From positions 1,408,001-1,472,000 of the forward strand of contig OZ242274.1 in the NCBI GenBank assembly GCA_965207375.1: DNA of 64,000 bases. The letters are read 5' to 3'. The position numbers and the translations under genes were made by a program. The DNA is from Nitrosopumilaceae archaeon (GTDB taxonomy: Archaea > Thermoproteota > Nitrososphaeria > Nitrososphaerales > Nitrosopumilaceae). Of the stretch, positions 1 through 64,000 are shown piece by piece (positions within the stretch are counted from its first letter, which is position 1; the number at the start of each line of letters is the position of its first letter). Below the pieces are notes generated by a model. That model was not told the origin of the DNA and ran no database searches. It saw nothing but the letters and a program-made list of their open reading frames with translations.

Positions 1-1
1 A

Positions 2-2884
2 TACGAAGGAGTCATCATAACAAAGAAACCTCAAGCCATACCACAAACAATCAATCTAGCATCAGATAATCGTCATCTGGAAATACCAACTACTGTAACC
101 ATACATCCTGGACAAAATCATGTCATATTCCCAATACACCTGACACATCCACGTACCGATACAGCTATACGTGTACATGCTATCACTCCAGAACACCGAG
201 ACTATACCGATACTACAATCTTTTCAATATCAAACAATCCGACATCACTACACATAATCACACCCGCACAAGATACTCTAACTACCGCTACAGATACATT
301 ACCTGCCAAGGTAATGCTTACAGATGCCGCAGGCATTCCTGTTATAACCAAAAATAATGTAACTGTTCGCCTTACTGCAACTCCAGACATAAGATTCTCA
401 CAGACAATATCTTTTGATCCTTCACAGGTACTAGATGTTATGATCCCTGCAGGTCAATATGAGACAGACTTTATTGCTAGTATCACCGGTGACGGCCAGA
501 TACACGCACATTCTGAATCATTGACCCCAGATTCTGTACAGATAGAGTATGTTGCAAGTCAGGATATCACGATACACATAGCAATAACTCCAATACCTGC
601 GGCTGCCTATTCGTCTGGTAGTTATTTTGTCTGGCTTGAACGAGACGGAATAATGTACGTCCCCCAAGAGGTCATCACAGTAAAGCTTGAATCGAGTGGA
701 CAATCTGTACGGTTCACAAATACTATAGGAGTACAAGAGGTATACACACAGATTCCACCATCTGGCATACAGCAGGGTATAGTGTATTTTGGCCAGCCCA
801 CACAGGGTGAGAATCCAGCATCAGTTACTGCCACGATACCTGGCATCGGGACAGGCTCTGCTCAGGTAATTGTACATGATACCTATAATGGTGCAGCCCA
901 ACTCATCTGCCTTTGGTACTTTCCTCCAATTCCATCATCTATAGTATGGATATCAGCAGGGTTCTATGCAGGAGACGAGGATGCAACATGTGTTGATACA
1001 ACATCAGATATAACCATTGAAGATACAGAAAATCTAACAGTTAGCAACTCGACTGAAAAAGACAAACTAAAACCTATACGCATTCACAATACTAGACTAG
1101 ATGATTTATCATACACATCAAGTATGGGCCATGATGATCATATCGCAATACTTGATACGTTACAAAAAAAATCACCGGCAACCTACATCTCAACTATAGA
1201 TACACCGTTTAAGATTCTAGATCATAGAGAACACTATATCACCGTAACTCCAAGTGAAAATACGGCAGGAGATACGACATCATTTGTATCACTTCCAGAA
1301 TCAGGTTCAGAATATGTTGTTACACTGAGTCCGATTCCTGCAATTCGTGGCATACCGGGGGAAATTGCCTATATCGTAATTACTGACCAACAGGGAATAA
1401 TCAGAAATCCACAATGGGTAACAAACGAAGACATTGCTAATAGTATCGTAACACAATCAGGTAATGCTATCGATAATTTACATATCCAAAACAATTGGAT
1501 TGGCACCACTAGTACCATATCTGGCATATATCAACAGGAGGTGACAACCATATCTGCAGCAATTCCGGGATTACTATCTGATGAACCTTTGTACATGACA
1601 GTTACTGGCGCCAAAACCGGAATATCTGTCTGGATGCCACCTGAAATAAACATTGGTTCAGAATTTCCCGTCACCGTACATGCGTTATCACAAAATAGAC
1701 CATTACAGCGACTCGATGCTGATTCTCTGACCATTACAGGTCAACAAATACACGTATACAATGTGAATCAACAGACACGCAGTATAATCACACAAAGCGG
1801 CAACGGCACTCTAAATATAATCTCATCAGACAGTTACATTTCAAGTGTTGAATTTTCAACATTTCAAAATGAAATACATGATGTAAATGTGCGTTCTGTG
1901 TCACCTGATGTCGTAAGGCTGGGAAGTAACATTTTACTAGAATTTCTCACGGGTTCTGTGTACGATCCCGATGTTTCCATACTCGGCAATATTGACTTTA
2001 CCCAAGATGAACAAACAGGACTATACACTGCAACACCGCAGGAGCCTGGCCAGTATCAGGTTACAGTTTTAGTTGAAAAGGACGGCTGGGATGATTATCG
2101 TCAGAGCTTTGGCTGGGAGGTAGAACACATGGTTACAGCATCTGTTAGCATAATAGCAGATGACGGCGTATCGCTACCTATCGGTATCAACATGACACAT
2201 AGTGAATCAACTAATGTTACACTGCACAACGGTGTACAGGATGATGTTCGTGCAGGTGTTTACACAATTGGTATCCCTGAAATGTACAGTTTCGGCCAAG
2301 ATCGAACCTATGTCCTGCGTGATATCAACATAAACGGTGAAACCCTTACTCCTGTAGGCTCATTTACGTATCTAATTGATTCAGACAGTGTAGTATCTGC
2401 CGTATATCATAGAGAAATAGATGTACAGTTTGTACCCATACTTGATGCACCAGATGATATCATAGATGCAGCATTTGTGCAAGGTAACGGTCTGTACAGG
2501 TATGGTGATACAGTAACGGTGTCAGCAACATCAGTCCCTGAACTGTTTGGTCTGATATGGCATGTACCAGTATCGTATAACACACAAAACGGTATCATCA
2601 AATCAGAATCAATATCCTTTGAAGCAATAACTTCTGAATCTGGTTATGTTGAATACGAGAAAAACTATACCGTAACTATAGCATTTATTGGAATAATTGT
2701 AGCAGCACCCGTAATTGTAATCCGGATAAAATCACCTGAAATAATCTGGGATCTAAAGGATGGGATTCACAGCACCATAAAGAAACTAAAATCAAAAAAT
2801 AACAAAAAATATAACAAAAAACAAAATGTACAAGAGACCAAATCTGGATTATTTGGCAGCATTTTGGGGAGGCTAAAAAAATGA
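2..2884 (+). CDS. Large membrane-anchored surface protein, 5' end outside window
   Basis: Frame of ORF 314..2884 is open back to position 2; Thr/Ile/Val-rich beta-like composition; C-terminal TM (VTIAFIGIIVAAPVIVI) followed by a Lys-rich tail. Confidence 0.7.
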   Translation, partial: YEGVIITKKPQAIPQTINLASDNRHLEIPTTVTIHPGQNHVIFPIHLTHPRTDTAIRVHAITPEHRDYTDTTIFSISNNPTSLHIITPAQDTLTTATDTLPAKVMLTDAAGIPVITKNNVTVRLTATPDIRFSQTISFDPSQVLDVMIPAGQYETDFIASITGDGQIHAHSESLTPDSVQIEYVASQDITIHIAITPIPAAAYSSGSYFVWLERDGIMYVPQEVITVKLESSGQSVRFTNTIGVQEVYTQIPPSGIQQGIVYFGQPTQGENPASVTATIPGIGTGSAQVIVHDTYNGAAQLICLWYFPPIPSSIVWISAGFYAGDEDATCVDTTSDITIEDTENLTVSNSTEKDKLKPIRIHNTRLDDLSYTSSMGHDDHIAILDTLQKKSPATYISTIDTPFKILDHREHYITVTPSENTAGDTTSFVSLPESGSEYVVTLSPIPAIRGIPGEIAYIVITDQQGIIRNPQWVTNEDIANSIVTQSGNAIDNLHIQNNWIGTTSTISGIYQQEVTTISAAIPGLLSDEPLYMTVTGAKTGISVWMPPEINIGSEFPVTVHALSQNRPLQRLDADSLTITGQQIHVYNVNQQTRSIITQSGNGTLNIISSDSYISSVEFSTFQNEIHDVNVRSVSPDVVRLGSNILLEFLTGSVYDPDVSILGNIDFTQDEQTGLYTATPQEPGQYQVTVLVEKDGWDDYRQSFGWEVEHMVTASVSIIADDGVSLPIGINMTHSESTNVTLHNGVQDDVRAGVYTIGIPEMYSFGQDRTYVLRDININGETLTPVGSFTYLIDSDSVVSAVYHREIDVQFVPILDAPDDIIDAAFVQGNGLYRYGDTVTVSATSVPELFGLIWHVPVSYNTQNGIIKSESISFEAITSESGYVEYEKNYTVTIAFIGIIVAAPVIVIRIKSPEIIWDLKDGIHSTIKKLKSKNNKKYNKKQNVQETKSGLFGSILGRLKK

Positions 2885-4722
2885 TTCGTTACATTTTGTA
2901 TATTGCTATTTTTAGTATCATTCCTGCAGCATATGGTTCTTGCGAAAGTATTGAAGAGTGCAAGTTTGCAAATCTGTTTCCAGAACCCGAGGCCAAACTG
3001 TACTTGCCCACTGAATCTGTCACGATATCTCATGGCAAGACTGCACATGTCTTGATTGCAGGCACCCTACCAGAAGAAAAGGTGGCAAAACGCCCCATTT
3101 TGATAGACATAACAGGTCCGGATGAGAAAACCGTATCCCTTGAGATACTCTCTACAGAACAAGGCTATTTCCAAACGTTACATAGTATAACTGCTGACAG
3201 ACATGCAGAGGGAATATACAAGGTAGAGTCATGGTTTGCAGAAACTGAAACAGATACTGATGAGGAGATAATTTCAGAGCTTGCAGAAGGTGAGTTTCAT
3301 GTTACGGTTCTAGGTGATACAGCAGACCACATTGTTATAATTGCTGATACTGTAGGAAGGGCTTGTCTTGAAGATGTCAATACATGTTATGAAAATCCCG
3401 ATGCTCAAATTGTAGTTGGAAACACGATACAGTGGATAAATGAATCTACAGAAGCTCATCATATTCGGGCTACAGCAATTGGCTCAAATGACACAGACAT
3501 GTCTATCGTACAGTCAACATTAGAATCCGGATACTTTGATACTGGTGTCATACCGCCACACATGTCTGAAACGATTCTATTTGATACACCGCTTGTCGCA
3601 ATATACTCTTGTATGTTTCATCCTTGGATGGAAGGTACTATACATGTGGCGACACTACCAGATGAACAAACAGACATCCCAGAAACCATACTTGATGTAA
3701 AACCGGAACGTGAAACGCCTGGAAGTTCTGAACCCCGCATCGTCTTTGATGTTACAAATACACGATACCACAATGCAGGAGATAAGATACAAATTAGTGT
3801 ACACTATGTCAATACAAGGTCATCTAGTGTAAGTGTTGATTTACTAGATTCAGATGGTATTGAAATAGCAGACACATATGCTTCAAGAGAAGAAGACACC
3901 TCCACATTTGAAATCCTCACACAGCCCACATGGGAACCCGGAAAATACACAGTAGTGGTAGACCCGCGTGGCAAAACCAAATCCTCTGAAATTACTATAA
4001 CTATTGATACTCATGATATTGTATGTGTGGAAGACACCATATCCAACATAACAAAGAAACAGCACAGCAAGAACTGTTACGCAGGAATAATTGATAAAAT
4101 CATTGATGCAGACACCTTGTCAATATCAAAAAAATACAACTCACTTAGTGTAGCAAATCCCGGAAACAACGATACTCATCGAGATGTATCAAAACAGTTC
4201 CTTGAAGAAACATGTCCGCCGGGTAGTATAGCTATAGTAGACATGGACAGACAAATGACTGCTGATTCGCGCTCACTTGCAGGAGAGAGATCACAGGGGG
4301 CATATTCTGCTGTATACTGTAATTCTAATCCTACTAGTGTAAACCAGCAGATGATAAATGCTGGACTAGCAGAGATAGATCCCATCGGCTGTCTGACATC
4401 TGAATTTGAGTGGAGTATTTGTCCTGTTATACATGAAATCATAGAAACGATACCAACAGAATTAGAACCAGAAAACAACTGTATGATTGCCCTGGTGTCA
4501 TACGGTACGGATCTTGCATATCCGGTACAATTATTGCGTGAATTTCGAGGTGATATCATAACTGACCCGTTTATGAAAGTCGGTCTTGATTCCATACACC
4601 AGGCATACTATACCGTATCCCCACATATCGTTGATATCATGACTGACATGCCCGAACTAAAGATTGTGGCATATTCGATACTATACGTACCGATATCTGT
4701 GGCAGGTGCATATCTTGAGTGA
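2881..4722 (+). CDS. Secreted multidomain protein: cupredoxin + thermonuclease-like + CFI-box-CTERM
   Basis: Signal peptide; Cu motif YSCMFHPWMEG; GIIDKIIDADTL...SVNQQMINAGLA resembling ORF 58201; C-terminal CMIALVSYGTDLAYPVQLLREFR. Confidence 0.75.
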   Translation: MIRYILYIAIFSIIPAAYGSCESIEECKFANLFPEPEAKLYLPTESVTISHGKTAHVLIAGTLPEEKVAKRPILIDITGPDEKTVSLEILSTEQGYFQTLHSITADRHAEGIYKVESWFAETETDTDEEIISELAEGEFHVTVLGDTADHIVIIADTVGRACLEDVNTCYENPDAQIVVGNTIQWINESTEAHHIRATAIGSNDTDMSIVQSTLESGYFDTGVIPPHMSETILFDTPLVAIYSCMFHPWMEGTIHVATLPDEQTDIPETILDVKPERETPGSSEPRIVFDVTNTRYHNAGDKIQISVHYVNTRSSSVSVDLLDSDGIEIADTYASREEDTSTFEILTQPTWEPGKYTVVVDPRGKTKSSEITITIDTHDIVCVEDTISNITKKQHSKNCYAGIIDKIIDADTLSISKKYNSLSVANPGNNDTHRDVSKQFLEETCPPGSIAIVDMDRQMTADSRSLAGERSQGAYSAVYCNSNPTSVNQQMINAGLAEIDPIGCLTSEFEWSICPVIHEIIETIPTELEPENNCMIALVSYGTDLAYPVQLLREFRGDIITDPFMKVGLDSIHQAYYTVSPHIVDIMTDMPELKIVAYSILYVPISVAGAYLE

Positions 4723-6604
4723 AATTGTTATGCGACCAAAACCTTCAAGCAGATTTCGTACCTGTCTGTCTATATCATGTATCTGTGGCATTGTTATAAT
4801 TATCTTATTTTCCAAAGGCACATACAGTGACGTGGTACTGTCTTGTATCCTTGCGGTATCTGCTGTATCTGCACTACTTGTGCCGACTAGACGGAACAAA
4901 AAGAAATACGTGTCAGCCGACCGCAGGGTAACAGTACGAAAAATAGACTTTCCAAGGGGTTGGAAAATCTTTATCATTTTAGAAAACAAACTCCCCTTTA
5001 TCAAAAAACTAAGACAATACAATGATGGTATCATAAGCAGTATTGCCCCATCTGCAGGAATCCCATATGATACGGAATCTGCTGCCACCAAAAGCACCAG
5101 ATTTGCCATTGTATCAATCATACCCTGTGTGATATCTGGCATATTTTTGACCCAGAATCTACATTTGGGGTTTATAGGAATTGCAGTAGCACCGCTTTTA
5201 GTATTTTTTGCCCCGTTTGTAAAATTAAAATTTGCAGTACAGGAGCGCCGTGGCAAGATAGAAGAAGAGATGGCATACTTTCTAAGTTACGTCAATATAA
5301 TGCAAAGTGTTGGCCGTGGTCTGTATCAGGCATTTGATGAAATCCGCAATCAAAGAATATTTCCTGCAATGGAAAAAGACGCAAGAGAGCTAGTCAGACG
5401 TGTCAACATGCTTGGAAACAGTCAGAAACAGGCACTGTCTGACTATGCCTCACATCATCCATCTGAATCATTTCGTGCCTTTGTATCTGGGTATATGGCA
5501 AAGATGTCTAGTATCGGAAATGTACCTGCATATACAGAAGCCAAGGCAAAATATTTCTTTGAAGAATACATGTCTGCCTGGGAGCGATATGAAAAAAGTG
5601 CACAAGAAATATTTTCAGCAGTTTTGATGATTTCAATTATTTTGCCCATGATGATGGCATTTAATTCCATGATGGGGACCGCTTCTACTGCAAGCATTCT
5701 GATATTTGCAGGCACCCTCATCTCGCCTCTAGTGGCTGCAGTCATGATCTCTGCTTTGAACTCATCACAGCCAGCAACAGGACATCGAATCAAAATGGCA
5801 TGGCCCTCATTTGCAGCAGGTGGTATAGTAGGAATTACATGTATGGTATCAGGACTAGATACTGCCACATCTCTGGCACTAGGCGTTCTAGTTGGTGCAA
5901 TAGTAAACTATGTCACCGTACGCCCACAGCTTGCACAAATCCATGCAATAGATGCAATGATTCCTGAATTTATGCGAGATGTCACTGAAATGTCAAAGAC
6001 AGGTACCGGAATAAACCAGATAATTATAAAACAGTCAGGCAACTATACGGGCGGCTTTAATTCCATGCTACAAGATATTGCAGTAAAAATCCGTGCAGGA
6101 AGAACCTTTGCGTCAGCCGCTCGAGAAATAAAATCAGAATCAACACATGTAAGATTTATCATGTTTTTGCTATCAAAGGCACAAAGTACTGGTGGTGGCT
6201 CACCTTCATTGTACCTTGATATCACAGATTTTGTCACAAAGATACACCAGACAAAGACAAAAATTGTAAAGGGCCTAACAATGCTGTCAGGTATAGTATA
6301 CTTTTCACCGTTTATGATGTTAGGTATCACTCACATGATGGTTGCAATATTTGCAACTGATACTAGTACCAGTACAAATTCTATGGCATTTGACTTGTCC
6401 ACATTTGGTAGTATCGATGAATCAATCATAGACGGGATATCATTAATGGCCGTATGTACTACTGCACCGATGGCAGTAGTTGCCTCCAAGGTGTCTAGTT
6501 TTACTGTCAAAAACACGCTACCTGTGGCTGTAACTGCTGTAACTACCATTTTGGCAATACATCTTACACCTGTAATTATTGCAATGTTTGGGTTTGGTGG
6601 CTAG
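4664..6604 (+). CDS. TadC/ArlJ-like type II secretion F-family pilus platform protein (start probably downstream of 4664)
   Basis: Two T2SSF-like repeats (IEEEMAYFLSYVNIMQSVG; IDAMIPEFMRDVTEMSKTG), each followed by TM helices. Confidence 0.8.
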   Translation: MWHIRYYTYRYLWQVHILSEIVMRPKPSSRFRTCLSISCICGIVIIILFSKGTYSDVVLSCILAVSAVSALLVPTRRNKKKYVSADRRVTVRKIDFPRGWKIFIILENKLPFIKKLRQYNDGIISSIAPSAGIPYDTESAATKSTRFAIVSIIPCVISGIFLTQNLHLGFIGIAVAPLLVFFAPFVKLKFAVQERRGKIEEEMAYFLSYVNIMQSVGRGLYQAFDEIRNQRIFPAMEKDARELVRRVNMLGNSQKQALSDYASHHPSESFRAFVSGYMAKMSSIGNVPAYTEAKAKYFFEEYMSAWERYEKSAQEIFSAVLMISIILPMMMAFNSMMGTASTASILIFAGTLISPLVAAVMISALNSSQPATGHRIKMAWPSFAAGGIVGITCMVSGLDTATSLALGVLVGAIVNYVTVRPQLAQIHAIDAMIPEFMRDVTEMSKTGTGINQIIIKQSGNYTGGFNSMLQDIAVKIRAGRTFASAAREIKSESTHVRFIMFLLSKAQSTGGGSPSLYLDITDFVTKIHQTKTKIVKGLTMLSGIVYFSPFMMLGITHMMVAIFATDTSTSTNSMAFDLSTFGSIDESIIDGISLMAVCTTAPMAVVASKVSSFTVKNTLPVAVTAVTTILAIHLTPVIIAMFGFGG

Positions 6605-9455
6605 CTTGTTTGGAAGAAAACCAAAGATATCAAAACCAAAAAAAGTCAACAAAAAGCCAAAGTATGAAGTAGACTATATCGGATTCAAGTATGCTGACCC
6701 TTTATTGTCATCAAAAAAATCTGATACAAACAAGGCATATGGCATATCCGCAGAGGAACGTGTTCATATGGCAATATTTGGGCTACCGGGCTCTGGAAAA
6801 TCAAGCCTGATAAAACTATTGATACTACAAAACATACAGAGGCAGCAAGGATTCATGGTTATCGACCCACATGGCTCCCTTGCCCGCGATGTAATGGAGA
6901 TGATACCTCCTGAGAGGGCAGAAGATGTAATCTATGTGAATCCAGCATCGTTATACAAATACGGCAAGACAATACACATCAATCCGCTTGAGGTACGTTC
7001 TGAAAATGAACGATATGTAGTTGTAATGGCCTTTGTCAACATGCTGTACAATCTGTACAAAGACACCTGGGGGCCCAGACTGGAGGTGGTGTTGCGAAAT
7101 GCTGCAAACGCCTTGGTTGAAACCCGGGATCACAACAGACTAAACAATATTTCAGCATTGATTACCGATGAGGAGCAAAGAGCAACGATTCTAGCCGATG
7201 TTGCCTCAAAAAATGTAAAACACTTTTGGGAGGAAATATTTGCAAAACAATACAGCAAAGATGCAGGAAGTAGTGCATACAACAAAATCGACAAAATCAT
7301 GGCCACACCTACGGTCAACGCAATGCTTGATGCAACAAAATCATCTATTTCCATGCGTGATATAATGGAGAACCGCAGAATGATTATAGTGGATTTATCT
7401 ACTGGAGCTTCAGATGATATTGCTGAATTTCTAGGCTCAATATTTCTCAACATGCTGTATGTTGAGGCCAAAAAAAGACTGGACATAGAAGGTGAGACAG
7501 GCGACATTTTGGCAAATCCGTTTTACTGTTATGTGGACGAGGCACACATGTTTTCAAACAGTACAATGTCTGAAATGTTGCGTTCTTTGCGCAAGTTCAA
7601 TGTAAAGATGTGTCTTGCAACACAGACGGCAAACGCCTATGAACGTGATTTTGCACAAGAGATAACTGGTATCTGCAAGACAATAGTTACAGGAAGATGT
7701 GATTTTTTTACTGCAAACATACTCCGGGCAGTAATGTCAATCTCTACTGAAGAGATGCAGAGACTACCTGCACATTCTTTTGCGTTATTTTCTGATGAGC
7801 GTGGAGTTCATGCAAATGCAATATTTCGTTCAAGACCAATACCCATGGATGGACAAAAGTGCAGCAACTGGAATGATATTGCAAAAATCTCCTCAGAAAA
7901 ATGGGGCAGAGAAATAATAATGGAAAGATACATTCCAAGCACAGCACTAGGTAATCTTTTGTTTAATCCGCTTGAGACATGTATCATACATATGATGCAT
8001 TTTGATAAACGTGATTGGTATCGTGCAGAAATTATAATGAAAACAAAAATGGTGTTTCCTAGAGTTGTGGAGCGGGCCATAAACGGAGCAATTGACCGAT
8101 TGACCCGAGAAATGTATGTAAAAACAATGTATCCACATACAGACGATGGCGACGAGTTTGACGGCATGAAAAGATATGTGTTACATGACAGGGTATATTC
8201 CACCTACCTGTCTAGGGCATATGGTTCACGCAGAGCCGGAGGCGAGGATCACAATGAGATACTTTTTAAAATTGCTGAACTAAACATGAAGCACCACAGA
8301 TACTGCATACCTGATTTGGGCAACAAGGGGGACGAGGCACCAGACCTATTGATAATAGAGCCTGCCATAATAACTGACAAGGACGGTTATCTTACATTTG
8401 ATCCGCACAAGTGGAGTGAGAAAAACCGACTTGCAGTAGAGGTTGAAACCATGGCAGGAAAACACATGGCACACTCTGTATACAATTATACCAAAAATAC
8501 AGAACGTGGTTATGACGTATGGTTTGTCTGTTTTAATGCAGCAGACAGGGAGAAACTTGAAACAGCAATACGAGAAAAACACGAAAAGTTTGAAAAATGC
8601 AAAATGGATGTAATAGATTACAAAAAGATAATGTCAGGCCAACACCAGATTCCTGATACTGCTGAGGAATCATTTCATGATGTAAAGGTGCAAAACATTG
8701 ATGAAATAAACAAACAGAGTCAGATAGAACAAGATACCAGGACAAAACCAAAATCGACAGTACCACCTGAACAGCTACAATCATACAATGAAACCAAAAA
8801 GAAACAGGCCCAATTCTATCGAAACATTGTAGATGCAAACTTGACAAATTTCAAAAAAATCATAGAGCCACAAAATACAAAGGGTACAGATGAGCCACAT
8901 CTTTCACCACTAGAATGGACACTATTGGAAAATGTACGAAAAGAAAACATTGCAGAATTAAATTATGAAAAGATATGGAAAAAATACGGTCAAGGCAAGT
9001 CACTAAATGACATAAAGTATGCTGTAAAGCGACTCACTTCTTTGGAAAAACTTCGAATCACACACTATACAAAACATCAAAAAAGAGGATCTCTTGATGG
9101 TACAGGTGACCATAAAATAACAACAAAGGTGGCCGTTTTGGAATATGTATATCGGGATGACCCAAAGGCTGACTCTGTAAAAACAACCGATACAGAACAT
9201 CAAAAGGTAAAACCAACAAACACACCAACAAAAATAAAAGATAACACTACAAAAACTATCGATACAGACAGTACAGAATCACAACATGCTCAAGATACTG
9301 TACAAAAACCCAAGACAAACAAGGAAAGAAATCCTATTGTATCACTAGACCTAGAATCTTTAGACAGTGCTAGGTTAAACATGATATTACATGATGACAC
9401 ACAGGCGCCAATACATGAGCAAATCAGGGCAGAATTGGCCAAAAGACAGGACTAA
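6579..9455 (+). CDS. VirD4/TraD-like type IV coupling ATPase with C-terminal wHTH/nuclease-like extension
   Basis: HMAIFGLPGSGKS (Walker A), VIDPHG, TWGPRLE, YVDEAH (Walker B), LRKF...LATQ. Confidence 0.85.
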   Translation: MQCLGLVASLFGRKPKISKPKKVNKKPKYEVDYIGFKYADPLLSSKKSDTNKAYGISAEERVHMAIFGLPGSGKSSLIKLLILQNIQRQQGFMVIDPHGSLARDVMEMIPPERAEDVIYVNPASLYKYGKTIHINPLEVRSENERYVVVMAFVNMLYNLYKDTWGPRLEVVLRNAANALVETRDHNRLNNISALITDEEQRATILADVASKNVKHFWEEIFAKQYSKDAGSSAYNKIDKIMATPTVNAMLDATKSSISMRDIMENRRMIIVDLSTGASDDIAEFLGSIFLNMLYVEAKKRLDIEGETGDILANPFYCYVDEAHMFSNSTMSEMLRSLRKFNVKMCLATQTANAYERDFAQEITGICKTIVTGRCDFFTANILRAVMSISTEEMQRLPAHSFALFSDERGVHANAIFRSRPIPMDGQKCSNWNDIAKISSEKWGREIIMERYIPSTALGNLLFNPLETCIIHMMHFDKRDWYRAEIIMKTKMVFPRVVERAINGAIDRLTREMYVKTMYPHTDDGDEFDGMKRYVLHDRVYSTYLSRAYGSRRAGGEDHNEILFKIAELNMKHHRYCIPDLGNKGDEAPDLLIIEPAIITDKDGYLTFDPHKWSEKNRLAVEVETMAGKHMAHSVYNYTKNTERGYDVWFVCFNAADREKLETAIREKHEKFEKCKMDVIDYKKIMSGQHQIPDTAEESFHDVKVQNIDEINKQSQIEQDTRTKPKSTVPPEQLQSYNETKKKQAQFYRNIVDANLTNFKKIIEPQNTKGTDEPHLSPLEWTLLENVRKENIAELNYEKIWKKYGQGKSLNDIKYAVKRLTSLEKLRITHYTKHQKRGSLDGTGDHKITTKVAVLEYVYRDDPKADSVKTTDTEHQKVKPTNTPTKIKDNTTKTIDTDSTESQHAQDTVQKPKTNKERNPIVSLDLESLDSARLNMILHDDTQAPIHEQIRAELAKRQD

Positions 9456-9531
9456 ACACTAGGGAATTTGTAATGCTAGATCTAGCATCTTACGATCATG
9501 TTATAGTTGCTTTTTAAACAATCTTTTTAAA

Positions 9532-9897
9532 ATGGCGATTAGAAATATGGTTATGCAAAATATGGATAATAATATGATGATATTTTTAAAAATTACTCGT
9601 GATATACTTGTTGATTTTTCATCTTTGGTAAACACTATGATAGAATCTAAGGAAAAATATGGCGTTGGTCTAGATGCTATGAAAACAATTAATTTTTCAG
9701 AACCCAAATCTTTACAGCAATTAGCTGCAAGTATTCCAAATGAAAAATTAGGTATTCTATTAAATGTAGCAGCAGAATTAATATCAACACAAAACGACTT
9801 TTCAAAAGTTATGAAAATGAATGAAAAGGAACTATCCGAATTAAATGATAAACTAAATTCAATAACGACAAAATTAAGTGAAATTGTAGGTAAATAA
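9532..9897 (+). CDS. Hypothetical helical protein (islet)
   Basis: 121-aa ORF tightly packed with the next two. Confidence 0.6.
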   Translation: MAIRNMVMQNMDNNMMIFLKITRDILVDFSSLVNTMIESKEKYGVGLDAMKTINFSEPKSLQQLAASIPNEKLGILLNVAAELISTQNDFSKVMKMNEKELSELNDKLNSITTKLSEIVGK

Positions 9898-9899
9898 TA

Positions 9900-10193
9900 T
9901 TGTCAGCACAAGTAACAGGTCAAAGTATCATAGCGAATATCCTTCAGGCTTTTTTTACTGGAGTACAATTAGGCAAATCTATGATTCCAGACATAATGAT
10001 GTCTTCGTTTTTATATTCTGCACCAGAGGAACAGGGTGTTAAAGTCAAACAAGAAGCAAATAAGGAACATATTGAAATTGATGTAGATAAAATGGATATT
10101 GGAAAATTTTACATGGTAAAATATCATGATGAGGCTTTTATTGTAAGAAAAATCGGTAATGAACAAATTGCGTTTTATGATGTGATAGAATGA
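9900..10193 (+). CDS. Hypothetical protein (islet)
   Basis: 97-aa ORF; stop overlaps next start. Confidence 0.6.
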   Translation: MSAQVTGQSIIANILQAFFTGVQLGKSMIPDIMMSSFLYSAPEEQGVKVKQEANKEHIEIDVDKMDIGKFYMVKYHDEAFIVRKIGNEQIAFYDVIE

Positions 10194-10402
10194 GCATAGA
10201 TACAGTATCAATGCCAGATTTACCATTTAAAAAAATTGAACAAAAATCCATCATTGACATTAGGACATTTCAACCACATCAAATCAAGGAAATAGAAGAA
10301 TGGAGTTGGAAGAAGATGAAAAATGAAAAATGGTTAGTTCAATTGGACTGCGTTACTAAAAAGCTTAAAAAATGGAAGTTAGTAGAAACCATTGATAATT
10401 AG
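10190..10402 (+). CDS. Hypothetical protein (islet)
   Basis: 70-aa ORF, ATGA overlap. Confidence 0.5.
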   Translation: MSIDTVSMPDLPFKKIEQKSIIDIRTFQPHQIKEIEEWSWKKMKNEKWLVQLDCVTKKLKKWKLVETIDN

Positions 10403-10691
10403 TTAATTTTTAGTAACACTTCGACTTTCTAAAGTTGTGTACGTAAAAAACACCAACCATTGAATTTTTACATTTGATTCAGGCATGGCACTTTATAAAA
10501 TCGATCAGTTACAATCTTTATGATTCTTTTGCATCCGGTACAGATAAAATCCTACAGATTGTTTATGCATGTTCCCAGTATGTGCTGATATCATGACCTG
10601 TAAAACACAGTTCCACATGAGCAAATCAGGGCAGAATTGGCCAAAAGAGCCTAACTAATTGCCCTTAATAACAAAATGAAATTTTGTTTCT

Positions 10692-11396
10692 ATGAAAAGC
10701 AAGAACAAAAAATATGGAAATTTTTGCTATCTGTGTAAACTAGTACAGATACCAGAACAACAACTTGCAGTTGCCATATCTACTGCACAAACAGGCAAGC
10801 AGATACAGACAGAAACTCATACGGCATCAAGTGTACAAAGCTATCTAATTACTGTAATAGCAAAAAAAGCAAAAGTAGATGAATATCTGATAAGCATCCA
10901 AAATGCAAAAGACGTCATATTTCAAGGATGGATTCGTCTACACAAACTAAAACGTAGTGGGCGCAAAAAAAATCCTGCAATATCTAACATACTAGACATT
11001 GTGATTCTGTTAGCAATTGCAGGAGCAGCTTCTGGTGCATTTTACTATTTTGCAACTGATAGTTTTGAAACAAATTCAGCAAAAAGTATAGAAATTGTAC
11101 GATTTGATATAACCAAAGTAGGTAATTATTCAGGTAACGGGCTTGCACACGTAATAATTTACACACCTGATGACACAAATGTACGACTCGGAGGTGACAT
11201 TGCAGAAATAAGACTAACAGATGTTGCAGGCAATGCACTAGGCCTAGCTGAAATCCATGCAAGAGCAGACGGTTTTAATGTACACTATGAGGGACTAGTA
11301 AAATTTACAGGTTCAGATGCTGTACAGGGTGAATTTATCCTAGTATCCATACAGTACGGAAATCATCAAGAGGATCATGGCGTGTTGATAAAATGA
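10692..11396 (+). CDS. Type IV pilin-like protein with long N-terminal extension
   Basis: Internal class III signal-like RKKNPA/ISNILDIVILLAIAGAASGAFYYF near residue 92-120. Confidence 0.6.
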   Translation: MKSKNKKYGNFCYLCKLVQIPEQQLAVAISTAQTGKQIQTETHTASSVQSYLITVIAKKAKVDEYLISIQNAKDVIFQGWIRLHKLKRSGRKKNPAISNILDIVILLAIAGAASGAFYYFATDSFETNSAKSIEIVRFDITKVGNYSGNGLAHVIIYTPDDTNVRLGGDIAEIRLTDVAGNALGLAEIHARADGFNVHYEGLVKFTGSDAVQGEFILVSIQYGNHQEDHGVLIK

Positions 11397-11845
11397 GACA
11401 TGCAGCATTATCTGAGATTCTATCTGCCATTGCAATTATCGGAGTCAGTGCAGTAATTGCCACACTCTTGTATGGTACCTTTGCAGAACAAGATGACGGG
11501 CGTGAAAATACCGCAATTACCATAGCAGAAATTGAAAATGCAAGAGCAACAGAGCTTTTGACAACAACTCATGTACGATGCGATGTTTCACTAGAGTTTT
11601 TCCTGCACAATTATGCCCGTGATGTCACAATACACAAACAAAATCTCAAAATGTTTAGTTCTGATATCAACGGTACGTTAACTCTAATACCACAACATGA
11701 CATTACGTGGATGAATTTTGACGGTGTTATAATTGATGCAATACAAGGGTCTACATCTGCTGATGTTACCATATCTCCATTTGATTGCAGGTATAATCTG
11801 ATACTGTTGACACCTGCAGGCGAGATTGTACAGGTCCGGACATGA
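11393..11845 (+). CDS. Archaeal type IV pilin
   Basis: Class III signal MRHAA/LSEILSAIAIIGVSAVIATLLY. Confidence 0.7.
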   Translation: MRHAALSEILSAIAIIGVSAVIATLLYGTFAEQDDGRENTAITIAEIENARATELLTTTHVRCDVSLEFFLHNYARDVTIHKQNLKMFSSDINGTLTLIPQHDITWMNFDGVIIDAIQGSTSADVTISPFDCRYNLILLTPAGEIVQVRT

Positions 11846-14148
11846 TGTATAGAGTATTGTTTGCCATTTTAATTGTAACAGCTATATTCTCACTGGTAGA
11901 AACAGCAGAAGCAGGTGACCGTCCGTGCAGACCATGGGTTACAGGTTCGTTACATTATGATGTGACAGATTCAGATGGAAATCCAAGAAACAACCCAAAT
12001 GAAACACTATACCCCGGCGATGTAGTACGATATGTATTTGATTATGGGTTCAGGGGTACCTGTTATGCCCAAAAGGTTCATCCAGTACAATCTTTTGGTG
12101 CGGTACAATCAATTGGTACTGCACCTACAGGTATAGTCCAAGCTCTAATTGTCCAAACAAATGATTGCCATGGTGGCGGCTCACGTGGGGCATATGGATA
12201 TGGTGGCGATGATTCATGGGTGCGTGGTGATATCCGTACAGATTGTGGCTCGCTTAAAATGAAGGTAACAGCAAAGGAGCGGCACTGCTATCGTACATCA
12301 GAGGGTACCAGATGTATCTACATACCACGCTCTGCAACTGACACAATATATCCTAAAACCACACCGCCCGTAGTTGAGATAAACCTGTACGAGCACGTAC
12401 TAAAAGACGTATACGGATATAATGCAACAAACAAGGACTGGACCAACTATCCCTGGGATCCTATAGCTATAGAACACATTGCAGACTTTGAATATGTAGA
12501 TGAACGCAGTGGTACCATACGGTTTGTTTATGAGCGAACATTTGAGCCACTAGTTGAGGAGGGCGGCTATGAATGTGACAAGCCATGTACAAAACAGTTG
12601 GAGGTAACAGATGGTACACCACTGTCTGCTACAGGTATAGGATTTGTACCATATGAAAAAGAGTCATCAAACGGCGGTGGAATGTATGCATATACTGCAC
12701 CAACACTAAACCATTCTGGAAATCATATGATACGATACGATGTTACAATACTAAATGAGGGTGCCATGATAAACACACATACAAATCAGACAGAGCAACT
12801 TGTGGTAGATTATAGTCCTGTATTTTCTCACTATGAATTTCCTGTACTTGCTGACTTGAAAAAATATGCCTATGATGACAGACAAGGAATGGTAATACTG
12901 TATAATGGCTCTATAGGTACAGGTCCAGATGATGAGTACAAGTTGCATCCGGACAGACGTTCACGAATAAACGCATTTTATGCAAATACGACCTTGTGGT
13001 CAGAATATGTAGGGATTTCACCGGTTGGCATAGATCCTGTCTTGTTGCAATGGGATTCTATCCATCATGTCAACGGAACTGACCCTGACGGCTGGCTCAG
13101 TACGGGCAAGGGTCATGCAATGTTTATACATGACAGTTATGGTGTGCTGTATCTTGACCAGAAAATTGCAGATATTGTAAAACGCCAAGAAAATATAGAC
13201 CTGTGGAGATACAATGTCACAACATACAACGAGATAGCTTCAGACAGGTGGGCAGGTCACGAATCGTATCGCAATTGGAACTATACCTATCAGTATCCCC
13301 ATACACCGTTTGCAACCTGGTATCATGTGACAACGTATCTTGCAGACGGGACACCTGCTGATTCCACACGCCTTGCACTTTATTCAAAAGTTTTTGAACC
13401 AGTACACAGTATACCTGAAACTCTTGAAAATGATTCAAAGGTAATTCTGTACGTGGATGATTACATGTATCACAAAACGATACATGATACTGGAGACCCA
13501 CACTTTGCAACAGCAGTAAGAGATGCAGTATATTTGATACACAACACAGATTATGGTACAGGCAGTATCTCACTATGGTTTGTAAAACCTGCTATAGAAT
13601 TTCAATACGGATATCTTCCATATGACATACTTGATTTGTCCAGATATTTAGCACTTGATTTGGACACACAGGTCGAAACTATAGTTACTGCTGATGATAT
13701 AGATGTAAATCGAATCTTCAAACTTGATTTAGAGTATGACTATACAGAAACTTTTATGATCCAAAATGATGTCGTCATACCCGAGGTGGTACGCCGAAAT
13801 AACAGTCTTGGTGCCACAAATATTGTAGATATTTCAGTACCCAGACACTTTGGTGACATATATCGGATATATGTAGGTGATGTGCCAGTGGATATAACCT
13901 CTGAATGTATCAATACATGTAGTATAGTCACCTCCCTTTCTGGAAATGTTACTGTTCAAAATATCTGGGGTGTAAATTCATCTGATAATGTCATATTAAA
14001 TGAAACAGCACAAATTATACCACCAGATGTAGAACAGACCTACAGGGCAGTAAAAGATTACATCATAATGTCAGCAATTGCAGGCCTTGTAATGTATATT
14101 GTGTACAAGGCCCTCAAATTTGCATATGCTAGATCAATGGAGACGTAA
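11842..14148 (+). CDS. Secreted, C-terminally anchored protein of the pilus operon
   Basis: Sec signal (…ETAEA), Cys pairs, C-terminal TM (YIIMSAIAGLVMYIVY). Confidence 0.7.
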   Translation: MMYRVLFAILIVTAIFSLVETAEAGDRPCRPWVTGSLHYDVTDSDGNPRNNPNETLYPGDVVRYVFDYGFRGTCYAQKVHPVQSFGAVQSIGTAPTGIVQALIVQTNDCHGGGSRGAYGYGGDDSWVRGDIRTDCGSLKMKVTAKERHCYRTSEGTRCIYIPRSATDTIYPKTTPPVVEINLYEHVLKDVYGYNATNKDWTNYPWDPIAIEHIADFEYVDERSGTIRFVYERTFEPLVEEGGYECDKPCTKQLEVTDGTPLSATGIGFVPYEKESSNGGGMYAYTAPTLNHSGNHMIRYDVTILNEGAMINTHTNQTEQLVVDYSPVFSHYEFPVLADLKKYAYDDRQGMVILYNGSIGTGPDDEYKLHPDRRSRINAFYANTTLWSEYVGISPVGIDPVLLQWDSIHHVNGTDPDGWLSTGKGHAMFIHDSYGVLYLDQKIADIVKRQENIDLWRYNVTTYNEIASDRWAGHESYRNWNYTYQYPHTPFATWYHVTTYLADGTPADSTRLALYSKVFEPVHSIPETLENDSKVILYVDDYMYHKTIHDTGDPHFATAVRDAVYLIHNTDYGTGSISLWFVKPAIEFQYGYLPYDILDLSRYLALDLDTQVETIVTADDIDVNRIFKLDLEYDYTETFMIQNDVVIPEVVRRNNSLGATNIVDISVPRHFGDIYRIYVGDVPVDITSECINTCSIVTSLSGNVTVQNIWGVNSSDNVILNETAQIIPPDVEQTYRAVKDYIIMSAIAGLVMYIVYKALKFAYARSMET

Positions 14149-14546
14149 AACTGTCCATTTGATTTTAATCAAAACTGACCAACCTACTAGAGTTATCTTT
14201 GTTTAGTGAATTGGTACTTGTTCACCTATTTTTGAGCATTTCTGGCCCTAAATGTATCGGACCAACTCTGCCAGATAATCCTGTCCTGTATTCTTCCAGG
14301 TGGTAACACACGTATGCAGATTGCCTCTACGCTTCATACTCTTCAGATCTGAGACATCCATGTATTCTCCGGCACACAACATACTCACGCAGACTCTGCT
14401 CTGCAAGATTGCTTGTAGATGATATACAAGTATCTAGGACAAACCGGAACATGTCAGGTATGGCTCGTGACAGTTTTGCTACAAATTTACCCACAATTTC
14501 ATCATTGGCATACCTTTTGACAAGGTTATGTATTTTTTCCAATTGT

Positions 14547-16022
14547 TAGTTAGTGTTATAACCCCTCTCTATTTCCACATGAGGGACATAGTACACCAAT
14601 GTTCAAGTCGTATGTTTATGCTATTGCCCTCCTTTGTACCTGTAACATCTTGTTGTAGATGTGTACCTTGAGATTAATCTCTTGTATGATGTTTTCCCAC
14701 GTTACAACAGATACCGAATCACCAAACAGTCGCTTAATTGATGATATTGCTATCTCAACTATCCATCTTTTGCCATATTGCACCCTTTTTTTCCAGACCT
14801 TCCTGTTTGCCTCGCGTTCTTCTTTTGTCAGATGTGCAAATTTTTTAGGATCTGATACACCACCACCTAGTTGATCAATGGCTGCAAGAGTACGATCCCT
14901 ACTGACACCATCTGAACGCGTATTTGCATTGTGTTTTATTCTGATGCATGGTTTGATTTTTAGCTTTTTACATAATGCAAATATTTTACGCGAGTCAAAC
15001 CCACCGTCTGCCCGCACGACTATTTTTAATTCATCCAATAATTCATTATTCAGAGATTGATATTCTTGCATGTCGTCTTCATCTTTCTGTGAATCTGCAA
15101 TTGGATGTTCTGGGTCATCTGCTTTTTGACATGCTGATTGATCCTCATTTGATTTCTCTGCTTGGTTAATTCTGTCTGCAACATCTATACCGCAGTTTTC
15201 TAGTGCAGTACACGTAAGTTCCTCAAACTGTGGGGCCTCACCTATCCTTTCATCTGTTACGCTAAAGGAGAGTATCTCACGCGTGTCAGTATCTACAACA
15301 ATGACAAACCTGATGAATCCGTGCTGTACTTTGTGCCTGTACCTGATGTATTCGCTTCTCTTACTGGGACTGAGACCAGTACCATCAGGTGCAAGATGAA
15401 GTGCACTCTTTTTGCCTTGTGCCGTAATGAGGCCATCTTTGATTGACACCTTGACGGTTTTCATTCTTTTTTGGATCTGACTAAAGCTTGGAACATACTC
15501 TTGGCCTAGTGCCTCTGTTGCAAAGCCTTCTAGTATGCGATAGGATAATCCACAAAATGCCCTCATTGTTGCAAGAGCTAGTATTGTAGATTCTGCGTAT
15601 CTGTAAGGGTGACCGTTTTTCTTTTTGTTGGCTCTTTTGAGTTCATCGTCATGATCTGGATTTTTTTTGGGATATATCATGCGTCCAACTGCTAGATATC
15701 TTGCATCGTTTTGTGCATTGGTCATCTTTAGACGTGATTTTTGCTTTGGTTTACTCGAAACTTTTTGCTCTGTCAATACTGTGACCTCCTGTAAATCATG
15801 TATCATGCGTTGCCGAAGATTTTATACCTCCTTGGTTTGTATTGTATCAGGATTGTTTGCTCATCTCTTATGTGCAATCTGAGATGAGTAGGCAATCCTA
15901 CTATTTGGATCTGAAAGGTCAAACTTTGTCTATTGTGTGATCAAATTGATTTCTCCCAGACCGAATCTGGCCTGAAAATTGCAAATTTTGAAAAATTCTA
16001 GGCAGGGTTATAACACAAACTA
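14547..16022 (-). mobile_element. IS5-family insertion sequence
   Basis: 18-bp TIR TAGTT(A/T)GTGTTATAACCC; 8-bp TSD CCAATTGT (14539-14546, 16023-16030). Confidence 0.9.
14616..15806 (-). CDS. IS5-family DDE transposase
   Basis: APDGTG, RADGGFD, YGKRWIVEIAISSIKR. Confidence 0.9.
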   Translation of the reverse strand: MIHDLQEVTVLTEQKVSSKPKQKSRLKMTNAQNDARYLAVGRMIYPKKNPDHDDELKRANKKKNGHPYRYAESTILALATMRAFCGLSYRILEGFATEALGQEYVPSFSQIQKRMKTVKVSIKDGLITAQGKKSALHLAPDGTGLSPSKRSEYIRYRHKVQHGFIRFVIVVDTDTREILSFSVTDERIGEAPQFEELTCTALENCGIDVADRINQAEKSNEDQSACQKADDPEHPIADSQKDEDDMQEYQSLNNELLDELKIVVRADGGFDSRKIFALCKKLKIKPCIRIKHNANTRSDGVSRDRTLAAIDQLGGGVSDPKKFAHLTKEEREANRKVWKKRVQYGKRWIVEIAISSIKRLFGDSVSVVTWENIIQEINLKVHIYNKMLQVQRRAIA

Positions 16023-16281
16023 CCAATTGTACAGCATATGATTCTATATACTCAGGCGGTTTGTCTAGTACATGCTTCATGACTCACTTGATACCTCCAA
16101 ATTAGAGACTCCTGCACAGGCATTTGCAAGAAAGATGCCTCCTGAAGACATAGTCGAGGAGGTCACAAAATGACTACCCATTACTGGAGTGGAAATGGTA
16201 CTAGAAATCCAATGACATGTAGAGGTGTGAAATCCTAATGAAATTCAAATTAATCGATTATGGGAGTCTAACGGGGGTGAA

Positions 16282-16731
16282 CTACTTTTGGGATCCTACA
16301 CTTTCTGGATTTGTATCATCAAACCTGAGAATCTTTTTCCCTCCATACATGTTGACATATTCTGAATTAATTATTGTAGCCTTGGCATGTCCTATGTGTG
16401 GATAGCCATTTGGTTCCGGAGGAAATCGTGTGACGATATTTCCATTTATTGCATCCTCTAACTGAGGCAACGGAGTCTTCTGCTTGGGTTTTTCTTTTTC
16501 AACCATATTTGGAAAATCCCTTTGTAATTGCTCTTTTTGTTGTGACATTGTTAAATTATTTACTTCCTCAACTATTGGCGCAATTTGAATTGAAATTTCT
16601 TTAACCCTTGTTCTCAATTCTGGCAATGTGCCTAGGATCTTTGCCAAGATTACCTTGTCTTTGGTCTTACCATCATGCTCTGAGGCATTCTGTAAGGCAA
16701 ACCTTTGTATTTCCTTTTTTATCTCGTCCAA
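16282..16731 (-). pseudogene. gltX: N-terminal fragment of glutamyl-tRNA synthetase
   Basis: [35 protein letters not shown]; truncated at the IS66-like end. Confidence 0.9.
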
Positions 16732-17007
16732 TTTATCTGCAAATCATGTCTATGACGGCTTTTTTATACTAACTACCACGAGTTTGTCAATCAAACAGAT
16801 GAGTAATGTAAATGTAATTCTAGAATCCCGATGATTTTAGGCACAAATTCAAAACATAATCAAAAAATGTTAATGTCACATCTAAACTCTATTTTTTATT
16901 TCGTCATTATCTGAACTATTTAATTTCATGAAAAATATGTTGACACCTGTAAAACAGAATAGAATCTAGGTACGATATCATAGGTTACAAAGAGATGATA
17001 CAAGTGC

Positions 17008-19023
17008 TTAATTTGCAGCCTCTAATTTCTTCAAGGTGTCAGCAATTTGTGCCCAGAGTGAACTAGAATATTTTTGGGTATTGTTTTGAGCCTCTGCTGC
17101 AGTCATTGGATTGTCATGTTCTGTAATGTTAAATGCTGCAAGTGTTCTATTCCATAAATCAGCTTGTTCTTTTACAGCTTCAATCAAAGTTGCATTTATC
17201 GTGTATGTTGGTTCAGGTACTGGTTCTACTATAGGTGTTGGTTCTATTGGTTCAACCTGTGGTGAATCTTGAGCAACGGCTGATGTGTGGTTAATTTGTG
17301 GTATGTGTATTTCCTGTGGTTCTTGCTGTGGTGTATTTTGTGTTGCATTTTGTTGCTGTTGTTGTTGTTGTTGTTGTTGTTGTTGCTGTTGTTGTTGTTG
17401 TTGTTGCTGTTGTTGTTCAATTACAGCCTCACGCTCTTGTAAGATATTTGCAATTTTTACCCATAATGGACTAGAGTATTTCTTTGTATTTGCCTGAGCC
17501 TCTGCTGCAGTAAGTGGATTATCATGTTGTATCACTCCAAAGGCTGCAAGTGCTCTATTCCATCTGTCAACGTGATCATGACCGTGATGTGTCATAGATG
17601 CAAGGTACTTTATATCCTCAATTAGTTCTGGGTCAGCTGTAGGTATTGGTATAGATTCTGGTACAATTATCGGTGTATCTTGAGCAATATTTGATGTATG
17701 ATTAATTTGTGGTACGTGTATTTCCTGTGGTTGCTGTGGTGAATCTTGAGGTTGCTGTGAGGCAGCATCCCTTGCAGCCTCTAATTTCTTTAATTCTTCA
17801 TATACCAAATTCCAAAATGGCACGTTACTGTATTTTTCTACATTGGCTAGAGCCTCTGCTGCAGTCATAGGATTATCATGTTGTATCACTCCAAATGCTG
17901 CCAAAACTCTATTCCATAAATCAACGTGATCTGCACCAAGCTGCGTTTGTGCTGCCATTATCTTTGCACCGTCTATTACTGATGGATCAATTTCATCATA
18001 CGGATTTTCTGGTATTGGAACGCCAGATTTGATGCCACTGGTGCCACCGTCATCATCAATTACTACCACGTCAACTCTGGTCGGCCCGACTATACTGTAG
18101 GAGGAATGAGGATTTATCGTACATGTAACAACACTGGGCGGTTCCTGTACAGAATCCCCCACCGTTCTAACTACTTCAAAATTGCCATTGACTGTTTGGG
18201 ATCCTAGAGAATCACCATCTAGCATGTTTCCAGTTTCGCTAATGGTGAAAAATACTAGGGGTGAGCCGCCGCTTCTATCCCAATGGCATTCAAAGGTTTG
18301 CCCCTCCGTTATCGTGCCGCCGGGTGCAGTGGTTCTCAAGTTACTTATTGTAGGTAGTACAGAGGTAGTAGCACCAAACGAAGCCTCCCAATAATGTTGG
18401 CTGCTTTGTATTATATCTGATGGAGTGTTTGAATTTATCCAGTCATGAAGGTATGGGTTATCTGCAGTGCGTTGTGTTATTGGTGAAACATGGAAAAGTA
18501 GTGATTCACCATTTACTCTATTTGATCCTGTGTTTGTGCTCCATGAGGCAGTACCTGATGTGTCTCCTGCATTGATGGTTATCTTTTTGAAGAGCCAAGG
18601 ATTGTCGCCTCTAAATGTTTCAGTGTCGCTGCTAGTGCCGCCTACTGTGGCCATATTGGAATTATCACATCTATTTGCTGTACCGTGTGGCTTGGAACTG
18701 TGAGATAATTGACAGTTATCAATTTGGGCCCAAAATTCTATTGTTCCTCTTGCTGCCTGATCTAGCGTTACAGTTACTGTGAAGGGGTGACCGTGACCTG
18801 CATTGCTGAATGTGACTTGAGCCTTGTTTGTCCCACCATCATTTCTATAAAATTGAGGGGACATTGACTCGGATGAATCCTCTTGGTGACAGAATTGGTT
18901 AGTCAGTGATTGGGTTCTAATGTCCCAACATAACTCATGCTCGGAGAATGCCTCTGGTGTTTGAACACCAAACAATAATGATATAGAAACTGCCGTAATA
19001 ACTGCAAAGTATAAGGTTTTCAC
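17008..19023 (-). CDS. Secreted protein with three repeated C-terminal helical domains and a Q22 tract
   Basis: Signal peptide; repeat HVDRWNRALAAFGVIQHDNPxTAAEA..N..KYSSPLW; polyQ at 17350-17415. Confidence 0.8.
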   Translation of the reverse strand: MKTLYFAVITAVSISLLFGVQTPEAFSEHELCWDIRTQSLTNQFCHQEDSSESMSPQFYRNDGGTNKAQVTFSNAGHGHPFTVTVTLDQAARGTIEFWAQIDNCQLSHSSKPHGTANRCDNSNMATVGGTSSDTETFRGDNPWLFKKITINAGDTSGTASWSTNTGSNRVNGESLLFHVSPITQRTADNPYLHDWINSNTPSDIIQSSQHYWEASFGATTSVLPTISNLRTTAPGGTITEGQTFECHWDRSGGSPLVFFTISETGNMLDGDSLGSQTVNGNFEVVRTVGDSVQEPPSVVTCTINPHSSYSIVGPTRVDVVVIDDDGGTSGIKSGVPIPENPYDEIDPSVIDGAKIMAAQTQLGADHVDLWNRVLAAFGVIQHDNPMTAAEALANVEKYSNVPFWNLVYEELKKLEAARDAASQQPQDSPQQPQEIHVPQINHTSNIAQDTPIIVPESIPIPTADPELIEDIKYLASMTHHGHDHVDRWNRALAAFGVIQHDNPLTAAEAQANTKKYSSPLWVKIANILQEREAVIEQQQQQQQQQQQQQQQQQQQQQQNATQNTPQQEPQEIHIPQINHTSAVAQDSPQVEPIEPTPIVEPVPEPTYTINATLIEAVKEQADLWNRTLAAFNITEHDNPMTAAEAQNNTQKYSSSLWAQIADTLKKLEAAN

Positions 19024-19300
19024 GAAATTACGGGGGGGGGGGGTTCTAAAAATGTTGCGATTTAGATGATGGTTTATCTACTGATTTTAGTTGATCATTT
19101 ACAAACTAAAGTTACTTCAGAATCGATCTACGAAAATAATGATAAATTTTTACACACAAGTACAGTTTAAAATCACTTATTGTGATAATATTATAACCAT
19201 ATTTAGAAATATGATCGATTACTAGTCAATTTATGATTATTTATATGTCAATAAAAACATTCTTTACAAGATTAAATGTCTTAATTCCTCATGATTATAA

Positions 19301-19855
19301 ATGACAATAGATGTATTTGATGCAATTGCATTAACTATTCATGCAAATGATAATGAGATTATTAGTAAAACCACAGTACAAAAATTAATTTATTTTCACA
19401 CTACTTTGATCAAGAATTTAGACATTTCCGATTATACCCATCATTACTATGGCCCATTTAGTAGAGACGTATCTATAGCATTAGAAGACATGTCTGAATT
19501 TTCATATATAGATCAAAACATTATTTCAGGATATTATGAAACTTATAGATATAGATTAACCAATAGTGGAATCAACTATGCACAAACTACTGCAAATAAA
19601 TATCCTGATGAATTCAAAGAAATTTTGAAGACAATTCAAATATGTAACAAATATTGTAAATTGAAACCTGTACCATTATCATATGCCGCAAAATCTCATT
19701 ATATTTTAGTAAATTCTAAAGATAAACTTGAAAAAACACATTATGCAGAAGATGTAAAAACAATCGCTAAAGATTTTGATTGGAATATTTCTACAAAAGA
19801 TGCAGAAACTGGACTTGAATTACTTCAAAAGCTAAATCTTGTCTCTTCCACATAA
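19301..19855 (+). CDS. YwgA/SocA(Panacea)-like winged-helix protein
   Basis: KTTVQKLIYF, HYYGPFSRDV, YRLTNSG; overlaps HD gene as in the Bacillus ywfO-ywgA pair. Confidence 0.7.
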   Translation: MTIDVFDAIALTIHANDNEIISKTTVQKLIYFHTTLIKNLDISDYTHHYYGPFSRDVSIALEDMSEFSYIDQNIISGYYETYRYRLTNSGINYAQTTANKYPDEFKEILKTIQICNKYCKLKPVPLSYAAKSHYILVNSKDKLEKTHYAEDVKTIAKDFDWNISTKDAETGLELLQKLNLVSST

Positions 19856-20550
19856 TTATTTTCGTTCTAAAGCAATTCGAGATCCTCTCTATGGATTTAT
19901 TGATCTTTCTGAATTAGAAATTAAAGTAATTGACACAGAAATTTTTAGAAGATTGCAATTCATAAAACAACTTTCTCATACTTATGTTGTATACCCATCT
20001 TCATTTCATACCCGATTTGAACATTCCTTAGGAACTTTACATGTGTCCAATATTATGGCAAATGAATTAAATTTTACAGATCAAAAAGATATTGAAAGAA
20101 TAAGACTATCATGTTTACTTCACGATATTGGCCATGGTCCATTTTCTCATTTGTTTGAATCCATAATGGAAAAAATTAATCCCACAATTACCGAACCACA
20201 TGAAAAAATTTCAAAAATTATTATAAAAGAAAATTCAGAATTAGATTCAGTTTTAGGCTCAAAAACAAATGAAATTATAGAATTACTAGAGAAAAAGATC
20301 GATTCCCATAAAGAACCTAAAAAATCTCTTCAAGCAGATATTGTTTCAAGTGGAATTGATGCAGACAAATTAGATTATCTCAGACGAGATTCTTACCATA
20401 TTGGTGTGACATATGGACAATTTGATTTTGATAGAATTCTTCACACTCTTACTACTACTCCAAAAAATTCTCAAATTTGTATTAGTAAGAAAGGAAAAGA
20501 TGCTCTTGAAAATTACAGATTAGCACGTTATTTAATGTACGCACAAGTTT

Positions 20551-21826
20551 CAGTACTTCCGATTATAGATCACAGGTCACTATTTAGACAATATTTTTTG
20601 ACATACAGATCCAAATAACGGAATAATCCTACCCATCTTAACCTTGAGAGAAAAAGATGGGCAAGATATCCCAATAAAATCAGGAACACGAGGGTTTAAA
20701 GTATTTCAATCTGCACTAGGCAGGCTGCCCATTTCGTTTGGAACAGGAAACAACACGAGGTATGGACTCTCAAACGCAGTCAACATGCTACAGGTCATGT
20801 CAGTATACGGCGTGGCTGCCAACAGTGCACACCAATACGCTCCTTCAGGAATAGATATTCCAGGCGGAGACTGGCTTGTACAAAAGATAACCCCAATCGA
20901 TCATGACGACATGATAAAACATGGAGAAAAGATGATACACGATACTGTTGATGTACGCCAAATGAAGCTGGACCGCAGAAACGGCAACAACCAGACGCGC
21001 GTTGCAGCAATAGACAAACACAAGATCCCACACTATGACAAAGACCCTGACATGACAGATATGGTATACTCAAAGCATCATGCAGGAACATACGTCTTTG
21101 AAGCATACATGACTGCCAAGATGGTCTCAGGTGCAAAAGAATTTCATCTTGCAATGGTTCCAGTAACTCGGAACAAGTTTAACCCTGAATTCGTGCGTAA
21201 AACCATACAAAAATGCGATGATTTAGGTGCTGATGTGAACATATACTTGTTGGACCGTGAGTTTTATGCATCTGATGTTATGGATACAATACAGAATCTC
21301 AAAAAACATTTCATAATGCCTGCAGTAAAGAATGCGGGAATCAAAAAGGCAATATTTCAATATGCCCAAGGAAAGCGCGATGCAATATCACAGTATACCT
21401 TTGATAATGGATTTGAATTTAATTTGATCATAGTACCAAATCCCAAAAAACCTGATGCAAAAAATATCTTTGAGAGATATCATGTGTTTGCAACATCATT
21501 GCCGTGTACAGATTCTGATGACATGTTGAAATACATTCCTAAAGCATACAAAACGAGGTGGGGGATTGAGACTGGATATAAACAGGCAAAATCTATACGT
21601 CCATACACCACAAGCAAGAATTCCTCAATGCGGATGTTGATGTTTGTTGTATCTGTAATCCTATCTAACATATGGATAGATTCGCGGATAGAGGTTGCCC
21701 ATCAGACATACAATATTACACTTGTAGCCTTTGTAATGCAGATGGCTCATGCATATTTTGAGTGTCACTCAACTTGGCCGCCCCCCAATAAATCGGCATA
21801 GTCTGGATTTAAAATCGGAAGTACTG
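20551..21826 (+). mobile_element. ISH3-like insertion sequence
   Basis: TIR CAGTACTTCCGATT; TSD AAGTTT (20545-20550, 21827-21832). Confidence 0.9.
20644..21801 (+). CDS. ISH3-family DDE transposase
   Basis: AAIDKH, LLDREFY, YKTRWGIETGY. Confidence 0.9.
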   Translation: MREKDGQDIPIKSGTRGFKVFQSALGRLPISFGTGNNTRYGLSNAVNMLQVMSVYGVAANSAHQYAPSGIDIPGGDWLVQKITPIDHDDMIKHGEKMIHDTVDVRQMKLDRRNGNNQTRVAAIDKHKIPHYDKDPDMTDMVYSKHHAGTYVFEAYMTAKMVSGAKEFHLAMVPVTRNKFNPEFVRKTIQKCDDLGADVNIYLLDREFYASDVMDTIQNLKKHFIMPAVKNAGIKKAIFQYAQGKRDAISQYTFDNGFEFNLIIVPNPKKPDAKNIFERYHVFATSLPCTDSDDMLKYIPKAYKTRWGIETGYKQAKSIRPYTTSKNSSMRMLMFVVSVILSNIWIDSRIEVAHQTYNITLVAFVMQMAHAYFECHSTWPPPNKSA

Positions 21827-22484
21827 AAGTTTATACTCATCATGCTAGATTGGCAGCAGATCAAATGTTTCTTAAAGCATTAACAATTGCAATTTATGAC
21901 GAAAAAATCTTTGACAAAGATTTGTTAAGATTTAATCCAGAAAAAAATAATCCTGAATTTCTAGAATTTTATACATCTCTTGATGACTATTCAATATACA
22001 ACAAAATCATACATCACGAAAATGCAAAAACATCAAAATTAATCCTAAATAATATCAAAAAAAGAAAACTATTGAAACGTGCTTGTGAATTTACTCCTAA
22101 AAATCTAGAAAATGCCGCAGATGTTAATAACATATTAATGAAAATGAAACCACAAGATTTTGACAATGCTGCACTTGAGAGTAGCAATTCTCTTGGTTTA
22201 GAATCTCATGAAGTGCTTTTCTTTAAATCTACTATAAAGAATAAACTATACAAAGAAAGAGAAATTCTTTTTAGAGTTGATGATGACGTTTATGATCTTG
22301 ATGCATTCTCTCCAATATCTGGAACAGATGTGGATAAATTTCTGATCTATGGTCCTAGAGATAAAGAAATTAGGAAAAAAATAGTCAAACAAATATCTGA
22401 AAGATTTGGCATTGACCTTTTAAAAAGAGTCCAAATTCAATAATTATTCTTATGATGAAAAACAATATTTGTTCATACAGTTAT

Positions 22485-23210
22485 TGGTGAGGACCCAGTC
22501 AGAATAGGAACACTTGTTTTCATACATCTTAAGTCAGATAACTGGAGAAATACACTATGAACAGTAGATGGAAATTCACCCCTAACCTGCGCCACCTGCA
22601 TCGTACGGCATTCTGACAATTCTGATATATTGTACAGCACACACCATAACTGCACCGATCATCTGTCTCATTGTAATGTTTGAATGTGTGACCTCATCAT
22701 GTCTAGTCCATGCCCACATGTTGCGCATGAAAACGCAAATAAAAAACAGAAAAATCCGAAACAGATGATTGCGACTAGTTCTAGGTCTGAATTGTTCTAG
22801 ATGTCTGTAACCTGTCTCTATTCCCCACCTACGACGATACGCCTTTGGCAGTATCTCAATTTCTTTGATGGCACGAACATGTGATAAATTGGTGGCAAAG
22901 ACTATTCAATTATTTTAGCATCAGGATCATTATACTTTTTGGATTTTCTGATAACTAGTGTAAAGGTGAATTCTTGTCCATCTTTATTTTTCATAGTATG
23001 AGACGATACTGCATCTGCTTTTCCTTCGTGGAATTTTATAATGCTATTTTTGATTATGGCGTTTTTTACTGCTGGCATAAGAAACGTATGAAGATTTTCG
23101 TACAGTGATTCCATGACCTCTACTGAGAAAAATTCTCTATCTAGCAGCAAAAGGCGTGGATGAATCTTGTATTTTTGTAGACTTTTGGCAAATCTACGCA
23201 CGGAATTCGA
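22485..23210 (-). pseudogene. ISH3-family transposase remnant
   Basis: LLLDREFFS and downstream YRRRWGIETGY separated by a stop; 32-bp segment at 22485 recurs near 30181. Confidence 0.8.
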
Positions 23211-23773
23211 TATATATCTTTGATTTTTGTATCTATATTCGTTAAAATCTGCATCTTGTGAATGGTATTTGTAAATTTCTGCCGTGCAAAAGTTGATTAT
23301 ACATTAGGTTCAAAATTAATCATTAGGTTACTTTGGTACAGGATAGTCAAATGATTAGCCCAACTTTGTTTTTTTAAAAACAGATTTTTTTCAAACTTGC
23401 AAAGAATGATTTCTTCATTATACTGTATGTCATTAGGATATATAAATACAAGAGTTGTTTTGTCATACTTTTTGGTACGTTAATTTCCTAAATGATATCT
23501 TTTGGATATGTCTAGAGTTTTTTCTAATATTCCCAATGCCATTTTTGTGGCATTGGCTTTTTTCAAAATGATACAATTGATTGTACGATAGAAAAACAAA
23601 AATATTTTCTACATGTCTTGGTTAAAATGGTTTAATTTTGTAAGAATCAAAACAAATTTTAAAAGTTAATTGCATTTTTTTATTTGGGGTAAATTAAATA
23701 ATGCAAGTAAATTCAAATACAATTATTAATTTGCTATACTACTAATAAACAAGTCCTGTAGAGAATATGCAAC

Positions 23774-24520
23774 ATGAGAGTAGTTGCAGCAGTTGCATGT
23801 GAACACAAAAACGAACTTGTAAAATCAGACGGTGAATTAATTTGCCCTGATTGTGGTGTGGTAATTGTTGATAAAGAAACAGTACAGAATCAGGAAATGG
23901 AAGTACGTGCAAATAGCAAGACCACTTTATACAACAGACATAAGGTTGGCACAAGGGAACTAGTACCAAAAAACAAATCAACAGAAGGTGTAAGGAGATT
24001 TCTAAAAGGTGGAATAACAAATGGGAAAATTGCAAGAAACGACCAGTTGCTTTCAACGCTATCAAAATGCTGTAATAAATTAGGAATGAGTGAAGCAGAA
24101 AGTGAATATGTTAGAAAGCTGTACAAACGTGGCTCTGATTATACAAAAAAGAAAGATAGCCCATATGTTGCAATGTGGGCCATATACAAGTCATCTAAAA
24201 GACATTCTATACCTATACCGTCTACCAAAATACAAAGAACTGTAATTGAGGAATGGGGACGTGGTCACACCATACACATGACACACCTCCTTTGGAAAAT
24301 GATGGGTGTGCCTTTAGATTTTGATGAAACAAGTGATGAAAGATACAATTTCAGACTATATTTGAACAAAATTCTCAAAGGTAAAAAATTCAAAAAGCAT
24401 GATTATGCCATAATGGAAAGAAACGCCTGGGAGCTATACAAAAATACCTACGTGATAGGTACGAATCCGGCGCGTGCAAAAAGGGCGATCAGTGATGCAT
24501 TCAGGGTGAGGGGCGTATGA
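23774..24520 (+). CDS. Divergent transcription factor B (TFB/TFIIB) paralog
   Basis: Zn ribbon CEH...GELICPDCGVVI, then cyclin-like helices (CCNKLGMS...AMWAIYKSSKRHSIP). Confidence 0.7.
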   Translation: MRVVAAVACEHKNELVKSDGELICPDCGVVIVDKETVQNQEMEVRANSKTTLYNRHKVGTRELVPKNKSTEGVRRFLKGGITNGKIARNDQLLSTLSKCCNKLGMSEAESEYVRKLYKRGSDYTKKKDSPYVAMWAIYKSSKRHSIPIPSTKIQRTVIEEWGRGHTIHMTHLLWKMMGVPLDFDETSDERYNFRLYLNKILKGKKFKKHDYAIMERNAWELYKNTYVIGTNPARAKRAISDAFRVRGV

Positions 24521-25581
24521 GTAAATCATTATCTAGTATGGCAGTATCAAAAATAAACGACCCACTGTATAGACTTACAATTACATCAAAAAAATATGTG
24601 GAATCAGTATGTAAACAAATAAAATCAGGACACATCAATGAAATACCTAATCTTATAGTTGCTGAACTAAAAGGCCAATATTATCCAATAGGAAATTTAT
24701 CAACACTTGATGCAGCACGTATTGCCAATACAAAAACACTAGTCTGTATAATCAAAAAGGCAAAAAGTAAACAAAACGTGATTGAAATGCAAATTATTAA
24801 TTCAAAAAATGAAACATACAATCCCATTGCCATGATTCGACTTGTAAAACAAATAAAAGCAACTGACAACAAAATATCTTCTGTCGTCATTCCTAAGATA
24901 TTTCTCAAACCCTGTAATCTTGAAGAGCCAGTTGAGAAAAAATTTGAACAGTTTATAGAAAATATTACAGCTACAGAATTTACAATTCCAAACATTACTC
25001 ATGTTATGTTTAGCGTATCACGTGTAAAAAAATCAAGACAACTTGATGCGTTGAATCGTGTCACGCACTATTCCAAAAATGGTGAACACTATTCGCCTCC
25101 TGACAACAAAACCCTAGTCGCCATAATGAGTGATTTTGAAAAAGAAGGAGATGAAAAACTTACTTCACATGACTATGTAGAATTTCCAGATGATGAGGAA
25201 TATGAAGAGACTCATAAAAAGGAATATGGTGAGACCAAGATGGATGTAAAATCTACAGGAAAGGATCTTGGTACATGTTTTCCAGCAGTTGGAAACATGA
25301 TAAGTCATGATTGTAAATGTGGAAGAAGATACAATATTAATTTGAAAAACGGTACGATAAAGGAGCTAGTTGACAAGGGTTCAAACATTGCTATAATAGA
25401 TACAGAAGTTGGTATGGTCTATCCACTAGGTGACAAAGAGGCAGAATATTTATCACTTGATATGTCACCTGTAATAAACTCGTACTGTATAGGTTCCAAG
25501 GACATGGGTGATTTTGTTCTGTTATCAAAACGAAAACTGACAAAAAAGATAGTTGATAAAATTCACAAGGTGATACGTTGA
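24517..25581 (+). CDS. Hypothetical protein, weak ParB/Srx-like N-terminus
   Basis: IKSG.INEIPNLIV...YYPIGN...LDAA...IINS...YNPIA pattern. Confidence 0.45.
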   Translation: MSKSLSSMAVSKINDPLYRLTITSKKYVESVCKQIKSGHINEIPNLIVAELKGQYYPIGNLSTLDAARIANTKTLVCIIKKAKSKQNVIEMQIINSKNETYNPIAMIRLVKQIKATDNKISSVVIPKIFLKPCNLEEPVEKKFEQFIENITATEFTIPNITHVMFSVSRVKKSRQLDALNRVTHYSKNGEHYSPPDNKTLVAIMSDFEKEGDEKLTSHDYVEFPDDEEYEETHKKEYGETKMDVKSTGKDLGTCFPAVGNMISHDCKCGRRYNINLKNGTIKELVDKGSNIAIIDTEVGMVYPLGDKEAEYLSLDMSPVINSYCIGSKDMGDFVLLSKRKLTKKIVDKIHKVIR

Positions 25582-26147
25582 AAGGGGTAAATTTGTGCAA
25601 ACCTAGTCCCAAATTTGCTAATTTGGGATATGATTGGTTAGATTGTAGGCTTGTTAAAGACAGCACATCATACTGTGCACTTTATATTTTAGGTGACAGG
25701 AAACTAGCAATTAAAAATTTTAAAAAACTAACAGTCAAAAAGTATCAAAAAGATCCTATTCCCTCATGGTTTAGTCGCATGATACAAAATAAACTAGTCA
25801 AAATCAAAAACAATAAGGTATCTGTAACTACAAAGGGTCACATATTGTATTCTGCCTGTGAACTTGACCTTCCGATAAATGCCTTTTTGATTTTGTCCCT
25901 AGTGTATATGAAAGTGCTCACCTTTGGAAAATATTACAAGTCAGGTGTGGATTTTGTAAATTTTTACAAACTGTCTAATTTTAATTATCATTTATTTGAA
26001 TATAATTTTAAAAAACTCTCAAATAAGAAAATCATCGTACCATACGATCCAAAACACAAGCTAAGATGGACAATTGCAGACATGGTTACCATCAAAAAAT
26101 ACCATAAAGTGCTAGTCGGAATCTACACATACATGGTAAACGCATGA
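25578..26147 (+). CDS. Basic hypothetical protein (wHTH-like)
   Basis: QNKLVKI...VSVTTKG wing motif; operonic overlap. Confidence 0.5.
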   Translation: MKGVNLCKPSPKFANLGYDWLDCRLVKDSTSYCALYILGDRKLAIKNFKKLTVKKYQKDPIPSWFSRMIQNKLVKIKNNKVSVTTKGHILYSACELDLPINAFLILSLVYMKVLTFGKYYKSGVDFVNFYKLSNFNYHLFEYNFKKLSNKKIIVPYDPKHKLRWTIADMVTIKKYHKVLVGIYTYMVNA

Positions 26148-26815
26148 TGAACGAATATCTTTCCTTTGCAGTAACTGTCATCATGCTTGCTCCAATGGCA
26201 TGGAGTGATCTCCGTGAACGAACCGTCATGAACGACATTTTGGCAGTATCTGTTTGTATATCTGCATGCTTTTTTGTGTATACCATACTTGTAGAGTGGT
26301 CCCTTGCAGACATGTCAGTTTTAATTGCAATAGTTATGGGAGGTATCATAACTGGAACCATGTTTGTCATGTATCGTCTTGGTCTGATGGGTCTTGCTGA
26401 TGTTGCAGTTTGTGCAGTTATTACACTAATGCTTCCGGTCCTGTATAATTTTCCACTAGCCATTACAATTATAATTTTAGGATATGGTATCGGCATAGGG
26501 TACACTGTCTGTATAAATGCTAAATGCAATATAGCAGACATGTACCACAAAAGACCCTTTGATAGTTCCATAATTTTGTATCATAAAAAGCGCAAGGGGG
26601 AAAAATTCTGTATTCAGGGACATGTCTCCATAGGAAAGGTAGATGATTCTGGAAAAATACTTGCACGTGACGGTACTAGCTTGTTTGTATGTGAGGGGGA
26701 ATCTGGTCAAAGAGTTACTGTTGCCATACCAATGATTTTTATGTTTTTGATAGCAACTGTTGCCTTATTTTGTCTGGTACAGTCCGGTATTATTCTAGGC
26801 GGATTGTTTTTCTAG
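26144..26815 (+). CDS. Prepilin peptidase (A24/PibD-like)
   Basis: Multi-TM; WSDLRER and MGLAD catalytic Asp motifs. Confidence 0.8.
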   Translation: MMNEYLSFAVTVIMLAPMAWSDLRERTVMNDILAVSVCISACFFVYTILVEWSLADMSVLIAIVMGGIITGTMFVMYRLGLMGLADVAVCAVITLMLPVLYNFPLAITIIILGYGIGIGYTVCINAKCNIADMYHKRPFDSSIILYHKKRKGEKFCIQGHVSIGKVDDSGKILARDGTSLFVCEGESGQRVTVAIPMIFMFLIATVALFCLVQSGIILGGLFF

Positions 26816-27211
26816 TTTTGATATGTTCGAAAATCCATATTTTCATTATTTTCACAAAAATTAGGAATATGCAAGTTCATTGATGATTTTATTTATAGGC
26901 GGATATAACATGCCTAAGATACCACAAAGATATTTTGAGACAAATGTACTATGAATAGGGCAAATCAATACATGAAATAGCCACAAGATATTTTGGTTAT
27001 TTCATTACTATGAAAATTAAGATGTGATATTGAGATAAAACAGCGCAAGATAGCCATATCTCAAGCATCATGTCATCTAGAGTTTTAGGTGATACTAGAT
27101 GGCCACGCCTTGATTCTGAAGGATTGTATGGTTTTTGTCTTGCATGGTCTTGGCTGCAATCACAAAACAAAGACATTGATTTTGATTAGGTTTGGTAAGT
27201 TTAAAAATTTG

Positions 27212-29272
27212 TTAATTACTTTCTAATTGCTTCAAAATCTCTGCAATCTTTGGCCATAGTGGACTAGAGTATTTCTTGCTATTTGCTTCAGCTTCTGCTG
27301 CAGTCGTTGGATTATCATGTTGTATCACCCCAAATGCTGCTAGTACCTTATTCCATCTGTCAACGTGATCATGACCGTGATGTGTCATAGATGCCATGTA
27401 CTTTACATCCTCAATTAGTTCTGGGTCTATTGCAGGTGTTGGTTCAGGTTCTGGCTCAATTTGTGGTATGTCTTGTATTGTATCTGGTATTGAATCTGGT
27501 ATTGAATCTGGTATTGAATCTGGTATAGGCTGCGGTTCTGTTGGTTCTGCGTTAATACCTGTAGGTGTATCTGATTCTAACTCGCTTAATGCTGTTGCAA
27601 TTCTTGACCATAATGGGCCTCCGTATGTATCCGCATTGACTTGAGCCTCTGTAGCAGTCATTTTACCTTGATCCAAATGTCCAAATGCTGCTAATACCTT
27701 ATTCCAAGTCTCATGATCATTAGGGCCATTTGATATTGATTTACCGTGTTCTAATAGAGATTTTGTATATCTTACTTCATTGAGTAAAGGTGTATCAACA
27801 TAACCTGGTACAGCAATTAATGGCTCTGGTGTTATCTCGTTACTCAAGTTACGGTCATATTTTGCAGATGCAGTATCATGAGTGCTGCCGCCTGTTCTTG
27901 GAATCTGACGCTCTAGAAATTCAAAATATTCTGCCCTTATATCATCAGTGCATGTTATTATTGTTTTAGATGTAGTAGCACACCGTTCAGCACCGGTTGG
28001 ATCAATCATGCCGTTGTGAAATATTGAAGTTTGAGTATGTATTGGATAGACAAAGGCATCTGAACTACCAAACGTTGGAATGTTTATCCAGTCATAGTTT
28101 ACAGCAAATCCGATTGTACCAACACGTCCAGCAAAACCAAGATCGGCAAGTCCCTCAGTTACAAATTCATTTGCAAGTTGTCTTGCTTTAGATGGACTGG
28201 CTCCCTCTGGAATTGCAATTGCATTGCTTATACTGTCTGCAATTGCATTGCTTATCTCCTCTGTGTAATGAGTTTTTGTAAAATGCAAACCTTCCATGCT
28301 ATTTTTTACACGTTCTTTAATTTTAGGCTGTATGTTATTTTGGTGATCCTGGTCAGAATTGGCAAAGTTACCTCGAAGTTCATTATATACGAGACTCACA
28401 AGAGTGGGTTTTGAAATATCTGCTATAGTCTGAGGATTTACGAGTTTTGCATTTGAACCGACTACAGTAGCATAACTCCCACCACTGGGGTATGTTTTGT
28501 CATAGTTGACCAAAGTTCCATGTTCATTCCATGTTATAGTCAAGTCTTTACCATCTGGAAATATTTCATAATAACTCTTTTGGATTCCGTTATCATGCCA
28601 TGTAGTTTTATTTTGAGGTAATAGGAAATTACCGTTTTCATCTGTTCTTGTGGTGTTTTCTGCCTTCAAGTCACGTTTGATAACTTCTGTTGCAATGTTT
28701 CCGCCCTCTTTGAATTTTATTTCACTTGTAGATTTACCATCCTCAAGATTGATTATTTCTTTGAGTGTGCCATCTTCATGATGTTCTAGTTTCATAAACA
28801 CGCCTTGATTTGGGTTACTGTTAGGATCATCTTCATCTGAAACACCTAGAATGCTTTTTGCCTCATATAGAATAGATTCTTTTAGAGTGCCATTATGATG
28901 GAAAATGTCAATTCTTTCTATTCCGTCATGGTAATTTTGGCCAGGTGGTACAGTGTATGTGTCTGTAGCTCTGCTATATTGTACGCGTGTAGCAGTATCA
29001 AACTGTAATTGATTGTCATAATAGTTAATGCATGTGTAGGTTATACCATCAGAGTCGGTATAAACACCCAATTGGCCACGTTGTCCTCCTACCATATCCA
29101 AGAAAGTGAAACGTACTGTACCGTCTGGGTTGTAAATTGATCTTGGGACTATTTCCGCTCCAAACTGCGCCATCACTTTGTCACTTTTACATAACCATTC
29201 ATCATCAGTTGGAGAATGGGCCTCTGCAAAGTCTGGTGTAAATAGTAATAACAATCCTGCGGCAGATACCAT
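27212..29272 (-). CDS. Secreted protein with MORN-like repeats and the same C-terminal helical repeats as 17008..19023
   Basis: FHHNGTLKE/HHEDGTLKE/WHDNGIQK; HGHDHVDRWNKVLAAFG...KYSSPLW; 12-bp IPDS repeats near 27483-27525. Confidence 0.8.
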   Translation of the reverse strand: MVSAAGLLLLFTPDFAEAHSPTDDEWLCKSDKVMAQFGAEIVPRSIYNPDGTVRFTFLDMVGGQRGQLGVYTDSDGITYTCINYYDNQLQFDTATRVQYSRATDTYTVPPGQNYHDGIERIDIFHHNGTLKESILYEAKSILGVSDEDDPNSNPNQGVFMKLEHHEDGTLKEIINLEDGKSTSEIKFKEGGNIATEVIKRDLKAENTTRTDENGNFLLPQNKTTWHDNGIQKSYYEIFPDGKDLTITWNEHGTLVNYDKTYPSGGSYATVVGSNAKLVNPQTIADISKPTLVSLVYNELRGNFANSDQDHQNNIQPKIKERVKNSMEGLHFTKTHYTEEISNAIADSISNAIAIPEGASPSKARQLANEFVTEGLADLGFAGRVGTIGFAVNYDWINIPTFGSSDAFVYPIHTQTSIFHNGMIDPTGAERCATTSKTIITCTDDIRAEYFEFLERQIPRTGGSTHDTASAKYDRNLSNEITPEPLIAVPGYVDTPLLNEVRYTKSLLEHGKSISNGPNDHETWNKVLAAFGHLDQGKMTATEAQVNADTYGGPLWSRIATALSELESDTPTGINAEPTEPQPIPDSIPDSIPDSIPDTIQDIPQIEPEPEPTPAIDPELIEDVKYMASMTHHGHDHVDRWNKVLAAFGVIQHDNPTTAAEAEANSKKYSSPLWPKIAEILKQLESN

Positions 29273-29506
29273 GAAAACTATACCGTGTAATGTATGGGGG
29301 GGGGTTCCTAATGTAGCATCTACACGCGGCAGATACCATGAAAACTAGAGATAATGCTTTCACAAAGATTATCAAACAGTACAGATAATTAAGTTATTCT
29401 GTAAAATAACGTAAGATTGTATAACTAATACCTTAGAATTTCTTATATCTGTTAACATTTACAATTTATCTAAAAGTTTTTAGATGATTGTGTGTTATTA
29501 ATAACA

Positions 29507-29574
29507 TCCGCTTCTAGGGAATCGAACCCTAGCAACGACATCTTCTAAGGGCGTGTTGGGTACCAACCAAGCGG
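29507..29574 (-). tRNA. Atypical/degenerate tRNA-like gene, anticodon TAG
   Basis: CCGCTT/AAGCGG acceptor, CTAGGG-TTCGATT-CCCTAG T arm, 3-nt D loop, CT-TAG-AA loop, no long variable arm. Confidence 0.55.
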
Positions 29575-29713
29575 TGATTTTATAATAATACAAACGCTAT
29601 TTTAATAATTTTAATTCATAACGAATAACGCTAAAAATCTGTTTTTTAATGGAAAAATTCTATTATGTCTAATATCTCATAGAGTCATGGGCCTGTTTTG
29701 ATTTTGCCTGCAT

Positions 29714-29829
29714 AAAATTAAGGCTAGATGTTAAACTCCCTCAATTTTTGGTTATTTTGAAAGTTTCTCGATTAAGGAATTTGTGCGATATTAGGCAAAA
29801 AGTAGACCTGATGGGATTTGAACCCGTGA
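29714..29829 (-). repeat. tRNA 3'-half plus ~90 bp, inverted diverged copy of 36109-36224 (att-like remnant)
   Basis: TCACGGGTTCAAATCCCATCAGGTCTA...AACATCTAGCCTTAATTTT on the minus strand. Confidence 0.8.
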
Positions 29830-30253
29830 GATTGAAACAAGGATCTTTAACATCTTCTCAAACACACTTGGAACTGCAGGTATACAATTTGGCACAGCAG
29901 ACAATACAAAATACAAACTAGCAAATTTTACAACAATGCTAACTGAAATGAGTCGTTCTCGCATTACTATATAATCAATAGCTGCAGATTTTAAAACTAA
30001 CAAAGATGCACCATGTGGAAAATGGATACGCAACATGATAAATGGCCTGCGTTATGATCAGACAGAGCATGTCTGCAATGAGATGTTACACCAGACAGCA
30101 CGACCTTGCAATAAAAACAATAATTCACAAAACAGACACACTGATTGCAATAGACAAACATCTCATACCAAGATACGACATGGTGAGGACCCAGTCAGAA
30201 TAGGAACACTTGCATTAATACATAATATTAGTACTGGATGGAAAACTCATGGT

Positions 30254-30331
30254 GTACAAACTTTGGTCGTAAATTTTTCTGACATTAAATTTTCGTGTAT
30301 GTTCAAAAACTATATCATAGAATCAGAGGTG
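30254..30331 (+). repeat. ~78-bp dispersed repeat (copies at 36228-36304 +, 37178-37257 -)
   Basis: GTACAAACT..GGTCGTAAATTTTTC...TATGTTCAAAAACTA...CATAGAATCAGAGG. Confidence 0.8.
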
Positions 30332-30548
30332 TTCTTAGTATGTAATACACACATCGCAGGCAGGTGTCTGATGTCTGGAACTATACATAATTACTTTCAT
30401 CGCCCTAACTCTACATACCATATTTGCTTAGGTGTATACTTTGTCGACTTTGCAAGGCTCAGGCATGGATGTATAGAAAAAGACTCGGATAATTTGTGCA
30501 ATTAATTTTCAAATTTCGTCCTTAAATAGATTTGATTAATTAGACACC

Positions 30549-31427
30549 ATGGTTACACCGGTAGGACTTGATATCGGTACCGGATTCACAAAAGTATCCG
30601 GACTAGGCAAACAATTATCATTTCCATCTCTTTATGCATCACGATATACTGACGGCAGGACGATACACAACATGAATCAGTCAAAAAACATCCTTGAGGA
30701 GTGTGTTGGAAGACATGCTATTCCAATGGGTGAATCGCGTACAGGCACAATGATACGTCCCGTAAAACATGGACTCCCATGTCATGACAAGGGATATTCT
30801 AAATTGACAACAGAGGCCCTATCACTTGTTGGTATAAGCAATATATCTGATGCATATATTGTAGCAGGAGTAACCTTTGATGCAAAATCAGGCATTAAAA
30901 GAATTAAAAGAATAATCAAGTCACTAAAGCCCCATATGATCAAGATTGTACCACAGGCCTATGGAACCATGACATATTGTAACAAAAAAAGTGGAACCGT
31001 TGTAAATATAGGCCATGGAACCACAGAAGTAATCCATATCAAATCAGGAGTTATAGAGGGTAGTTCCATTCCAAAGGCTTCAAACTTTGTAACGGATCAG
31101 CTTGACAAAACACGTGGTTCCTATGTCAATTACAAAAAACTGTTTTCACAAAATGAATCCCTTACACAAAAACTAGTGTATCATTTGGCAGAACACATTG
31201 CAGATGAGGTGACCCGTATAGCATCACATGATAATATCATACTTGCAGGAGGGGGCTCGTTGCTTCCAGGAATGCGCGAAAACTTGGAAAAAATACTTTA
31301 TACTAAAACCATAGTGCCTGACAATCCAGTATTTTCAAATGCCATAGGTCTTGAAATGATAGCCAAAACAATGGTAGAACAGGCAGAACCAAAGACAGAA
31401 CATACATCTGTTGAAAAAATACTCTAA
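30549..31427 (+). CDS. Actin-like partition ATPase (ParM/StbA/Ta0583-like)
   Basis: GLDIGTGFTK, PQAYG, NIGHGTT, LAGGGS, NAIG. Confidence 0.85.
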   Translation: MVTPVGLDIGTGFTKVSGLGKQLSFPSLYASRYTDGRTIHNMNQSKNILEECVGRHAIPMGESRTGTMIRPVKHGLPCHDKGYSKLTTEALSLVGISNISDAYIVAGVTFDAKSGIKRIKRIIKSLKPHMIKIVPQAYGTMTYCNKKSGTVVNIGHGTTEVIHIKSGVIEGSSIPKASNFVTDQLDKTRGSYVNYKKLFSQNESLTQKLVYHLAEHIADEVTRIASHDNIILAGGGSLLPGMRENLEKILYTKTIVPDNPVFSNAIGLEMIAKTMVEQAEPKTEHTSVEKIL

Positions 31428-31707
31428 ATCTCTAAGGTAGGAAATCATCTTACACCTGGCGCATCGTGCCTAAAAATGCGCCAGATAAAACAGCCATTTT
31501 GAGAAAATATTGTATCAACAGCAGATGACACTACATCATCCGGTGTTGATTCTATCGGTTTTTCACCTGTTTATGCATTCTTATTTATTGGTACATATTG
31601 ACTATCAAAACTTGTCAGTTCTGCTACGAATTAGGTGTTGTATTAAAATTTGAACATTTACAATCCGGATTTAAAATCGCACAAGATTTTTCAATTTCCA
31701 CCAAGTC

Positions 31708-32655
31708 ATGTTTTTGATCAAACGCATTTTCCCAACAGTAGCAAATATCAGATTTTTCGTTTTTCACACTGGAACGATGCAACAAATGCTTAAAACCTCC
31801 AAAATGTCTTTATTTCTAAAAAATAATGATACCAGTATGATAAAAGACAGACATGTTATGACATCTGAATTTGGACCAGCGCCTATTGATGAACCAAAAT
31901 CATATCCTGGCAGACGTCCGAATTATTCTTATGTTTTTTGTGGTGATAAAATATTTCCAATTGATATATCATATGGAAAACCCATTGAAGAGTTGTTAAT
32001 TGATACGCCATACGGCAAGGATATTTCACTTGAAGACAAATACGCCGTTTTGGGTTATGGTTCAAATGTATGTCCATCTCAGCTTGGTCAAAAGTTCACA
32101 GACAATACTATGTTTCCAGTTATTCGTGGTGTGCTTTACGGGTACGATGTTGTTTATGCCGCAGGTATTGCCTCATATGGAAGTGTCCCTGCCACACTGA
32201 TAAGATCACCCCAAACCACTGTGGAGGTATGGATAAATATTTTGGATGCAGAACAGCTTTGTACCCTAGACAAAACCGAATCTAGGGGACGGCGATATGA
32301 TATGATATTACTAGATGAAATAATTCTCGAAAACGGTGAGATCTTTAATCCTATCTGTTCGTATATGTTTTCCAAAGGTCCAATGACTTGTATCGAGAAC
32401 AGCCCAATACGCATCAAAAATATACGTTCCAATAAATCACAATTTACACCCATGACACAGGAGGAGGTTTTACAGACATTGCCTGTGGAAAATACCAAAT
32501 GTGTTGCTGATATGCTTACACAGAATCGGTACAATACAGTATCTGATAAATTCAATATTATCCCAGTAGGCAGTACACCCCCTACCATATCTGAGACATC
32601 TAGAAGTTTTGCAAAGCAAAATATAACATCTGTATTTTGCCCACATTTCGCTTAG
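31708..32655 (+). CDS. Gamma-glutamylcyclotransferase-fold protein (start probably later, ~31834-31858)
   Basis: VLGYGSNVCPSQL; LDKTE. Confidence 0.6.
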   Translation: MFLIKRIFPTVANIRFFVFHTGTMQQMLKTSKMSLFLKNNDTSMIKDRHVMTSEFGPAPIDEPKSYPGRRPNYSYVFCGDKIFPIDISYGKPIEELLIDTPYGKDISLEDKYAVLGYGSNVCPSQLGQKFTDNTMFPVIRGVLYGYDVVYAAGIASYGSVPATLIRSPQTTVEVWINILDAEQLCTLDKTESRGRRYDMILLDEIILENGEIFNPICSYMFSKGPMTCIENSPIRIKNIRSNKSQFTPMTQEEVLQTLPVENTKCVADMLTQNRYNTVSDKFNIIPVGSTPPTISETSRSFAKQNITSVFCPHFA

Positions 32656-32666
32656 CTATTCAAGGA

Positions 32667-33938
32667 TCATTCTCTCATCCATTCTGTAGCAAATGTTTTG
32701 ATTTTTGGAAGGTGGATAATCCCAAACATTCTGCCTTTACCGTGTAAATCCCAGAATTGGGGCTGATCGCTTGCAGTAAAATACATTGCCTTTTCAAAGG
32801 GAATACCAGCTCTTTGGTAGTTTTCCAATTTTTTACCAAAATTTTTCATTAGATTTGCAGAATCGGATTGTTTTGTGACTTCAACAATGTATAATTTTTT
32901 GTCATCAGTTATTATACTAATATCAATTTCCCAACCTAATCCTGGTTTTCCATGTGGCATGGGGTGTATTTTTTTATGAACATATACTTTGTCAACAAAA
33001 GGCAATTCTGCCATACATTGGGCAATTATTTCTTCATATAACCAACTACTATCCATAACCAATAATGTGATTAATTCGTCTGGAAAAGTTACGTGTATAT
33101 TATGAATTAATCCACTCTGTCCACATTGTTCACATTGATGAATAAGAGTGATTTTTTTCGTTCTAGATATTTCAGATACAAAAGGATACAATTCATGTTC
33201 AAACCAGCAATCAAGACATAGCGTTTCAGTACCTATTTTGGCATAATTTGCTAATTTTCTTAATGCAGTATTAAACATATCAATATTTTCGGGAAATTTT
33301 AAGAAATCAGATTCAAGTAATTTACTATTTTGATGGGCTAGTGGTGAAATTTCTATGAATTGCTTAGTTTTAGAGATTACATCTACCTCGTGTATGATGC
33401 CAAGAAATTCACTTAGTTTTTTGGAATGATTTTCCATTATATTCGGGTTTTTTTCTAAAGCATTTTTTACAGCACTTGTAATTCTATCAATATTTTTTGT
33501 ATGATCTTTTACAATTCGTGCCAAACCTGGATCGTCAGAAATAGATTCAAACATTTCAATCAGTAGATTTTTTATCATTCCAAACATTACATTGTTTGTT
33601 GAATCTAATGTGGATTCTAATTTTTCATATGCTTTTTGATAATCGGGGCGCGATTTTTTCAACTTTTCAAAATCATAGTCTGGCTGCAAGCAAATTGGAT
33701 ATGTAATTGTGGTCGCTGTTGGGACATCTGCATAAGAGAGTGATTTAATTTTTAAGAAGATAAACTTTAGTAAAATATCATTATTGGCAATTACAGATAC
33801 AACTTGATTCGAAACAGAATCTTTATTTTTAAAGACCTCGAATGCACGCTCATTTTTAGTTGCAGAAATAGTAATTCGATGATCGCATAGATCAATAACC
33901 TGCTGTTGTTCAGATAGATAAGATATGACTTTGTTCAA
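32667..33938 (-). CDS. Protein with Zn ribbon and C-terminal PD-(D/E)XK-like nuclease domain
   Basis: CLDC...CEQC; EIDISII...LYIVEVTK. Confidence 0.55.
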   Translation of the reverse strand: MNKVISYLSEQQQVIDLCDHRITISATKNERAFEVFKNKDSVSNQVVSVIANNDILLKFIFLKIKSLSYADVPTATTITYPICLQPDYDFEKLKKSRPDYQKAYEKLESTLDSTNNVMFGMIKNLLIEMFESISDDPGLARIVKDHTKNIDRITSAVKNALEKNPNIMENHSKKLSEFLGIIHEVDVISKTKQFIEISPLAHQNSKLLESDFLKFPENIDMFNTALRKLANYAKIGTETLCLDCWFEHELYPFVSEISRTKKITLIHQCEQCGQSGLIHNIHVTFPDELITLLVMDSSWLYEEIIAQCMAELPFVDKVYVHKKIHPMPHGKPGLGWEIDISIITDDKKLYIVEVTKQSDSANLMKNFGKKLENYQRAGIPFEKAMYFTASDQPQFWDLHGKGRMFGIIHLPKIKTFATEWMRE

Positions 33939-33944
33939 GTAATA

Positions 33945-34208
33945 TTATTTTCTATTAATTTTTAAAAAAGATTCCCCTGTATCTGTTAATTGGATTTTAT
34001 AATCATCACCCTCTTGATCGCTATATACAGGAATAGTTTTAACAAGACCAAATGCTATCAAACGTCGTAGATTTTGTAATAGTATAGTTAAATTTCCATA
34101 TTTTTTAATCATGGATTCATTATTCAGTATTGTAGAATAACTTACACCATTACCCGATGCATATTCCATTAAATCGTATGATACATCAACAGCATCTATT
34201 GTAGACAT
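33945..34208 (-). CDS. Small winged-helix protein
   Basis: LRRLIAFGLV...IQLTDTG. Confidence 0.65.
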   Translation of the reverse strand: MSTIDAVDVSYDLMEYASGNGVSYSTILNNESMIKKYGNLTILLQNLRRLIAFGLVKTIPVYSDQEGDDYKIQLTDTGESFLKINRK

Positions 34209-34256
34209 GTATTAACATGACAGTAATCACATATTAATTAAACATTCGGTAGGTTC

Positions 34257-35620
34257 TAGACAGTAGCGCAACCCTGCCTAAAATCCTTCAAAATCATACG
34301 AAATGACCCATATTAGACTAATCCATCAGGATTTTTTACATTACGTGCTTTTTGATCATGATATCACTTGTATGCTTGTGCCTAAACTAGCTGATGGAAC
34401 TAAAATTACTCATGCTCAAAACGATGCAAGATACATCGAACGTGGAAGACAGCTTGCATTGACCAACAAAAGTCTTGATGATCCACAAATACAAGAGGAG
34501 TTACGCAGTATGAACAAGAAAAAAAACGGACATCCGTATGAATATCCTGATTCGTTGTTTGTTGCCCTAGCACTAGTACGTTCAATGTGCGGATTGTCAT
34601 ATCGTGTACTTGAAGGATTAGCAGCAGAATCCCTTGGTAAAGACAACGTTCCACATTTTACAAAAATACGCACACGCATTCTAGCACTAGATACAGACAA
34701 GCTTGGAAAGATGACATTCAAAAAAAATGGTAATAACAAGGTTACAATCAGCATACTACCTGACGGTACAGGCCTAGAGCCGTGTACCCGTGGAGAATTT
34801 ATACGTGCCAAACACAAAGTTAGGCGTGGTTTTATCAGATTTACAACAATAATTGATCACGATACCATGAAGATACTTGCCTATGAGATTACAGATGAGC
34901 GTACCGGAGAAGCAATGGGACTAGAGAATATGATTGAAACCGCACTAGAAAATCTGGGTGTACAGGTACAAAAACAAGATACAGAAAAACTAGATACAAA
35001 ACAGGAGAATGTAAAGAGTGGTACAAAAAAACAAGACACAAAACAGGATAAAGAATATGATTCAACAGATACAATTCAGACTCGCTTGGAAGAAAAGGAC
35101 AAAGACAATAATCCAAATATCAGACTGTTAGGTGATGGACTGTATTCAAAATGCAAGTTCTTTGATATGTGTGATTTATTTGGAATCGAGCTGGTATCAC
35201 CAGTAGCTTCTAACTCTGCTGCAAAGGTACGTGGTAGAAAGGGAGGCAGGGCGCGCAAAAAGGCTGTACTAGAACAGCTTGGAGGAGGAGTGCATGCCAA
35301 TACATTTGCAACATTAACTGATGCACAACGTGCAGAAAATATGAAAAAGTGGAAAAAACAGGTAGGATACGGCAGAAGATGGCTAGTTGAGATAATGTTT
35401 TCAGCATTCAAGCGAATGTTTGGAAGCGCTGTAATGGCAGTAAAGATGGAAAACATAGTTCGGGAGATTTCATTTAAGGTATTTGCATACAATAAAATGC
35501 TAGACATAGCGCAGGAGGCCATGGCTAGAGCATAATGACTGTAAACTTTACAGTACAAGTCAATCAGACTTGGATCAAGTGAGTTAGATTTGGACCAAGT
35601 CGTAGTTGCGCTACTGTCTA
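34257..35620 (+). mobile_element. IS5-family insertion sequence
   Basis: 16-bp TIR TAGACAGTAGCGCAAC; 8-bp TSD GTAGGTTC (34249-34256, 35621-35628). Confidence 0.9.
34303..35535 (+). CDS. IS5-family transposase, paralog of 14616..15806
   Basis: PDGTG, GDGLY, YGRRWLVEIMFSAFKR. Confidence 0.9.
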   Translation: MTHIRLIHQDFLHYVLFDHDITCMLVPKLADGTKITHAQNDARYIERGRQLALTNKSLDDPQIQEELRSMNKKKNGHPYEYPDSLFVALALVRSMCGLSYRVLEGLAAESLGKDNVPHFTKIRTRILALDTDKLGKMTFKKNGNNKVTISILPDGTGLEPCTRGEFIRAKHKVRRGFIRFTTIIDHDTMKILAYEITDERTGEAMGLENMIETALENLGVQVQKQDTEKLDTKQENVKSGTKKQDTKQDKEYDSTDTIQTRLEEKDKDNNPNIRLLGDGLYSKCKFFDMCDLFGIELVSPVASNSAAKVRGRKGGRARKKAVLEQLGGGVHANTFATLTDAQRAENMKKWKKQVGYGRRWLVEIMFSAFKRMFGSAVMAVKMENIVREISFKVFAYNKMLDIAQEAMARA

Positions 35621-36063
35621 GTAGGTTCAAGAGCTTTGGCCTAGTTTTGTATACCTTTTATCAAAATTATTTCAACCTTGATTTGGGTGACCTGAGTATG
35701 TACCAACCGAGGCCCAAAACAATACCCAAAAATATTCTAATCCATTATGGCAACAAATAGCTGATGCTTTGGCACAGTTAGTAAGGAATTGACAAATTTT
35801 TTAATATACAAAGTCTAATCAAAGTCAATGTATCGTAAGGCAATGTCTCAAAGAACTGCAAGCAAAGGCAGCACTGGGAGATACACATGCAAAGCACACT
35901 TGCAATAAAATCCTAATACAAACCGCACATGCAAGCAGTTATTGATTTAAAATGAAATGATTAGAATCATAGGCGGAAATTAAAAAAAAACAGGCTAGTT
36001 CAGTAGATAGCCTTATTGACTGAAACTCAACATTATTACGTATAATAAGTATAAAATCTTTGT

Positions 36064-36135
36064 AGGCCTGTTGTTTAGTAGAAGAACGATTGACTGAAAA
36101 TCAATAGGTCACGGGTTCGAATCCCGTCAGGTCCA
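36064..36135 (+). tRNA. tRNA-Phe(GAA)-like gene with degenerate D loop
   Basis: ATTGA-CTGAAAA-TCAAT anticodon arm, ACGGG-TTCGAAT-CCCGT T arm, GGCCTG/CAGGTC acceptor; D loop lacks GG; AT-rich TATA-like upstream. Confidence 0.7.
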
Positions 36136-36577
36136 CGCCTTACCTAATGTCGTACAAATTCCTTGATCAAGGATTTTCTAAAATAACCAAAAATCGAGTA
36201 AATTTAACATCTAGCCTTAATTTTTTGGTACAAACTCAGGTCGTAAATTTTTCAGCCACAAAATTTTCACATATGTTCAAAAACTACATAGAATCAGAGG
36301 TGACCTGAATATTTGCTTGTTTGCATTGGTACTTGGAGAGTGGAATCTTGTAGAACTTGGATTACTGCCATCATCTAATTTACTTGATCGTGGCACATAA
36401 GATTACGTATATTCCCGCCGTGTACTTAAATAATTGATTAAATCAATATGGATATGGAAAATGAAAAACCAAAAGAAATCAAAAAAGCACCAGAACGACC
36501 GTTTTATGGTAGTCAGGAACAACCCACACGTACCGCTCCAGATGGTTCATCTAGCCAAGGACCCATCAAAGGTAAAC

Positions 36578-37111
36578 CTAGACCTTCAAGTAGTTAAAAT
36601 TATTTCTTAATTTTTCAAGTGTGTTTTTAATTTCTTTTTTCAATCTTACTTCGTTGTTGTCCATCCAGTCATAGTATGGATAGGATTTTCTCGGAACCGG
36701 ATCAGTGGGATTTTCCATCTGTATCTCCTGCGTTATTTTTAAGAATTTATTATGCATTTTTATTCTTTTGAATATATCTTGCACTGGCTGTTGTAATTTT
36801 GGCTCTAGACGATTTATTGCTCCTGAAAATATCAAACTATCGTAAACATCATGATTAAAATCCCTGTTGATGAAATATGCCTCTTTATCATTCTGATTCG
36901 AGTCCTTTATTTTAACCATATATGCATCATCTAGATGTTTTTGACCATCTAGACTTTCTAGCGTATCTTTTAACTCCAAGTATAGATTTTTTGATGCCTG
37001 TTTTCTGTCCTTATGTCGGTCAAAGAAATATTTGCCCGCTGAAATACCTATGGCCACAATAGTTACAAGAGATGCGAAAGATTCTATGGTCATATAATCA
37101 AAAAACTCCAT
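36578..37111 (-). CDS. N-terminally anchored hypothetical protein
   Basis: 177 aa, one TM; lies between inverted copies of the 78-bp repeat. Confidence 0.65.
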   Translation of the reverse strand: MEFFDYMTIESFASLVTIVAIGISAGKYFFDRHKDRKQASKNLYLELKDTLESLDGQKHLDDAYMVKIKDSNQNDKEAYFINRDFNHDVYDSLIFSGAINRLEPKLQQPVQDIFKRIKMHNKFLKITQEIQMENPTDPVPRKSYPYYDWMDNNEVRLKKEIKNTLEKLRNNFNYLKV

Positions 37112-37350
37112 TCAAAAATTTCAATTTCCAGTAATATAAAAAAATTCGCAGAATTGTAATCGTACGTACATACTCAAGTCGCCTCTGATTCTATGATATA
37201 GTTTTTGAACATATGTGAAAATTTTGTGCCTGAAAAATTTACGACCAGAGTTTGTACGGTTCTAGATAATAGCATAACCCAAATTTTAGTGGAGTGGACC
37301 CCTTGTTTTAGTACCACTTTTTACACTAATTTCCGAATTGATTTTAACCG

Positions 37351-37611
37351 TCATTTATTTGTCTCCCACCGTGATGCAAATTCAGCAAATGTGATATATC
37401 TCCGAGACGAGTGAATTCTTGTCGTGTTATAATTCTCAAAGGCATCAGATAGGACAGGTTTTGCATCCTGGTACTTTTCAAAATAATGTGGTCAGATGTA
37501 CACTTTTTTGAATGTCTTGTGAAATGACTCTACATGACCGTTTTGTTCGAGTATTCTTCCAGATGAATTCATGCTTGCCGATTACAAGTATAGATACTGC
37601 CTTTCTAAAAA
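37351..37611 (-). pseudogene. rve (IS3/IS481-like) transposase 3' remnant, copy 1
   Basis: HEFIWKNT.EQNGHVESFH...RIHSS; direct repeat of 39612-39872. Confidence 0.75.
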
Positions 37612-37769
37612 GTTGTGCAGATTATGATATATTGTATCTGGATTGCTTGAAATGACGATAACTCAAAATAAACCTATTCGTACTGGTTACAGGATAAACA
37701 AAAACGAATACAGTGTGATAACACACTTGATGGGGATTGAACGATACGCAAAATCTTAGTCACATATGT

Positions 37770-38381
37770 CTAGAAATCAGCAGTCCTGATATTTTTGATT
37801 TGTAACGGAGTTACCTTCTGATGATTTCGAATTTCTTCAAAATCTCCATCAAAAGTCCAAAATTCGTCACATTCCATCTCTTTTGCTAACAACACGTGTA
37901 ATGCGTCATATGATGCAAGAGATTTGTATGATGTGGTAGGTATTCTGCCCTTATTACATTTCTTGCAATAATCATGCGTTTTGATTGTCCCCCTTACCGA
38001 ATCCAAAATTAATTGTGCATCTGTTAGCAGTTGATTCATGTCAATGCTTTTCTTGACCTGAAAGATTATTTTGTTTTCCATGCGTAATAACTCCTCTAGT
38101 ATTTTTTTATACATAGACGAGGATTCTTTAATGACATGGTCTACTCTGTTAGTGACATCTGGAATTGCCAACAGTTTGGATTTGTCCTGCCCTACTCTAT
38201 TTTTAAGTACAGCCATGATCTCGATCAGGACAAGAGCAGAAACTACACCCTCTATATGGCCCTCTTTTATTTTGTCAAATACCTGATCCGCTAGTTTTGT
38301 TTGTGTTCGATTGCTTTCAAACCCAGTAATTTTTGCAAGAAGTATATTGGAATCCAAATATACTCTGATCAATCTAATCAC
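37770..38381 (-). CDS. PIN-domain (VapC-like) toxin
   Basis: VYLDSNIL, LIEI, YDALHV, TFDGDF. Confidence 0.85.
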   Translation of the reverse strand: MIRLIRVYLDSNILLAKITGFESNRTQTKLADQVFDKIKEGHIEGVVSALVLIEIMAVLKNRVGQDKSKLLAIPDVTNRVDHVIKESSSMYKKILEELLRMENKIIFQVKKSIDMNQLLTDAQLILDSVRGTIKTHDYCKKCNKGRIPTTSYKSLASYDALHVLLAKEMECDEFWTFDGDFEEIRNHQKVTPLQIKNIRTADF

Positions 38382-39465
38382 GTCTTATGTCTCGTATAAT
38401 TTCCACAGGGTCAAACTCATCACACTTGATTCTACTGGCTATGATCCCCGTGAGTCTGTTAAAAGAATTGGGATCATATTCAGGTAAATTATCTAGACCG
38501 ATCGATCTGGCTAGATGCATGCGAAATTCTTGATCTTCAGAGCATTTGTCATCTAGACCATACACGTTCTGCTTAATACCCAAATTAGTTTCAATAATTT
38601 GCATCATGGTAATAATAGAAGCGTCAAGTATTTTGATCTTGTCTGAAAACATACTCTTCCAATCTGGGATTTTATCCAAATAGTATTCATCATGCTCCAG
38701 AATTCTTGCCCCATATGCAAAAGTGTTCCATATATCCTTAGACAGGATTTTTAAACTTTTCAACACTATCGTATATTTGGGTTCTTTTTTATTTTTGACT
38801 TCAAACGTTTTTTCTACAGTTTGACAGAATTTGAGAAACAGAATCTTGAAATCAGTAAATATTGGATTGGGTGGAATTGTAAGTATGGATCGTTTCAACT
38901 CTGAAAGAAGGATGGGCTCTGTAAAGATGTTACAACTAGTAGTGTTGTTGATATGATGATCACAATACGACTCAAAATGGGACAAAAAATCGGTCTTGTA
39001 ACTGGGGTAAAACAAGATCGGTGACTCTGCATACACTTCTTTTACAAGTAGCAAGTTTGAAAATTTGGAAGTGTTATTCACTATATCGGATATTGTCTTG
39101 CGTATTTTCTCAAAATCACATTCTAAATGATCTATGAACCTCCTGTCTTGTAAATTTGGATTGTATTTGTACAGTTCATATCTATCGTCCGTATTCAAAA
39201 GAATTTGTTTATTTTTCATCATGCTGATTGTCTGATCTATGACTTCGGAATATGGTCCTTCCAAAAACCAGTAAAATGGAATAGAATTTTTTACAGAATC
39301 GTTTTCTGGAAGTGATTTGTTCAACTTGAACAATATCTTTTGAATCGTCTTCTTTGGAAGTTTGTGCCGGGATTTTTTGATCTTAAAATTATGAAAAATA
39401 AGCCTTATCATTTCTTCAATGATTGGGATCTCAGGTTTTTGCAACATCATAGATGTCCACACCAA
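38374..39465 (-). CDS. SocA/Panacea-like wHTH protein, putative antitoxin
   Basis: KKTIQKILF, PFYWFLEGPYSE; overlaps PIN start. Confidence 0.6.
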   Translation of the reverse strand: MVWTSMMLQKPEIPIIEEMIRLIFHNFKIKKSRHKLPKKTIQKILFKLNKSLPENDSVKNSIPFYWFLEGPYSEVIDQTISMMKNKQILLNTDDRYELYKYNPNLQDRRFIDHLECDFEKIRKTISDIVNNTSKFSNLLLVKEVYAESPILFYPSYKTDFLSHFESYCDHHINNTTSCNIFTEPILLSELKRSILTIPPNPIFTDFKILFLKFCQTVEKTFEVKNKKEPKYTIVLKSLKILSKDIWNTFAYGARILEHDEYYLDKIPDWKSMFSDKIKILDASIITMMQIIETNLGIKQNVYGLDDKCSEDQEFRMHLARSIGLDNLPEYDPNSFNRLTGIIASRIKCDEFDPVEIIRDIRRD

Positions 39466-39611
39466 GCTCCTTCAATACAAATACTTTGCATATATGACAT
39501 GTACAATTTCAGGTACTTAAAACCAAGGCTGGGAATTAATAATTGTTGTTAGATTGGAGTGGACATCATCAAATAGGATCGTTTTTTGCATGATAATACA
39601 TACAGTCGGAC

Positions 39612-39872
39612 TCATTTATTTGTCTCCCACCGTGATGCAAATTCAGCAAATGTGATATATCTCAGAGACGAGTGAATTCTTGTCGTGTTATAATCCTCAA
39701 AGACTGCAGTCGGGACAGGTTTTGCACCCTGGTACATTTCAAAATCATGTGGTCAGACACCTTCTTTTTTGGGTGTCTTGTGAAATGATTCCACACGATC
39801 GTTTTGTTCGAGTATTCTTCCAGATGAATTCATGCTTGTCGATTCCAAGTATAGATACTGCCTTTCTAAAAA
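39612..39872 (-). pseudogene. rve transposase 3' remnant, copy 2
   Basis: Diverged direct repeat of 37351-37611. Confidence 0.75.
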
Positions 39873-39876
39873 TATT

Positions 39877-39958
39877 GTACTTGTTCACCTCACGCCTAAT
39901 TTTTCAATCATTATGTCACCGTTTAGGGACAAATCAATTCCACTATGTGAACAAGTAC
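39877..39958. mobile_element. 82-bp MITE with IS66-like ends
   Basis: TIR GTACTTGTTCAC (same as 14214); TSD AAAATATT; empty paralogous site near 40389. Confidence 0.85.
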
Positions 39959-39977
39959 AAAATATTGAAAAATGGAT

Positions 39978-40319
39978 TTAATCTCCTAATATACTCCTGG
40001 GATTTTCCCACATGTCTTTTACGTCATCATCTAGACCACCATCTGTATCGTCTGTGTCATCAAGTGTTGTTTCTGTCGGTTTTTCACTCGTTTGTGTATT
40101 CATATTAAGAATCCTCATCTCTTCTAACAGCCAAGGTTTTAGTTTGTCCTCAGAATCAAGGATTAGTTTCATCTCATCTAGAAATGATACCATTCTACAT
40201 TTTTCTCTATATCTTGCCTTTGCTCGCTGTTTGGCAGTCATTGTTCCAGGTGATGACAACAATCGCTTTAGTTTCTTGATTGGCATGGTATCATAATAGT
40301 AAATAGTATAAAAGGTCAA
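39978..40319 (-). CDS. Hypothetical protein, tandem paralog 1 (likely start MPIKKL)
   Basis: Near-identical termini to 40408..40752. Confidence 0.6.
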   Translation of the reverse strand: MTFYTIYYYDTMPIKKLKRLLSSPGTMTAKQRAKARYREKCRMVSFLDEMKLILDSEDKLKPWLLEEMRILNMNTQTSEKPTETTLDDTDDTDGGLDDDVKDMWENPRSILGD

Positions 40320-40407
40320 AATTTGATTCGTGTCTAAAAATGCATAGATAAATCAACCATTTTGGAATGAAATGATGGTTATTCTAAAAAAATATTGAAA
40401 AATGGAT

Positions 40408-40752
40408 TTACTCTCCTAATACACTACTAGGATTTTCCCACATGTCTTTTACGTCATCATCTAGACCGTCATCAGAGTCGTCTGTATAATCTGGTGTTGG
40501 TTCTACAAGTTTTGTATTTTTTTGCATGCACATATCCCGTTTATCCATCTCCTCTTTTAGGAATTGTTTTAGTTTTGTATCCTCAGAATCCCGTATTAGT
40601 TGCATGTCATCTAATTCTCTTTTTATTCTACATTTCTGTCTATGTCTAGTTATTTTTTTTTGATGAACAGTCATTGTTCCAGGTGATGACAACAATCGCT
40701 TTAGTTTCTTGATTGGCATGGCATCATAATAGTAAATAGTATAAAAGGTCAA
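40408..40752 (-). CDS. Hypothetical protein, tandem paralog 2
   Basis: Basic N-terminus, acidic C-terminus GLDDDVKDMWENP. Confidence 0.6.
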   Translation of the reverse strand: MTFYTIYYYDAMPIKKLKRLLSSPGTMTVHQKKITRHRQKCRIKRELDDMQLIRDSEDTKLKQFLKEEMDKRDMCMQKNTKLVEPTPDYTDDSDDGLDDDVKDMWENPSSVLGE

Positions 40753-41895
40753 AATTTGATTCTACACTGCCAATTTACACATACGTTGTATTGTAATCAT
40801 CATGTATTGTTTATGTGTAGAATGGACCATTAATGCTTGCAAGTGTCAGATTTTCAACATTTTAGTTAACTGATTTTATAAATGTAAATTCACATGATAA
40901 GTATATCTGAGATGCATCTAGAACTGTAAATATGGGGATCATAAACCTGACTTTTTCACTAATTTTTTCCTAAGAATTAAATACTAATTGTTTGAAGACT
41001 TGTTATGACAGAAACATCATATTCGGAAGATTTTGGTGAATATCAAAAAGAAGAAGATGAGATTTCCTGTACATACAATTCCGCAGAAGAAGCAGAAGAC
41101 GCCGTATTGAAAGAAATACTTGATGAATAAAACAGAGTGAGAATATGGCAGACATCTCATTGTCCAAACTTTTTAAACAACAGATTCATGACGACTGAAT
41201 GAGTAAGATAAATAGAATAAGAATAACTCGTTCTTTCAAACGGGTCGAGCGTATGATTTTGGATCTAGAAAGGCATGGTTTTGATATCGAACAAATGAAT
41301 ATCAGAATAAAGATAATATACAACATACGAGTTATTTTCAAAGTCATGCCACAACAAGACAAAATAATAGTTAAAAAAATCTTATTTCAATGATCGGTTT
41401 AATGATAATCTACATAAACAACTGATTTGATTTCTTTTTGCAAATATGATTAAGTGATTTCGAGATGTAGTATGAAACCCTATCTTCTTCAGCCCATCAT
41501 TCACACATTGTTTTAACTCCTCTTCATCGGAATCAAGTATGGTTCTAAGGACTATAGTAATTAGTTGTATTTTCTGATATGGGTCATCAACTTCATCTAC
41601 CAGTGCTTGCAATGCCTGAGAGATGATTCGTAATTAGAAAACCACGCCTAACAAGAGCAAAAATCTGTGCCCAGATCTAATTACGAATCACGTCTCTGTA
41701 TTTCCAATAACTGTTCATCTGTCATATCATTAGTATATCTAAATAATATAAAAGGAGTAACGTAGATATTTTTCTATGAATAATTTGTAAAAACTTTCTA
41801 TCGTCTATTGTAGTTGTTTGTATCTTGTTGTTTGCTTTTTGTCACAAGGAATTGAATTTTTATTTGTGAATTTAATTTTTTGACAAGATTATTGT

Positions 41896-42143
41896 GGTAT
41901 CATCATATTGATACCTTTACCCTATTATGGTAGTTTAGTATCATTATATTGATACTTTTTTTTGTATATTACTGACTAAACGGGCTAACTTGTTTTGTGC
42001 AGTATAGTAGTGAAAACAAAAAACCAGGAATAAAATTCCAAAACAAATAGCAAATGCATGCGAAAAAACGTACACCCCCTAGATTTTCAACTACCCTACC
42101 AAAATCAACAAATTCAAAAATAAAGTCACGTCATATTGATACC
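41896..42143. promoter_or_regulatory. Repeated palindromic sites RGTATC-N8-GATACY
   Basis: 41896-41915, 41937-41956, half-site CATATTGATACC at 42132-42143. Confidence 0.55.
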
Positions 42144-42205
42144 TTTTTCACCACAAAAATCTTCTGAAATTTTTCAAATCAATTTTAAAAATTACACTAA
42201 ACCAC

Positions 42206-42268
42206 ATGGGCGATGATGAGACCACACATCTGAATCAGTATGATTGATTCCATTCATTCTGAGCCCAT
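42206..42268 (+). ncRNA. Box C/D guide RNA unit 1
   Basis: ATGGGC-g-ATGATGA-gaccacacat-CTGA-atcagt-ATGATTGA-ttccattcatt-CTGA-GCCCAT. Confidence 0.85.
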
Positions 42269-42344
42269 CATAACCTACTTTCACAGAAACATCTTCTGCT
42301 ATTAAATTTGTCCTTTCAGATTTGTAAAAATTCCACTAAACAAC

Positions 42345-42409
42345 ATGGGCTATGATGAAGAACAGTCGTTCTGAAACCAGATGATTCACGATTTGCAATC
42401 TGAGCCCAT
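42345..42409 (+). ncRNA. Box C/D guide RNA unit 2
   Basis: ATGGGC-t-ATGATGA-agaacagtcgtt-CTGA-aaccag-ATGATTC-acgatttgcaat-CTGA-GCCCAT. Confidence 0.85.
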
Positions 42410-42484
42410 CACACCCTTTTCACAAAGAATCATTTTCTCTATTAAATCTGCCGAACAAAACTTGTAAAAATTTCACTAAACAAC

Positions 42485-42555
42485 ATGGGCTATGATGAAG
42501 TCAATCAGCTGAACAATCTACAAATGTAGAGACCCGCGGCTGAATCTGAGCCCAT
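42485..42555 (+). ncRNA. Box C/D guide RNA unit 3
   Basis: ATGATGA-agtcaatcag-CTGA...ATGTAGA-gacccgcggctgaat-CTGA inside ATGGGC/GCCCAT. Confidence 0.85.
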
Positions 42556-42631
42556 CATAACTTGTCTTCACAGTAACATTTTCTATTATTAAATTTGTCC
42601 TTTTAGACTTGTAAAAATTTCACTAAACCAC

Positions 42632-42696
42632 ATGGGCGATGATGAGACCACACAAACTGACTTCTGTATGAAGAATCATCCCTGGTCTGAGCCCAT
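42632..42696 (+). ncRNA. Box C/D guide RNA unit 4
   Basis: ATGATGA-gaccacacaaa-CTGA-cttctgt-ATGAAGA-atcatccctggt-CTGA inside ATGGGC/GCCCAT. Confidence 0.85.
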
Positions 42697-42772
42697 CATA
42701 ACCTCATTTTCACAGAACTATTTCTGCTATAAACTTTCCATAATGAAAAACAATTACAATATTTAATGTAAA

Positions 42773-42863
42773 GTGAGCGGCGATGATGAACGCGTGCAAA
42801 TCATATCCGATGAGAGACGGAAATGTTGATGCCTGACTCGCCGAGAGTCCCTGAGCCGCACAC
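42773..42863 (+). ncRNA. Box C/D RNA unit 5 (long guides, different stem)
   Basis: GCGGC-g-ATGATGA-17nt-CCGA...ATGTTGA-21nt-CTGA-GCCGC. Confidence 0.8.
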
Positions 42864-42919
42864 TTCTCTCAACTTTCATTTCTTTCTTTTTAAACTTTGT
42901 AAAAATTACACTAAACCAC

Positions 42920-42984
42920 ATGGGCAATGATGAGACCACACAAACTGACTTCTGTATGAAGAATCATCCCTGGTCTGAGCCCAT
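42920..42984 (+). ncRNA. Box C/D guide RNA unit 6 (core identical to unit 4)
   Basis: Same boxes and guides as 42632-42696. Confidence 0.85.
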
Positions 42985-43109
42985 CATAACTTGTCTTCAC
43001 AGTAACATTTTCTATATCTAAACCTGCCGCAACCACAGGTACAATTTTCGTTCTTTGCAAGAACAAGCCCAGTGAGGGTTAATTACAAGTCAAACATCGC
43101 AAGCCGATT

Positions 43110-43646
43110 TTGGCTAAATTTACAAAACTTACGCTCATGACTACAAAACGAAACCAAAAAATCACCATTGATGGTAAGGAATACCTAAAACGAGACGTAT
43201 GTAGATACGTCAAGGATTTCTCTGGAGAGATAGATGATCTCATCCTAACACCATGTGGTACAGGTCAGTCAGCCATAAAAAACTACGACGATGAAGTCGT
43301 GGCAACTGTTGACACAGACTGCATCCGAACTTTACTCGGTGATACCATACCGATTGAAGGTTTGGAGAGTATTGATGACAGACGTCAAAGGAAGGAATTT
43401 ACAAAAACGACACAAGTTGCTACAGGGAATTGGCACTCATGCATAGCAGATGAGAAAGGTAATCTACCTGATTGTGACGTGTGTCAATCATATATTCCAG
43501 AAAGCACATGGATAAGCCTACATAACATGTTGGCCGAATCTCTGGAAGATTCTATGATTGTTACCTTGCGCGACGAGTATGTCAAAGGACTAGATGATAG
43601 TCTACGATTCATTATAGAGTCCGAAGCTGACCGACGAGGATTGTAA
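43110..43646 (+). CDS. Hypothetical protein (likely start 43138); N-terminus homologous to 48646..49905
   Basis: KITIDGKEY...VC versus KINVDGKQY...VC. Confidence 0.7.
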   Translation: MAKFTKLTLMTTKRNQKITIDGKEYLKRDVCRYVKDFSGEIDDLILTPCGTGQSAIKNYDDEVVATVDTDCIRTLLGDTIPIEGLESIDDRRQRKEFTKTTQVATGNWHSCIADEKGNLPDCDVCQSYIPESTWISLHNMLAESLEDSMIVTLRDEYVKGLDDSLRFIIESEADRRGL

Positions 43647-43720
43647 AATCCTCCCCCTTTTTTATTTTCAATAATGATTATTTCTTTTTCAAATCAATTT
43701 TCAAAATTTTACTAAACCAT

Positions 43721-43784
43721 ATGGGTGATGATGAACCGGCAGTCGATTTGATCTCGATGATGAAAAGCCAGAGTCTGAGCCCAT
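43721..43784 (+). ncRNA. Box C/D guide RNA unit 7
   Basis: ATGGGT-g-ATGATGA-accggcagtcgat-TTGA-tctcg-ATGATGA-aaagccagagt-CTGA-GCCCAT; same flanks as units 1-4 and 6. Confidence 0.85.
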
Positions 43785-43872
43785 CATAACCTCATTTACA
43801 GAAACATTTTCTGCTATTAAATTTGTCCCTTTATTTTTCAAGAGACTGGTCAAAGCCGGAAATATTTTGCTC

Positions 43873-43962
43873 ATGAAAAAAGAAAAACAGGAAAAAACAC
43901 CATATTTTCCAAGAATAAAACGAGAATTCGAAGATGACCCAGAAGACCGGGAAATCTGGTGA
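43873..43962 (+). CDS. 29-aa peptide MKKEKQ...DREIW
   Basis: Manual translation; followed by a T-run. Confidence 0.35.
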   Translation: MKKEKQEKTPYFPRIKREFEDDPEDREIW

Positions 43963-43974
43963 ATCACCCCCTTT

Positions 43975-44049
43975 TTTGTGACCTGACAAGTCTTTTCAAA
44001 TCTCACAGTATCCCGTATGGGGCTGACAGGCAGGTGAGTGTGGAAAAGA
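43975..44049 (+). ncRNA. Unrecognised structured RNA motif, copy A
   Basis: GTGACCTGACAA-TCTTTTC-AAAT-CTCAC...CTGACAGGCAG-GTGAG-TGTG-GAAAAGA. Confidence 0.75.
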
Positions 44050-44064
44050 TACAACGTGATTCAA

Positions 44065-44229
44065 ATGTACAAAAACAAAGAACTCGTAGCATCTGAGCTT
44101 GTTGAATCTAACATTCTCAGATCAGACTCTGGTTTCCTCCAGGGAATAATCACCCATGAGGAACTCACAGAGATTGACAAGTTGATGGATGAAGCATTCA
44201 TCGACTTTGACATTTTGTGTCGGGAATAA
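44065..44229 (+). CDS. Small acidic protein
   Basis: 54 aa, directly after motif copy A. Confidence 0.55.
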   Translation: MYKNKELVASELVESNILRSDSGFLQGIITHEELTEIDKLMDEAFIDFDILCRE

Positions 44230-44250
44230 TCCGATACACAAACCCATTTT

Positions 44251-44324
44251 TTTGTGACCTGACAAACTTTTCAAACCGGCATTATCTGATGTATCAGACT
44301 GACAGGCAGGCCGGTGTGGAAAAG
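44251..44324 (+). ncRNA. Structured RNA motif, copy B
   Basis: Helix CCGGC/GCCGG replaces CTCAC/GTGAG. Confidence 0.75.
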
Positions 44325-44333
44325 CAAGCAACC

Positions 44334-44744
44334 ATGAAAAAAAGACAAAAAATCAAAATCCCCATCATGGATGCCCTAAAAAAGACAAAAGAACGACTAT
44401 TCAAAATACAAAACGCTGTATTTTGGGGTATCGTTGTAGTCGGTACAGGAATGAGCATAACCGATTCAATGGTCGAAAAACCTATTTTTGTTGACGGCAT
44501 AGCCTTTATTATTGCTGGCTTCGTAGGTTTGATAATGTCTTGGATAACTGCTGATGTTGCAAAAAGTCTTACCGAAAAAATCGAAAAAGTCGGTCAAGAA
44601 ACCAAAGAGGAAATTCGCAAGGTAGGTAAAGAAACCAAAGAGGAAATTCGCAAGGTAGGTACCGCAGTTGAAAAACACATGGAAGTATCTATAAAACAAA
44701 CTGAGATCCTGGAGAAGATCTTGCACAAACTTCCAGACAAGTAG
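44334..44744 (+). CDS. Two-TM plus coiled-coil protein, paralog 1
   Basis: Two TMs; 11-aa repeats EIRKVGKETKE. Confidence 0.8.
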   Translation: MKKRQKIKIPIMDALKKTKERLFKIQNAVFWGIVVVGTGMSITDSMVEKPIFVDGIAFIIAGFVGLIMSWITADVAKSLTEKIEKVGQETKEEIRKVGKETKEEIRKVGTAVEKHMEVSIKQTEILEKILHKLPDK

Positions 44745-44766
44745 GGCATTCCAAAATCCCGTATTT

Positions 44767-44853
44767 TTTGTGACCTGACAAACTTTTCAAATCCGTTAAT
44801 ATCGAGTATAGCGCAAGCTGTATTTGGCTGACAGGCAGAACGGTGTGGAAAAG
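44767..44853 (+). ncRNA. Structured RNA motif, copy C
   Basis: CCGTT/AACGG helix; GCAA-capped hairpin with G-U pairs. Confidence 0.75.
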
Positions 44854-45108
44854 CAAGCAACCATGAAAAAGATTCAAAGAATCCGAAACTCCATCATGGA
44901 TGCCCTAAAAGAAGCAAAAGACAGACTGTTCAGAAAACAAAACACACTATTTTGGGCCATCGTTATAACTGGTCTAGGAATGAGCATCGTGGGTTTAATT
45001 TTCGATGTGCGATTCCTTGTTGACCAGCTAAGCGAAATATGATTCAGATTCTTTGTCACAGTAGATTTTGGCCTATTTTGCCAACATTTCGCTTATGTTT
45101 GACTTGTA

Positions 45109-46269
45109 TCAATCTCTAATTGCTTCAGCTATTTCTTTACATACAAATATTTTACTTTTGTATTTGTTACTTATCTCATCTAGTATTTGTACGTCAATTA
45201 ATCTCTGTACAGCATTTTTTGCCGATGGGTAAGTTATGCCTAAATAATCTGCGGCTTTTGGAATTGTTATGAATGGATTTCCTAACAAATAATCTATCAA
45301 CAAGACCGCACTTCCACTAACACGTTGTTTTTTCAAAGTTTGTTTGTATTTTTTTTGAAGAGTTAACAACCTTTGAATATTTTCAATTGCCTCATCTGCC
45401 GTTACCGTTATCGCATGTAAGAAAAACATCAACCATTCTTTCCATTTACTTTGTTGACTAATGGCCAACAATCCTGCATAATACCTGTCCAAGTTTTTTT
45501 CAAAATATGCACTCAAATACAATAAGGGTTGAGAAAGCAAACCTCTTTCTGTTAAAAGTAAAGGAATCAACACTCTTCCAATTCTTCCATTTCCATCTAG
45601 AAAAGGATGTATAGCTTCAAATTGATAGTGTAGAATTGCACATTGTAGAACTACTGAAAGATTTTCTGGTGGTTTTTGTAGAAATTCTTCTACTTGTTCT
45701 AATAATGATACAACATATTCAGGTGGTGGGGGTGTATATACGGAATTTTCAAGGGTATCACCATATCTGACTATCCAATTTTGAACTGTTCTAAACGATC
45801 CTGGATTTTTATCTCCACCTCTGACCCCCATCATCAATATTTTGTGAGATTCTCTTATCATTTCTAAATCTATTTTTCTTCCATCTTTGATTATCTCCTT
45901 GATTTTTTCTTGTAACACTTTCACATAGTTTCTTACCTCTTTCAACCGTAATCTTTCTTCGTCTTCTTGACGAAAACTTCCTACTACCTCATATTGTAAT
46001 AGATCAGTCATTGATGCTAATGTTCCCTCGATTTTGGAACTTAATACGGCTTCCCGAGTAAGATAGGGTCTAATCAACACATGTGGATTTGGAAGTAAAT
46101 CACCTCTTCCTTTTAATTCCGCCAATTTTCGTTCTGCATGAACAAGAGACATTACTAAATCATCGTCATATTGTATTTCTGGTGGTATTTTATTAGGAAT
46201 AAAGGTCTCATATCCTTTCGTATTTTTTATTATTTTGCCGTTAGGATTGGTAAAGTCACTTTTATTCAT
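45109..46269 (-). CDS. Fic-family protein
   Basis: SSKIEG and HPFLDGNGRIGR motifs; C-terminal HTH. Confidence 0.95.
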   Translation of the reverse strand: MNKSDFTNPNGKIIKNTKGYETFIPNKIPPEIQYDDDLVMSLVHAERKLAELKGRGDLLPNPHVLIRPYLTREAVLSSKIEGTLASMTDLLQYEVVGSFRQEDEERLRLKEVRNYVKVLQEKIKEIIKDGRKIDLEMIRESHKILMMGVRGGDKNPGSFRTVQNWIVRYGDTLENSVYTPPPPEYVVSLLEQVEEFLQKPPENLSVVLQCAILHYQFEAIHPFLDGNGRIGRVLIPLLLTERGLLSQPLLYLSAYFEKNLDRYYAGLLAISQQSKWKEWLMFFLHAITVTADEAIENIQRLLTLQKKYKQTLKKQRVSGSAVLLIDYLLGNPFITIPKAADYLGITYPSAKNAVQRLIDVQILDEISNKYKSKIFVCKEIAEAIRD

Positions 46270-46469
46270 TCACTGCACCGTTTTCTGGTCATTATAGTTT
46301 CTTTAATGAAATATTTACAAATTAAACATATTGCCATTTTTCTTTAATCTAAGATGTTTTACTATTAAAACTTGTTGGCTAAACAGCTAAGCGAAATGTG
46401 GGCAAAATAGGCCAAAATCTACCCCAAAAATGCAAACAGATCAATAGAGGCGGCTCCAGATGATTTTCA

Positions 46470-47606
46470 GTGTCCAAACAAAAAACCAAACAGAGCCGTG
46501 AACTATTAAACAATCCACGATTATATCAAGATGCCGCATCTGGTGCCAAAAACATGCTTGCATGTACTACTTTGTCAGTCAAGGGCAATACGATATATGG
46601 AGTTGATGATCTCAGTACCGGAATGTTGAGGGCTACCATTATGGATTCCTCTGTAGGAGGATGTGCAAATGCGGTAAAACAAAAAAACAGCAATACGCCA
46701 TCAGACAGATGGTATGCATCTGCAATCAAGGGGATATCAGAGGAAACAGTACAGGACGTTTTCCAATTACAGATAGCAAGACAGGTTAAAATTCTCAAAA
46801 AAATGGGAAAGATTCCAAAGAAGGGGCTTACAGTTGCAATGGACCTACACCTCATATGCCGTTATGACAGGACACATGGGGAGGAGTTGACCCGTTCCAA
46901 ATACAAAAACGGCACGACATACTTTGAGCGTTACATGACGGTTCACTGTGTGGATGATACAATGAGAGTCGTTCTAGCTGCAATACATCTCAAAATGCTT
47001 GATTCCGTGCCTAAATCGGTGAATTTTCTGCTCAAAACACTGTCGGATTTGGGGGTAAAAGTTCGTCTGGCATTATGTGATCGTGAGTTTTTCTCAGTGG
47101 ATACAATGCAAATGCTGATTCAAAACGACGTATCCTTTTTGATACCTTGCAGAAATACACCAAATGTAAAATCTGCACTAGACGAGTATAGTCGTAAAAA
47201 ACGTGATGTAACATCAGAGTGCACCCTACAAAACGACTGTCATTCTGTACCGTATACAATGATAATAGAAAGAAGAAAAGGGTCAAAGGATACTGATGTT
47301 GCCGAGGAAAAATACATTGGCTTTGCAACTAACTGTAATACTGTAGACGTTACAGAATATGCAAGTAGGTGGGGGATAGAATCAGGATACGGCAAGATAG
47401 AGGAATGCAGGGCCAAGACACGAATCAAGGATAATGTATCAAGAATGCTGTGTTTTTATTATTCACTGATACTGTACAATGAGTGGATAATTATCAGGGC
47501 TATTCTTTGTGACGATACAGCAAGTCAGAGTATTATGACCATGCTAGTTTTCAAAGTACAAATGGATTTTGAGTTGATGCGTCAGTTCAAGCCGCCGCCA
47601 GGGTAG
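46470..47606 (+). CDS. ISH3-family transposase
   Basis: AMDLH, CDREFF, YASRWGIESGY. Confidence 0.9.
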   Translation: MSKQKTKQSRELLNNPRLYQDAASGAKNMLACTTLSVKGNTIYGVDDLSTGMLRATIMDSSVGGCANAVKQKNSNTPSDRWYASAIKGISEETVQDVFQLQIARQVKILKKMGKIPKKGLTVAMDLHLICRYDRTHGEELTRSKYKNGTTYFERYMTVHCVDDTMRVVLAAIHLKMLDSVPKSVNFLLKTLSDLGVKVRLALCDREFFSVDTMQMLIQNDVSFLIPCRNTPNVKSALDEYSRKKRDVTSECTLQNDCHSVPYTMIIERRKGSKDTDVAEEKYIGFATNCNTVDVTEYASRWGIESGYGKIEECRAKTRIKDNVSRMLCFYYSLILYNEWIIIRAILCDDTASQSIMTMLVFKVQMDFELMRQFKPPPG

Positions 47607-47893
47607 GATTTGGGCTACATTTCGCTTAGCTGTTGACGGCATAGCCTTTATTATTGCTGGTGTCGTAGGACTGATAATGTCTTGGATGACTACCGATGTT
47701 GCAAAAAACCTCACCGATGAGATCCGCAAGGTTGGTCAAGAAACCAAAGAAACCAAAGAGGAAATCCGCAAAGTAGGTACCACAGTCGAAAAACACATGG
47801 AAGTAACTGTGAAACAGACAGAAAAACTAACCGAGATCCTGGAGAAGATCTTGCACAAACTTCCAGACAAGTAGGGCATCAAATCCCGTATTT

Positions 47894-47980
47894 TTTGTGA
47901 CCTGACAAACTTTTCAAATCCGTTAATATCAAGTATAGCGTAAGCTGTACCCGGCTGACAGGCAGAACGGTGTGGAAAAG
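47894..47980 (+). ncRNA. Structured RNA motif, copy D
   Basis: As copy C, GTAA loop. Confidence 0.75.
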
Positions 47981-47989
47981 CAAACAACC

Positions 47990-48379
47990 ATGAAAAAGAG
48001 TCAAAAAATCAGAAACTCCGTCATGGATGCCCTAAAAAAGACAAAAGAACGACTATTCAAAATACAAAACGCTGTATTTTGGGGTATCGTTGTAGTCGGT
48101 ACAGGAATGAGCATAACCGATTCAATGGTCGAAAAACCTATTTTTGTTGACGGCATAGCCTTTATTATTGCTGGCTTCGTAGGTTTGATAATGTCTTGGA
48201 TAACTGCCGATGTTGCAAAAAGTCTTACCGAAAAAATCGAAAAAGTCGGTCAAGAAACCAAAGAGGAAATCCGCAAAGTAGGTACCACAGTCGAAAAACA
48301 CATGGAAGTAACTGTGAAACAGACAGAAAAACTAACCGAGATCCTGGAGAAGATCTTGCACAAACTTCCAGACAAGTAG
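47990..48379 (+). CDS. Two-TM coiled-coil paralog 3
   Basis: Near-identical to 44334..44744. Confidence 0.8.
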   Translation: MKKSQKIRNSVMDALKKTKERLFKIQNAVFWGIVVVGTGMSITDSMVEKPIFVDGIAFIIAGFVGLIMSWITADVAKSLTEKIEKVGQETKEEIRKVGTTVEKHMEVTVKQTEKLTEILEKILHKLPDK

Positions 48380-48400
48380 GGCATTCCAAATCCCGTATTT

Positions 48401-48487
48401 TTTGTGACCTGACAAACTTTTCAAATCCGTTAATATCGAGTATAGCGTAAGCTGTATTTGGCTGACAGGCAGAACGGTGTGGAAAAG
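48401..48487 (+). ncRNA. Structured RNA motif, copy E
   Basis: As copy C; not directly followed by an ATG. Confidence 0.75.
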
Positions 48488-48645
48488 AAATCCGCAATAG
48501 CGGTGCATGAAATTCTACATGTATTATTTGGACGCAAGTTCAATCCCAGATTTTTTGACAAATAATATTCGGATGTGGGCATAGAATTACCACATCGCAA
48601 CGGCGACAGTCGTAAAGAACTCAAACAACAAAGGAGGTTGATAAA

Positions 48646-49905
48646 ATGAGTGTAACAAACAAACCAACAAAAATCAACGTTGATGGAAAACAATATCCGT
48701 TAGCGTTTGTATGTAAAAAAATCAGAACAACCCTAAAACTCTCATCTGCCGTGTATAACCGCGGTAACACATTTTTGTGTGATGGAGATATGGTGGCTGT
48801 TCTGTCTGGAAATCACATAACATCTGTGATAACCGGCAAGAAACTAGACCTTTCACAAAGCCATGTGAAAAAAACACATGAACTAATTGATAACTGCAAA
48901 AAATCAATTGGTGATTTCACAGACTCTGCGGACTTTTATCAAAGAGAACCTGAAGGCTTTGAACCAATCAGCGGCAAAGCATTTGCAATTGGTTGGAAAA
49001 AAGACGGCTTTTACGAGTCGTTACATTTTGCAGATGCAGACGGCACAATGTTAAATGCTATACTAGACAAAGACACAATCGACACTCTAGTAAAACCATA
49101 CAACAGACCTGTAATAGAGCGTAGACATGTAAACTACACACCACGCTCAGAAGAGGTAGCGTTTGCACTAGCAGACATGCAAGGTTCTGACATACTAGTC
49201 CGTACGGAAAACCAATTCCATGGAAAAGTTACAGAACCCATATTTGTCGAGGAGCAACCATCAGAACAATACCAGTTTCTTTTATCTGATGATGGTCAAA
49301 TCTTGACACAAAAGTACACACCGATAAAGGAATGTGACTGCATATCTGTATCATCAATGAGTGATGAGTTCAGAGAAGCATTTGCTGATATTATCGACGA
49401 ATCACAAATGGGTGCAAAAACAGACTATACAACAGAGGCCCAAATATGTGAAGAAATAATAGACATAGAAGATGTGGTACCTTCACACTTTGTAGCAGAC
49501 AAAACAGCAAGAGATGTCAAAAGACAAAGCCAGAGTATACACACAGGTGAGAGAACACACAAGCCAAGAAAACATGACAATAGGACATACAATCCTGCTG
49601 ACATTTTGTCTCATGCCAAAACACTAGACAGCAAATCTTTGATTGTTATCTACAAACCAATGATATCACAATATCATGACCACGGTGAGACTGAACGACA
49701 CTGCAACATCTGTGTCTTTGAAGATGTATCAGAAAATCTTGAAGATACAATGGTGTCTCTTCGTGGCATGGAAGCATCTCAACTAACTGTATTTATCAAA
49801 ACAGTTGAAACCGCAATGGACCAACTACAGGTACCAACACACAAGGAGCCTGTGGAATTATCCATCGCAAAAAGCCTGCTAAAAGCAAAGTCTTCACATT
49901 GCTAA
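48646..49905 (+). CDS. Hypothetical protein
   Basis: 419 aa; AGGAGGT upstream. Confidence 0.75.
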   Translation: MSVTNKPTKINVDGKQYPLAFVCKKIRTTLKLSSAVYNRGNTFLCDGDMVAVLSGNHITSVITGKKLDLSQSHVKKTHELIDNCKKSIGDFTDSADFYQREPEGFEPISGKAFAIGWKKDGFYESLHFADADGTMLNAILDKDTIDTLVKPYNRPVIERRHVNYTPRSEEVAFALADMQGSDILVRTENQFHGKVTEPIFVEEQPSEQYQFLLSDDGQILTQKYTPIKECDCISVSSMSDEFREAFADIIDESQMGAKTDYTTEAQICEEIIDIEDVVPSHFVADKTARDVKRQSQSIHTGERTHKPRKHDNRTYNPADILSHAKTLDSKSLIVIYKPMISQYHDHGETERHCNICVFEDVSENLEDTMVSLRGMEASQLTVFIKTVETAMDQLQVPTHKEPVELSIAKSLLKAKSSHC

Positions 49906-50267
49906 GCGCCCAAAAGGTAGCATCGATTTTAGATGCCCTTGTACTTGCCGGAAACGTTGAAACATCACAGCAATTTTTCAAATGCTGTGGTCCCAACTGG
50001 CAAAAGGTTTACAGTCTTTTGTCCCCGGAGGCACAAAAATCACTCAATCCAGATGTATCACATCAAATAAAGATAGACCCAAAAATTGCAGTAAAGGTGT
50101 TCAATGAACTAGCATCTGCACAGCAATATGATACTATCATCATGATGTGCAATTCTAGGATTGGAAACATTGGACGTATCATGAACTTTTGTTCACCTGA
50201 TGCTGTTCGTGTAATCAGCCGTGTCAGACAGACATGGCAAAAAAATGTACAGATTACCTGTACATAG
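49899..50267 (+). CDS. Hypothetical protein
   Basis: 122 aa, overlapping previous stop. Confidence 0.6.
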   Translation: MLSAQKVASILDALVLAGNVETSQQFFKCCGPNWQKVYSLLSPEAQKSLNPDVSHQIKIDPKIAVKVFNELASAQQYDTIIMMCNSRIGNIGRIMNFCSPDAVRVISRVRQTWQKNVQITCT

Positions 50268-50273
50268 GGAAAA

Positions 50274-50396
50274 TCCCACTGATGAGTTTGCCATAGCGAC
50301 ACCGCATGAAGCAAACGCTGGAGTATTCCAGTTGACTGACTCCATCCCGCAGATACGGGGGTTAGTCGAAACATCCTAGTACCAGGATGTCTGGGA
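50274..50396 (+). ncRNA. Type I hammerhead ribozyme with multibranched stem II
   Basis: TCCCA-CTGATGA-G...C-GAAA-CATCCT-agtacc-AGGATG-TC-TGGGA; predicted cut after C50391. Confidence 0.8.
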
Positions 50397-50511
50397 AAAA
50401 GAAACACAAATCCTTCCATCCCAGACCTGATGATACCTATACCATCTAATGGTATCTGTAATATCAGGTCAATGAGGGATTTACACAACACAAACAACGG
50501 AGGTTGATATA

Positions 50512-50763
50512 ATGAGTTATACAATCACAAAATACCAAGGAAAATTTGAAACAGCAGAAAACATACCAAAGACAGGCAGACTAGTTACTGCAGAATCTTT
50601 GTTCAAAGAAAAGTCCGCACTCAGAAATGTTGCAGCAGTATTCATACAGCAACAAGAAACAGTATATCTTGTCTCACTACGTGAGATGGTACCAGAAGAC
50701 TCGAAAGTCATCGTAGATGATCAACAAAACATTTGTGCCATACCAGCAGTTGCCGGGGGGTAA
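50512..50763 (+). CDS. Small protein with ubiquitin/SAMP-like C-terminus
   Basis: 83 aa ending IPAVAGG; GGAGG upstream. Confidence 0.65.
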   Translation: MSYTITKYQGKFETAENIPKTGRLVTAESLFKEKSALRNVAAVFIQQQETVYLVSLREMVPEDSKVIVDDQQNICAIPAVAGG

Positions 50764-50813
50764 AACCCCTTGGAAACTCGCAGAGTATCCAATACTGATT
50801 CAAAAGGCAGACA

Positions 50814-50948
50814 ATGCTTTCAGCAACCGGCGCAATAACACGCATCGATTCTGGACGATTTTCTGTAGGTTCGGGAGTAATAGTTGACATCCATGGGTGC
50901 AACTGTCCCGGATACACAAAATGTAGAATCTGCTCACACTTGTTGTGA
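50814..50948 (+). CDS. Tiny SWIM-type Zn-finger peptide
   Basis: Manual translation ...GCNCPGYTKCRICSHLL. Confidence 0.4.
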   Translation: MLSATGAITRIDSGRFSVGSGVIVDIHGCNCPGYTKCRICSHLL

Positions 50949-51002
50949 GAAATCTCTTGACACAATACGACACCAACATAATCTAGGAGGAACAACAAGA
51001 AA

Positions 51003-51209
51003 ATGTCCAAAAAAGAACTAGAAAAAATTGTAGAGTTGTACCGCAACTATAACATCGAAAAGATGCACAAACAAAAAATCATAAAGAGTTACACAAATAC
51101 TATCATGGCCATCCTTGAGGTGTGCTCAGAAGAGACCATATCCAAAATCAATGACTGTCTTGAGCAGGAAGAAAAAATACAACCATCACCAATTGGTATT
51201 GTATCATGA
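51003..51209 (+). CDS. Hypothetical protein
   Basis: 68 aa; AGGAGG upstream. Confidence 0.55.
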   Translation: MSKKELEKIVELYRNYNIEKMHKQKIIKSYTNTIMAILEVCSEETISKINDCLEQEEKIQPSPIGIVS

Positions 51210-51781
51210 GTGTAGTATCAACATACAGAAAAGACAATCAAATTTTGGAAATATTTGTAGATGAAGATCCTACAAGTCCAAGAGAATGGGATAATCTAGG
51301 TACAATTATCGCTTATCATCCAGACTATATCCTTGGAGATAAACAAATGGATCTACAGACTGCACAGAATGAATGTAAAAAACATATCAAAACTGCATAT
51401 GTTGCATTGCCATTATACATGCTAGAACATAGCGGTATATGGTTGTCTACTGAAACATTTGTTTGTGACCTCCAGGGCTGGGATACTAGTGCTGTCGGCA
51501 TGATATACTGTACAAAATCAGAGGTAAAGAAAATGCTGCAAGTGGACACCCTAAAATCATCAGACAAAAAAAGAGTAGAACAAATCCTAAAAGAGGAAGT
51601 CGAGGAGTGTGGAGAATATCTAAACGGTGATGTATATGGATACTCTCTAAGTACGGTATCTAAATGCAACCAAGGAATGGAACATCTACATCTTGTCGAC
51701 TCTTGTGGTGGATACTATGGTCAAGAGGGCATAGACTCTATCCTTGAACAAAACGGCGCACAAGATTGGGAGAAGATATAA
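51206..51781 (+). CDS. Mobile-element hypothetical protein
   Basis: DPTSPREWDNLG, LPLYMLEHSG, DSCGGYYG resemble phage/ICE hypotheticals. Confidence 0.7.
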   Translation: MSVVSTYRKDNQILEIFVDEDPTSPREWDNLGTIIAYHPDYILGDKQMDLQTAQNECKKHIKTAYVALPLYMLEHSGIWLSTETFVCDLQGWDTSAVGMIYCTKSEVKKMLQVDTLKSSDKKRVEQILKEEVEECGEYLNGDVYGYSLSTVSKCNQGMEHLHLVDSCGGYYGQEGIDSILEQNGAQDWEKI

Positions 51782-51962
51782 TCATGAGCACCGAATCTCG
51801 GCTCCTTTCACATTCCAAAAAGGAATTGGTAAATCTGCTCATCATGGCAAGTGCCAGGATTTTTACACTACAAAATGAAGTGAATGGGTACCAAACCAAT
51901 TGTAACTGCAAACCAAACACCGGTGACAGATTTGCAGACATTGATAGGGCGTGGAATAAACC

Positions 51963-52175
51963 ATGATTGACCAATATACAATGTATGTAGATCCAAACTA
52001 TTCGTATCTTAAAGTACCTAGAAAGGAACTAATCAAGATGGATGTACTTTCAAAAACCAGCAGTAGGTCATTCAGACGCGGGGCGTGGGTTCTACTAAGA
52101 GAGGGTGCTGACATGAACAGATTCATGAAGCAAAAAGGTCAGGTAGAAATCATAAAAGAGTTCACACTAGTGTGA
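51963..52175 (+). CDS. Hypothetical protein
   Basis: 70 aa in a packed operon. Confidence 0.55.
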   Translation: MIDQYTMYVDPNYSYLKVPRKELIKMDVLSKTSSRSFRRGAWVLLREGADMNRFMKQKGQVEIIKEFTLV

Positions 52176-52312
52176 GGGGGTAAAACCATGGAACAACAAA
52201 TTAAAGAGAAATGTGTATCATGTGGGGATATAGCAACAATCAATATGTTTGGGAGTCACCTGTGTGACACATGTGTTGATTTTGTCAAAATTACCAAAAA
52301 ACCTACAGAAAC

Positions 52313-52615
52313 ATGAATCAACAAACTAGACTGGAAAAACTTGCAAAGTGTCTTGATACTATATTGACAACACCAAAAATCAATGGTACAGTAGACGAGT
52401 TTTACGGATATGAAGAGACACATTCTGGACTCTGGTTAAGTGCTGATGACGGCAACAAAATAGATGACATGTCAGCATTTGATTATCATCTGATGGACTC
52501 TGACGAAAAACAATACGTAATGGGTGTACATAAAAAAATACACGAAATACTTTGTCAACAAAAAGCACATACAGAATATCATGATCCGGCAACGATTATG
52601 ATATATCTGGACTAG
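52313..52615 (+). CDS. Hypothetical protein, paralog of 52817..53296
   Basis: FDY...GVHKK...EYHDPAT. Confidence 0.65.
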   Translation: MNQQTRLEKLAKCLDTILTTPKINGTVDEFYGYEETHSGLWLSADDGNKIDDMSAFDYHLMDSDEKQYVMGVHKKIHEILCQQKAHTEYHDPATIMIYLD

Positions 52616-52623
52616 GTAAAACC

Positions 52624-52866
52624 ATGAAAAACGAACCTACACAAAACACTCAATATGTCAACATGCCAAAGCCACACTCGCTACTAGTATTATCTTGGGA
52701 AGATATTGTATCACAAGCAGATGACATGGACATGAAAATCACAAGAGAGCAATGTATTGAGGTGTTTAACAAAATTATATCATCTAATATGGACTCTATA
52801 ATGGATTCCTTTTGGCATGATATCAGATTTTGGTTGGACACCATACATGACGAAAACAAATTATAA
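52624..52866 (+). CDS. Hypothetical protein
   Basis: 80 aa acidic. Confidence 0.55.
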   Translation: MKNEPTQNTQYVNMPKPHSLLVLSWEDIVSQADDMDMKITREQCIEVFNKIISSNMDSIMDSFWHDIRFWLDTIHDENKL

Positions 52867-53296
52867 AATCACGGAGTTGATGAAATTGAACGGAAAATCA
52901 AAATCCAAACTGGTTGAACCAGAAAGGAATTTAGCAAAACAACGATTGGAAAATCTGAAACAGGATCTAGAAGAGTTTCTAGAGGACCCACAAATTGGCA
53001 TGACCATAGATGAGTGGAGCGGCAGAGCCGAAACATATTATGGTATTGTAATGTCAGGTGAGGGAGGCAATCGGGTTAATGGCATTCCTGGCTTTGACTA
53101 TTATGAGGAATGTGATTATCTGGCAGCAGAGGCTGTAACAGAATTTGGCGGTTCTACACCAGAGACAACATATGACTTTGGAGTCCACAAAAAGCTCAAA
53201 GAGTTTCTTCAAAAAAGAGGAGCAAGTGCAGAATGGTATGATGCAGGGACTGTTCATGTATACTTTGAAGAACCCCGTCAAGCACCAAAAAGATGA
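52817..53296 (+). CDS. Hypothetical protein
   Basis: FDYY...GVHKK...EWYDAGT. Confidence 0.65.
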   Translation: MISDFGWTPYMTKTNYKITELMKLNGKSKSKLVEPERNLAKQRLENLKQDLEEFLEDPQIGMTIDEWSGRAETYYGIVMSGEGGNRVNGIPGFDYYEECDYLAAEAVTEFGGSTPETTYDFGVHKKLKEFLQKRGASAEWYDAGTVHVYFEEPRQAPKR

Positions 53297-53388
53297 ATTG
53301 TAAAACATTCGTAGATAATCTACGATACAATATGTCATGTGAAACATTACTGATATCGGTAGACAATACAAAAAGGAGGTACGATATA

Positions 53389-53649
53389 ATGAACCAAGAA
53401 ATACAAGTGATTAAACCAAAGGTAACATTTGATTTTGATGTACCAGAATCTTACAAAACGGTAAAGGCCTTTACTTTACTGTCTGAAAAAGAATTGCAGA
53501 CATTTAGAGAAAAGGGTGCTGCTCTGATAATATCAGTAGATGGTAAATTCATACCGGTACTGTTACACTCAGATGTACCAACACAAGCAACAGCAGTTCG
53601 TGACACACAAGGAAACCTGTGGGGTATTCCTGCAGTAGCAGGTGGTTAA
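53389..53649 (+). CDS. Second small protein with ubiquitin/SAMP-like C-terminus
   Basis: AGGAGGT then ATG 53389; 86 aa ending IPAVAGG. Confidence 0.65.
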   Translation: MNQEIQVIKPKVTFDFDVPESYKTVKAFTLLSEKELQTFREKGAALIISVDGKFIPVLLHSDVPTQATAVRDTQGNLWGIPAVAGG

Positions 53650-53650
53650 A

Positions 53651-54265
53651 ATGGGATACACCCACTATTATCGCGTTTCAGCAGAGTTTGATGCAGACAA
53701 ATTTTTCAACGTAGCATCTGATTTTAAGAAAATGATAACACCACTCAAACATCTAGGTATATCACTAGGTGACGGTCATGGTGAAAATCATCCTATAATC
53801 ACGCCAAAGGAAATCTGCTTTAACGGCTTGAAAAACTGTGGTCATCAGAAACGACATATTGTGCTGCCATGGCCAGGTGAAAATGCAACAGGAGTTGCTA
53901 CACATGGCACAGATACCAAACTGGTAATAGGAAAAAATACATCATGGTTTGCAGGCCCTCAAATTGAAACTAGGGTATGTAACGGTGATTGCTCCTATGA
54001 GACGTTTTCTCTACAACAGAAATTTGAAAAAATGTACGATGAACAGAGCCCAGAAGCATCCGGTGGTCTATTCTTTGATTTCTGCAAAACAGCCTATAGA
54101 CCATATGACTTGGCAGTAAATACCTGTCTGGTTATAGCACAACATCATTTGGGTCCTGCCATTGAGATATCATCTGATGGAGACATGAATCATTGGGAGG
54201 AATCTATGCAACTTTGTAACCACTTTCTAGGGTTTGGTGCGGACTTTACATTGGGTGGCTCATAA
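53651..54265 (+). CDS. Mobile-element hypothetical protein
   Basis: MGYTHYY...FCKTAYRPYD. Confidence 0.7.
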   Translation: MGYTHYYRVSAEFDADKFFNVASDFKKMITPLKHLGISLGDGHGENHPIITPKEICFNGLKNCGHQKRHIVLPWPGENATGVATHGTDTKLVIGKNTSWFAGPQIETRVCNGDCSYETFSLQQKFEKMYDEQSPEASGGLFFDFCKTAYRPYDLAVNTCLVIAQHHLGPAIEISSDGDMNHWEESMQLCNHFLGFGADFTLGGS

Positions 54266-54753
54266 TGCCAAATTGGTGTTTTAGCAATATTACAATTTCA
54301 GGCACAAAGCAAAGCATCGATGCAATAGCTGCTATCAATCTTGATTTTGAAAAGATTCTTCCTACTCCAAAAGAACTGCTAAAATATAGCAGACACACTA
54401 TAGATGCAGAAATAGAAAAACACAACATTGCAAAATACGGGTTTGTTGACTGGTATGAATGGCGATTACATCACTGGGGTACAAAGTGGTCAGCAGACGT
54501 TCAAGGAGTTAGTAGAGAAGGTGACAAAATCATTCACATCAATATCGTTACCCCCTGGGGGTTACCATATGCAATGTTTAAAAAAATCACAAAAGACTAT
54601 GCCGATGTTACCCTAGAGGTAACTGATTGTGAAGAAGAATCAGGAGCGTTTGTAGGCAATTGCACCTTTAAACGGGGACGGTGTACAATAAACAACATAC
54701 ACGAACCCACAAAGAAGGAACTACGAGAACGTGGTATGTTGGATGAAGAATAA
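54265..54753 (+). CDS. YubB/DUF1281-like protein
   Basis: MPNWC.., WYEWRLHHWGTKW, TPWGLP. Confidence 0.8.
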   Translation: MPNWCFSNITISGTKQSIDAIAAINLDFEKILPTPKELLKYSRHTIDAEIEKHNIAKYGFVDWYEWRLHHWGTKWSADVQGVSREGDKIIHINIVTPWGLPYAMFKKITKDYADVTLEVTDCEEESGAFVGNCTFKRGRCTINNIHEPTKKELRERGMLDEE

Positions 54754-54831
54754 CAACAAAACATGATTGATTGTCTCAAACTCTAAAAACAATATCATTG
54801 TGGTTAACACCCCGATGATGGAGGTGGTACA

Positions 54832-55347
54832 ATGAAAAAAGAAAAAATCAAAAAGGCAGGAGAAGGTATTAAAAAACGAATAATCAAACGACAAAACATC
54901 ATCTATTTCACCCTGATTGGCATCGGTACATCATTTGCTGTTACAACTATATCAGGAACCAAGGATATGACAGGTGAAGCAATAGCCTTTATTATTACCG
55001 GCAGCATAGGTATTATCATGTCATGGACTACAACTGATATTGGTGAGAGTATTAAGGCTGTAATGCGAGAGGTTGGTAGAAATAATCAAAAGATATTGAA
55101 ATCTATAGCCAAATCACAAGATACCCTCGTGTCATGGACTACAACTGATATTGGTGGGAGTATAAGGCAGGAAATGCGGGAGATTAGCAGAGAAAATCAA
55201 ACTATATTGGAATCCCTTACCAAATCACAAGATAGGCTTGCCAAATCTCTTGATGAACTAAAAGAAATTTCCAAAGATGAATTTTCCAAGACACAGCAAG
55301 AAATTTCCAAAGTACATGATGATACAACAAAACTCCTGCAAAAATAG
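54832..55347 (+). CDS. Two-TM coiled-coil paralog 4 (divergent)
   Basis: IAFIITG..GIIMSWTTTD shared with the 44334 family. Confidence 0.75.
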   Translation: MKKEKIKKAGEGIKKRIIKRQNIIYFTLIGIGTSFAVTTISGTKDMTGEAIAFIITGSIGIIMSWTTTDIGESIKAVMREVGRNNQKILKSIAKSQDTLVSWTTTDIGGSIRQEMREISRENQTILESLTKSQDRLAKSLDELKEISKDEFSKTQQEISKVHDDTTKLLQK

Positions 55348-55374
55348 AATCTACAACCAAAGGAGGTAGATATA

Positions 55375-55893
55375 ATGACAGTTCAAAACTGTATAACTAA
55401 AGCCGCCCATAATCTGGGTGTAACATTAGAAGAACACACACCTACGGCCGTTACAGGCCTTATAAGCAAAATAAAACATGGGGGTCAAATGATTGAAAAA
55501 GGCCCATACAAATATGACGTACAGAGTGTAATGACTTTGGGTCATTTACCTGATACTGTACTTGTAGTATCACAGATGAGCGGTGGTGCAGTAACTGGGA
55601 CACAGTATTTCATAAACACCACATATTTGATTGCGCAAAACATGCGAAACGGTCAAAGTGATGCCGGATTGCGCAGAAGCAGGGGATTTTCCATAGATAA
55701 AAATGATCTTGATTCTCTGATAGAGACCCTGCAAAACATACGTGATGGCAAGTGTGGTCACTATTTTGTATGTGCCACCTGCACTGGAGGAAAATCAAAG
55801 ATTGTACTGCATCATAAACAAAATGCAAATGACCAAGAGATTTGTCCAAAAAGTACAGAACAGAGTTCAGGAAGCTCATTTGTGATAGAGTGA
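55375..55893 (+). CDS. Hypothetical protein
   Basis: 172 aa; AGGAGGT upstream. Confidence 0.65.
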   Translation: MTVQNCITKAAHNLGVTLEEHTPTAVTGLISKIKHGGQMIEKGPYKYDVQSVMTLGHLPDTVLVVSQMSGGAVTGTQYFINTTYLIAQNMRNGQSDAGLRRSRGFSIDKNDLDSLIETLQNIRDGKCGHYFVCATCTGGKSKIVLHHKQNANDQEICPKSTEQSSGSSFVIE

Positions 55894-55897
55894 TACC

Positions 55898-56560
55898 ATG
55901 AATCCTAACACGAAAATACTAGAGGAAAGAGAGGAGCTGCTGATAATTGATGACGGCAATGGTATAACCACCATTCCAAAATCTGATTATTACCTACTGC
56001 GAATCAAATACTATAACGGCAATAGAATATTTTACGACTGGGGCACAGATGATGCAACAGTAAAAGAAACATACAATGATGGAATATTCAACTGCTGGCT
56101 TGAAGGCAGACAGGTTCAGATAGCAGATGCAAGTGGTGTATCTAGTGCCATTTTAAATCAGAATGTCAAATCATACAAACAACTCTTTGAGAAATGGTTT
56201 GAGGTGACAGCCCAAGAGGCAGTCATAGACATGCTACTTGAAAAACACATCACCCGTGTAGCCAAGACCAAAGCCGGATACGAGATAGACGGAGTATTTA
56301 TGGTAAACAAACATGGTGTGTCACATTGTATAGAAAACGAAAAGTGGAGACACTTGTGTCTTGTTGCAGTAAGCACACCTTCCATGAGTATAGTTGTCCG
56401 AAATCTGGGTCGCGTCAAAATAAACCCGATAACGTCAACCATAATGGCCAAGATAAACTTTCTGTTAAATCCAAACATGAAAGATAGAGTGTTTACCAGC
56501 CAGCTTACAGAACAATGCAAAAGACATCTCAAACATACGTATCAGGAGGTAAAACAATGA
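55898..56560 (+). CDS. Hypothetical protein
   Basis: 220 aa. Confidence 0.65.
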   Translation: MNPNTKILEEREELLIIDDGNGITTIPKSDYYLLRIKYYNGNRIFYDWGTDDATVKETYNDGIFNCWLEGRQVQIADASGVSSAILNQNVKSYKQLFEKWFEVTAQEAVIDMLLEKHITRVAKTKAGYEIDGVFMVNKHGVSHCIENEKWRHLCLVAVSTPSMSIVVRNLGRVKINPITSTIMAKINFLLNPNMKDRVFTSQLTEQCKRHLKHTYQEVKQ

Positions 56561-57394
56561 ACAAGACAAGAATCAAAAAGACAAAACCGCAAGAATTTAC
56601 CTTTGAGGATGAAACCAGAGACTGTACAGATATTGATGGTACACAAGAGCCGTATGATTGGACAGAGCAAGGCAGAGAAAATCACGCCCTGAAACCATGT
56701 AAAACTTGTAGAGACGAGACAATACAATGAAAACACAATATGTAATTACAGAAATGGATACATTGGAAAATAAAAAATGGTAAAATCACGTCTAGTTTAC
56801 AGTCTTGCCAAAGTTTCAAAATGTATTCAAAATGAAATCTACTATTTGGTATCTGTCAAGGCCAAGTCAATATGGAATGGCTGTGATACCTGATACAAGC
56901 AAGATGATTGGATAGACCCGCCCCGGATACTGGGCCAATCTATACTATACATGATGATATTACATTCATCTCTGGTTTTCATTGTGAAAAAACAGTACAA
57001 AAATGGTTTGACTGGCAATCTAGGAGGTAATTTCAATGGACATCAATGTAACAAACAGAGACATACAAAAAGCAATTGAGACAAAGGCCAAACTTGCAAC
57101 ACTGATATCAAGACACAACAAACTTGTCAGGCTTCAGTATCGCAGGGGCAATTCACAATGATCATCTATAGATGTAATTCTTGTGAATATATCTCCAGTC
57201 AATGGCGCAAGGCACAACACCATGTAAAACACACCAAACATTCTGGATTTTTTGAAGATGTTATCGGCAGTTAATGGAAAATACACAAATCAAAAAGAAA
57301 TTTGCAATGATGCAAAAAATCCAAAAAATGGGGAGGGGCCATATTTGGTCTATTTTGGCCCTTAAATACAAAAGTAATCACTGGAGATGATAAA

Positions 57395-57916
57395 ATGACC
57401 ATAACAACTATAGCACAAGCAAAAGCAAATCTAAAAGGAAGCATAGAGGCAACCGTAATACAAGAGACTCAGATCAAAGAGGGTCAAACAAACGGTAAAT
57501 CGTGGAAAAACAAACGCTACACATTACAGGATGATACCGATACGGTACAAATCACGTTATGGGGAAATGACGTTGACCTGTTAAAAATGAATTACAGATA
57601 CAAACTGACAGGCGGTTGGTGGAAGGAGTTTAGCGGTACAGTACAGTTAGATGCAGGCAAATATCTTAAAATCCAACAGATAGGTGCACCTGCAAATGAA
57701 GCCGTACAGAATATACCAGATATAAAAAACATATTTGCTGATTACTTTGAACCCAAAGTCAAGGGTATAATTGAGGCACAAACAGAAAATCTATACGCCA
57801 TACATTATGCCGTACTAGACAAACTAAAACAGTATGAGCAAGCTCCGGACCCACAACTAGTGCAATTGTTTACCCGAATTATTTACGGTAATCTTGAAGC
57901 TGCAAGACGAAAATAG
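57395..57916 (+). CDS. Single-stranded DNA-binding protein (RPA/SSB-type OB fold)
   Basis: LQDDTDTVQITLWG...WKEFSGTVQL. Confidence 0.8.
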   Translation: MTITTIAQAKANLKGSIEATVIQETQIKEGQTNGKSWKNKRYTLQDDTDTVQITLWGNDVDLLKMNYRYKLTGGWWKEFSGTVQLDAGKYLKIQQIGAPANEAVQNIPDIKNIFADYFEPKVKGIIEAQTENLYAIHYAVLDKLKQYEQAPDPQLVQLFTRIIYGNLEAARRK

Positions 57917-57937
57917 TTTTCCAAAAAGGAGGAGAAA

Positions 57938-58204
57938 ATGAAAAATACAGTAATGAAATTTGTCCATGTAAAATGTATGGACTGCCCGTATGATGACTAT
58001 ATCTGCATAGCACAACCAGGACATTTGGCAGTAGGCCAGATTATACATCTTGGAGAAAAATGCTACTGCGGTTCATATCGAGTACGGGTAATAGGACATG
58101 ATGGTTTAAAGGCAGTAGAACACAACTATGCCAAATGTGGACTGCCATTTGACCGTGAAGAATTTTTAGATAGCATAAAGTCACAGATGCTTGAAAACCA
58201 ATGA
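57938..58204 (+). CDS. Cys-rich small protein
   Basis: CMDC, CYCG; AGGAGG upstream. Confidence 0.55.
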   Translation: MKNTVMKFVHVKCMDCPYDDYICIAQPGHLAVGQIIHLGEKCYCGSYRVRVIGHDGLKAVEHNYAKCGLPFDREEFLDSIKSQMLENQ

Positions 58205-58815
58205 GTACAAGACGTATAGCAAGAAACATTGCAATAAGTGTGGTAATCATGGTCTGCTTTGTTATACTAGCACCTATAATCAGCACCCATGTCACACCTA
58301 CAGTATATGAACTTGTAGAAACAGGCATAAAAGAAATAGACAATACCGGCAGGAACATGACACCAGATGGAACAACACAGATATGGTATAACAGAGCTGA
58401 TGCAACTGAAATATCTGAATCAGTCTCTTCTACAAATCCTGACAAACCTAAATTTGGTAAAAGTACGGCAGGCAGTATAGGGCGTATTGTAGATGGTGAC
58501 ACACTAGATATCAACGGTCAAAGAATACGACTTGCACTAGTTAACACACCTGAACGTGGAGAAGCCGGATATGAAGAGGCAAAAATATACCTCAACGCAA
58601 AGTGTCCGGTTGGAAGCACGGCAATTTATGACCCAGATGATACACAAAAGCCGTCTTATGGCCGAATAGTTGCAAAGGTATGGTGTGTTCATTCAACTAG
58701 TGAAATATCTGTAAATGAGATGCTTGTATTATCCGGACATGCACAAATATTAGATTCATTTTGCAAACAAAGTGAATTTGGTAGAGAATCTTGGGCCCGC
58801 AGCAGCGGTTGCTAG
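58201..58815 (+). CDS. Thermonuclease (SNase) family, membrane-anchored
   Basis: IVDGDTL, IRLALVNTPE, YGRIVA, VNEMLVLSGHA. Confidence 0.9.
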   Translation: MSTRRIARNIAISVVIMVCFVILAPIISTHVTPTVYELVETGIKEIDNTGRNMTPDGTTQIWYNRADATEISESVSSTNPDKPKFGKSTAGSIGRIVDGDTLDINGQRIRLALVNTPERGEAGYEEAKIYLNAKCPVGSTAIYDPDDTQKPSYGRIVAKVWCVHSTSEISVNEMLVLSGHAQILDSFCKQSEFGRESWARSSGC

Positions 58816-58866
58816 ATTCAGGTAAACTATGGAATACAGAATTGTCCTAGATGGGATCACGATATA

Positions 58867-59202
58867 ATGGAATATCCAGACAAACTGAGTGATTCCCAAA
58901 AGCTGGTATTTGTCAAAACCATGTCAGAAAAAATGCATTACAAACTGTCTACAATGACAGTTGGTGACATTAAAAATTTCTGGAATAATACTGACAGTAA
59001 CATAAGAAAACTGTTACTGTATGTGTCACTTGACAAAAAGTTTGTAACGAAGCTCTGTCACAAACATGCCGATTCGCTCAAAGATTTAGTCAGAGATGTA
59101 ACTATACATGATTGGAATGATTCCAAGTATAAAGACGTCTTTGATCTAGATGAGATATTTGGCAAAATAGCGATACAAGACTGCGATTTACCGTACAGGT
59201 AA
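58867..59202 (+). CDS. Hypothetical protein
   Basis: 111 aa. Confidence 0.55.
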   Translation: MEYPDKLSDSQKLVFVKTMSEKMHYKLSTMTVGDIKNFWNNTDSNIRKLLLYVSLDKKFVTKLCHKHADSLKDLVRDVTIHDWNDSKYKDVFDLDEIFGKIAIQDCDLPYR

Positions 59203-59211
59203 GGAGGTATC

Positions 59212-60042
59212 ATGGCACACGAACTAGAAAAATCAAAATCAGCCAACGTAAACGAACAGCTGAAAAAAATAGTAGATGCATTCTCAACTGAGAAATTCCC
59301 AGAGGTCTTATCCACTACATACATCAAATCTATGGGCAAGCCAATTGAAAACTGGAGTTTTGGAAACAAGATGATTGCAATGTTTGAAGGTACTACAGAT
59401 GCTAGAACCTACAATCAATGGCACAAAGTAGGACGACATCCCAAAAAGGGTTCAAAGGCGTTTTACATTCTTGCACCAAATACGTACAGAAAAAAGGAGA
59501 TCAATGCAGAAACAGGTGCAGAAGATACTGTGACTGTAATGAAAGGGTTCAGGGGCATGCCAGTATTTAGATTCGAAGATACAGAAGGTGCGAGTCTTAA
59601 GGTATCAAAGGAGCCAAAATTGCCGCCCTTAATGGAGGTGGCAAAACACTTTGGTGCAGATGTAAGATTTGAGGCAAAAACTGACGGTGCCTATGGCTAT
59701 TTTGCACCGCGTACAGACAAGCCTCTGATTGTACTGTGTAGTGAAGACCCTACAATATTTTTCCACGAATTGACCCATCTGGTACACCATGTGTGCATAG
59801 AAAAACTAAAACCCGGACAGGACCAAGAACAAGAGACAGTAGCACAACTTTCTGCCTGTGTTCTAGGAGCAATGTACGGTATAGACAATATGGCATTTAG
59901 CTGGAACTATATTGCAAACTATGCAAAAACCAACAAACCCGAAGCCGTAGGTAGAGTATGTCTTAAGGTGCTATCTAAGGTACAAAAAATCCTAAAGATA
60001 ATTCTCGAATTTGAAGAAAAGTCAAAGGAGGCGATGTCATGA
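59212..60042 (+). CDS. ardC: ArdC-like ssDNA-binding anti-restriction protein
   Basis: WSFGN, TYNQWHKVGRHPKKGSKA, metallopeptidase FHELTH, ETVAQ. Confidence 0.8.
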   Translation: MAHELEKSKSANVNEQLKKIVDAFSTEKFPEVLSTTYIKSMGKPIENWSFGNKMIAMFEGTTDARTYNQWHKVGRHPKKGSKAFYILAPNTYRKKEINAETGAEDTVTVMKGFRGMPVFRFEDTEGASLKVSKEPKLPPLMEVAKHFGADVRFEAKTDGAYGYFAPRTDKPLIVLCSEDPTIFFHELTHLVHHVCIEKLKPGQDQEQETVAQLSACVLGAMYGIDNMAFSWNYIANYAKTNKPEAVGRVCLKVLSKVQKILKIILEFEEKSKEAMS

Positions 60043-60602
60043 AAACAAAAATTCCAAAAGAAATACCCAAAGTACAACACACTACGACTCAAATTCCAAA
60101 CGATGTTGCCTTAACATGTGCACAATGTGACAAAAGTTTGATAAAAGGAACAGAGCCCATCTATGTTATACAGACAGAAAACAAAGATATTTTCTATCTT
60201 TGCAAACCCTGTGTTCAAATATGTGCAGAGAGGGCAAATACATGAATGTCAAAGAAATCCTAAAACTGACACAAGAGGTAAAAATCAAACCTCGTGCGAC
60301 ACTTGAAGAGGCCGTTATTAATTTAACAATCCAAAATGAAACCTTGAAAAAAGCCTTGATTGAACTCCAACTAAAATTACAGGATTCAAAAAAATGGTTT
60401 AATGCAAAAGAGTTTTCTAATCTGGATGATGAATTGGAGAATGTCAAAGCATGACCTTTGATGAAATTATCGAAGACATTGATTGGAAACTACAGAATCT
60501 ACTAGAGACTCTAGACGGTGCAAAGTTCAAAGAGGAAATAGAAAAGGCAAGAGAGCAACTAGATACCATCTTGGTAAATATTCATTATGGTGACGAGATA
60601 CA

Positions 60603-60809
60603 ATGAGTCATAATTTATCCGGATGTAACGGCAACGCATTTGCAATAATGAGTAGAACGTCTAAACTGTTACGAGATGCAGGTGTATCAGAAAAAGAAAT
60701 TGATGATATTATACAGCAAGCAAAAAGCCGAGACTATGACAATCTGTTAAGGGTCTGCATTGTATCACTTGACAAACACCTGACAGGTGATTCAAAAAAT
60801 GCTAGTTAA
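60603..60809 (+). CDS. Small mobile-element hypothetical protein
   Basis: LSGCNGNAFAIM...DYDNLL. Confidence 0.65.
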   Translation: MSHNLSGCNGNAFAIMSRTSKLLRDAGVSEKEIDDIIQQAKSRDYDNLLRVCIVSLDKHLTGDSKNAS

Positions 60810-61788
60810 TTATACAAAATACTCTTTACTGTCGTAAATGTTCAAAACGACAGGAAAAGGGTATCTGGTGTCCACAATGCAACAGCCGTCTAAGAAATTC
60901 TAGGAGGTTTAAACGAGATGCCCAGTTACGATGATGAATCCTTGCATTCTCGATGCAAAAAGTGGTTTACACCAAAGCGCATGTGGTGTCCTGACTGTAA
61001 ATGTCGCTGTAGAAACGGACCTCGTGATAAATGGAAGAAACAAAAATTTGAGCAGAGAATGTCTCAAAACGACAAGCCAAAATGAGGCAGTAAAATCTGG
61101 AAAAATCAAAATGGAGGAGATATAATGACAAACCATAAAACAACACCAGTGATAACTCTTTGATTCGAGTACTTTCAAGGGAGCCTTTTCGCTCTTGTGG
61201 CAAAGATTATTTCAGAATAGGGGGCCATCTGATTGAGGCTGAATCAATGTCTGATTTGGCAATTAAATTAGATGATACAGATGATTATCCAAAATGCCCC
61301 GATTGTCATGGTAGTGTCATCTGGGCAGAAGCAGGAAATTCATCTGGTACTTGCATGTGCAAGGACTGTGACAGTTACTTTGCAGATTCGGCACATCATG
61401 CAAAAAAAGATAAACTATAATCACAAAGGAGGAAAAATGAACACACAATATCCAGACGAGATCCCAAATGATTGCACATTGTGGGAATCAGGTTGGGACA
61501 AAATAGTCATCATAGATGATGAAAATCTCTCAAACAAAGAAAAGATACAACACATCAAAAAGGCAGCAAAAGAATGTGGTGGTCAGATATATACACTGAC
61601 TGATTTTACAGATGAGACCGACAGCTACCTGTTTTCAAAAGGTATACGGTTTTCAAACCGACTCGATACATACATGGTAGTATACAGACACAACTACACA
61701 GTATGTCATGAATGCTAAAATTACATCCTGTCATGAACCCACAAGTAGAACAAACAATATCCATTATCGAATCTTTTTTTAAGTAGAT

Positions 61789-61935
61789 ATGGACATAAAG
61801 AACATGACAAATGCAGAAGAGATAGATGACTTGACTCTAGAGGAGATCAAGGCCATTGATGACTATTATGCAGACGATACAAACAAGATAGTATTCAATA
61901 CCGCGGAAGAACTTATCCGTTGGTTAAATGAGTGA
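61789..61935 (+). CDS. Short acidic antitoxin-like peptide
   Basis: Manual translation ...FNTAEELIRWLNE, overlapping the RelE-like start. Confidence 0.55.
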   Translation: MDIKNMTNAEEIDDLTLEEIKAIDDYYADDTNKIVFNTAEELIRWLNE

Positions 61936-62206
61936 CACATGAAAGTGGAGATTTAAAATCAAAACACAGTTCAAAAAACAATACAAACGCCTTGATGGTA
62001 CAATCCAGAAAAAAGCAAACCAAGCAATATTAGAGATTCGAAATTCAGAAAATCCAGTATATCTTGGAAAATACAAGCAAAGTAAAGGGGTATTCACATA
62101 CGAGATTGGAACCAAATATCGCATCATGTACAGTATAGACTGGAGTAATCACACCGTAGAAATTCTCTGTGTATGTGATCACAAATCAGTTTATGGTAAG
62201 GATTGA
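61928..62206 (+). pseudogene. RelE/ParE-family toxin with in-frame TGA at codon 5
   Basis: MSDT*KWRFKIKTQFKKQYKRL...KYRIMYSI...VCDHKSVYGKD. Confidence 0.7.
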
Positions 62207-62296
62207 GACTATCCTCTCTGATAAACCTAGACTGATTCAATCCCCGTTAATACCACGAGTAATTCGACACTGAAAAGTTATACTAGGAGGTAGAAA

Positions 62297-62707
62297 ATGA
62301 GCAAACTAGAAACTGACATTGAGGATCTCAGAACACAGGTCCTAACCATTGGAAAAACAATAGAAAAAGGTACAACACACAAACTCGAAAGGCCGTTTAT
62401 TGATAGTATCATATGTACCCTGCAATACTTTGGAGCAGATGATGCACAACTGAAAATGGCATCATTTGATCTGCACTTTGCAAAATACAAGATATACGAC
62501 TGGCTTGCAATGTGCTGTAACGGCCGAATGGGTGATGACCCTGCAGTACAGCTTGTCATATACAATATGGCAAAACTGTACATTACACAAAAAAATGTAG
62601 GAGGTTTTGCATGGTGGCTCCGTGGTCACGACCTAGACGTTGAGGCACCTGCAAGATGTCAAGACTGTATAGAATCATACAAAAACTGGAAGGAGGAGAT
62701 ACAATGA
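62297..62707 (+). CDS. Hypothetical protein
   Basis: 136 aa; AGGAGGT upstream. Confidence 0.65.
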   Translation: MSKLETDIEDLRTQVLTIGKTIEKGTTHKLERPFIDSIICTLQYFGADDAQLKMASFDLHFAKYKIYDWLAMCCNGRMGDDPAVQLVIYNMAKLYITQKNVGGFAWWLRGHDLDVEAPARCQDCIESYKNWKEEIQ

Positions 62708-64000
62708 GTGTAAAAATATCAAAACCCGTAATTAGAGAAGAAAAGGCATGCGAAACAGGCCTTGATGTATCATATGCAGAAAAGCTAAACCAGGCAGTGG
62801 GAACAGACGGACTTATCCCTGTACAACTCGAACAAGACGTCATTATCAGCAGGATTTCACATGACCTGTATGCCAATCCACAGTCAGGTGTAAGGGAATT
62901 ACTTGCAAATGAAATCAGGGCATGTCAGGAGACTGCATCAGAACATGACGCAAAACCACGTATCGAGGTATCTATAAACCATCAAAATCGAGAGTTTGTC
63001 ATACACGGTATAGATTCCAAGGGTATCGAGCAAGAAAGATTCCTAGAAGTTCTAGCAGTCCTTGGACGCAGTGACAACTTTGACCGTAGCAAGCCCGGAC
63101 AATTTGGCATGGGATTTGCCTCATATACCTGTCTGTCTGATATTGTTTTTATCGAGACATTTGCTAGAAACGGCGACAAGTACAGCGTCATGGGAAAGGG
63201 TGGCATGGGATTTCAAATCCTAGACAAGCCAGAGATGACACATTACGGAACAAAACTCCGCATGACTTTGAACAAAAAGGTCGACATTGATAAAATAACA
63301 AAAACCATAGAGGCATGTGCAACGTTACACGGTATACCTACAACACTAAACGTGACAGAAACATCTGGAATCACAAGATGTGTTGTTATACAACAAAGGA
63401 AACTAGAGGACTTTGTAAATACCCAAACTACCACAAACTCTGAGAGAAAACATCGTACACATCATGCAGTAACACTTGAAAACGAAAACATCGCAGCCTG
63501 TATGCGGTTTTCAAAGCATGGTCATTATGGTACACCAAAGATACATACATTTCTAGCAGGTATGCCAATAGAATTTACCTACACTGGTAAACATGGTGGC
63601 ATCGTTGAATTGGCAATCAACGTCAAAAGAGAGGATATTTTTACACCAACACCAGACAGAGAAAGATTCACAGAAGAATCATCAAGCCTGATAAGAAAAG
63701 AGTTAGATGGATTAGTAGATGCAAAAATCTCTGAAATAAAGGTAAAAGGGATTTCAGAGTATATTGAAAATCCAGAGACCATATTGATTGATGGTGCAGG
63801 TGGAAACATTGAGATTGATGAACAAACACTAGACATCTCAAGACTAGTCAATCGGAGCCGTCATACAAATGAGCGTGATAACTGGATACGTCTAAACGAC
63901 ATAAAAGACATACAAAAGTGCCTTGTCACAAAGTCACTTACAGCAAAAAAGATAGCAGCAGTCAGAAACTATGATTCTGAAATTAACGTAGTTAGAGCAG
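62704..64000 (+). CDS. GHKL (Hsp90/rIIA-like) ATPase, runs off window
   Basis: Manual translation LYANPQSGVRELLANE, DSKGI, GQFGMGFAS. Confidence 0.8.
   Translation, partial: MSVKISKPVIREEKACETGLDVSYAEKLNQAVGTDGLIPVQLEQDVIISRISHDLYANPQSGVRELLANEIRACQETASEHDAKPRIEVSINHQNREFVIHGIDSKGIEQERFLEVLAVLGRSDNFDRSKPGQFGMGFASYTCLSDIVFIETFARNGDKYSVMGKGGMGFQILDKPEMTHYGTKLRMTLNKKVDIDKITKTIEACATLHGIPTTLNVTETSGITRCVVIQQRKLEDFVNTQTTTNSERKHRTHHAVTLENENIAACMRFSKHGHYGTPKIHTFLAGMPIEFTYTGKHGGIVELAINVKREDIFTPTPDRERFTEESSSLIRKELDGLVDAKISEIKVKGISEYIENPETILIDGAGGNIEIDEQTLDISRLVNRSRHTNERDNWIRLNDIKDIQKCLVTKSLTAKKIAAVRNYDSEINVVRA

Follow-up and report, generated by a model that had tools for sequence, protein, structure and literature searches.

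Architecture of the box C/D array

The window, by which we mean the whole 64-kb stretch of DNA analysed, carries seven canonical archaeal box C/D sRNA units on the + strand at positions 42206–43784. Hereafter, the genome containing the window is denoted G000, and the other G-numbers refer to comparison genomes.

42206–42268, + strand: u1, box C/D sRNA unit (model R1, 68.6 bits)
42345–42409, + strand: u2, box C/D sRNA unit (model R1, 67.6 bits)
42485–42555, + strand: u3, 71-nt box C/D sRNA unit (model R1, 31 bits)
42632–42696, + strand: u4, box C/D sRNA unit (model R1, 74.5 bits)
42773–42863, + strand: u5, divergent 91-nt C/D unit with the stem GTGAGCGGC/GCCGCACAC
42920–42984, + strand: u6, duplicate of u4 (model R1, 72.2 bits)
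43721–43784, + strand: u7, box C/D sRNA unit (model R1, 54.7 bits)

The seven units claimed in an earlier sequence-only reading of this DNA were all confirmed on the + strand, with box C (ATGATGA) and box D (CTGA) being present in 7/7. They are 63–91 nt long, follow one another with a repeat period of ~140 nt (unit-to-unit start spacing, 139–147 nt; 288 nt across u5), and overlap no ORF of note. The stem ATGGG(C/T)...GCCCAT is common to six units, u5 being of another type, and flank alignment bore out the earlier description of a six-unit family with an ATGGGY/GCCCAT stem, conserved flanks, and differing guides. In 6/7 units, a D' box (CTGA, or TTGA in u7) is located 10–13 nt past box C, and a C'-like ATGAWKR motif lies 11–12 nt ahead of box D (15 nt in u3), the D'/C' assignment of u5 being ambiguous. 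Two units show peculiarities of their own: u3 has a long second guide and an extra internal CTGA, and the ATGGGT stem of u7 gives a G–U closing pair.

The terminal stem consists of six pairs, 100% of which are formed in an alignment of 12 units, with two pairs being compensatory between arrays. Further compensatory stem variants, e.g., GTGAGGGC/GCCCTCAC and TAGAGGGC/GCCCTCTA, were found among 44 units from 14 genomes, and the stem formed in the minimum-energy fold of all five units folded. Sequence identity is 0.37–0.45 in the guides, as against 0.77–0.78 in the inter-unit spacers. The u4 and u6 units lie in a 94-nt repeat that is 98% identical, and their cores are, as read before, identical from box C to box D, with a single-base difference directly ahead of box C. 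The first guide of u1, previously described as shared with u4 and u6, agrees with theirs over most of its length but departs from it in the last bases; the suggestion of guide shuffling holds, with guides moving as modules between units.

The following features surround or separate the units.

41890–42146, no strand assigned: palindrome-like element-specific motif of the TATCATCATATTGATACC type, three copies, directly upstream of u1
42269–42631, + strand: conserved inter-unit spacers of u1–u4 (alignment, identity 0.77, as against 0.37–0.42 in the guides)
43110–43646, + strand: 178-aa ORF in the u6–u7 interval, without a significant Pfam match
43873–43962, + strand: 29-aa ORF, MKKEKQEKTPYFPRIKREFEDDPEDREIW, conserved beside units in G249 and G070
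43966–44048 and 44242–44324, + strand: intergenic motif TTTTTTGTGACCTGACAA ... CTGACAGGCAGG ... GTGTGGAAAAG, two copies

Each of the u1–u4 spacers contains an A/T-rich TATA-like box, TTGTAAAAATT, ~20 nt ahead of the next unit, and each unit is followed by a conserved segment, CATCATAACC...TTCACAG...TATTAAATTTGTC; these spacer elements may represent promoters or processing signals. Three different palindromes occupy the equivalent place upstream of the first unit in G249 and G401, and such triple palindromes possibly function as an operator or a centromere. The intergenic motif TTTTTTGTGACCTGACAA...CTGACAGGCAGG...GTGTGGAAAAG also precedes each C/D unit in G070. No homologue of the 178-aa ORF was found in the 80-kb G249 region examined.

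Covariance-model and pattern searches

The C/D likeness of the units goes beyond chance. An Rfam E-value scan of positions 41000–45000 yielded 65 matches, nearly all of which were to C/D-box snoRNA families on the + strand of the units. All of them fell below the gathering score (the best being sR5; 30.2 bits; E-value, 2.7e-4; cut-off, 40); since the archaeal C/D families of Rfam are lineage-specific, these sub-threshold scores exclude the named families, not the class. The genome-wide top three matches of the Rfam family snoPyro_CD are u7, u4, and u6, and a crude structural scan of the 4.3-Mb genome returned 11 candidates, of which six are array units. Beyond the array-type units, few C/D sRNAs were found by the scans in the host. 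A host core C/D sRNA is located at C1:1297932–1298000 of G000 and is kept in the four genus genomes inspected; no clean rRNA target was found for it.

No occurrence of the exact pattern ATGGGYNATGATGA...CTGARCCCAT was found among 400 further genomes of the class or in IMG/VR. Its single match in GTDB genome contigs lay within a bacterial ORF and was taken as chance, and three matches in JGI metagenomes were read as eukaryotic intronic snoRNAs. A relaxed pattern had 14 matches in IMG/VR, none scoring >22 bits with model R1, which were likewise treated as chance. When contigs of four sequencing runs were compared with the locus, a near-identical locus was detected in three runs; the fourth run, from another study, contained a diverged copy, with one low-depth contig (5.3) skipping u1.

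The carrying element

The array is embedded among genes of a plasmid-like type, as listed below.

4664–6604, + strand: TadC/T2SSF-like membrane protein (Pfam)
6579–9455, + strand: HerA/TrwB/AAA_10-type ATPase, matching DUF87/HerA, AAA_10, and TrwB_AAD_bind
26144–26815, + strand: prepilin (type IV leader) peptidase, Peptidase_A24 (Pfam)
30549–31427, + strand: ParM/actin-like gene
44217–63999, + strand: co-directional operon downstream of the array, with the array at its head
45109–46269, − strand: Fic gene interrupting the operon
46470–47606: DDE transposase interrupting the operon
54265–54753: operon gene, DUF1281_C (sub-threshold)
57395–57916: operon gene, OB-fold (sub-threshold)
58201–58815: operon gene, SNase
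59212–60042: operon gene, ArdC_N

Pfam searches thus identify a VirB4/VirD4-type ATPase together with membrane/pilus components, as in a thaumarchaeal integrative-conjugative element. The ATPase (6579–9455) is 33% identical to its counterpart at C2:140.8–142.6 kb of G249, and the operon (44217–63999), which appears to resemble a plasmid leading region, is homologous and collinear with C2 ~84–117.5 kb of the same genome at 23–50% amino-acid identity. Conserved proteins of the operon include those encoded at 53642–54265, 54265–54753, 55375–55893, and 55898–56560. Three DDE transposases are present in the element. The tyrosine-integrase family PF00589 of Pfam has a single match genome-wide, at the distant position C1:307448; neither att repeats nor element ends were found, and the element seems to extend past both edges of the window. 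The earlier claim of a conjugative element with the array at the head of its early region can be retained as far as a plasmid-like, conjugative-type integrated element and the head of a co-directional operon are concerned. Conjugative mobility may be presumed.

Distribution among relatives

Homologous units were found in 13 genomes among the 400 others of the family, spread over three genera with 1 to 11 units per genome, which is not the distribution of an invariant core chromosomal cluster. Their stems are of the GGGC type, with compensatory changes. Where checked, the units are situated next to the same element genes. In G249, of the same genus, which has 11 tandem units, the order of ATPase, ParM-like gene, array, and operon is collinear with the window. 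A ParM-like homologue directly adjoins C/D units in G249, G138, G257, G098, and G239, and ParM-like or SNase homologues adjoin the units in G138, G257, G098, G239, and G070. The same-genus genomes G109 and G202 have no array.

Guides and predicted RNA targets

Sites of 2'-O-methylation were predicted by the +5 rule, i.e., at the target nucleotide that faces the fifth guide base counted upstream from box D/D', and E. coli numbering was derived by alignment to rrsH/rrlH of MG1655. The targets were found by contiguous-run scans; ranking of full-length ungapped pairings misses them, which is a scoring artefact. With the G000 rRNA/tRNA serving as a stand-in for the guides of other genomes, perfect complements of ≥10 nt were found in rRNA/tRNA for 15 of 77 distinct guides, compared with a mean of 1.25 and a maximum of 5 for shuffled guides (200 shuffles); reversed guides gave none. 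With the limit lowered to ≥9 nt, the count was 29/77 versus 6.28 for shuffled guides. Across the host genome, exact guide complements stayed at chance level, and no clustered DNA targets were seen.

In the window array, 4 of 12 distinct guides reach 10 Watson–Crick pairs, two of these at the 3' ends of odd tRNA calls. The D guide of u1, (G)ATTCCATTCATT, pairs with 23S positions 2074–2083, the predicted target being A2077 (E. coli A1969). That of u2 forms 10 Watson–Crick pairs with 23S 866–875, with C868 as the predicted target (roughly E. coli 750, the alignment being uncertain there), and that of u4 reaches 10 Watson–Crick pairs at the 3' end of a contig-C4 copy of tRNA-Arg(TCT), which is an uncertain case. 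The first guide of u5 forms nine Watson–Crick pairs with the anticodon arm of tRNA-Ala(UGC), an arm that is also the target of a G249 solo unit and of G357 units. For u3 there are weak G–U-rich matches to tRNA T-arms and nothing else, and for u7 only weak tRNA matches. No convincing rRNA/tRNA target was found for the D' guides of u1, u4, and u6, or for any guide of u3 and u7. The clear predicted targets of the window array are 23S A2077, 23S near C868, and the tRNA-Ala anticodon arm.

Several predicted sites recur in the element family: in 23S rRNA, A1969 and 1918 (helix 69) of domain IV, and A2451 of the peptidyl-transferase centre; in 16S rRNA, helix 31 (966–970) and C1407 of the decoding centre; and in tRNA, the anticodon arms of tRNA-Ala and tRNA-Asp. 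Methylation at the equivalents of A2451, 1918, 16S C1407, and 966–970 is predicted for carriers of the G249, G070, or G283 types. The same guide was found in the same register in different genera. An open, programmable guide repertoire, as had been envisaged, does not describe these findings, in which the guides match host rRNA/tRNA and few sites recur across elements of three genera. The LSU-A1969 guide pattern is present in 5 of 61 genomes, and within C/D units only in the arrays of G000, G249, and G401; three matches to this pattern outside arrays (G024, G119, and contig C4 of G000), in which box C is missing, were set aside as chance. The 2'-OH of A2451 is reported to be important in peptide-bond formation, and tRNA position 36 is not known as a ribose-methylation site. 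A2451 and tRNA position 36 are surprising as predicted sites, so that the +5 rule is perhaps inexact here, or some of the pairings serve another purpose.

Host machinery and proposed function

A six-frame Pfam search of the genome detected the Nop domain solely in the host Nop5 (C1:979628–980293), ~470 kb from the array, and Pfam profiles found no Nop family member in the 50 window ORFs scanned, in agreement with the earlier remark that no Nop-domain ORF is recognisable there; a very divergent Nop fold might escape such sequence searches. The Nop5 and fibrillarin genes are adjacent to each other (C1:978643–980293), L7Ae is encoded at C1:794086, and none of the three is in the window. Because the element has no homologues of Nop, fibrillarin, or L7Ae, we infer that its RNAs must assemble with the L7Ae, Nop5, and fibrillarin of the host. 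This complex is the likely effector of the array RNAs, in support of the earlier proposal that guides are supplied to the host 2'-O-methylation machinery.

In the proposed mechanism, a 6–9-bp terminal stem would join box C (RUGAUGA) and box D (CUGA) into a K-turn, with the internal D'/C' boxes providing a second guide position. The guides of ~12 nt would pair with host rRNA and tRNA, and host fibrillarin would then, following the established rule, 2'-O-methylate the nucleotide opposite the fifth guide base upstream of box D/D'. As the same small set of targets recurs across the element family, the element may be viewed as bringing along a transferable set of guides for additional ribose methylation at functional hot spots in the host translation apparatus, the array being placed where the early/leading genes of the element would begin. 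It is probable that the units are genuine archaeal box C/D sRNA genes, with the K-turn predicted, and that they are carried by a plasmid-like integrated element; most likely, the array directs the host methylation enzymes to key rRNA/tRNA sites.

Our leading guess is that the element gains from having ribosomes and tRNAs protected or stabilised when it enters a new host. The 2'-O-methyl group blocks RNase cleavage at the modified nucleotide. A more specific version, which we put forward tentatively and regard as possible though doubtful, is that the array constitutes an RNA-guided ribosome/tRNA protection module, re-using host fibrillarin to place 2'-O-methyl groups at sites bound by ribosome-targeting antibiotics or cut by ribotoxins or anticodon nucleases, namely the decoding centre, helix 69, the peptidyl-transferase centre, helix 31, and the anticodon loops. 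If so, it would act at once on cell entry, given its position at the head of the leading region, would serve as immunity, counter-defence, or the antidote half of an addiction system, and would be the guide-RNA counterpart of the rRNA methyltransferase genes with which plasmids confer resistance.

Alternative explanations

An unlikely alternative, yet the one that fares best, is that a repeat-rich island took up functional or decaying copies of ordinary host C/D sRNA genes and multiplied them by recombination, and that these copies play no part in the element. A solo unit elsewhere in G249 has the stem and flanks of the G249 array, G000 has decayed u2/u3-like copies, whose stem and box D are broken, at C1:139889–140179 and C1:345798–345868, several guides have no target, and u4 and u6 are plain duplicates, all of which speak for such hitch-hiking. 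However, elements of three genera retain the same target sites and registers despite divergence of their flanks and stems, and the place beside the ParM-like gene at the operon head is kept in elements whose proteins are 23–50% identical. The confinement of the A1969 guide pattern, within C/D units, to the arrays of G000, G249, and G401 among 61 genomes also argues against it.

It is very unlikely that the RNAs act mainly as K-turn decoys that titrate host L7Ae/Nop5/fibrillarin, or as chaperones of rRNA folding, instead of directing methylation. This role would suit the many guides without a target, as well as the finding that well-formed K-turn units can number 7 to 11 or more where the scans found few other C/D sRNAs, but decoys need no conserved 10–11-nt complementarity in fixed register to functional rRNA sites.

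Still less probable is a function of the repeats at the DNA level, as iterons, a partition centromere for the ParM-like protein, or operator arrays, with the C/D likeness being incidental. The array does stand beside a ParM-like gene in at least five other genomes, and the inter-unit spacers are conserved; however, G257, G098, and G239 each have a single unit beside this gene, and the units of G070 are scattered between ORFs. Stem covariation and rRNA/tRNA complementarity indicate RNA, and a centromere or operator is more plausibly sought in the triple palindromes that precede the first unit.

A TIGR-Tas-like, DNA-targeting guide array with an unrecognised effector, to which the tandem arrangement and the two variable guides per unit, on a mobile element, had pointed, is barely conceivable and is not upheld, because the six-frame Pfam search found no Nop domain in the genome except that of host Nop5, the boxes are RUGAUGA/CUGA on a K-turn stem rather than of the CCA/UG type (described in the accessible part of PMC12045711), the units are 63–91 nt long with a ~140-nt period, and the guides match rRNA/tRNA, their exact complements in the host genome being at chance level.

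Comparison with known systems

The preferred reading, real methylation guides on a mobile element and not TIGR-Tas, places the array closest to the archaeal box C/D sRNAs, with which it shares the C/D and C'/D' architecture, ~12-nt guides, terminal stem, and K-turn, the presumed dependence on chromosomal Nop5, fibrillarin, and L7Ae, and predicted targets at helices 69, 71, the surroundings of the peptidyl-transferase centre, helix 44, and tRNA anticodon arms. In thermophilic archaea, the predicted methylation hot spots given in the available part of PMC4644070 are helices 68, 69, and 71 of domain IV, the surroundings of the peptidyl-transferase centre, and helix 44; the words plasmid and mobile do not occur in that part. 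The array differs from these sRNAs in being cargo at a fixed place in a plasmid-like integrated element, in forming tandem arrays, of 11 units at most, whose flanks are homogenised, in being present in only 13 of the 400 other family genomes, and in belonging to a mesophilic ammonia oxidiser in which few other C/D sRNAs were found. Clustered archaeal sRNA genes are mentioned in the available text of PMC12045711, which cites Tripp et al. 2017 for them.

With TIGR-Tas systems, the array has in common tandem dual-guide RNAs on mobile elements and C/D RNP kinship via the Nop domain. As described in the accessible parts of PMC12045711 and 10.64898/2026.09.09.750476, TIGR units are typically 36 nt long (~54 nt in one stem-loop example), and TIGR arrays have CCA/UG-type boxes, 8–10-nt spacers, and an adjacent tas gene. 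In contrast, the present array has no tas gene, its units are longer with RUGAUGA/CUGA boxes, and it shows rRNA/tRNA complementarity where TIGR has DNA targets. Plant and yeast polycistronic snoRNA clusters are similar in having tandem C/D RNA genes, which are probably processed from longer transcripts (PMC12045711, available part), but are chromosomal and eukaryotic, whereas the array lies on a mobile element.

The carrying element resembles the thaumarchaeal integrative-conjugative elements (Krupovic et al. 2019, PMC6563490, in its accessible part) in its VirB4/VirD4-type ATPase, TadC-like protein, and prepilin peptidase, and differs in that no integrase or att site was found; the terms snoRNA, sRNA, and box C do not occur in the main text of PMC6563490 as available. 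Our search for literature on C/D sRNAs of archaeal plasmids, integrative-conjugative elements, and viruses, with many subscription papers outside its reach, found nothing relevant. Small RNAs have perhaps been noted on Sulfolobus conjugative plasmids.

A functional parallel is offered by the rRNA methyltransferases borne on bacterial plasmids (Erm, Cfr, ArmA, and NpmA, and the 2'-O-methyltransferases Tsr and AviRb), in which a mobile element likewise alters methylation of functional rRNA sites such as the decoding and peptidyl-transferase centres. These enzymes are proteins with one fixed site each and a shown resistance phenotype, whereas the array, which has no known phenotype, is predicted to be RNA-guided and to act at multiple sites via the host enzyme.

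In archaea and eukaryotes, box C/D guide RNAs count as chromosomal housekeeping genes. The present ones are found as mobile-element cargo, amplified in arrays with guide modules being exchanged, and their guides are predicted to address the catalytic and decoding centres of the host ribosome as well as tRNA anticodon arms. Provided that these RNAs are expressed and put to use, a mobile element would rewrite the ribose methylation of the host translation machinery with no enzyme of its own, an accessory function of a new kind. Such a system would offer a natural experiment on the effects of individual rRNA 2'-O-methylations, in which the same species can be compared with and without a given guide. 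Lying between phage TIGR arrays and the ordinary, dispersed C/D sRNA genes, the array may bear on the origin of tandem guide arrays.

The box C/D array of the window

As claimed in the sequence-only reading, the window contains seven box C/D units at 42206–43784; all are on the forward strand.

Units of the array
42206–42268, +, u1, box C/D unit
42345–42409, +, u2, box C/D unit
42485–42555, +, u3, box C/D unit
42632–42696, +, u4, box C/D unit
42773–42863, +, u5, box C/D unit of 91 nt with a divergent stem, GTGAGCGGC/GCCGCACAC
42920–42984, +, u6, box C/D unit
43721–43784, +, u7, box C/D unit

Box C (ATGATGA) and box D (CTGA) are present in all seven units; in six, a D' box (CTGA; TTGA in u7) is found 10–13 nt past box C, and the same six have a C'-like box 11–12 nt ahead of box D (15 nt in u3). 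The stem ATGGG(C/T)/GCCCAT is common to all units except u5, the unit spacing is 139–147 nt, and the alignment showed conserved flanking sequences on both sides. The sequences of u4 and u6 are identical from box C through box D, as had also been pointed out. The terminal stem was present in the predicted fold of all five folded units, and no ORF of note overlapping the units was found. An E-value scan against Rfam returned 65 matches, almost exclusively with C/D-box snoRNA families on the strand of the units and without exception under the gathering score (top match, 30.2 bits versus 40); genome-wide, the top three matches of snoPyro_CD were u7, u4, and u6. A crude box-plus-stem scan of the 4.3-Mb genome yielded 11 candidates, six of them array units. 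The array is thus a real feature, and its units are archaeal box C/D sRNAs by every criterion that could be tested on sequence. They are not TIGR arrays: a Tas gene is absent, boxes and unit size are of another kind, and the guides are directed at RNA.

The host genome (G000; 4.30 Mb, four contigs, 99.95% complete) is archaeal and encodes an archaeal AmoA. Its Nop5 and fibrillarin genes are adjacent (C1:978643–980293), and an L7Ae gene is located at C1:794086. A six-frame search of the whole genome revealed no Nop domain besides that of the host Nop5, in agreement with the earlier view that no Nop-domain ORF accompanies the array. Most listed genomes of the same family are of 1.2–2 Mb; the genome size and the four DDE transposase genes in the window alone suggest a massive mobile-element expansion in the host.

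Element genes and homologous units in relatives

Pfam scans of 50 window ORFs identified a gene set that fits the one listed for thaumarchaeal conjugative elements in the main text of PMC6563490.

Pfam matches in the window
4664–6604, T2SSF/TadC-like protein
6579–9455, HerA/TrwB/AAA_10 ATPase
14616–15806, −, DDE transposase
19839–20618, HD protein
20644–21801, DDE transposase
26144–26815, prepilin peptidase
30549–31427, ParM/actin-like protein
34303–35535, DDE transposase
37770–38381, −, PIN
45109–46269, −, Fic
46470–47606, DDE transposase
54265–54753, DUF1281_C (sub-threshold)
57395–57916, OB-fold (sub-threshold)
58201–58815, SNase
59212–60042, ArdC_N

The genes downstream of the array are co-directional with it and appear to resemble a plasmid leading region. 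The PIN and Fic/DOC genes, on the opposite strand, flank the array region and could encode toxins of the element. No tyrosine integrase was found near the array, the single match in the whole genome being at C1:307448, and the ends of the element were not found.

Searches by a strict pattern that includes the ATGGGY stem turned up no related units elsewhere. BLAST against 40 relatives detected a homologous array in a genome of the same genus, G249, consisting of 11 tandem units (period, 141–174 nt) with identical boxes, the stem GAGGGC/GCCCTC, mutually similar flanks (spacers 0.78 identical), and nine distinct D' and eight distinct D guides. A ParM-like gene lies immediately upstream of this array and an ATPase gene further upstream, and the region of ~84–117.5 kb on its contig C2 is collinear with 44–63 kb of the window (23–50% amino-acid identity, tblastn). 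In the alignment of 12 units from both arrays, all six stem pairs are paired throughout, two of them having changed on both sides between the arrays. The covariance model built from these units matched 15 sites in G249, four in G401, one in G109, and one, weakly, in G202; among 150 genomes of the order, it gave a further multi-unit carrier from another genus, G070, with five units interspersed with small ORFs. The homologous arrays with other guides that the earlier reading had proposed to seek are hence found.

A relaxed pattern (GGGCNATGATGA N30–60 CTGAGCCC) matched 13 of the 400 other family genomes, with 1–11 units each (genus g1, 2/4; g13, 2/3; g3, 9/99), and its reversed control matched none of the listed genomes. 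In 3-kb loci fetched around the matches, the units are flanked by homologues of the ParM-like gene (G257, G098, G239, and G138), of SNase (G138 and G070), and of other window genes (G147, G070, and the single G249 unit away from its array). From this patchy carriage and these recurring neighbours, therefore, the C/D units are a hallmark of one accessory-element family and not an invariant core chromosomal cluster, which sustains the claim that the array is mobile-element-borne. Decayed copies of u2 and part of u3 (C1:139889–140179 and C1:345798–345868 of the host), in which box D reads CTAA and the stem is disrupted, are probably remnants of older or other element copies.

Separately, a chromosomal C/D sRNA (C1:1297932–1298000, −) directly past a conserved protein gene is kept in four genomes of the genus (G000, G249, G109, and G401) and yielded no clean target. 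A further 3–4 core sRNA types occur in other families of the order.

Guides and their predicted targets

The guides are far more variable (identity, 0.37–0.45) than the non-coding inter-unit spacers (0.77–0.78). Guide shuffling, as had been suggested, is evident from whole guides swapped among units and also between D' and D positions. Contiguous-pairing scans found clear complements in host rRNA and tRNA. Automatic extraction from 44 distinct units in 14 genomes gave 77 distinct guides; all of them, including those of the other genomes, were scored on the rRNA/tRNA of G000. Of these, 15 have a perfect complement of at least 10 nt; shuffled guides averaged 1.25 and did not exceed 5 across 200 shuffles, and reversed guides had none. 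At 9 nt or more, there were 29, versus a shuffled mean of 6.28. Sites were predicted by the +5 rule (the methylated nucleotide pairs with the fifth guide base upstream of box D or D') and numbered by alignment to E. coli MG1655 rRNA.

Predicted guide targets (predicted sites in E. coli numbering)
u1 D guide and D' guides in G249, G401, G138, and G357: 23S 2074–2084, predicted A1969
u2 D guide: 23S 866–875, predicted ~750 (alignment uncertain)
G249 array units a3 and a5: GGGAUAACAGGCU in 23S, predicted A2451
G070 units g3 and g5: 23S helix 69, predicted 1918
Guides in G249, G138, G257, and G070: 16S helix 31, predicted 966–970
Guides in G070, G147, and G283, in the same register: 16S decoding centre, predicted C1407
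u5, the G249 single unit, and G357: tRNA-Ala anticodon arm
G249, G138, and G239: tRNA-Asp anticodon arm, predicted position 36

In the window alone, four of 12 distinct guides reach 10 Watson–Crick pairs, two of these in rRNA; no convincing rRNA/tRNA target was found for the D' guides of u1, u4, and u6 or any guide of u3 and u7. For thermophilic archaea, Dennis et al. (PMC4644070) give helices 68, 69, and 71, helix 44, and the vicinity of the PTC as hot spots of predicted methylation; they also remark on the low number of C/D sRNAs in a mesophile.

Three G249 units (a7, a8, and a10; locus L015, C2:117735–118268) have a helix-31 guide in common and 84-nt spacers differing by ~2 bases. Their D' guides, for which no target was found, differ solely at three adjacent bases (CAA, ACA, and CCC). 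The middle of this triplet lies at the position that would determine which nucleotide is methylated.

Non-coding motifs and repeats near the array

Three copies of a palindrome are located at 41890–42146, just before the first C/D unit; L015 (~2740–2960) and a locus of another carrier, L029 (~1100–1360), each have three copies of their own palindrome at the same place, adjoining the ParM-like gene in G249. These triplets could serve as a partition centromere or an operator. A conserved intergenic motif (43966–44048 and 44242–44324), in which a T-run is followed by GTGACCTGACAA, CTGACAGGCAGG, and GTGTGGAAAAG, stands ahead of ORFs in the window and of every C/D unit of G070 (loci L055 and L056), and may be a promoter or processing signal of the early operon. 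A 33-nt tandem repeat (44592–44661; 2.1 copies, 97% identical) lies within the ORF 44217–44744. An 81-nt MITE-like element with terminal inverted repeats (41618–41698) is present on contig C1 in ~18 copies that span 70% or more of its length, and has a ~40-fold depth excess in sequencing contigs. Five tRNA-like genes called tRNA-Phe(GAA) by ARAGORN (window 36064–36136, +; C1:1341225, 1355322, 1407365, and 1974998) have a common 3' half, a common upstream motif, and different anticodon stems. Their acceptor stem is read as having a G3:U70 pair, the alanine identity element, and the ordinary tRNA-Phe is at C1:1921024; they may have arrived as cargo of the element or represent former attachment sites.

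Possible function of the array

In the likeliest mechanism, the units would be transcribed from TATA-like boxes ~20 nt upstream or within longer transcripts, and the RNAs would bind host L7Ae, Nop5, and fibrillarin and direct methylation of the predicted nucleotides. The predicted guide targets coincide with antibiotic-binding sites and with the cut sites of ribotoxins and anticodon nucleases. A protective role of the array for the element is rather unlikely, yet worth testing because of this coincidence and because the array heads a leading-region-like operon.

In the literature searched, which covers subscription journals incompletely, C/D sRNA genes were nowhere described as archaeal mobile-element cargo; the terms snoRNA, sRNA, and 'box C' do not occur in the main text of PMC6563490, nor do 'plasmid' or 'mobile' in that of PMC4644070. 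That a plasmid-like element should carry methylation guides directed at A2451, helix 69, and the decoding centre would surprise the specialist, and with carrier and non-carrier strains to compare, the roles of individual rRNA methylations could be tested directly.

Follow-up and report, generated by a model that had tools for sequence, protein, structure and literature searches.

Tandem box C/D guide RNA cassettes with predicted 23S rRNA targets in a probably mobile island of a Nitrosopumilaceae archaeon

A 64 000-nucleotide stretch of DNA from a Nitrosopumilaceae archaeon (contig OZ242274.1, positions 1 408 001–1 472 000 of the forward strand; hereafter the window) was found to contain seven box C/D sRNA units, six in tandem at 42206–42984 with a period of ∼140 nt, and a seventh at 43721–43784. 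The locus is best explained as archaeal box C/D sRNA genes arranged in tandem, each probably transcribed on its own and five of them sharing one leader, within a plasmid-like or conjugative-element-like island that is partly common to related species. Taken together, canonical methylation guides would here stand in a new cassette-like, probably mobile arrangement, and we assign this explanation as a whole a probability of about 0.72. The best-supported predicted targets are A2077 (via unit 1) and C868 (via unit 2) of the organism's own 23S rRNA.

Anatomy of the array

All units lie on the + strand. Unit 1 (42206–42268) scored 63.2 bits with the R1 model and gave sub-threshold matches to Rfam C/D families. 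It is closed by a 6-bp terminal stem and contains box C (42213–42219), a D′ guide (42220–42229), box D′ (42230–42233), box C′ (42240–42246), a 12-nt D guide (42247–42258) and box D (42259–42262). Unit 2 (42345–42409) comprises box C (42352–42358), a 12-nt D′ guide (42359–42370), box D′ (42371–42374), box C′ (42381–42387), a 12-nt D guide (42388–42399) and box D (42400–42403). The stretch 42248–42399, to which the earlier note referred, spans only the segment from the D guide of unit 1 to the D guide of unit 2. In unit 4 (42632–42696; 70.3 bits), box C at 42639–42645 is followed by a D′ guide (42646–42656), box D′ (42657–42660), box C′ (42668–42674), a 12-nt D guide (42675–42686) and box D (42687–42690). 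Unit 6 (42920–42984; 66.8 bits; D guide 42963–42974) repeats the sequence of unit 4 without change from its C box through its 3′ stem; the base preceding the C box differs, and its 3′ flank is similar to that of unit 3. Unit 7 (43721–43784; 56.2 bits), which stands apart from the tandem block, has C and C′ boxes that are both perfect ATGATGA, and a TTGA variant of box D′.

Units 3 and 5 deviate from the canonical layout. The box C/D-like unit 3 (42485–42555; 29.1 bits) is longer and shows an internal hairpin at the place expected for box C′. Unit 5 (42777–42859) is a divergent RNA of 83 nt with a C box, a D box and its own G+C terminal stem of 5 bp, compared with 6 bp in the other six units. 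Its leader is unlike those of the other units, its inner boxes are ill-defined, its rRNA matches do not exceed 7 nt, and its folding z score of −1.34 was not distinctive.

Box C (RUGAUGA) and box D (CUGA) were present in all seven units, and in six of them as ATGATGA and CTGA together with the 6-bp terminal stem. A D′ box (CTGA, or TTGA in unit 7) and a C′ box agreeing with the consensus at 5–7 of 7 positions were observed in units 1, 2, 4, 6 and 7, the C′ boxes of units 1, 2 and 4 being degenerate. The D spacers measured exactly 12 nt in units 1, 2, 4 and 6 and 11 nt in unit 7; the D′ spacers varied between 10 and 13 nt, with no uniform length of 12 nt. Across 11 units of two genomes the terminal stem was 100% paired, and two of its pairs carried changes on both sides between the genomes, i.e. 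compensatory changes. The units are 63–83 nt long and are separated by ∼75 nt that contain the leader and the trailer.

Rfam C/D families are guide-specific, so missed gathering scores do not bear on the class assignment. At gathering thresholds no Rfam family passed on the array, the best being sR5 on unit 4 with 30.2 bits (E = 1.9 × 10–4) against a gathering score of 40. All 25 Rfam matches with E ≤ 1 within 41500–44300 were to C/D-box families, on the + strand and at the positions of the units. The view of the earlier note that the units are box C/D-type guide RNAs was supported.

Shared leader and duplication of the cassette

Unit 1 is preceded by a 29-nt leader (42183–42211) with a TATA-like A/T box ∼22–25 nt ahead of the 5′ stem of the sRNA. 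Copies of this leader, all on the + strand, were located in front of unit 2 (42322–42350), unit 3 (42462–42490), unit 4 (42609–42637) and unit 6 (42897–42925). Five matches with at most one mismatch were obtained, compared with none expected from 100 shuffles. To judge by its position, the leader may act as a promoter. A bacterial promoter and terminator scan, which is unsuited to archaea, returned 10 promoter-like sites versus 6.6 ± 2.9 in shuffled sequence.

Between units, the flanks were 63–72% identical in ungapped comparison, and the guides were 36–37% identical. The whole cassette of leader, sRNA and trailer was probably duplicated in tandem, after which the guide segments would have been replaced or would have diverged. 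Partial copies were also found elsewhere on the chromosome, at C1:139891 and C1:345800; because they carry a mutated D box, units of this sRNA family do decay, and some units of the array may be non-functional too. DNA contigs from four sequencing runs showed the array nearly unchanged in three and rearranged in a relative. In the contigs of that relative (run X5), unit 1 was missing or 42312 was joined to 43832. The segment 42644–42817, which was uncovered in runs X4 and X5, falls on the duplication of units 4 and 6 and is uninformative.

Complementarity of the guides to rRNA

The guides were compared with the organism's own 23S rRNA (G000:C1:1847314–1850315, minus strand), the predicted target nucleotide (N+5) being the base that faces the guide nucleotide five positions upstream of box D or D′. 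The D guide of unit 1 formed 10 contiguous Watson–Crick pairs with positions 2074–2083 of the large-subunit (LSU) rRNA, with A2077 as N+5, which corresponds to A1969 of Escherichia coli in domain IV. The D guide of unit 2 formed 10 pairs with LSU 866–875, N+5 being C868, near E. coli position 750 in domain II. Two shorter matches were observed: 8 pairs plus one G:U (to 1902) between the D′ guide of unit 2 and LSU 1894–1901, with N+5 at A1896, and 8 pairs between the D guide of units 4 and 6 and LSU 2546–2553, with N+5 at G2549, the equivalent of E. coli G2445 in the peptidyl-transferase centre. A1896 and G2549 are possible, weaker candidate targets. The best matches of unit 3 (SSU 452–459) and of unit 7 were only 8 nt long, and the remaining guides are orphans. 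Helices 35/35a and 68–71 are among the archaeal 23S methylation hotspots, according to the accessible text of PMC4644070.

For the controls, 10 distinct guides were used, each taken as the 12 nt that precede a D or D′ box. Units 4 and 6 were counted once, unit 5 was omitted because its boxes are ill-defined, and a match had to cover N+5. With 5000 shuffles against LSU and SSU, two guides matched at ≥10 nt compared with 0.10 expected (P = 0.0046); at ≥9 nt, the same comparison gave 2 observed versus 0.54 expected (P = 0.098). The sum of the longest matches was 78, compared with 69.4 in shuffles (P = 0.006). When the 46 tRNAs of contig C1 were added, the P values were 0.009 at ≥10 nt and 0.19 at ≥9 nt. 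Two guides at ≥10 nt were attained by 1.1% of the decoy targets (1983 random C1 segments of equal length), and antisense and reversed rRNA yielded at most 8 nt for every guide. The rRNA matches of the other eight distinct guides were only 6–8 nt long, which is the level of shuffled guides. These results demonstrated that the enrichment over shuffled guides is real, but that it is carried by two guides only.

The earlier note had proposed that several guides look complementary to conserved motifs of the large-subunit rRNA. All four strings that it named were recovered, both from the guides and from the 23S rRNA of the organism itself. Two of them are the 10-nt matches, whereas the other two are 8-mers at chance level; the enrichment held at ≥10 nt but not, with P < 0.05, at the ≥9 nt that the note had chosen.

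Two further candidates were discarded. A 10-nt match of the D guide of units 4 and 6 to tRNA-Arg(UCU) on contig C4 was dropped, as contigs C2–C4 are probably not DNA of this archaeon: their coding density was 22–30% compared with 85% in C1, and their tRNAs are eukaryote-like. A possible equivalence of the unit 1 target with yeast Am2280/2281 failed against E. coli numbering, and no conservation with eukaryotic sites is claimed.

Relatives lend the predicted sites independent support. A congener (G004) has a syntenic array of 11 units with a period of ∼146 nt, in which 3 of 13 distinct guides matched the rRNA of the present organism at ≥10 nt (0.12 expected, P = 0.0015). These matches were to the LSU site of unit 1 (11 nt), to a segment of the peptidyl-transferase centre (10 nt) and to an SSU site (10 nt), and the two LSU matches hold on the LSU of G004 itself as well. 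One G004 guide points to the equivalent of E. coli A2451. In a member of another genus (G067), a single-copy sRNA showed a 12-nt match to its own LSU and is predicted to address the same cytidine as unit 2, although through its D′ half and not through the D half.

Host machinery and proposed mechanism

The genome encodes Nop5 (C1:979628–980293, 236 bits) next to fibrillarin (978643–979299, 283 bits), the only such pair, and L7Ae at C1:794086–794358 (97 bits). Each RNA of the array would fold into a terminal C/D K-turn and an internal C′/D′ motif, to which the L7Ae, Nop5 and fibrillarin of the host would bind. Pairing of the target RNA with the 12 nt that precede box D or D′ would then place one nucleotide opposite guide position five, and fibrillarin would methylate this nucleotide at its ribose. 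The statement of the earlier note that the element, if the matches are real, edits host ribosomes is better worded as probable guidance of 2′-O-methylation by the host fibrillarin complex, with at least two guides aimed at conserved segments of the host 23S rRNA.

It is unlikely, if conceivable, that the array is mostly dead weight, that is, a product of unequal crossing-over in which one, two or no units still function, the others being neutral duplicates whose orphan guides drift. Such a state would be in line with the eight guides that match no better than chance, the redundancy of units 4 and 6, the decayed copies with a mutated D box and the X5 contigs described above. Moreover, the D′ guides of units 1, 4 and 6 and several D′ guides of G004 look like one drifting sequence. 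However, the array units have kept their boxes, terminal stems and 29-nt leader and differ only in their guides, and compensatory changes have kept the stem between genomes. Syntenic arrays have also persisted in two species that share 95.7% identity in their 23S genes, and orphan guides are common among functional archaeal sRNAs, as far as the accessible text of PMC6009581 goes.

Genomic island and relatives

The array is located on a strain-specific island among genes of conjugation and plasmid type, in agreement with the claim of the earlier note that it lies within a mobile-element-like island. The ORFs of the window include a TadC-like membrane protein (4664–6604), a VirD4/TrwB/HerA-like ATPase (6579–9455), four DDE transposases, PIN and Fic proteins, a ParM-like actin, an ArdC-like protein and an SNase-like nuclease. 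The TadC-like and ATPase genes lie 33 kb upstream of the array, beyond a tRNA-like sequence at 36064–36136. Repeats of tRNA-like type were located at C1:1407365 and C1:1444064; no partial copy of the tRNA-like sequence was found to the right of the array, and no integrase family was detected among the 30 window ORFs scanned. Within 40 kb around the array, only short DNA patches were recovered in 4 congeners. As borders of the island and an integrase were not found, the term 'mobile' refers to the gene content and the lack of conservation.

The array is interrupted between units 6 and 7 by an ORF of 170 aa (43134–43646, + strand), or of 178 aa if the TTG further upstream at 43110 is used. Searches with it gave no Pfam family above cut-off, no PHROG, no homologue besides itself and no atlas or PDB match, and its AF2 model (mean pLDDT 39.8) was unusable. 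Against the 419-aa ORF at 48646–49905, BLASTP returned only a weak N-terminal match of 27 residues.

The SNase-like gene, the ParM-like gene and other ORFs also flank the G004 array, and in a third genome (G019) an SNase-like gene lies among the units; this gives three genomes, from two genera, in which linkage to the same accessory genes was seen. Syntenic arrays or clusters were found in 4 of the 121 family genomes searched, a tally that takes in three genomes (G102, G116 and G117) with one weak match each, and most relatives searched had only one or two matches to the model. A search of viral contigs with a single-unit pattern gave 8 matches, each of which either fell in coding sequence of high G+C content or was in other ways unlike an sRNA. 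In genome contigs it gave at least 117 single matches; among those listed, most were chance matches in bacteria and a few were single Nitrosopumilus sRNAs. A unit-junction pattern matched at least 118 metagenome and 4 viral entries, and among the 122 loci listed one had two or more units. This locus was rejected, since it is a uniform repeat without guide variation and is probably coding.

Linkage to conjugation-type and plasmid-type genes, the same accessory genes in several genomes and the restriction to 4 of 121 genomes would also be expected if the island carried the guide cassettes as cargo, with added methyl groups at the subunit interface and the peptidyl-transferase centre of the recipient ribosome giving protection from a toxin or antibiotic or otherwise favouring the element. 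The predicted targets do include functional centres (the equivalents of G2445 for units 4 and 6 and of A2451 for G004). Nevertheless, this explanation appears doubtful. The peptidyl-transferase-centre match in the window is only 8 nt long and at chance level, mobility is deduced from gene content, and the site of unit 2 is also targeted by the single-copy sRNA of G067, a genome without an array, which fits duplicated housekeeping guides. The array could not be linked to any toxin, antibiotic or immunity gene. The ribotoxin or antibiotic purpose put forward in the earlier note has no support in the sequence, nor does the sequence speak against it.

Comparison with known systems

The units resemble archaeal box C/D sRNAs in their boxes (C, D′, C′ and D), in the terminal stem, in the D spacers of 12 nt and in the N+5 geometry, and the genome encodes L7Ae, Nop5 and fibrillarin. 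Another shared feature is guide complementarity to conserved parts of the 23S rRNA, known from other archaea as hotspots of methylation (PMC4644070 and PMC7994747, accessible text). The arrangement is different. Archaeal sRNA genes are mostly dispersed and often abut protein genes, and the published clusters consist of two or three genes according to the available part of PMC7994747. Here, 6+1 homologous cassettes (11 in the congener) stand head to tail with conserved leader and trailer, and the host is a mesophile-type ammonia oxidiser.

The multiplication of one scaffold is shared with the expanded, MITE-like sRNA family of Pyrobaculum calidifontis (Lui et al. 2018, PMC6009581), in which the flanks are conserved and the guides are diverged or orphan. 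That family was reported, in the portion of the paper that is accessible, to occupy unstable genome regions and to show guide replacement and composite sRNAs; unlike the present cassettes, its 15 copies are dispersed and not in tandem. The words 'tandem', 'plasmid' and 'viral' are absent from the main text of that paper. Features expected of the integrative conjugative elements and integrated plasmids of Nitrososphaeria (Krupovic et al. 2019, PMC6563490) are VirD4/VirB4-type ATPases, conjugation membrane components, an integrase and flanking attachment repeats; the words 'sRNA', 'snoRNA' and 'fibrillarin' do not occur in that paper. A tandem guide-cassette arrangement of the present kind was not found described in the open-access literature.

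Mammalian SNORD115/116 arrays are also head-to-tail C/D repeats. Tandem or polycistronic snoRNA clusters of eukaryotes, such as those of plants, share with the array the head-to-tail C/D RNA genes, the origin by duplication and the many orphan guides. The eukaryotic RNAs are processed from one precursor or from introns, whereas here each unit would have its own TATA-like leader and the array belongs to an island of mobile type in a prokaryote.

TIGR arrays with Tas (Faure et al. 2025, PMC12045711) likewise consist of tandem dual-spacer guides with box C/D-type anchors and are often found on mobile elements, and the accessible text of that paper relates them to box C/D RNPs. Its tigRNA units are ∼36 nt long with short edge and loop repeats that are not K-turns, compared with 63–83 nt and L7Ae-recruiting K-turn boxes here, and the spacing of the units is different as well. 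That the units are TIGR-Tas-like, with a Nop-domain protein directed against the two strands of a foreign DNA, is highly improbable in spite of the tandem layout with two short variable spacers per unit between box C/D-like motifs, the location in a mobile island and the embedded ORF at 43134–43646. For that ORF, neither a family nor a fold was detected, and the boxes correspond to the canonical RUGAUGA/CUGA K-turn motifs of sRNAs that bind L7Ae. Two guides match rRNA in methylation register and not paired DNA strands. When all six frames of the genome were searched with the Pfam Nop model, only the Nop5 at C1:979628 and no Tas gene came up, although a very divergent solo-Nop protein might escape such a search. 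The rule of adjacent paired matches raised in the earlier note was applied to the organism's own genome: outside the array and its decayed copy, no 60-nt span contained matches of ≥9 nt to the two guides of one unit.

Implications

Box C/D guides have been treated as dispersed housekeeping genes of the chromosome, and have been thought to be few in mesophilic archaea. Here, by contrast, 6–11 near-identical scaffolds with different guides are arranged in tandem and linked to plasmid-type genes in a few genomes of the family. A further-reaching proposal, which we regard as speculative, is that the cassettes constitute a transferable, diversifying library of rRNA-methylation guides on plasmid-like elements. 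A standard unit of leader, scaffold and trailer would be multiplied and its two 12-nt guide slots exchanged, and an incoming element would re-programme the ribose methylation of its host, including the subunit interface and the peptidyl-transferase centre, where the congener's array is aimed at the equivalent of E. coli A2451. If this were so, the linked SNase-like nuclease could be part of the same module.

As canonical methylation guides in a cassette-like arrangement, the units would illustrate the birth of new methylation guides through duplication combined with guide replacement. With dispersed snoRNA-like genes at one end and the regular TIGR guide arrays at the other, two kinds that are regarded as related, the locus gives a natural picture of a stage in between. 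It would also raise the possibility that patterns of ribosome modification may be acquired horizontally.

Structure and class of the array

Inspection of positions 41400–43400 and a scan for C-box motifs revealed six head-to-tail units, repeating every ~140 nt, at 42206–42984; over 42186–42500, Tandem Repeats Finder gave a 140-nt period. A 170-aa open reading frame separated these units from a seventh, on the plus strand at 43721–43784. All units (u1–u7) except unit 5 shared a common plan. The plan started with a conserved leader carrying an A/T-rich TATA-like box, followed by a 6-bp stem and box C (ATGATGA). Then came a variable segment of 10–13 nt, box D' (CTGA, or TTGA in u7), 5–7 nt and a C'-like box, and after these a second variable segment, box D (CTGA), the 3' strand of the stem and a conserved trailer of ~40 nt ending in a T-rich run. 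The second variable segment was 12 nt long except in u7 (11 nt) and in u3, where it was longer and a hairpin was present. The same RNA was encoded by units 4 and 6. Allowing no more than one mismatch, five copies of the 29-nt leader were found, compared with none in 100 shuffles. Between units, the flanks were 63–72% identical without gaps and the guide segments 36–37%; this combination of conserved flanks and differing guides is a cassette pattern.

In unit 5 (42777–42859, plus strand) the leader differed from the others, the stem was made of G+C and the interior boxes were poorly defined. The first spacer of this unit resembled a D' guide that single-copy sRNAs carry in several Nitrosopumilus records; no rRNA target was found for that guide. 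The spacer also held a 10-nt sense-orientation copy of the LSU stretch that unit 2 targets. Because of this copy, unit 5 could pair with the unit 2 D guide over 8 nt, which may be chance.

The units have the layout of archaeal box C/D sRNAs. On the array, no Rfam family reached its gathering score, the top match being sR5 (30.2 bits versus a gathering score of 40, E 1.9e-4). At relaxed thresholds, all 25 matches within 41500–44300 were to C/D-box families, on the plus strand and at the unit positions. In an alignment of four window units and seven from the congener G004, the terminal stem was paired in 66 of 66 cells, and two of its pairs were altered on both sides between the source genome (G000) and G004.

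Judging from its genes, the host is an archaeon, with scores of 2686 and 1445 bits for the archaeal LSU and SSU models, and, because archaeal amoA was present (382 bits), an ammonia oxidiser. It encoded a single Nop5 directly beside fibrillarin, plus L7Ae. Long open frames covered 85% of contig C1, on which the array lies, compared with 22–30% of contigs C2–C4 (2.14 Mb together), which had a dispersed repeat in common and carried clusters of eukaryote-like tRNAs. The DNA of C2–C4 is probably not from the archaeon; only C1 (2.16 Mb) looks archaeal. The u4/u6 D guide also matched 10 nt at the 3' terminus of a C4 tRNA-Arg(UCU), which was treated as chance.

Complementarity of the guides to the host rRNA

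The earlier note had proposed that several guides are complementary to conserved large-subunit rRNA motifs, and the four reverse-complement strings it named were all present. Target bases were read at N+5, the base opposite the fifth guide nucleotide upstream of box D or D', and E. coli numbers were obtained by aligning the G000 LSU to an E. coli 23S. The u1 D guide formed 10 pairs with LSU 2074–2083, with A2077 (E. coli A1969) at N+5, and the u2 D guide formed 10 pairs with LSU 866–875, with C868 at N+5 (E. coli ~750, the local alignment being loose there). The u2 D' guide formed 8 pairs and one G:U with LSU 1894–1901 (A1896; E. coli A1773), and the u4/u6 D guide 8 pairs with LSU 2546–2553 (G2549; E. 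coli G2445).

Chance was assessed for 10 distinct guides, with the match required to cover N+5. The excess over shuffled guides was significant at 10 nt or longer (2 guides versus a mean of 0.10, P = 0.0046) but not at 9 nt or longer, the threshold named in the earlier note (2 versus 0.54, P = 0.098). The summed match length was 78, compared with 69.4 in shuffles (P = 0.006). When random chromosome segments served as decoy targets, 1.1% of 1983 equalled the two guides of at least 10 nt, and antisense or reversed rRNA gave matches of at most 8 nt. The enrichment is real, but it is carried by two guides, u1 D and u2 D; the two named 8-mers (u2 D' and u4/u6 D) were individually indistinguishable from chance. 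The lower limit for guide-target pairing in one published catalogue is 8 bp (PMC6009581).

The array was also considered as a TIGR-Tas-like system. TIGR arrays are described as compact dual-spacer RNAs beside a Nop-domain Tas protein, with each spacer pairing to one DNA strand, and snoRNA-type RNAs are set apart from them by L7Ae-binding K-turns (PMC12045711). The boxes of the array are K-turn boxes, and the two guides fit rRNA in the methylation register. A six-frame search of the genome turned up no Nop domain other than that of Nop5; because the open reading frame inside the array is uncharacterised, a very divergent solo-Nop protein is conceivable. No site in the organism's own genome beyond the array and its decayed copy held both guides of a unit. 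The TIGR-Tas reading is considered very improbable.

Related arrays and turnover of units

When 61 related genomes were searched at the DNA level, one congener, G004, proved to carry similar units. Its array (G004:C2:117577-119173, minus strand; L004/L169) had 11 units with a period of ~146 nt; it shared the boxes of the window array but differed in its guides and had a conserved leader of its own. Three of its 13 distinct guides matched G000 rRNA at 10 nt or longer, compared with an expectation of 0.12 (P = 0.0015 against random segments; none of 1000 shuffles was as good). One guide was the same as the u1 D guide but occupied the D' slot, matching 11 nt of G004's own LSU. Two units carried a D' guide matching 10 nt of the peptidyl-transferase-centre segment GAUAACAGGCU of their own 23S, for which the predicted methylated base at N+5 was the equivalent of E. 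coli A2451; the ribose of A2451 is considered important for peptide-bond formation. The third guide with a match of at least 10 nt paired with SSU.

Of 121 family genomes scanned with a covariance model of 11 units, 50 matched at E ≤ 0.01, mostly through a single conserved sRNA of ~27 bits. Clusters were confined to four genomes: G000, with 8 matches of which two were decayed copies; G004, with 12; G019, with 5 spread over two contigs; and G002, with 2 on a contig of 1.6 kb. Among 151 order genomes clusters were found only in G000 and G019, G004 and G002 lying outside that sample. In G067, from another genus, the D' guide of a single-copy sRNA had 12 contiguous pairs to its own LSU and predicted the same cytidine as the u2 D guide. 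This sRNA provides the strongest comparative argument that the u2 D guide would be a working rRNA guide. One box C/D sRNA, at G000:C1:685801 and in ~40 family genomes (e.g. L031, L033 and L040), was conserved as a single copy in most of the family with an invariant D guide, whose longest match to G000 rRNAs or tRNAs was just 7 nt.

Copies of unit 2 with box D changed from CTGA to CTAA were observed at two other C1 loci, 139891–139957 (followed by a unit 3 remnant) and 345800–345866. In contigs from X5, a run of a relative, unit 1 was skipped or position 42312 was joined to 43832; the array was almost unchanged in three other runs. The decayed copies and the X5 rearrangements demonstrate that units of this family are gained, lost and degraded.

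Genomic context

The window was rich in mobile-element genes, encoding a TadC-like membrane protein (4664–6604), a VirD4/TrwB/HerA-like ATPase (6579–9455), four DDE transposases (14616–15806, 20644–21801, 34303–35535 and 46470–47606), a ParM-like actin (30549–31427), PIN (37770–38381) and Fic (45109–46269) proteins, an SNase-like nuclease (58201–58815) and an ArdC-like anti-restriction protein (59212–60042). DNA similarity over the 40 kb around the array was confined to short patches in four congeners, but the array neighbours were shared at the protein level. The G004 array was flanked by a ParM-like gene, DNA methylases, an SNase-like gene (43% identity to that of the window over 224 residues) and counterparts of three other window ORFs; the G019 genome had an SNase-like homologue between sRNA units. 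A right border and an integrase of the island were searched for and not found. Gene content and patchy distribution suggest that the island is mobile.

In three genomes from two genera, the SNase-like gene was linked to an sRNA array or cluster (window 58201–58815; L169 2885–3556; L167 784–1419), at 15 kb from the array in the window and 4 kb in G004. Paralogous small ORF pairs lay on either side of the array, one a membrane protein (44217–44744 and 47972–48379) with a 33-nt tandem repeat at 44592–44661, the other a 113/114-aa acidic protein (39978–40319 and 40408–40752), and both pairs had homologues beside the G004 array. A MITE-like element of ~80 nt with 13-nt terminal inverted repeats was found just upstream of the array, at 41618–41698; there were 20 copies on C1 and none on C2–C4, and its depth in public contigs was ~40x that of its flanks. 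Five tRNA-like paralogues of low G+C content, each with a GAA anticodon, were located at window 36064–36136 and at C1:1341225, 1355322, 1407365 (just left of the window) and 1974998, distinct from the canonical tRNA-Phe at C1:1921024, with a 31-nt partial copy at C1:1233021. Two of them bracketed 36.7 kb with conjugation-type genes. These genes may be tRNAs carried by an element, or attachment sites.

Proposed function and significance

The best-supported reading of the array is ordinary chemistry in an unusual arrangement, with expression and methylation inferred from sequence. Each unit would probably be transcribed from its own leader and the RNA probably trimmed to a K-turn-protected core, which would assemble with L7Ae, Nop5 and fibrillarin and direct ribose methylation to the 23S rRNA positions A2077 and C868, with A1896 and G2549 as possible further sites. 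The orphan guides may be inactive, may serve as folding chaperones, or may have targets that went unrecognised. The predicted targets presumably lie in or near helices 35/35a and 68–71. These helices are described as hotspots of archaeal methylation (PMC4644070).

Archaeal C/D sRNA genes have been reported in clusters of two or three (PMC7994747), and clustered archaeal arrays are also cited in the TIGR paper (PMC12045711), whereas 6–11 tandem homologous cassettes are found here. The MITE-like sRNA family of one Pyrobaculum species (PMC6009581) is dispersed, whereas the window and G004 cassettes are tandem. In the open-access literature we found no description of 6–11 tandem homologous cassettes with conserved leaders, nor of box C/D genes on thaumarchaeal integrated elements; the words 'sRNA', 'snoRNA' and 'fibrillarin' are absent from the main text of PMC6563490. 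Conceivably, the cassettes are transferable cargo that re-programmes ribosome methylation.

Follow-up and report, generated by a model that had tools for sequence, protein, structure and literature searches.

By sequence comparison, five copies of an RNA motif located between genes of an ammonia-oxidising Nitrosopumilaceae archaeon (contig OZ242274.1) belong to a hitherto undescribed family of structured RNAs of 80–100 nt, encoded on the gene strand of a mobile element. The fold contains five covarying pairings, composed of four helices (P1–P4) and a pseudoknot formed by the 5′ tail.

Five copies of the motif in the window

The window, namely the whole 64,000-nt stretch of DNA analysed here, contains GTGACCTGACAA in exact form on the + strand at 43978, 44254, 44770, 47897 and 48404, and all segments of the five copies were placed by script (Table 1). 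In the entire 4.3-Mb genome, the composite GTGACCTGACAA-N30-80-CTGACAGGCAG occurs five times in the forward and zero times in the reverse orientation, and it has no match in a backwards-read control. The five copies reported by the first-pass annotation are real, with their + strand orientation, invariant strands and compensatory helix changes; its five sites stand, and its start coordinates lie 3 nt too early, within the T-run. The outer helix that it described, (G/A)(T)CTTTTC/GAAAAG, was located by script, and the second helix is indeed present in three versions (CTCAC/GTGAG, CCGGC/GCCGG and CCGTT/AACGG). The loops of the variable hairpin, for which GNRA loops had been claimed, were also located (GUAU, UGUA, GCAA, GUAA and GUAA in the five copies), and of the G–U pairs ascribed to copies C–E, several are found in C and E. 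Copies C, D and E lie within a tandem gene duplication (95–98% identity across 103 nt), which reduces the evidence of the window by itself to three independent versions, not five.

Table 1. Copies of the motif and surrounding features, in window coordinates
Feature	Position	Strand	Details
Copy A	43972..44048	+	U-run 43972-77; UGA 43979-81; PK5′ CCUG 43982-85; R1 87.4 bits
Copy A, outer parts		+	P1 43990-97/44043-48; J1/2 AAAU 43998-44001; J2/1 UGUG 44039-42
Copy A, inner parts		+	P2 CUCAC/GUGAG 44002-06/44034-38; J2/3 AGUA; P3 44011-22
Copy A, P4		+	CUG/CAG 44023-25/44031-33; loop A+CAGG 44026-30
Copy B	44247..44324	+	U-run 44247-53; UGA 44255-57; PK5′ 44258-61; R1 92.1 bits
Copy B, outer parts		+	P1 44266-72/44319-24; J1/2 AAA 44273-75; J2/1 44315-18
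Copy B, inner parts		+	P2 CCGGC/GCCGG 44276-80/44310-14; J2/3 AUUA 44281-84; P3 44285-98
Copy B, P4		+	44299-301/44307-09; loop 44302-06
Copy C	44764..44853	+	Layout as in copies A and B; P2 CCGUU/AACGG 44793-97/44839-43; long P3 44802-27 with GCAA loop and G–U pairs; R1 84.0 bits
Copy D	47891..47980	+	Near-duplicate of copy C; P3 47929-54 with GUAA loop and two A–C mismatches at its base; R1 81.4 bits
Copy E	48398..48487	+	Near-duplicate of copy C; R1 83.1 bits
ORF, 54 aa, downstream of copy A	44065..44229	+	SHOCT_2 match, sub-threshold only
ORF, 136 aa, downstream of copy B	44334..44744	+	Predicted membrane protein, KETKEEIRKVG repeats; no Pfam family
5′ part of paralogue, downstream of copy C	44863..45042	+	Interrupted by IS-like insert
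Paralogue, downstream of copy D	47990..48379	+	129 aa counted from its ATG
Rfam C/D matches	42207-42990, 43722-43781
OB-fold protein	57395-57916
Nuclease	58201-58815
ArdC N-domain	59212-60042

The paralogues of the 136-aa ORF stand 3′ of copies C and D, and the reading frame of the copy C paralogue picks up again near 47632 and stops at 47874. Copy E has no real ORF before 48646; it is followed by a further conserved leader, composed of the hairpin CCGC-AAUA-GCGG and then GCAUGAAAUUCUACAUGU..., and by a 419-aa gene at 48646 with a Shine–Dalgarno sequence. Copies B–D have an ATG 9 nt downstream of GAAAAG without a Shine–Dalgarno sequence, within the spacing of 9–15 nt proposed earlier, and the distance in copy A is 16 nt, outside it. 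In the window, the preceding stop codon is found 9–19 nt upstream of the T-run.

Fold and covariation

From 5′ to 3′, the motif is composed of an oligo-U run, UGA, a tail strand of 4–5 nt (PK5′), a 4-nt linker N-C-A-W and P1, followed by an internal loop in which AAA(Y) faces UGUG, by P2, and by a three-way junction of P2, P3 and P4. P3 is variable and often GNRA-capped, and the distance separating the two invariant strands changes with P3 length, 10–27 nt. P4, a helix absent from the first-pass annotation and added here, contains 3 bp. The pseudoknot arises by pairing of the 5′ tail with the loop of P4, which consists of A plus 4–5 nt, and the resulting P4/pseudoknot stack is probably packed beside P2–P1. 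About 35 unpaired or junction nucleotides are invariant. The family contains two classes, and the window copies all belong to class I.

The pairings were assessed over 76 distinct relatives from Nitrosopumilaceae genomes, with cell counts that exceed the number of independent events owing to shared ancestry and to several rows coming from the same arrays. In these sequences 90.6% of cells are paired, compared with 68.0% after shuffling (none of 500 shuffles reaches 90.6%) and at most 46.2% with slid partners. The 29 distinct class I sequences give 87.3%, compared with 62.6% (0 of 500 shuffles reach 87.3%) and at most 53.3%, and 15 of their 17 pairs are altered on both sides. Chance is ruled out because the pairing of the relatives exceeds that of both shuffles and slid partners.

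P1, P2 and P3 are confirmed by the sequences of the 76 relatives, being paired in 81.0% (with six of seven pairs altered on both sides), 95.5% and 90.2% of cells, respectively, and are independently predicted by RNAalifold. P4 and the pseudoknot are absent from the covariance model behind the alignment, so their pairing was not fitted to it. P4 is paired in 99.1% of cells, one pair being UA in 47, CG in 16 and GC in 5 sequences, and another CG in 60 and UA in 6. The pseudoknot is paired in 95.8%, with CG (60) or UA (11) at one pair and UA (52), AU (11) or GU (7) at another, and in 11 sequences an extra G–C pair is inserted on both sides. The CCTG/CAGG pseudoknot suggested earlier is real and covaries between the classes, the tail/loop pairs being CCUG/CAGG (51), CUGAG/CUCAG (13) and CCGAG/CUCGG (4), plus wobble variants; the claim of a covarying pseudoknotted RNA motif agrees with the five pairings.

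The P3 cells contain 44 G–U compared with 3 A–C pairs, which identifies the sense strand as the folding strand. In addition, 50 distinct P3 hairpins were folded, and GNRA caps make up 18 of their 38 tetraloops. The G–U pairs and GNRA loops together point to an RNA of the gene strand.

Position of the motif and its downstream units

About 90% of the copies are located directly 3′ of a T-run. Each preceding gene ends in its stop codon, followed by a G-poor C/A tract and the T-run; the motif comes directly 3′ of these and forms the 5′ leader of the next unit. In 71 distinct upstream sequences, the T-run occupies −8 to −2 before UGAC and the G-poor C/A tract −18 to −9, and the region from −23 to −36 shows no positioned TATA/BRE signal (information ≤0.13 bit). 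Position −1 is unconserved (G 32, U 28, C 9, A 2), so no cleavage-site signature is visible. T-runs are archaeal terminators. The sense strand of long ORFs in this genome carries 400 T6+ runs versus 2702 A6+ runs, a ratio of 0.15 compared with ~0.20 from base composition, which is only a modest avoidance. If T-runs halt most polymerases here, the motif would rarely be transcribed from upstream.

Across relatives, the start codon of the downstream ORF lies 9 to >140 nt from the motif, and several downstream genes possess their own GGAGG. In one relative (G016) the motif, a C/D sRNA, a type I hammerhead and an ORF follow in this order, and in two others (L103 and L104) tRNA-Asp begins 1–2 nt past the model match. 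The downstream genes are otherwise mostly unknown and unrelated, and are located in the mobile element, which harbours five copies here; up to 14 matches are found in one genome.

The hammerhead placed in the same gene run by the first-pass annotation is not found in the window by Rfam or by pattern and script scans, and the UGAUGA/CUGA boxes there are parts of C/D-box-sRNA-like units. Related loci contain ten plausible type I hammerheads, whose cleavage sites would all lie 1 nt upstream of AUG or GUG; the association is valid for the family, not for the window. The same scans and Rfam detect no hammerhead core (CUGANGA...GAAA...UH with three stems) in or near the motif. In C/D-box sRNAs and K-turns, the C box (RUGAUGA) and D box (CUGA) form tandem sheared G–A pairs beside a terminal stem. 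The motif was rejected as a member of this group: judged by eye, its two YGA triplets are kept apart by the pseudoknot helix, one at each end, with no way of facing one another, and the G of the second YGA pairs in P4. Moreover, the Rfam C/D matches fall elsewhere (Table 1).

Proposed role and alternative explanations

We tentatively propose that the motif works at the U-tract boundary as a "punctuation" or RNA-processing module, through self-cleavage or nuclease block. Transcription would pass through the T-run, and the motif would part the downstream RNA from the upstream RNA at the U-tract/UGAC boundary. A compact, pseudoknot-locked 5′ end would remain, with which the downstream RNA could be completed and preserved. 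The single likeliest route, though a somewhat unlikely one taken alone, is self-cleavage near the 5′ end, and the motif is possibly a new ribozyme. A passive block of a 5′–3′ nuclease or of a termination factor acting at U-tracts is rather unlikely, and recognition by a host endonuclease is improbable. The covarying fold, the RNA character of the + strand, the position after the T-run, the diverse downstream units, the hammerheads in related loci and the many copies per element were counted for this role. Counted against it were the unconserved position −1, the possible halting of polymerases at the T-run, and the fact that many conserved motifs beside ribozymes do not cleave. Before a tRNA, RNase P makes the 5′ end anyway, so making or protecting it is not obviously needed, and the tRNA-Asp case fits a transcription-level role better. 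If the punctuation role is true, Nitrosopumilaceae mobile elements would carry a new RNA "punctuation mark" before protein genes, guide RNAs and tRNA. A possible but doubtful extension is that the motif and the hammerheads, which would create leaderless mRNAs, jointly divide one long transcript into its mRNA, guide RNA and tRNA parts.

An antitermination element or regulatory leader, in which the folded RNA, with or without an element or host factor, modifies polymerase to read through the T-runs between units (compare HK022 put and lambda nut), is unlikely but carries some weight. It would serve any downstream type (mRNA, C/D sRNA or tRNA) and agrees with one copy per expression unit in T-run-punctuated arrays, and the invariant unpaired or junction nucleotides could form a binding surface. 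However, the motif is located downstream of the adjoining T-run and could act on the next one only, the tight 0–3-nt adjacency to the T-run is left unexplained, and put/nut elements occur once or twice per phage, not before each unit. In addition, no protein strictly co-occurs: a 207-aa element protein was detected in 5 of the 151 genomes, of which two are devoid of the motif, and this query does not detect it in seven genomes that carry the motif. A riboswitch, whose junction and pseudoknot would form a ligand pocket controlling the next gene, usually shows the pattern seen here, with invariant junction strands, variable helices and a pseudoknot, and a second hairpin and start codon, which could be an expression platform, come after some of the copies. 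This explanation is nevertheless improbable, as the motif precedes tRNA and C/D sRNAs as well as many unrelated mobile-element genes within one genome, at variable distance from the start codon, with no Rfam riboswitch match, no single-pathway gene association and no alternative pairing to the T-run or start region that is conserved. The diversity of downstream units (ORF, C/D sRNA, tRNA) argues against a riboswitch and equally against the translational leader suggested earlier. Such a ribosome-recruiting structure for genes without Shine–Dalgarno sequences would suit the ATG spacing of copies B–D, but it has hardly any probability in view of the relatives before tRNA-Asp and C/D sRNAs, the widely varying gap and the GGAGG of several downstream genes.

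Two further explanations place the function in DNA. The T-run (often TA-TTTTTT) could be a TATA box with transcription starting ~20–23 nt on at the invariant YC-AAA, the invariant strands being protein-binding sites. This agrees with the lack of any other positioned upstream promoter signal, with AAA being 19–22 nt past the last T in both classes, and with the motif sitting where a tRNA/sRNA promoter is expected. We give it little probability: the RNA would miss the tail and the 5′ strand of P1, yet both covary, with the P4 loop and P1′, and the spacing of the invariant strands shifts with P3 length. An ssDNA element of a transferred or rolling-circle strand (priming site, Frpo-like promoter or attC-like recombination site) is very unlikely, even though the neighbouring ArdC, OB-fold and nuclease genes resemble a plasmid leading region and same-direction cassettes parted by folded repeats recall attC. 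The Frpo-like promoter raised by the first-pass annotation needs the template strand to fold, whereas here it is the sense strand. The enriched GNRA loops point to RNA, and the pseudoknot and the three-way junction also count against an ssDNA element. The attC sites possess conserved paired core sites (R″/R′, L″/L′) and a variable centre; the conserved letters of the motif are unpaired and its helices vary, which is the opposite arrangement. Integron attC membership was rejected on this ground and with no integrase Pfam family among the 30 ORFs scanned.

Comparison with known RNA families

In line with the earlier statement that the motif matches no family, Rfam at E ≤ 10 returns no family, hatchet included, for 381 nt spanning copies A and B, and no ribozyme family for 36000–52000. 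Hatchet ribozymes (RF02678), like the motif, are multicopy in mobile DNA and have other ribozymes nearby; the motif also resembles them in its small size (~80 nt), its conserved nucleotides in linkers and loops, and its probable side-by-side helix packing. The conserved sequences are unrelated. As described in PMC6561176, the hatchet consensus is composed of a 5′ P1 hairpin, a 3-nt conserved linker and a linear arm, P2-L2-P3-L3-P4, and lacks both a three-way junction and a tail-to-loop pseudoknot. In the motif, by contrast, the 5′ tail is unpaired, the 3′ end closes P1, and P2, P3 and P4 meet in a three-way junction. The hatchet likeness suggested earlier is thus not upheld in architecture. 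Putative cleavage by the motif, if any, would likely be at its 5′ edge, as is the hatchet site (PMC6561176).

The type I hammerhead (RF00163) is, like the motif, a three-way junction RNA of the same element family at the start of expression units, and the two share the G016 unit. The hammerheads stand exactly 1 nt upstream of the start codon; the motif, by contrast, follows a T-run at variable distance from the start codon and lacks the CUGANGA/GAAA core.

The xrRNAs of flaviviruses and plant viruses form a compact three-way-junction/pseudoknot fold with a pseudoknot-locked 5′ end at the 5′ edge of the preserved RNA. The motif shares this layout, its 5′ end being held by the covarying tail–P4 loop pairing within a junction fold, but not membership: the tail pairs with a hairpin loop instead of a junction strand, the host is archaeal and the RNA is DNA-encoded, no second loop-to-3′-tail pseudoknot is seen, and the Rfam xrRNA models do not match.

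The intercistronic RNase III sites of phage T7 divide a polycistronic transcript into units; they are simple irregular hairpins cut by the host double-strand-specific enzyme. Like them, the motif recurs as a covarying structured RNA between co-directional genes of a mobile genome, but it has a pseudoknotted junction and many invariant unpaired nucleotides, and we know of no processing enzyme for it. HK022 put and lambda nut, also from mobile genomes, are cis-acting nascent RNAs tied to terminator read-through. They consist of two simple stem-loops in one or two copies per genome, upstream of the suppressed terminators, whereas a copy of the motif follows nearly every T-run.

The motif and its covarying fold

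The window carries five plus-strand copies of the motif, A–E, as the first-pass annotation had accurately described. GTGACCTGACAA is present exactly five times in the window, and the segments of all five copies were located by script. The two-block pattern has five forward matches and none on the opposite strand of the 4.3-Mb genome, and none in a backwards control; matches with two mismatches at 35687 and 36300, near a tRNA gene, are not motifs. Further copies in the host genome are absent, besides one match at E=0.63 (E-values of our own models are rough), and a model search with filters off found no class II copies in the window. Copies C, D, and E are 95–98% identical, having been included when a small membrane-protein gene was duplicated in tandem; counted together as C/D/E, they make three independent versions in the window with A and B. 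Among these, the changes in P2 are fully compensated (CUCAC/GUGAG, CCGGC/GCCGG, and CCGUU/AACGG). The P1-P2-P3 layout also emerges from single-sequence folds, with z-scores of −1.2 to −3.8 that are unremarkable alone.

The 29 distinct class I sequences, aligned with MAFFT, have 87.3% of cells paired versus 62.6% in shuffles and at most 53.3% with slid partners; such cell counts exceed independent events, since sequences of one array or genus share ancestry. RNAalifold recovers P1, P2, and P3 as well. The model search also gave weaker matches (20–39 bits), on the same strand and interleaved with the strong ones, which constitute a second class; a model built from class II scores its members at 75–80 bits. 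The 5′ tail and junction strand read UGA-CCUG and GA-CAGG in class I, UGA-CUGAG and GA-CUCAG in class II, and UGA-CCGAG and GA-CUCGG in class IIb. These strands differ but are still complementary, so that the proposed CCTG/CAGG pseudoknot is supported by covariation: 95.8% of its cells are paired, two pairs change in both partners, and one extra pair is inserted in both strands. Moreover, the flanks of the junction strand covary (CUG...CAG, CCG...CGG, UCG...CGA, CGG...CCG, and GGG...CCC), forming a 3-bp helix, P4, unnoticed previously and 99.1% paired. This makes the junction strand the loop of a small hairpin. The alignment generated by the model was fitted to it for P1–P3; P4 and the pseudoknot were absent from that model, which frees their counts of circularity.

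P2, P3, and P4 meet in a three-way junction, and the loop of P4 captures the 5′ tail. Because the linker from tail to P1 has only four nucleotides, we infer that the P4/pseudoknot stack must fold back along P2-P1, beside the conserved AAA/UGUG internal loop. In total, five pairings of the motif covary, its sequences fall into two classes, and about 35 of its nucleotides are invariant. Extension of the pseudoknot by an A-U pair beyond the C-G pair was rejected, the A being constant and its partner varying (U, G, or C), and a UCAG/CUGA tail/loop pair in two copies of one related locus (L089) depends on a shifted register and was not counted. Candidates seen by eye and not adopted are a U-run triplex with the purine-rich P1′, a K-turn in the AAA/UGUG loop, a bulge-helix-bulge site, and an SRP Alu-like UGUNR turn. 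Many class I copies in five related loci (L056, L073, L012, L070, and L074) have a second small hairpin within a few nucleotides 3′, with the loop UUGC(G)A, after which an A-rich sequence leads to the start codon.

Strand and RNA character

P3, which is free to vary, is the best neutral indicator of strand. It contains 44 G-U versus 3 A-C cells, so the folding strand is the sense strand. C-A cells are numerous in P1 but restricted to two fixed positions, where they seem to be conserved features. Of the 38 P3 tetraloops, 18 are GNRA loops, versus about 3% expected at random. Together, the G-U excess and the GNRA loops favor RNA over single-stranded DNA, and they exclude the template-strand hairpin of an Frpo-like single-stranded DNA promoter, an alternative raised in the first-pass annotation.

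Genomic position

The T-run lies at −8 to −2 before UGAC in 71 distinct upstream sequences, with a G-poor C/A tract on its 5′ side; no positioned TATA/BRE-like signal was found upstream of the T-run in this set. For the window copies, 9–19 nt separate the T-run from the stop codon of the ORF 5′ of it. Avoidance of T-runs in host-genome ORFs is modest. Downstream, window copies A–D are followed by an ORF at 9–16 nt, whereas the ORF lies up to 140–300 nt away in class II copies. In one family genome (G016), the motif is followed by a C/D-box sRNA, a spacer, a type I hammerhead, and then an ORF. At two related loci, L103 and L104, a class IIb copy immediately precedes a tRNA-Asp(GTC) gene, in an element that also has an ArdC-like gene; at a further locus (L112) the tRNA-like sequence is degenerate and uncalled by ARAGORN. 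With such varied downstream content, the motif is tied neither to translation nor to any gene function, and the earlier suggestion of a translational leader is not borne out. Its association is instead with the T-run and the beginning of an RNA unit. This grammar is sharply defined: T-run, motif, and then any kind of RNA gene.

A further conserved leader is present 3′ of copy E, with a hairpin CCGC-AAUA-GCGG and then GCAUGAAAUUCUACAUGUAUUAUUUGG. It also accompanies the copies of two related loci (L009 and L011) preceding homologues of a 419-aa gene, indicating that leaders are modular. A 33-nt in-frame repeat (KETKEEIRKVG) is found in the small membrane-protein paralogues and varies in copy number among them.

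Coordinates of the features (window positions unless a locus or the host genome, G000:C1, is named)
Feature	Position	Strand	Remark
Motif copy A	43972-44048	+	
Motif copy B	44247-44324	+	
Motif copy C	44764-44853	+	
Motif copy D	47891-47980	+	
Motif copy E	48398-48487	+	
Conserved leader	48488-48645		3′ of copy E
33-nt in-frame repeat	44596-44661, 47747-47779, 48252-48284		Membrane-protein paralogues
C/D-box-sRNA-like array	42207-42990, 43722-43781; also 61202-61256	+	About 7 units, period about 140 nt
C/D-like paralogous pair	Near G000:C1:139.9-140.1 kb		
IS-like composite insert	45043-47631		Splits paralogue 3′ of copy C
Inverted repeats	45061-45095/46388-46422		35 nt, 97%; flank Fic/DOC gene
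Fic/DOC gene	45109-46269	-	
Repeats	46382-46408/47608-47634		Flank DDE transposase
DDE transposase	46470-47606	+	
tRNA gene	36064-36135		Brackets first 36 kb
Partial direct tRNA copy	G000:C1:1407341-1407468		Brackets first 36 kb
TrwB/HerA-like ATPase	6579-9455		In tRNA-bracketed 36 kb
Actin-like ParM/MreB-fold protein	30549-31427		In tRNA-bracketed 36 kb
Two DDE transposases			In tRNA-bracketed 36 kb
Class IIb copy with tRNA-Asp gene	L103 1501-1667	+	1-2 nt before tRNA-Asp(GTC)
Class IIb copy with tRNA-Asp gene	L104 1427-1593	-	1-2 nt before tRNA-Asp(GTC)
Type I hammerhead	L114 (=L024) 1796-1844	-	

Distribution

By pattern search, 7 of 201 same-family genomes, the window's own included, carry the element. 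Model R1, the covariance model of class I, is positive in 10 of 151 family genomes, which span 4 of 27 genera, and a class-wide sample gave 8 of 80 genomes of Nitrosopumilaceae versus 0 of 70 from 11 other families; these prevalence counts rest on sampled genomes. Scanning a single genome from each prokaryote species gave 34 stretches. Twenty are from Nitrosopumilus, Nitrosopumilaceae, or Thaumarchaeota (one labelled just 'bacterium') and all fit the covariance model, while the 14 bacterial ones reach only 16–22 bits and are chance pattern matches. Two pattern scans of viral contigs gave 23 stretches and 1 stretch, all 24 likewise reaching only 16–22 bits and being chance matches as judged by eye and by R1, many of them within GACCTGACAGGCGC-type tandem coding repeats. 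On 38 viral and bacterial loci, the best R1 score is 22.2 bits, whereas true class I matches reach 45 bits or more. In addition, a metagenome scan of 26 loci contained three true matches in two loci and two matches near 19–20 bits. The patchy distribution is as expected of the cargo of a mobile element; co-occurrence of the motif with the element's 207-aa protein is not strict.

Hammerheads and C/D-box sRNAs

A hammerhead had been claimed in the same gene run, but Rfam, pattern, and script scans found none in the window; the lone match, at 16142, has implausibly long loops. Type I hammerheads are present in related genomes (loci L114, L013, L056, L059, L073, L110, and L116). They are known from our own pattern scan, and just one, in the G016 unit, attains the Rfam gathering score (35.4 versus 34). 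In ten type I hammerheads, stem I includes the start codon and the predicted cut (GUC| or CUC|) leaves exactly 1 nt ahead of AUG (nine) or GUG (one); a C/D-box sRNA lies about 40–50 nt 5′ in six of the ten. If these hammerheads cleave, leaderless mRNAs with a 5′-OH would result.

The window also contains a tandem array of C/D-box-sRNA-like units, with the layout AUGGGC-GAUGAUGA-guide-CUGA ... C′-guide-CUGA-GCCCAU and a conserved spacer 3′ of each unit ending CTATTAAATTTGTCC...TTGTAAAAATT. The units are below Rfam thresholds (best sR5, 30.2 bits versus 40). Their guides vary; when searched against the whole genome, they had no target within the motif and none that was clear in the rest of the genome.

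Surrounding mobile DNA

The genes around the motifs are mostly without family, and homologues of several are present in related loci. Those assigned to a family encode an ArdC N-domain, a staphylococcal-nuclease fold, an OB-fold protein, and a PIN protein, and indicate an integrated element resembling a plasmid. The IS-like insert has the target sequence TTGAC duplicated at both edges. The partial tRNA copy, about 660 nt 5′ of the window start, is a candidate att site, and the tRNA-bracketed 36 kb is probably a separate integrated element adjoining the motif-bearing one, for which a downstream att copy was not found.

Proposed function

The most coherent reading is that the motif may serve as RNA punctuation of read-through transcripts. 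This reading is based on the complex fold with its many invariant nucleotides and locked 5′ tail, the position right after a terminator-like U-tract together with indifference to what follows, the many copies per element, and the company of hammerheads that would process the same transcripts. Transcription would read through the U-tract, whereupon the motif would cut itself off the upstream RNA; alternatively, it would halt a 5′–3′ nuclease or termination factor working at U-tracts, such as the archaeal aCPSF1/FttA. By either route, the downstream RNA would be completed and kept.

A promoter, in which the T-run is the TATA box and transcription starts at AAA, is an attractive alternative with suitable spacing, but it leaves the covariation of the tail and the P1 5′ strand with their partners unexplained. 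A put/nut-like antitermination RNA is the main rival to punctuation and is kept as such because of the tRNA-Asp case, which fits a benefit at the level of transcription better than the mere making of a 5′ end.

Relation to known RNAs

The motif has no Rfam match at any threshold tried, in line with the initial impression that it belongs to no known family, and no published description was found in the literature searched, which included few subscription journals and no supplements. We accordingly consider it a new RNA family whose structure has good support and whose proposed function is putative. In the passages found of PMC6563490, the terms ribozyme, non-coding, and sRNA are absent. Together with the start-codon hammerheads, the motif suggests that these elements may express their genes via RNA processing of long transcripts, of which, to our knowledge, the literature searched holds no description for Thaumarchaeota elements. 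Self-cleaving ribozymes known to date fall into only about a dozen classes, and complex structured RNAs are seldom known from archaea and their mobile DNA. Self-cleavage by the motif would establish a new class of ribozyme. A block to a nuclease or termination factor would reveal a way for mobile elements to override oligo-U termination in archaea, the control of which is, as far as we know, poorly understood. Ribozymes and riboswitches show a level of constraint comparable to that of the motif. The loose likeness to hatchet ribozymes proposed earlier does not extend to architecture, which differs from that of the motif in the portion of the hatchet report consulted (PMC6561176).

Follow-up and report, generated by a model that had tools for sequence, protein, structure and literature searches.

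No small ribozymes have been studied more thoroughly than the hammerheads, whose core is taken to be a fixed three-way junction. Can such a core take up further helices in nature and, where it seems to have done so, which of the helices is to be regarded as stem II? These questions are raised by a locus on the + strand of a 64,000-nt stretch of DNA from an archaeon of the family Nitrosopumilaceae (hereinafter the window; G000:C1:1408001-1472000, G000 being the archaeon's own genome), in whose positions all coordinates are given unless another contig or locus is named. The first-pass annotation of this DNA read positions 50274-50396 as a hammerhead with a perfect core and intact stems I and III, placed it in an archaeal mobile element, and saw three consecutive hairpins in the position of stem II, which would leave at most one closing G-C pair and might form a natural allosteric switch.

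Architecture of the RNA in the window

The letters of 50274-50396 (+) and their MFE fold uphold the description of a hammerhead-type RNA with a perfect core and with stems I and III intact, and they likewise place three hairpins where stem II is expected. The parts, with the conventional numbering of the core, are the following:

50268-50273, + strand: A-rich 5' tail GGAAAA, adjoining the 5' side of stem I (alignments A4 and A6)
50274-50278, + strand: 5' strand of stem I, UCCCA (TCCCA in the DNA), pairing with 50392-50396
50279-50285, + strand: core C3-A9, CUGAUGA (CTGATGA), by direct reading
50286-50316, + strand: hairpin A, read as the first inserted hairpin; GTTTGC/GCAAAC plus an inner stem, with the closing pair G50286-C50316, from the MFE fold
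50317-50332, + strand: hairpin B, read as the second inserted hairpin; GCTGGA/TCCAGT
50333, + strand: linker U (T) between hairpins B and C (A6 column 123)
50334-50367, + strand: hairpin C; GACTGACT/GGTTAGTC plus an inner CCCG/CGGG, with 50334 as candidate G10.1 and 50367 as candidate C11.1
50368-50370, + strand: core G12 A13 A14 (GAA), invariant in A5 and A6
50371-50390, + strand: stem III hairpin of 7 bp, with A15.1 at 50371 and U16.1 at 50390
50391, + strand: C17; the predicted cut is C50391/U50392, from the consensus position in hammerheads
50392-50396, + strand: 3' strand of stem I, UGGGA (TGGGA)

The strand C3 U4 G5 A6 N7 G8 A9 of the type-I hammerheads is present as CUGAUGA at 50279-50285, together with GAAA at 50368-50371, the pair A15.1-U16.1 (U50390) and a residue other than G at position 17 (C50391). 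Stem I is open, and stems I and III both covary among the homologues (A6). The RNA departs from the type-I description at stem II, which does not lie directly between A9 and G12 with G10.1-C11.1 as its closing pair, hairpins A and B and a U intervening. The MFE fold of 50270-50400 is exactly the five-helix layout, at -49.6 kcal/mol, compared with -30.8 +/- 3.8 kcal/mol for shuffles of the same segment (z = -4.94; none of 200 folds as well). Stem I is short, having 5 bp here and 4 bp in two copies. The core pattern CTGATGA N60-90 CGAAAC has one match in the window, where 0.06 are expected, and at least one match in 6 of 100 shuffles; hence, the core letters alone are weak evidence, and the case rests on the helices and the homologues.

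The tail GGAAAA is unchanged in all four copies from the window's genus and is purine- or A-rich elsewhere (A4, A6). When A6 was read by eye, the A-rich tails showed no Watson-Crick partner that is conserved, and any part for them in a tertiary contact is conjecture. The five-helix variant has no evident contact of the loop-loop or pseudoknot type that would join stem I to stem II. The leader that separates the ribozyme from the next start codon holds a further, strong nested hairpin (50424-50470, +; GACCTGAT...ATCAGGTC, with the inner stem ATACCAT/ATGGTAT). This hairpin was rejected as a hammerhead, despite starting with a second CTGATGA, because GAAA and stem III are both missing.

Rfam models

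At the gathering score, Rfam returned no hammerhead for the whole window, the only match being a tRNA. At E <= 10, the 401 nt of 50150-50550 matched no hammerhead model and no aptamer, giving only three chance-level matches, and the window copy does not reach the gathering score of an Rfam hammerhead. Across the whole G000 genome, the best score for RF00163 is 20.8 bits, at a site other than the window copy. Such scores are a weak test of membership, since canonical hammerheads of a related genome (G067, described below) fail in the same way: neither of the two reaches gathering, their best match being to RF03152, with 19 bits.

The site of the best RF00163 match in the window's genome (G000:C4:449766-449833, -; likewise below gathering) is a canonical type-I hammerhead with CUGAGGA, a stem II of GUCC/GGAC and a stem III of 11 bp, set in ORF-poor, repeat-like DNA. 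Contigs C2, C3 and C4 of this assembly have 11-19% of their sequence in stop-free frames of at least 150 aa, compared with 78% for C1, and look eukaryote-like; they are probably not archaeal DNA.

Homologues and their distribution

A DNA search of 61 relatives recovered a clear homologue from G001 and, from G004, two 5' halves; on reading, the G001 and G004 loci proved to hold complete copies with the same layout as the window, and each of the first four copies folds alone into the five-helix layout (4/4). Covariance models were built from two (R1), four (R2) and seven (R3) copies. R1, run on 151 genomes of the family, returned only the copies already known, and a letter pattern run on 401 genomes pointed to the same three genomes, its reversed control giving 0 matches. 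R2 added three far more diverged copies in G067, a member of another genus. With R3, matches were obtained in 6 of the 151 family genomes, adding a second copy in G000, two in G004 and one in G031 (a third genus), and in 2 of 151 genomes of the order, adding a copy in G586, which belongs to another family and has the core CUGAUGA.

The homologue search that the first-pass annotation had suggested as a check thus yields 12 copies with the five-helix layout and a preserved core (CUGANGA, GAAA) in six genomes, four genera and two families of the window's order: the window copy and G000:C1:1474689-1474885 in the same genome, four in G004, three in G067, and one each in G001, G031 and G586. Five of the 12 were absent from the model that detected them (the second G000 copy, 53.6 bits; two G004 copies, 54.9 and 48.5; G031, 62.1; G586, 46.3). 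Judged from sequence, the match in layout is not a matter of chance.

The second copy in the window's genome (G000:C1:1474689-1474885, +) is diverged and lies 2,689 nt past the end of the window, beyond the gene for an HSP90-like ATPase and a number of small ORFs. A decayed-looking copy with the core CUUAUGA was found at L280 836-952 (+; G019:C23:836-952), scoring 21.2 bits. Weak model matches in G160 and G481 were rejected, the latter having neither GAAA nor stem III. There was no match to phage records in a blastn search with 49000-52000. Exact-pattern scans, vetted with regular expressions plus models R1 and R3, returned no homologue from viral contigs, 16 loci from genome contigs, all of them spurious but L018 (the G001 copy), and 17 loci from metagenome contigs, none of them real. 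These blanks say little about the wider family, because the early patterns demanded letters such as ACGCT that are specific to one genus.

Conservation and covariation

We compared the copies in three alignments, A4 (holding four copies of the window's genus), A5 (seven rows) and A6 (11 copies in 10 distinct rows, without the G586 copy). In A6, which, like A4 and A5, was fitted to the model structure and favours it, 96.6% of 324 cells hold standard pairs (shuffles, 74.5 +/- 1.7; slid partners, 31-50%). Both sides change in 23 of 35 pairs, no helix lacks a compensatory pair, and none of 500 shuffles comes up to these values, a control that is not to be taken as a probability. The copies are not independent samples, since they belong to related elements from six genomes. 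The five helices are also what RNAalifold predicts from A6; of its 29 pairs, 19 are compensatory.

All five pairs of stem I are 100% paired in A6, three of them with changes on both sides. The seven pairs of stem III are also 100% paired; its A-U (10/10 distinct copies) and a C-G are invariant, and the other five change on both sides. The core strand reads CUGAUGA in five rows of A5 and CUGAGGA in two identical rows, and these are the only two forms among the 11 rows of A6; position 7 of the core is free in hammerheads. H17 is C or A in every row of A5. Across A5 and A6, then, CUGANGA, GAAA, A15.1-U16.1 and C or A at position 17 are preserved while the helices diverge, and these alignments, together with the G586 copy, bear out the conservation of the core in homologues.

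The inserted region presents a different kind of conservation. Both sides change in all six outer pairs of hairpin A, whose closing pair in the 10 distinct copies is GC in 4, UA in 2, AU in 1, CG in 1 and U.U in 2; this hairpin is hypervariable, its length and its sequence both differing widely among the copies, and the hairpin B loop varies in both respects as well. The base of hairpin B is built of G.U (10/10), C-G (10/10) and U.G (8/10, with one C-G and one U-A), and three of its pairs change on both sides. The linker U is present in 10 of the 11 copies. Hairpin C closes with G-C in 10/10 distinct copies, followed by a second pair that is GC in 6, AU in 3 and GU in 1, and by a third that is C-G in all 10. 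The only invariant letters outside the core are those of the hairpin B base, the linker U and the hairpin C base (G, C / G, C). Many of the preserved pairs are G.U, which fits an RNA transcribed from the + strand.

Genomic setting

The ribozyme is intergenic, occupying a 244-nt spacer between two + strand ORFs, and lies on the same strand as its neighbours:

49899-50267, + strand: upstream ORF of 122 aa with no family match; homologues occupy the corresponding position in G001 and G004 (blastp, 43% identity, E about 1e-32)
50512-50763, + strand: downstream ORF of 83 aa, of the IPxVAGG family, named for its invariant C-terminal motif IPxVAGG

Neither flanking ORF was matched by Pfam, PHROGs or NCBIfam. 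Synteny around the ribozyme is conserved. Nearby genes code for a HerA/TrwB-like ATPase, ArdC-N, SNase, OB-fold proteins, an HSP90-like ATPase, DDE transposases and a Fic protein, and the surroundings look like an integrated plasmid-like or conjugative element. The assignment of the RNA to an archaeal mobile element accordingly stands, on the HerA/TrwB-like ATPase, ArdC-N, SNase and DDE transposases in its vicinity. Upstream of the operon are a Fic-domain ORF (45109-46269, -), DDE transposase ORFs (46470-47606, +, and 34303-35535, +) and a tRNA gene (36064-36135, +); these may mark the border of the element or later insertions.

Eleven of the 12 copies were placed relative to genes, as follows:

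Five copies (the window, G001, G004 copy a and two identical ones in G067): next upstream of an IPxVAGG-family gene
One copy (G004 copy b): preceding an HSP90-like ATPase gene and holding a remnant of the start of such a gene
Four copies (the second in G000, two in G004 and that in G031): at the distal end of the same long operon
One copy (in G067): followed by tandem repeats

One gene in G004 is flanked by two variant copies. The repeats in G067 (C1, about 123300-123500, -) number at least three, with a unit of about 57 nt, and lie downstream of the copy at 123710-123873.

The IPxVAGG family is represented in the window at 50512-50763 and 53293-53649, with homologues in L113, L114, L274 and L275. 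Both window proteins end exactly at Gly-Gly, while relatives extend into varied tails, and G067 holds seven copies of the family in 40 kb. The idea that these proteins are ubiquitin-like was considered and found unsupported: the AlphaFold model has a pLDDT of 85.8, and of the 44 Foldseek matches listed against PDB, 0 reach E <= 0.001. Near the element in G004, a C/D box sRNA match (RF00095, 45.7 bits against a gathering score of 45) lies at L113 19742-19797 (-).

Which helix is stem II

The claim that stem II is replaced, with at most one closing G-C pair left to it, does not hold across the homologues. Of 6 distinct copies, 4 have a letter after A9 that makes a standard pair with the C before G12, and 2 have C/C and U/C there, which are unpairable; across A6, each of G, C, U and A occurs after A9, set against a C that is always present before G12. 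Because this pair fails in 2/6 copies and hairpin C closes with G-C in 10/10, we consider it most likely, from the aligned copies, that hairpin C is stem II, closed by G10.1-C11.1, and that hairpins A and B and the U are inserted between A9 and G10.1.

It could still be argued that G50286-C50367 is a one-pair stem II closing a four-way junction of the three hairpins, and that a shift between the two forms acts as an allosteric or conformational switch. The junction letters G, C, G, C in the four copies of the window's genus permit both pairings, and natural hammerheads with such a stem II are reported in the text of Perreault et al. 2011 (PMC3088659). We nevertheless hold this to be very improbable: apart from the unpairable and freely varying letters just described, the four-way form is predicted at -35.2 and -36.6 kcal/mol against -49.2 kcal/mol for three closed hairpins, 13-14 kcal/mol worse in a rough nearest-neighbour model without coaxial stacking, and hypervariable hairpin A leaves such a switch without a conserved pocket. 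Covariation alone cannot choose between hairpin C and hairpin A, and the latter might be the true stem II, its closing pair being 10.1-11.1 and hairpins B and C being inserted between 11.1 and G12. The CUGANGA strand does continue directly into hairpin A, whose closing pair is kept or covaries (GC, CG, AU, UA), and even the U.U of two distinct copies is a tolerated natural 10.1-11.1 mismatch in the text of Perreault et al. 2011 (PMC3088659). Against this, 10.1-11.1 is described as a highly conserved G-C in the texts of PMC4209133 and PMC3088659, as found here in hairpin C (10/10) rather than in hairpin A (4/10); hairpin C runs directly into GAAA, and its first pairs, GAC.../...GUC, are the first three pairs of stem II (GACC/GGUC) in a canonical G067 hammerhead. 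Placing stem II in hairpin A would, moreover, break the strand 11.1-G12-A13-A14-15.1 that passes through the stem II/stem III coaxial stack (stacking as given in the text of PMC4209133). Hence, hairpin A is a possible stem II that fits the conservation less well, and we regard it as improbable; the reading with hairpin C as stem II is favoured over it.

With hairpin C as stem II, the insert at the A9/G10.1 step amounts to 48 nt in the window copy and has other lengths in other copies. This step is a divalent-metal site, and the insertion would interrupt the backbone exactly there. The insert might slow or abolish cleavage. Literature searches found no precedent for a 48-nt insert at A9/G10.1.

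Proposed function

We propose that the RNA probably belongs to a distinct, conserved subclass of self-cleaving type-I hammerheads, has hairpins A and B and the U inserted at A9/G10.1, and cuts the long transcripts of its element. Its parts would be ordered as stem I, CUGANGA, the insert (hairpin A, hairpin B, U), stem II (hairpin C, with G10.1-C11.1), GAAA, stem III, UH, and stem I again. On this proposal, it would be transcribed with the + strand operon of the integrated plasmid-like element and cleave itself between C50391 and U50392; the upstream mRNA would end in the complete folded ribozyme and bear a 2',3'-cyclic phosphate, and the downstream mRNA would start with a 5'-OH, 120 nt ahead of the start codon of the 83-aa IPxVAGG gene. 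With other copies preceding related genes or ending the same operon, the ribozymes would cut the long transcripts of the element into units. Such a role in cutting polycistronic transcripts is likely by analogy, since copies flanking genes match the arrangement in bacterial prophages given in the text of Perreault et al. 2011 (PMC3088659).

The proposal has to be weighed against a non-cleaving, conserved structured RNA derived from a hammerhead, which would keep the core letters for some different use, for instance as a protein-binding site or in stabilising the 3' end of the upstream mRNA. A large insert that breaks the backbone of the core, the lack of a match to Rfam hammerhead models and the placing of 4 of the 12 copies last in the operon, a sensible site for a stabilising 3' structure, all speak for such an RNA. 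We consider it unlikely, given that C3, U4, G5, A6, G8, A9, G12, A13, A14, A15.1-U16.1 and a position 17 other than G are kept across two families in which the helices have all diverged; the sole copy with a changed core (CUUAUGA, in G019) scores poorly overall too, and sister elements place canonical hammerheads in equivalent intergenic sites.

As for the natural allosteric switch envisaged for the junction, the homologues do not sustain it: hairpin A varies widely, there is no match to an Rfam aptamer, and invariant letters are few. A switch is unsupported because no ligand pocket is seen in so hypervariable a hairpin. The copies show neither the many invariant unpaired letters of an aptamer nor a match to a known aptamer family, and the invariant letters outside the core, as far as the alignments indicate, mark a junction rather than an aptamer. 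A more speculative version, to which we attach only a small chance, is that the inserted hairpins are a control module, in which the G.U/C-G/U.G base of hairpin B and the linker U would dock a protein or RNA of the element or host and so decide whether A9 stacks on G10.1. If true, this would be the first natural hammerhead with cleavage gated in trans, and its catalytic core would be one that tolerates a multi-helix junction at the A9/G10.1 step.

On the favoured reading, the copies make up a natural subclass that is conserved in two families of archaea and whose core strand has taken in two additional helices. Should it cleave, the A9/G10.1 step would be able to host a whole domain, the descriptors used in searching for hammerheads, which are blind to the variant, would need change, and a new insertion point would become available for engineered switches. 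Predicted self-cleaving ribozymes would thereby join the biology of integrated elements in ammonia-oxidising archaea.

Comparison with known hammerheads

We did not find the layout, with extra hairpins within the core of a natural hammerhead, described in the literature. Nothing relevant to a branched stem II or one with extra hairpins in natural hammerheads emerged from the literature searched, supplements lying outside its scope (Dataset S1 and the figures of Perreault et al. 2011 might hold something similar). No paper linking hammerheads with Nitrosopumilus was found in the literature searched, nor, among titles and abstracts, any paper on hammerhead ribozymes in Thaumarchaeota; a survey of thaumarchaeal integrated elements mentions neither 'ribozyme' nor 'hammerhead'.

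The closest counterparts in setting are the type-I hammerheads of bacterial prophages and mobile elements (Rfam Hammerhead_1, RF00163), which, in the text of Perreault et al. 2011 (PMC3088659), flank single genes in bacterial prophages, including around ardA. The variant shares with these the core letters, the segment order CUGANGA, GAAA, UH, the open stem I and closed stem III, and the same-strand intergenic position in a mobile element, with copies flanking single genes. It differs from the forms in that text in having two hairpins and a U between A9 and the helix adjoining GAAA, and from prophage hammerheads in its host, an archaeon of ammonia-oxidiser type (Nitrosopumilaceae), and in matching no Rfam hammerhead at E <= 10.

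Smaller departures at the same step of the core have precedents: one extra bulged nucleotide lies between A9 and G10.1 in the CChMVd (+) hammerhead (text of PMC3705267), and one extra residue in the min-HHRs of Penelope-like elements (text of PMC4209133). The linker U of the variant adjoins G10.1 at this very step in 10/11 copies; in contrast to the single bulged nucleotide of those RNAs, the insert here is of variable length (48 nt in the window) and includes two helices.

Nearer relatives in kind of element are two canonical minimal type-I hammerheads in G067, at L275 8960-9004 (-) and 9639-9700 (-) (G067:C1:148960-149004 and 149639-149700), which flank one 198-aa ORF. They share with the variant an intergenic position and the type of element, and their stem II sequences, GGCC/GGCC and GACC/GGUC, equal those of the hairpin C base in the G004 and G001 variants; unlike the variant, they lack the inserted hairpins and span 45-62 nt. 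The RAGATH-1 hammerhead (RF03152) and the non-circularly permuted hammerheads (PMC10085705) resemble the variant as natural forms whose periphery or connectivity is unusual. In the RF03152 consensus, stem II consists of one pair, and this model gave no match to the window copy. Unlike the forms of PMC10085705, the variant keeps the standard type-I order of core segments, without permutation.
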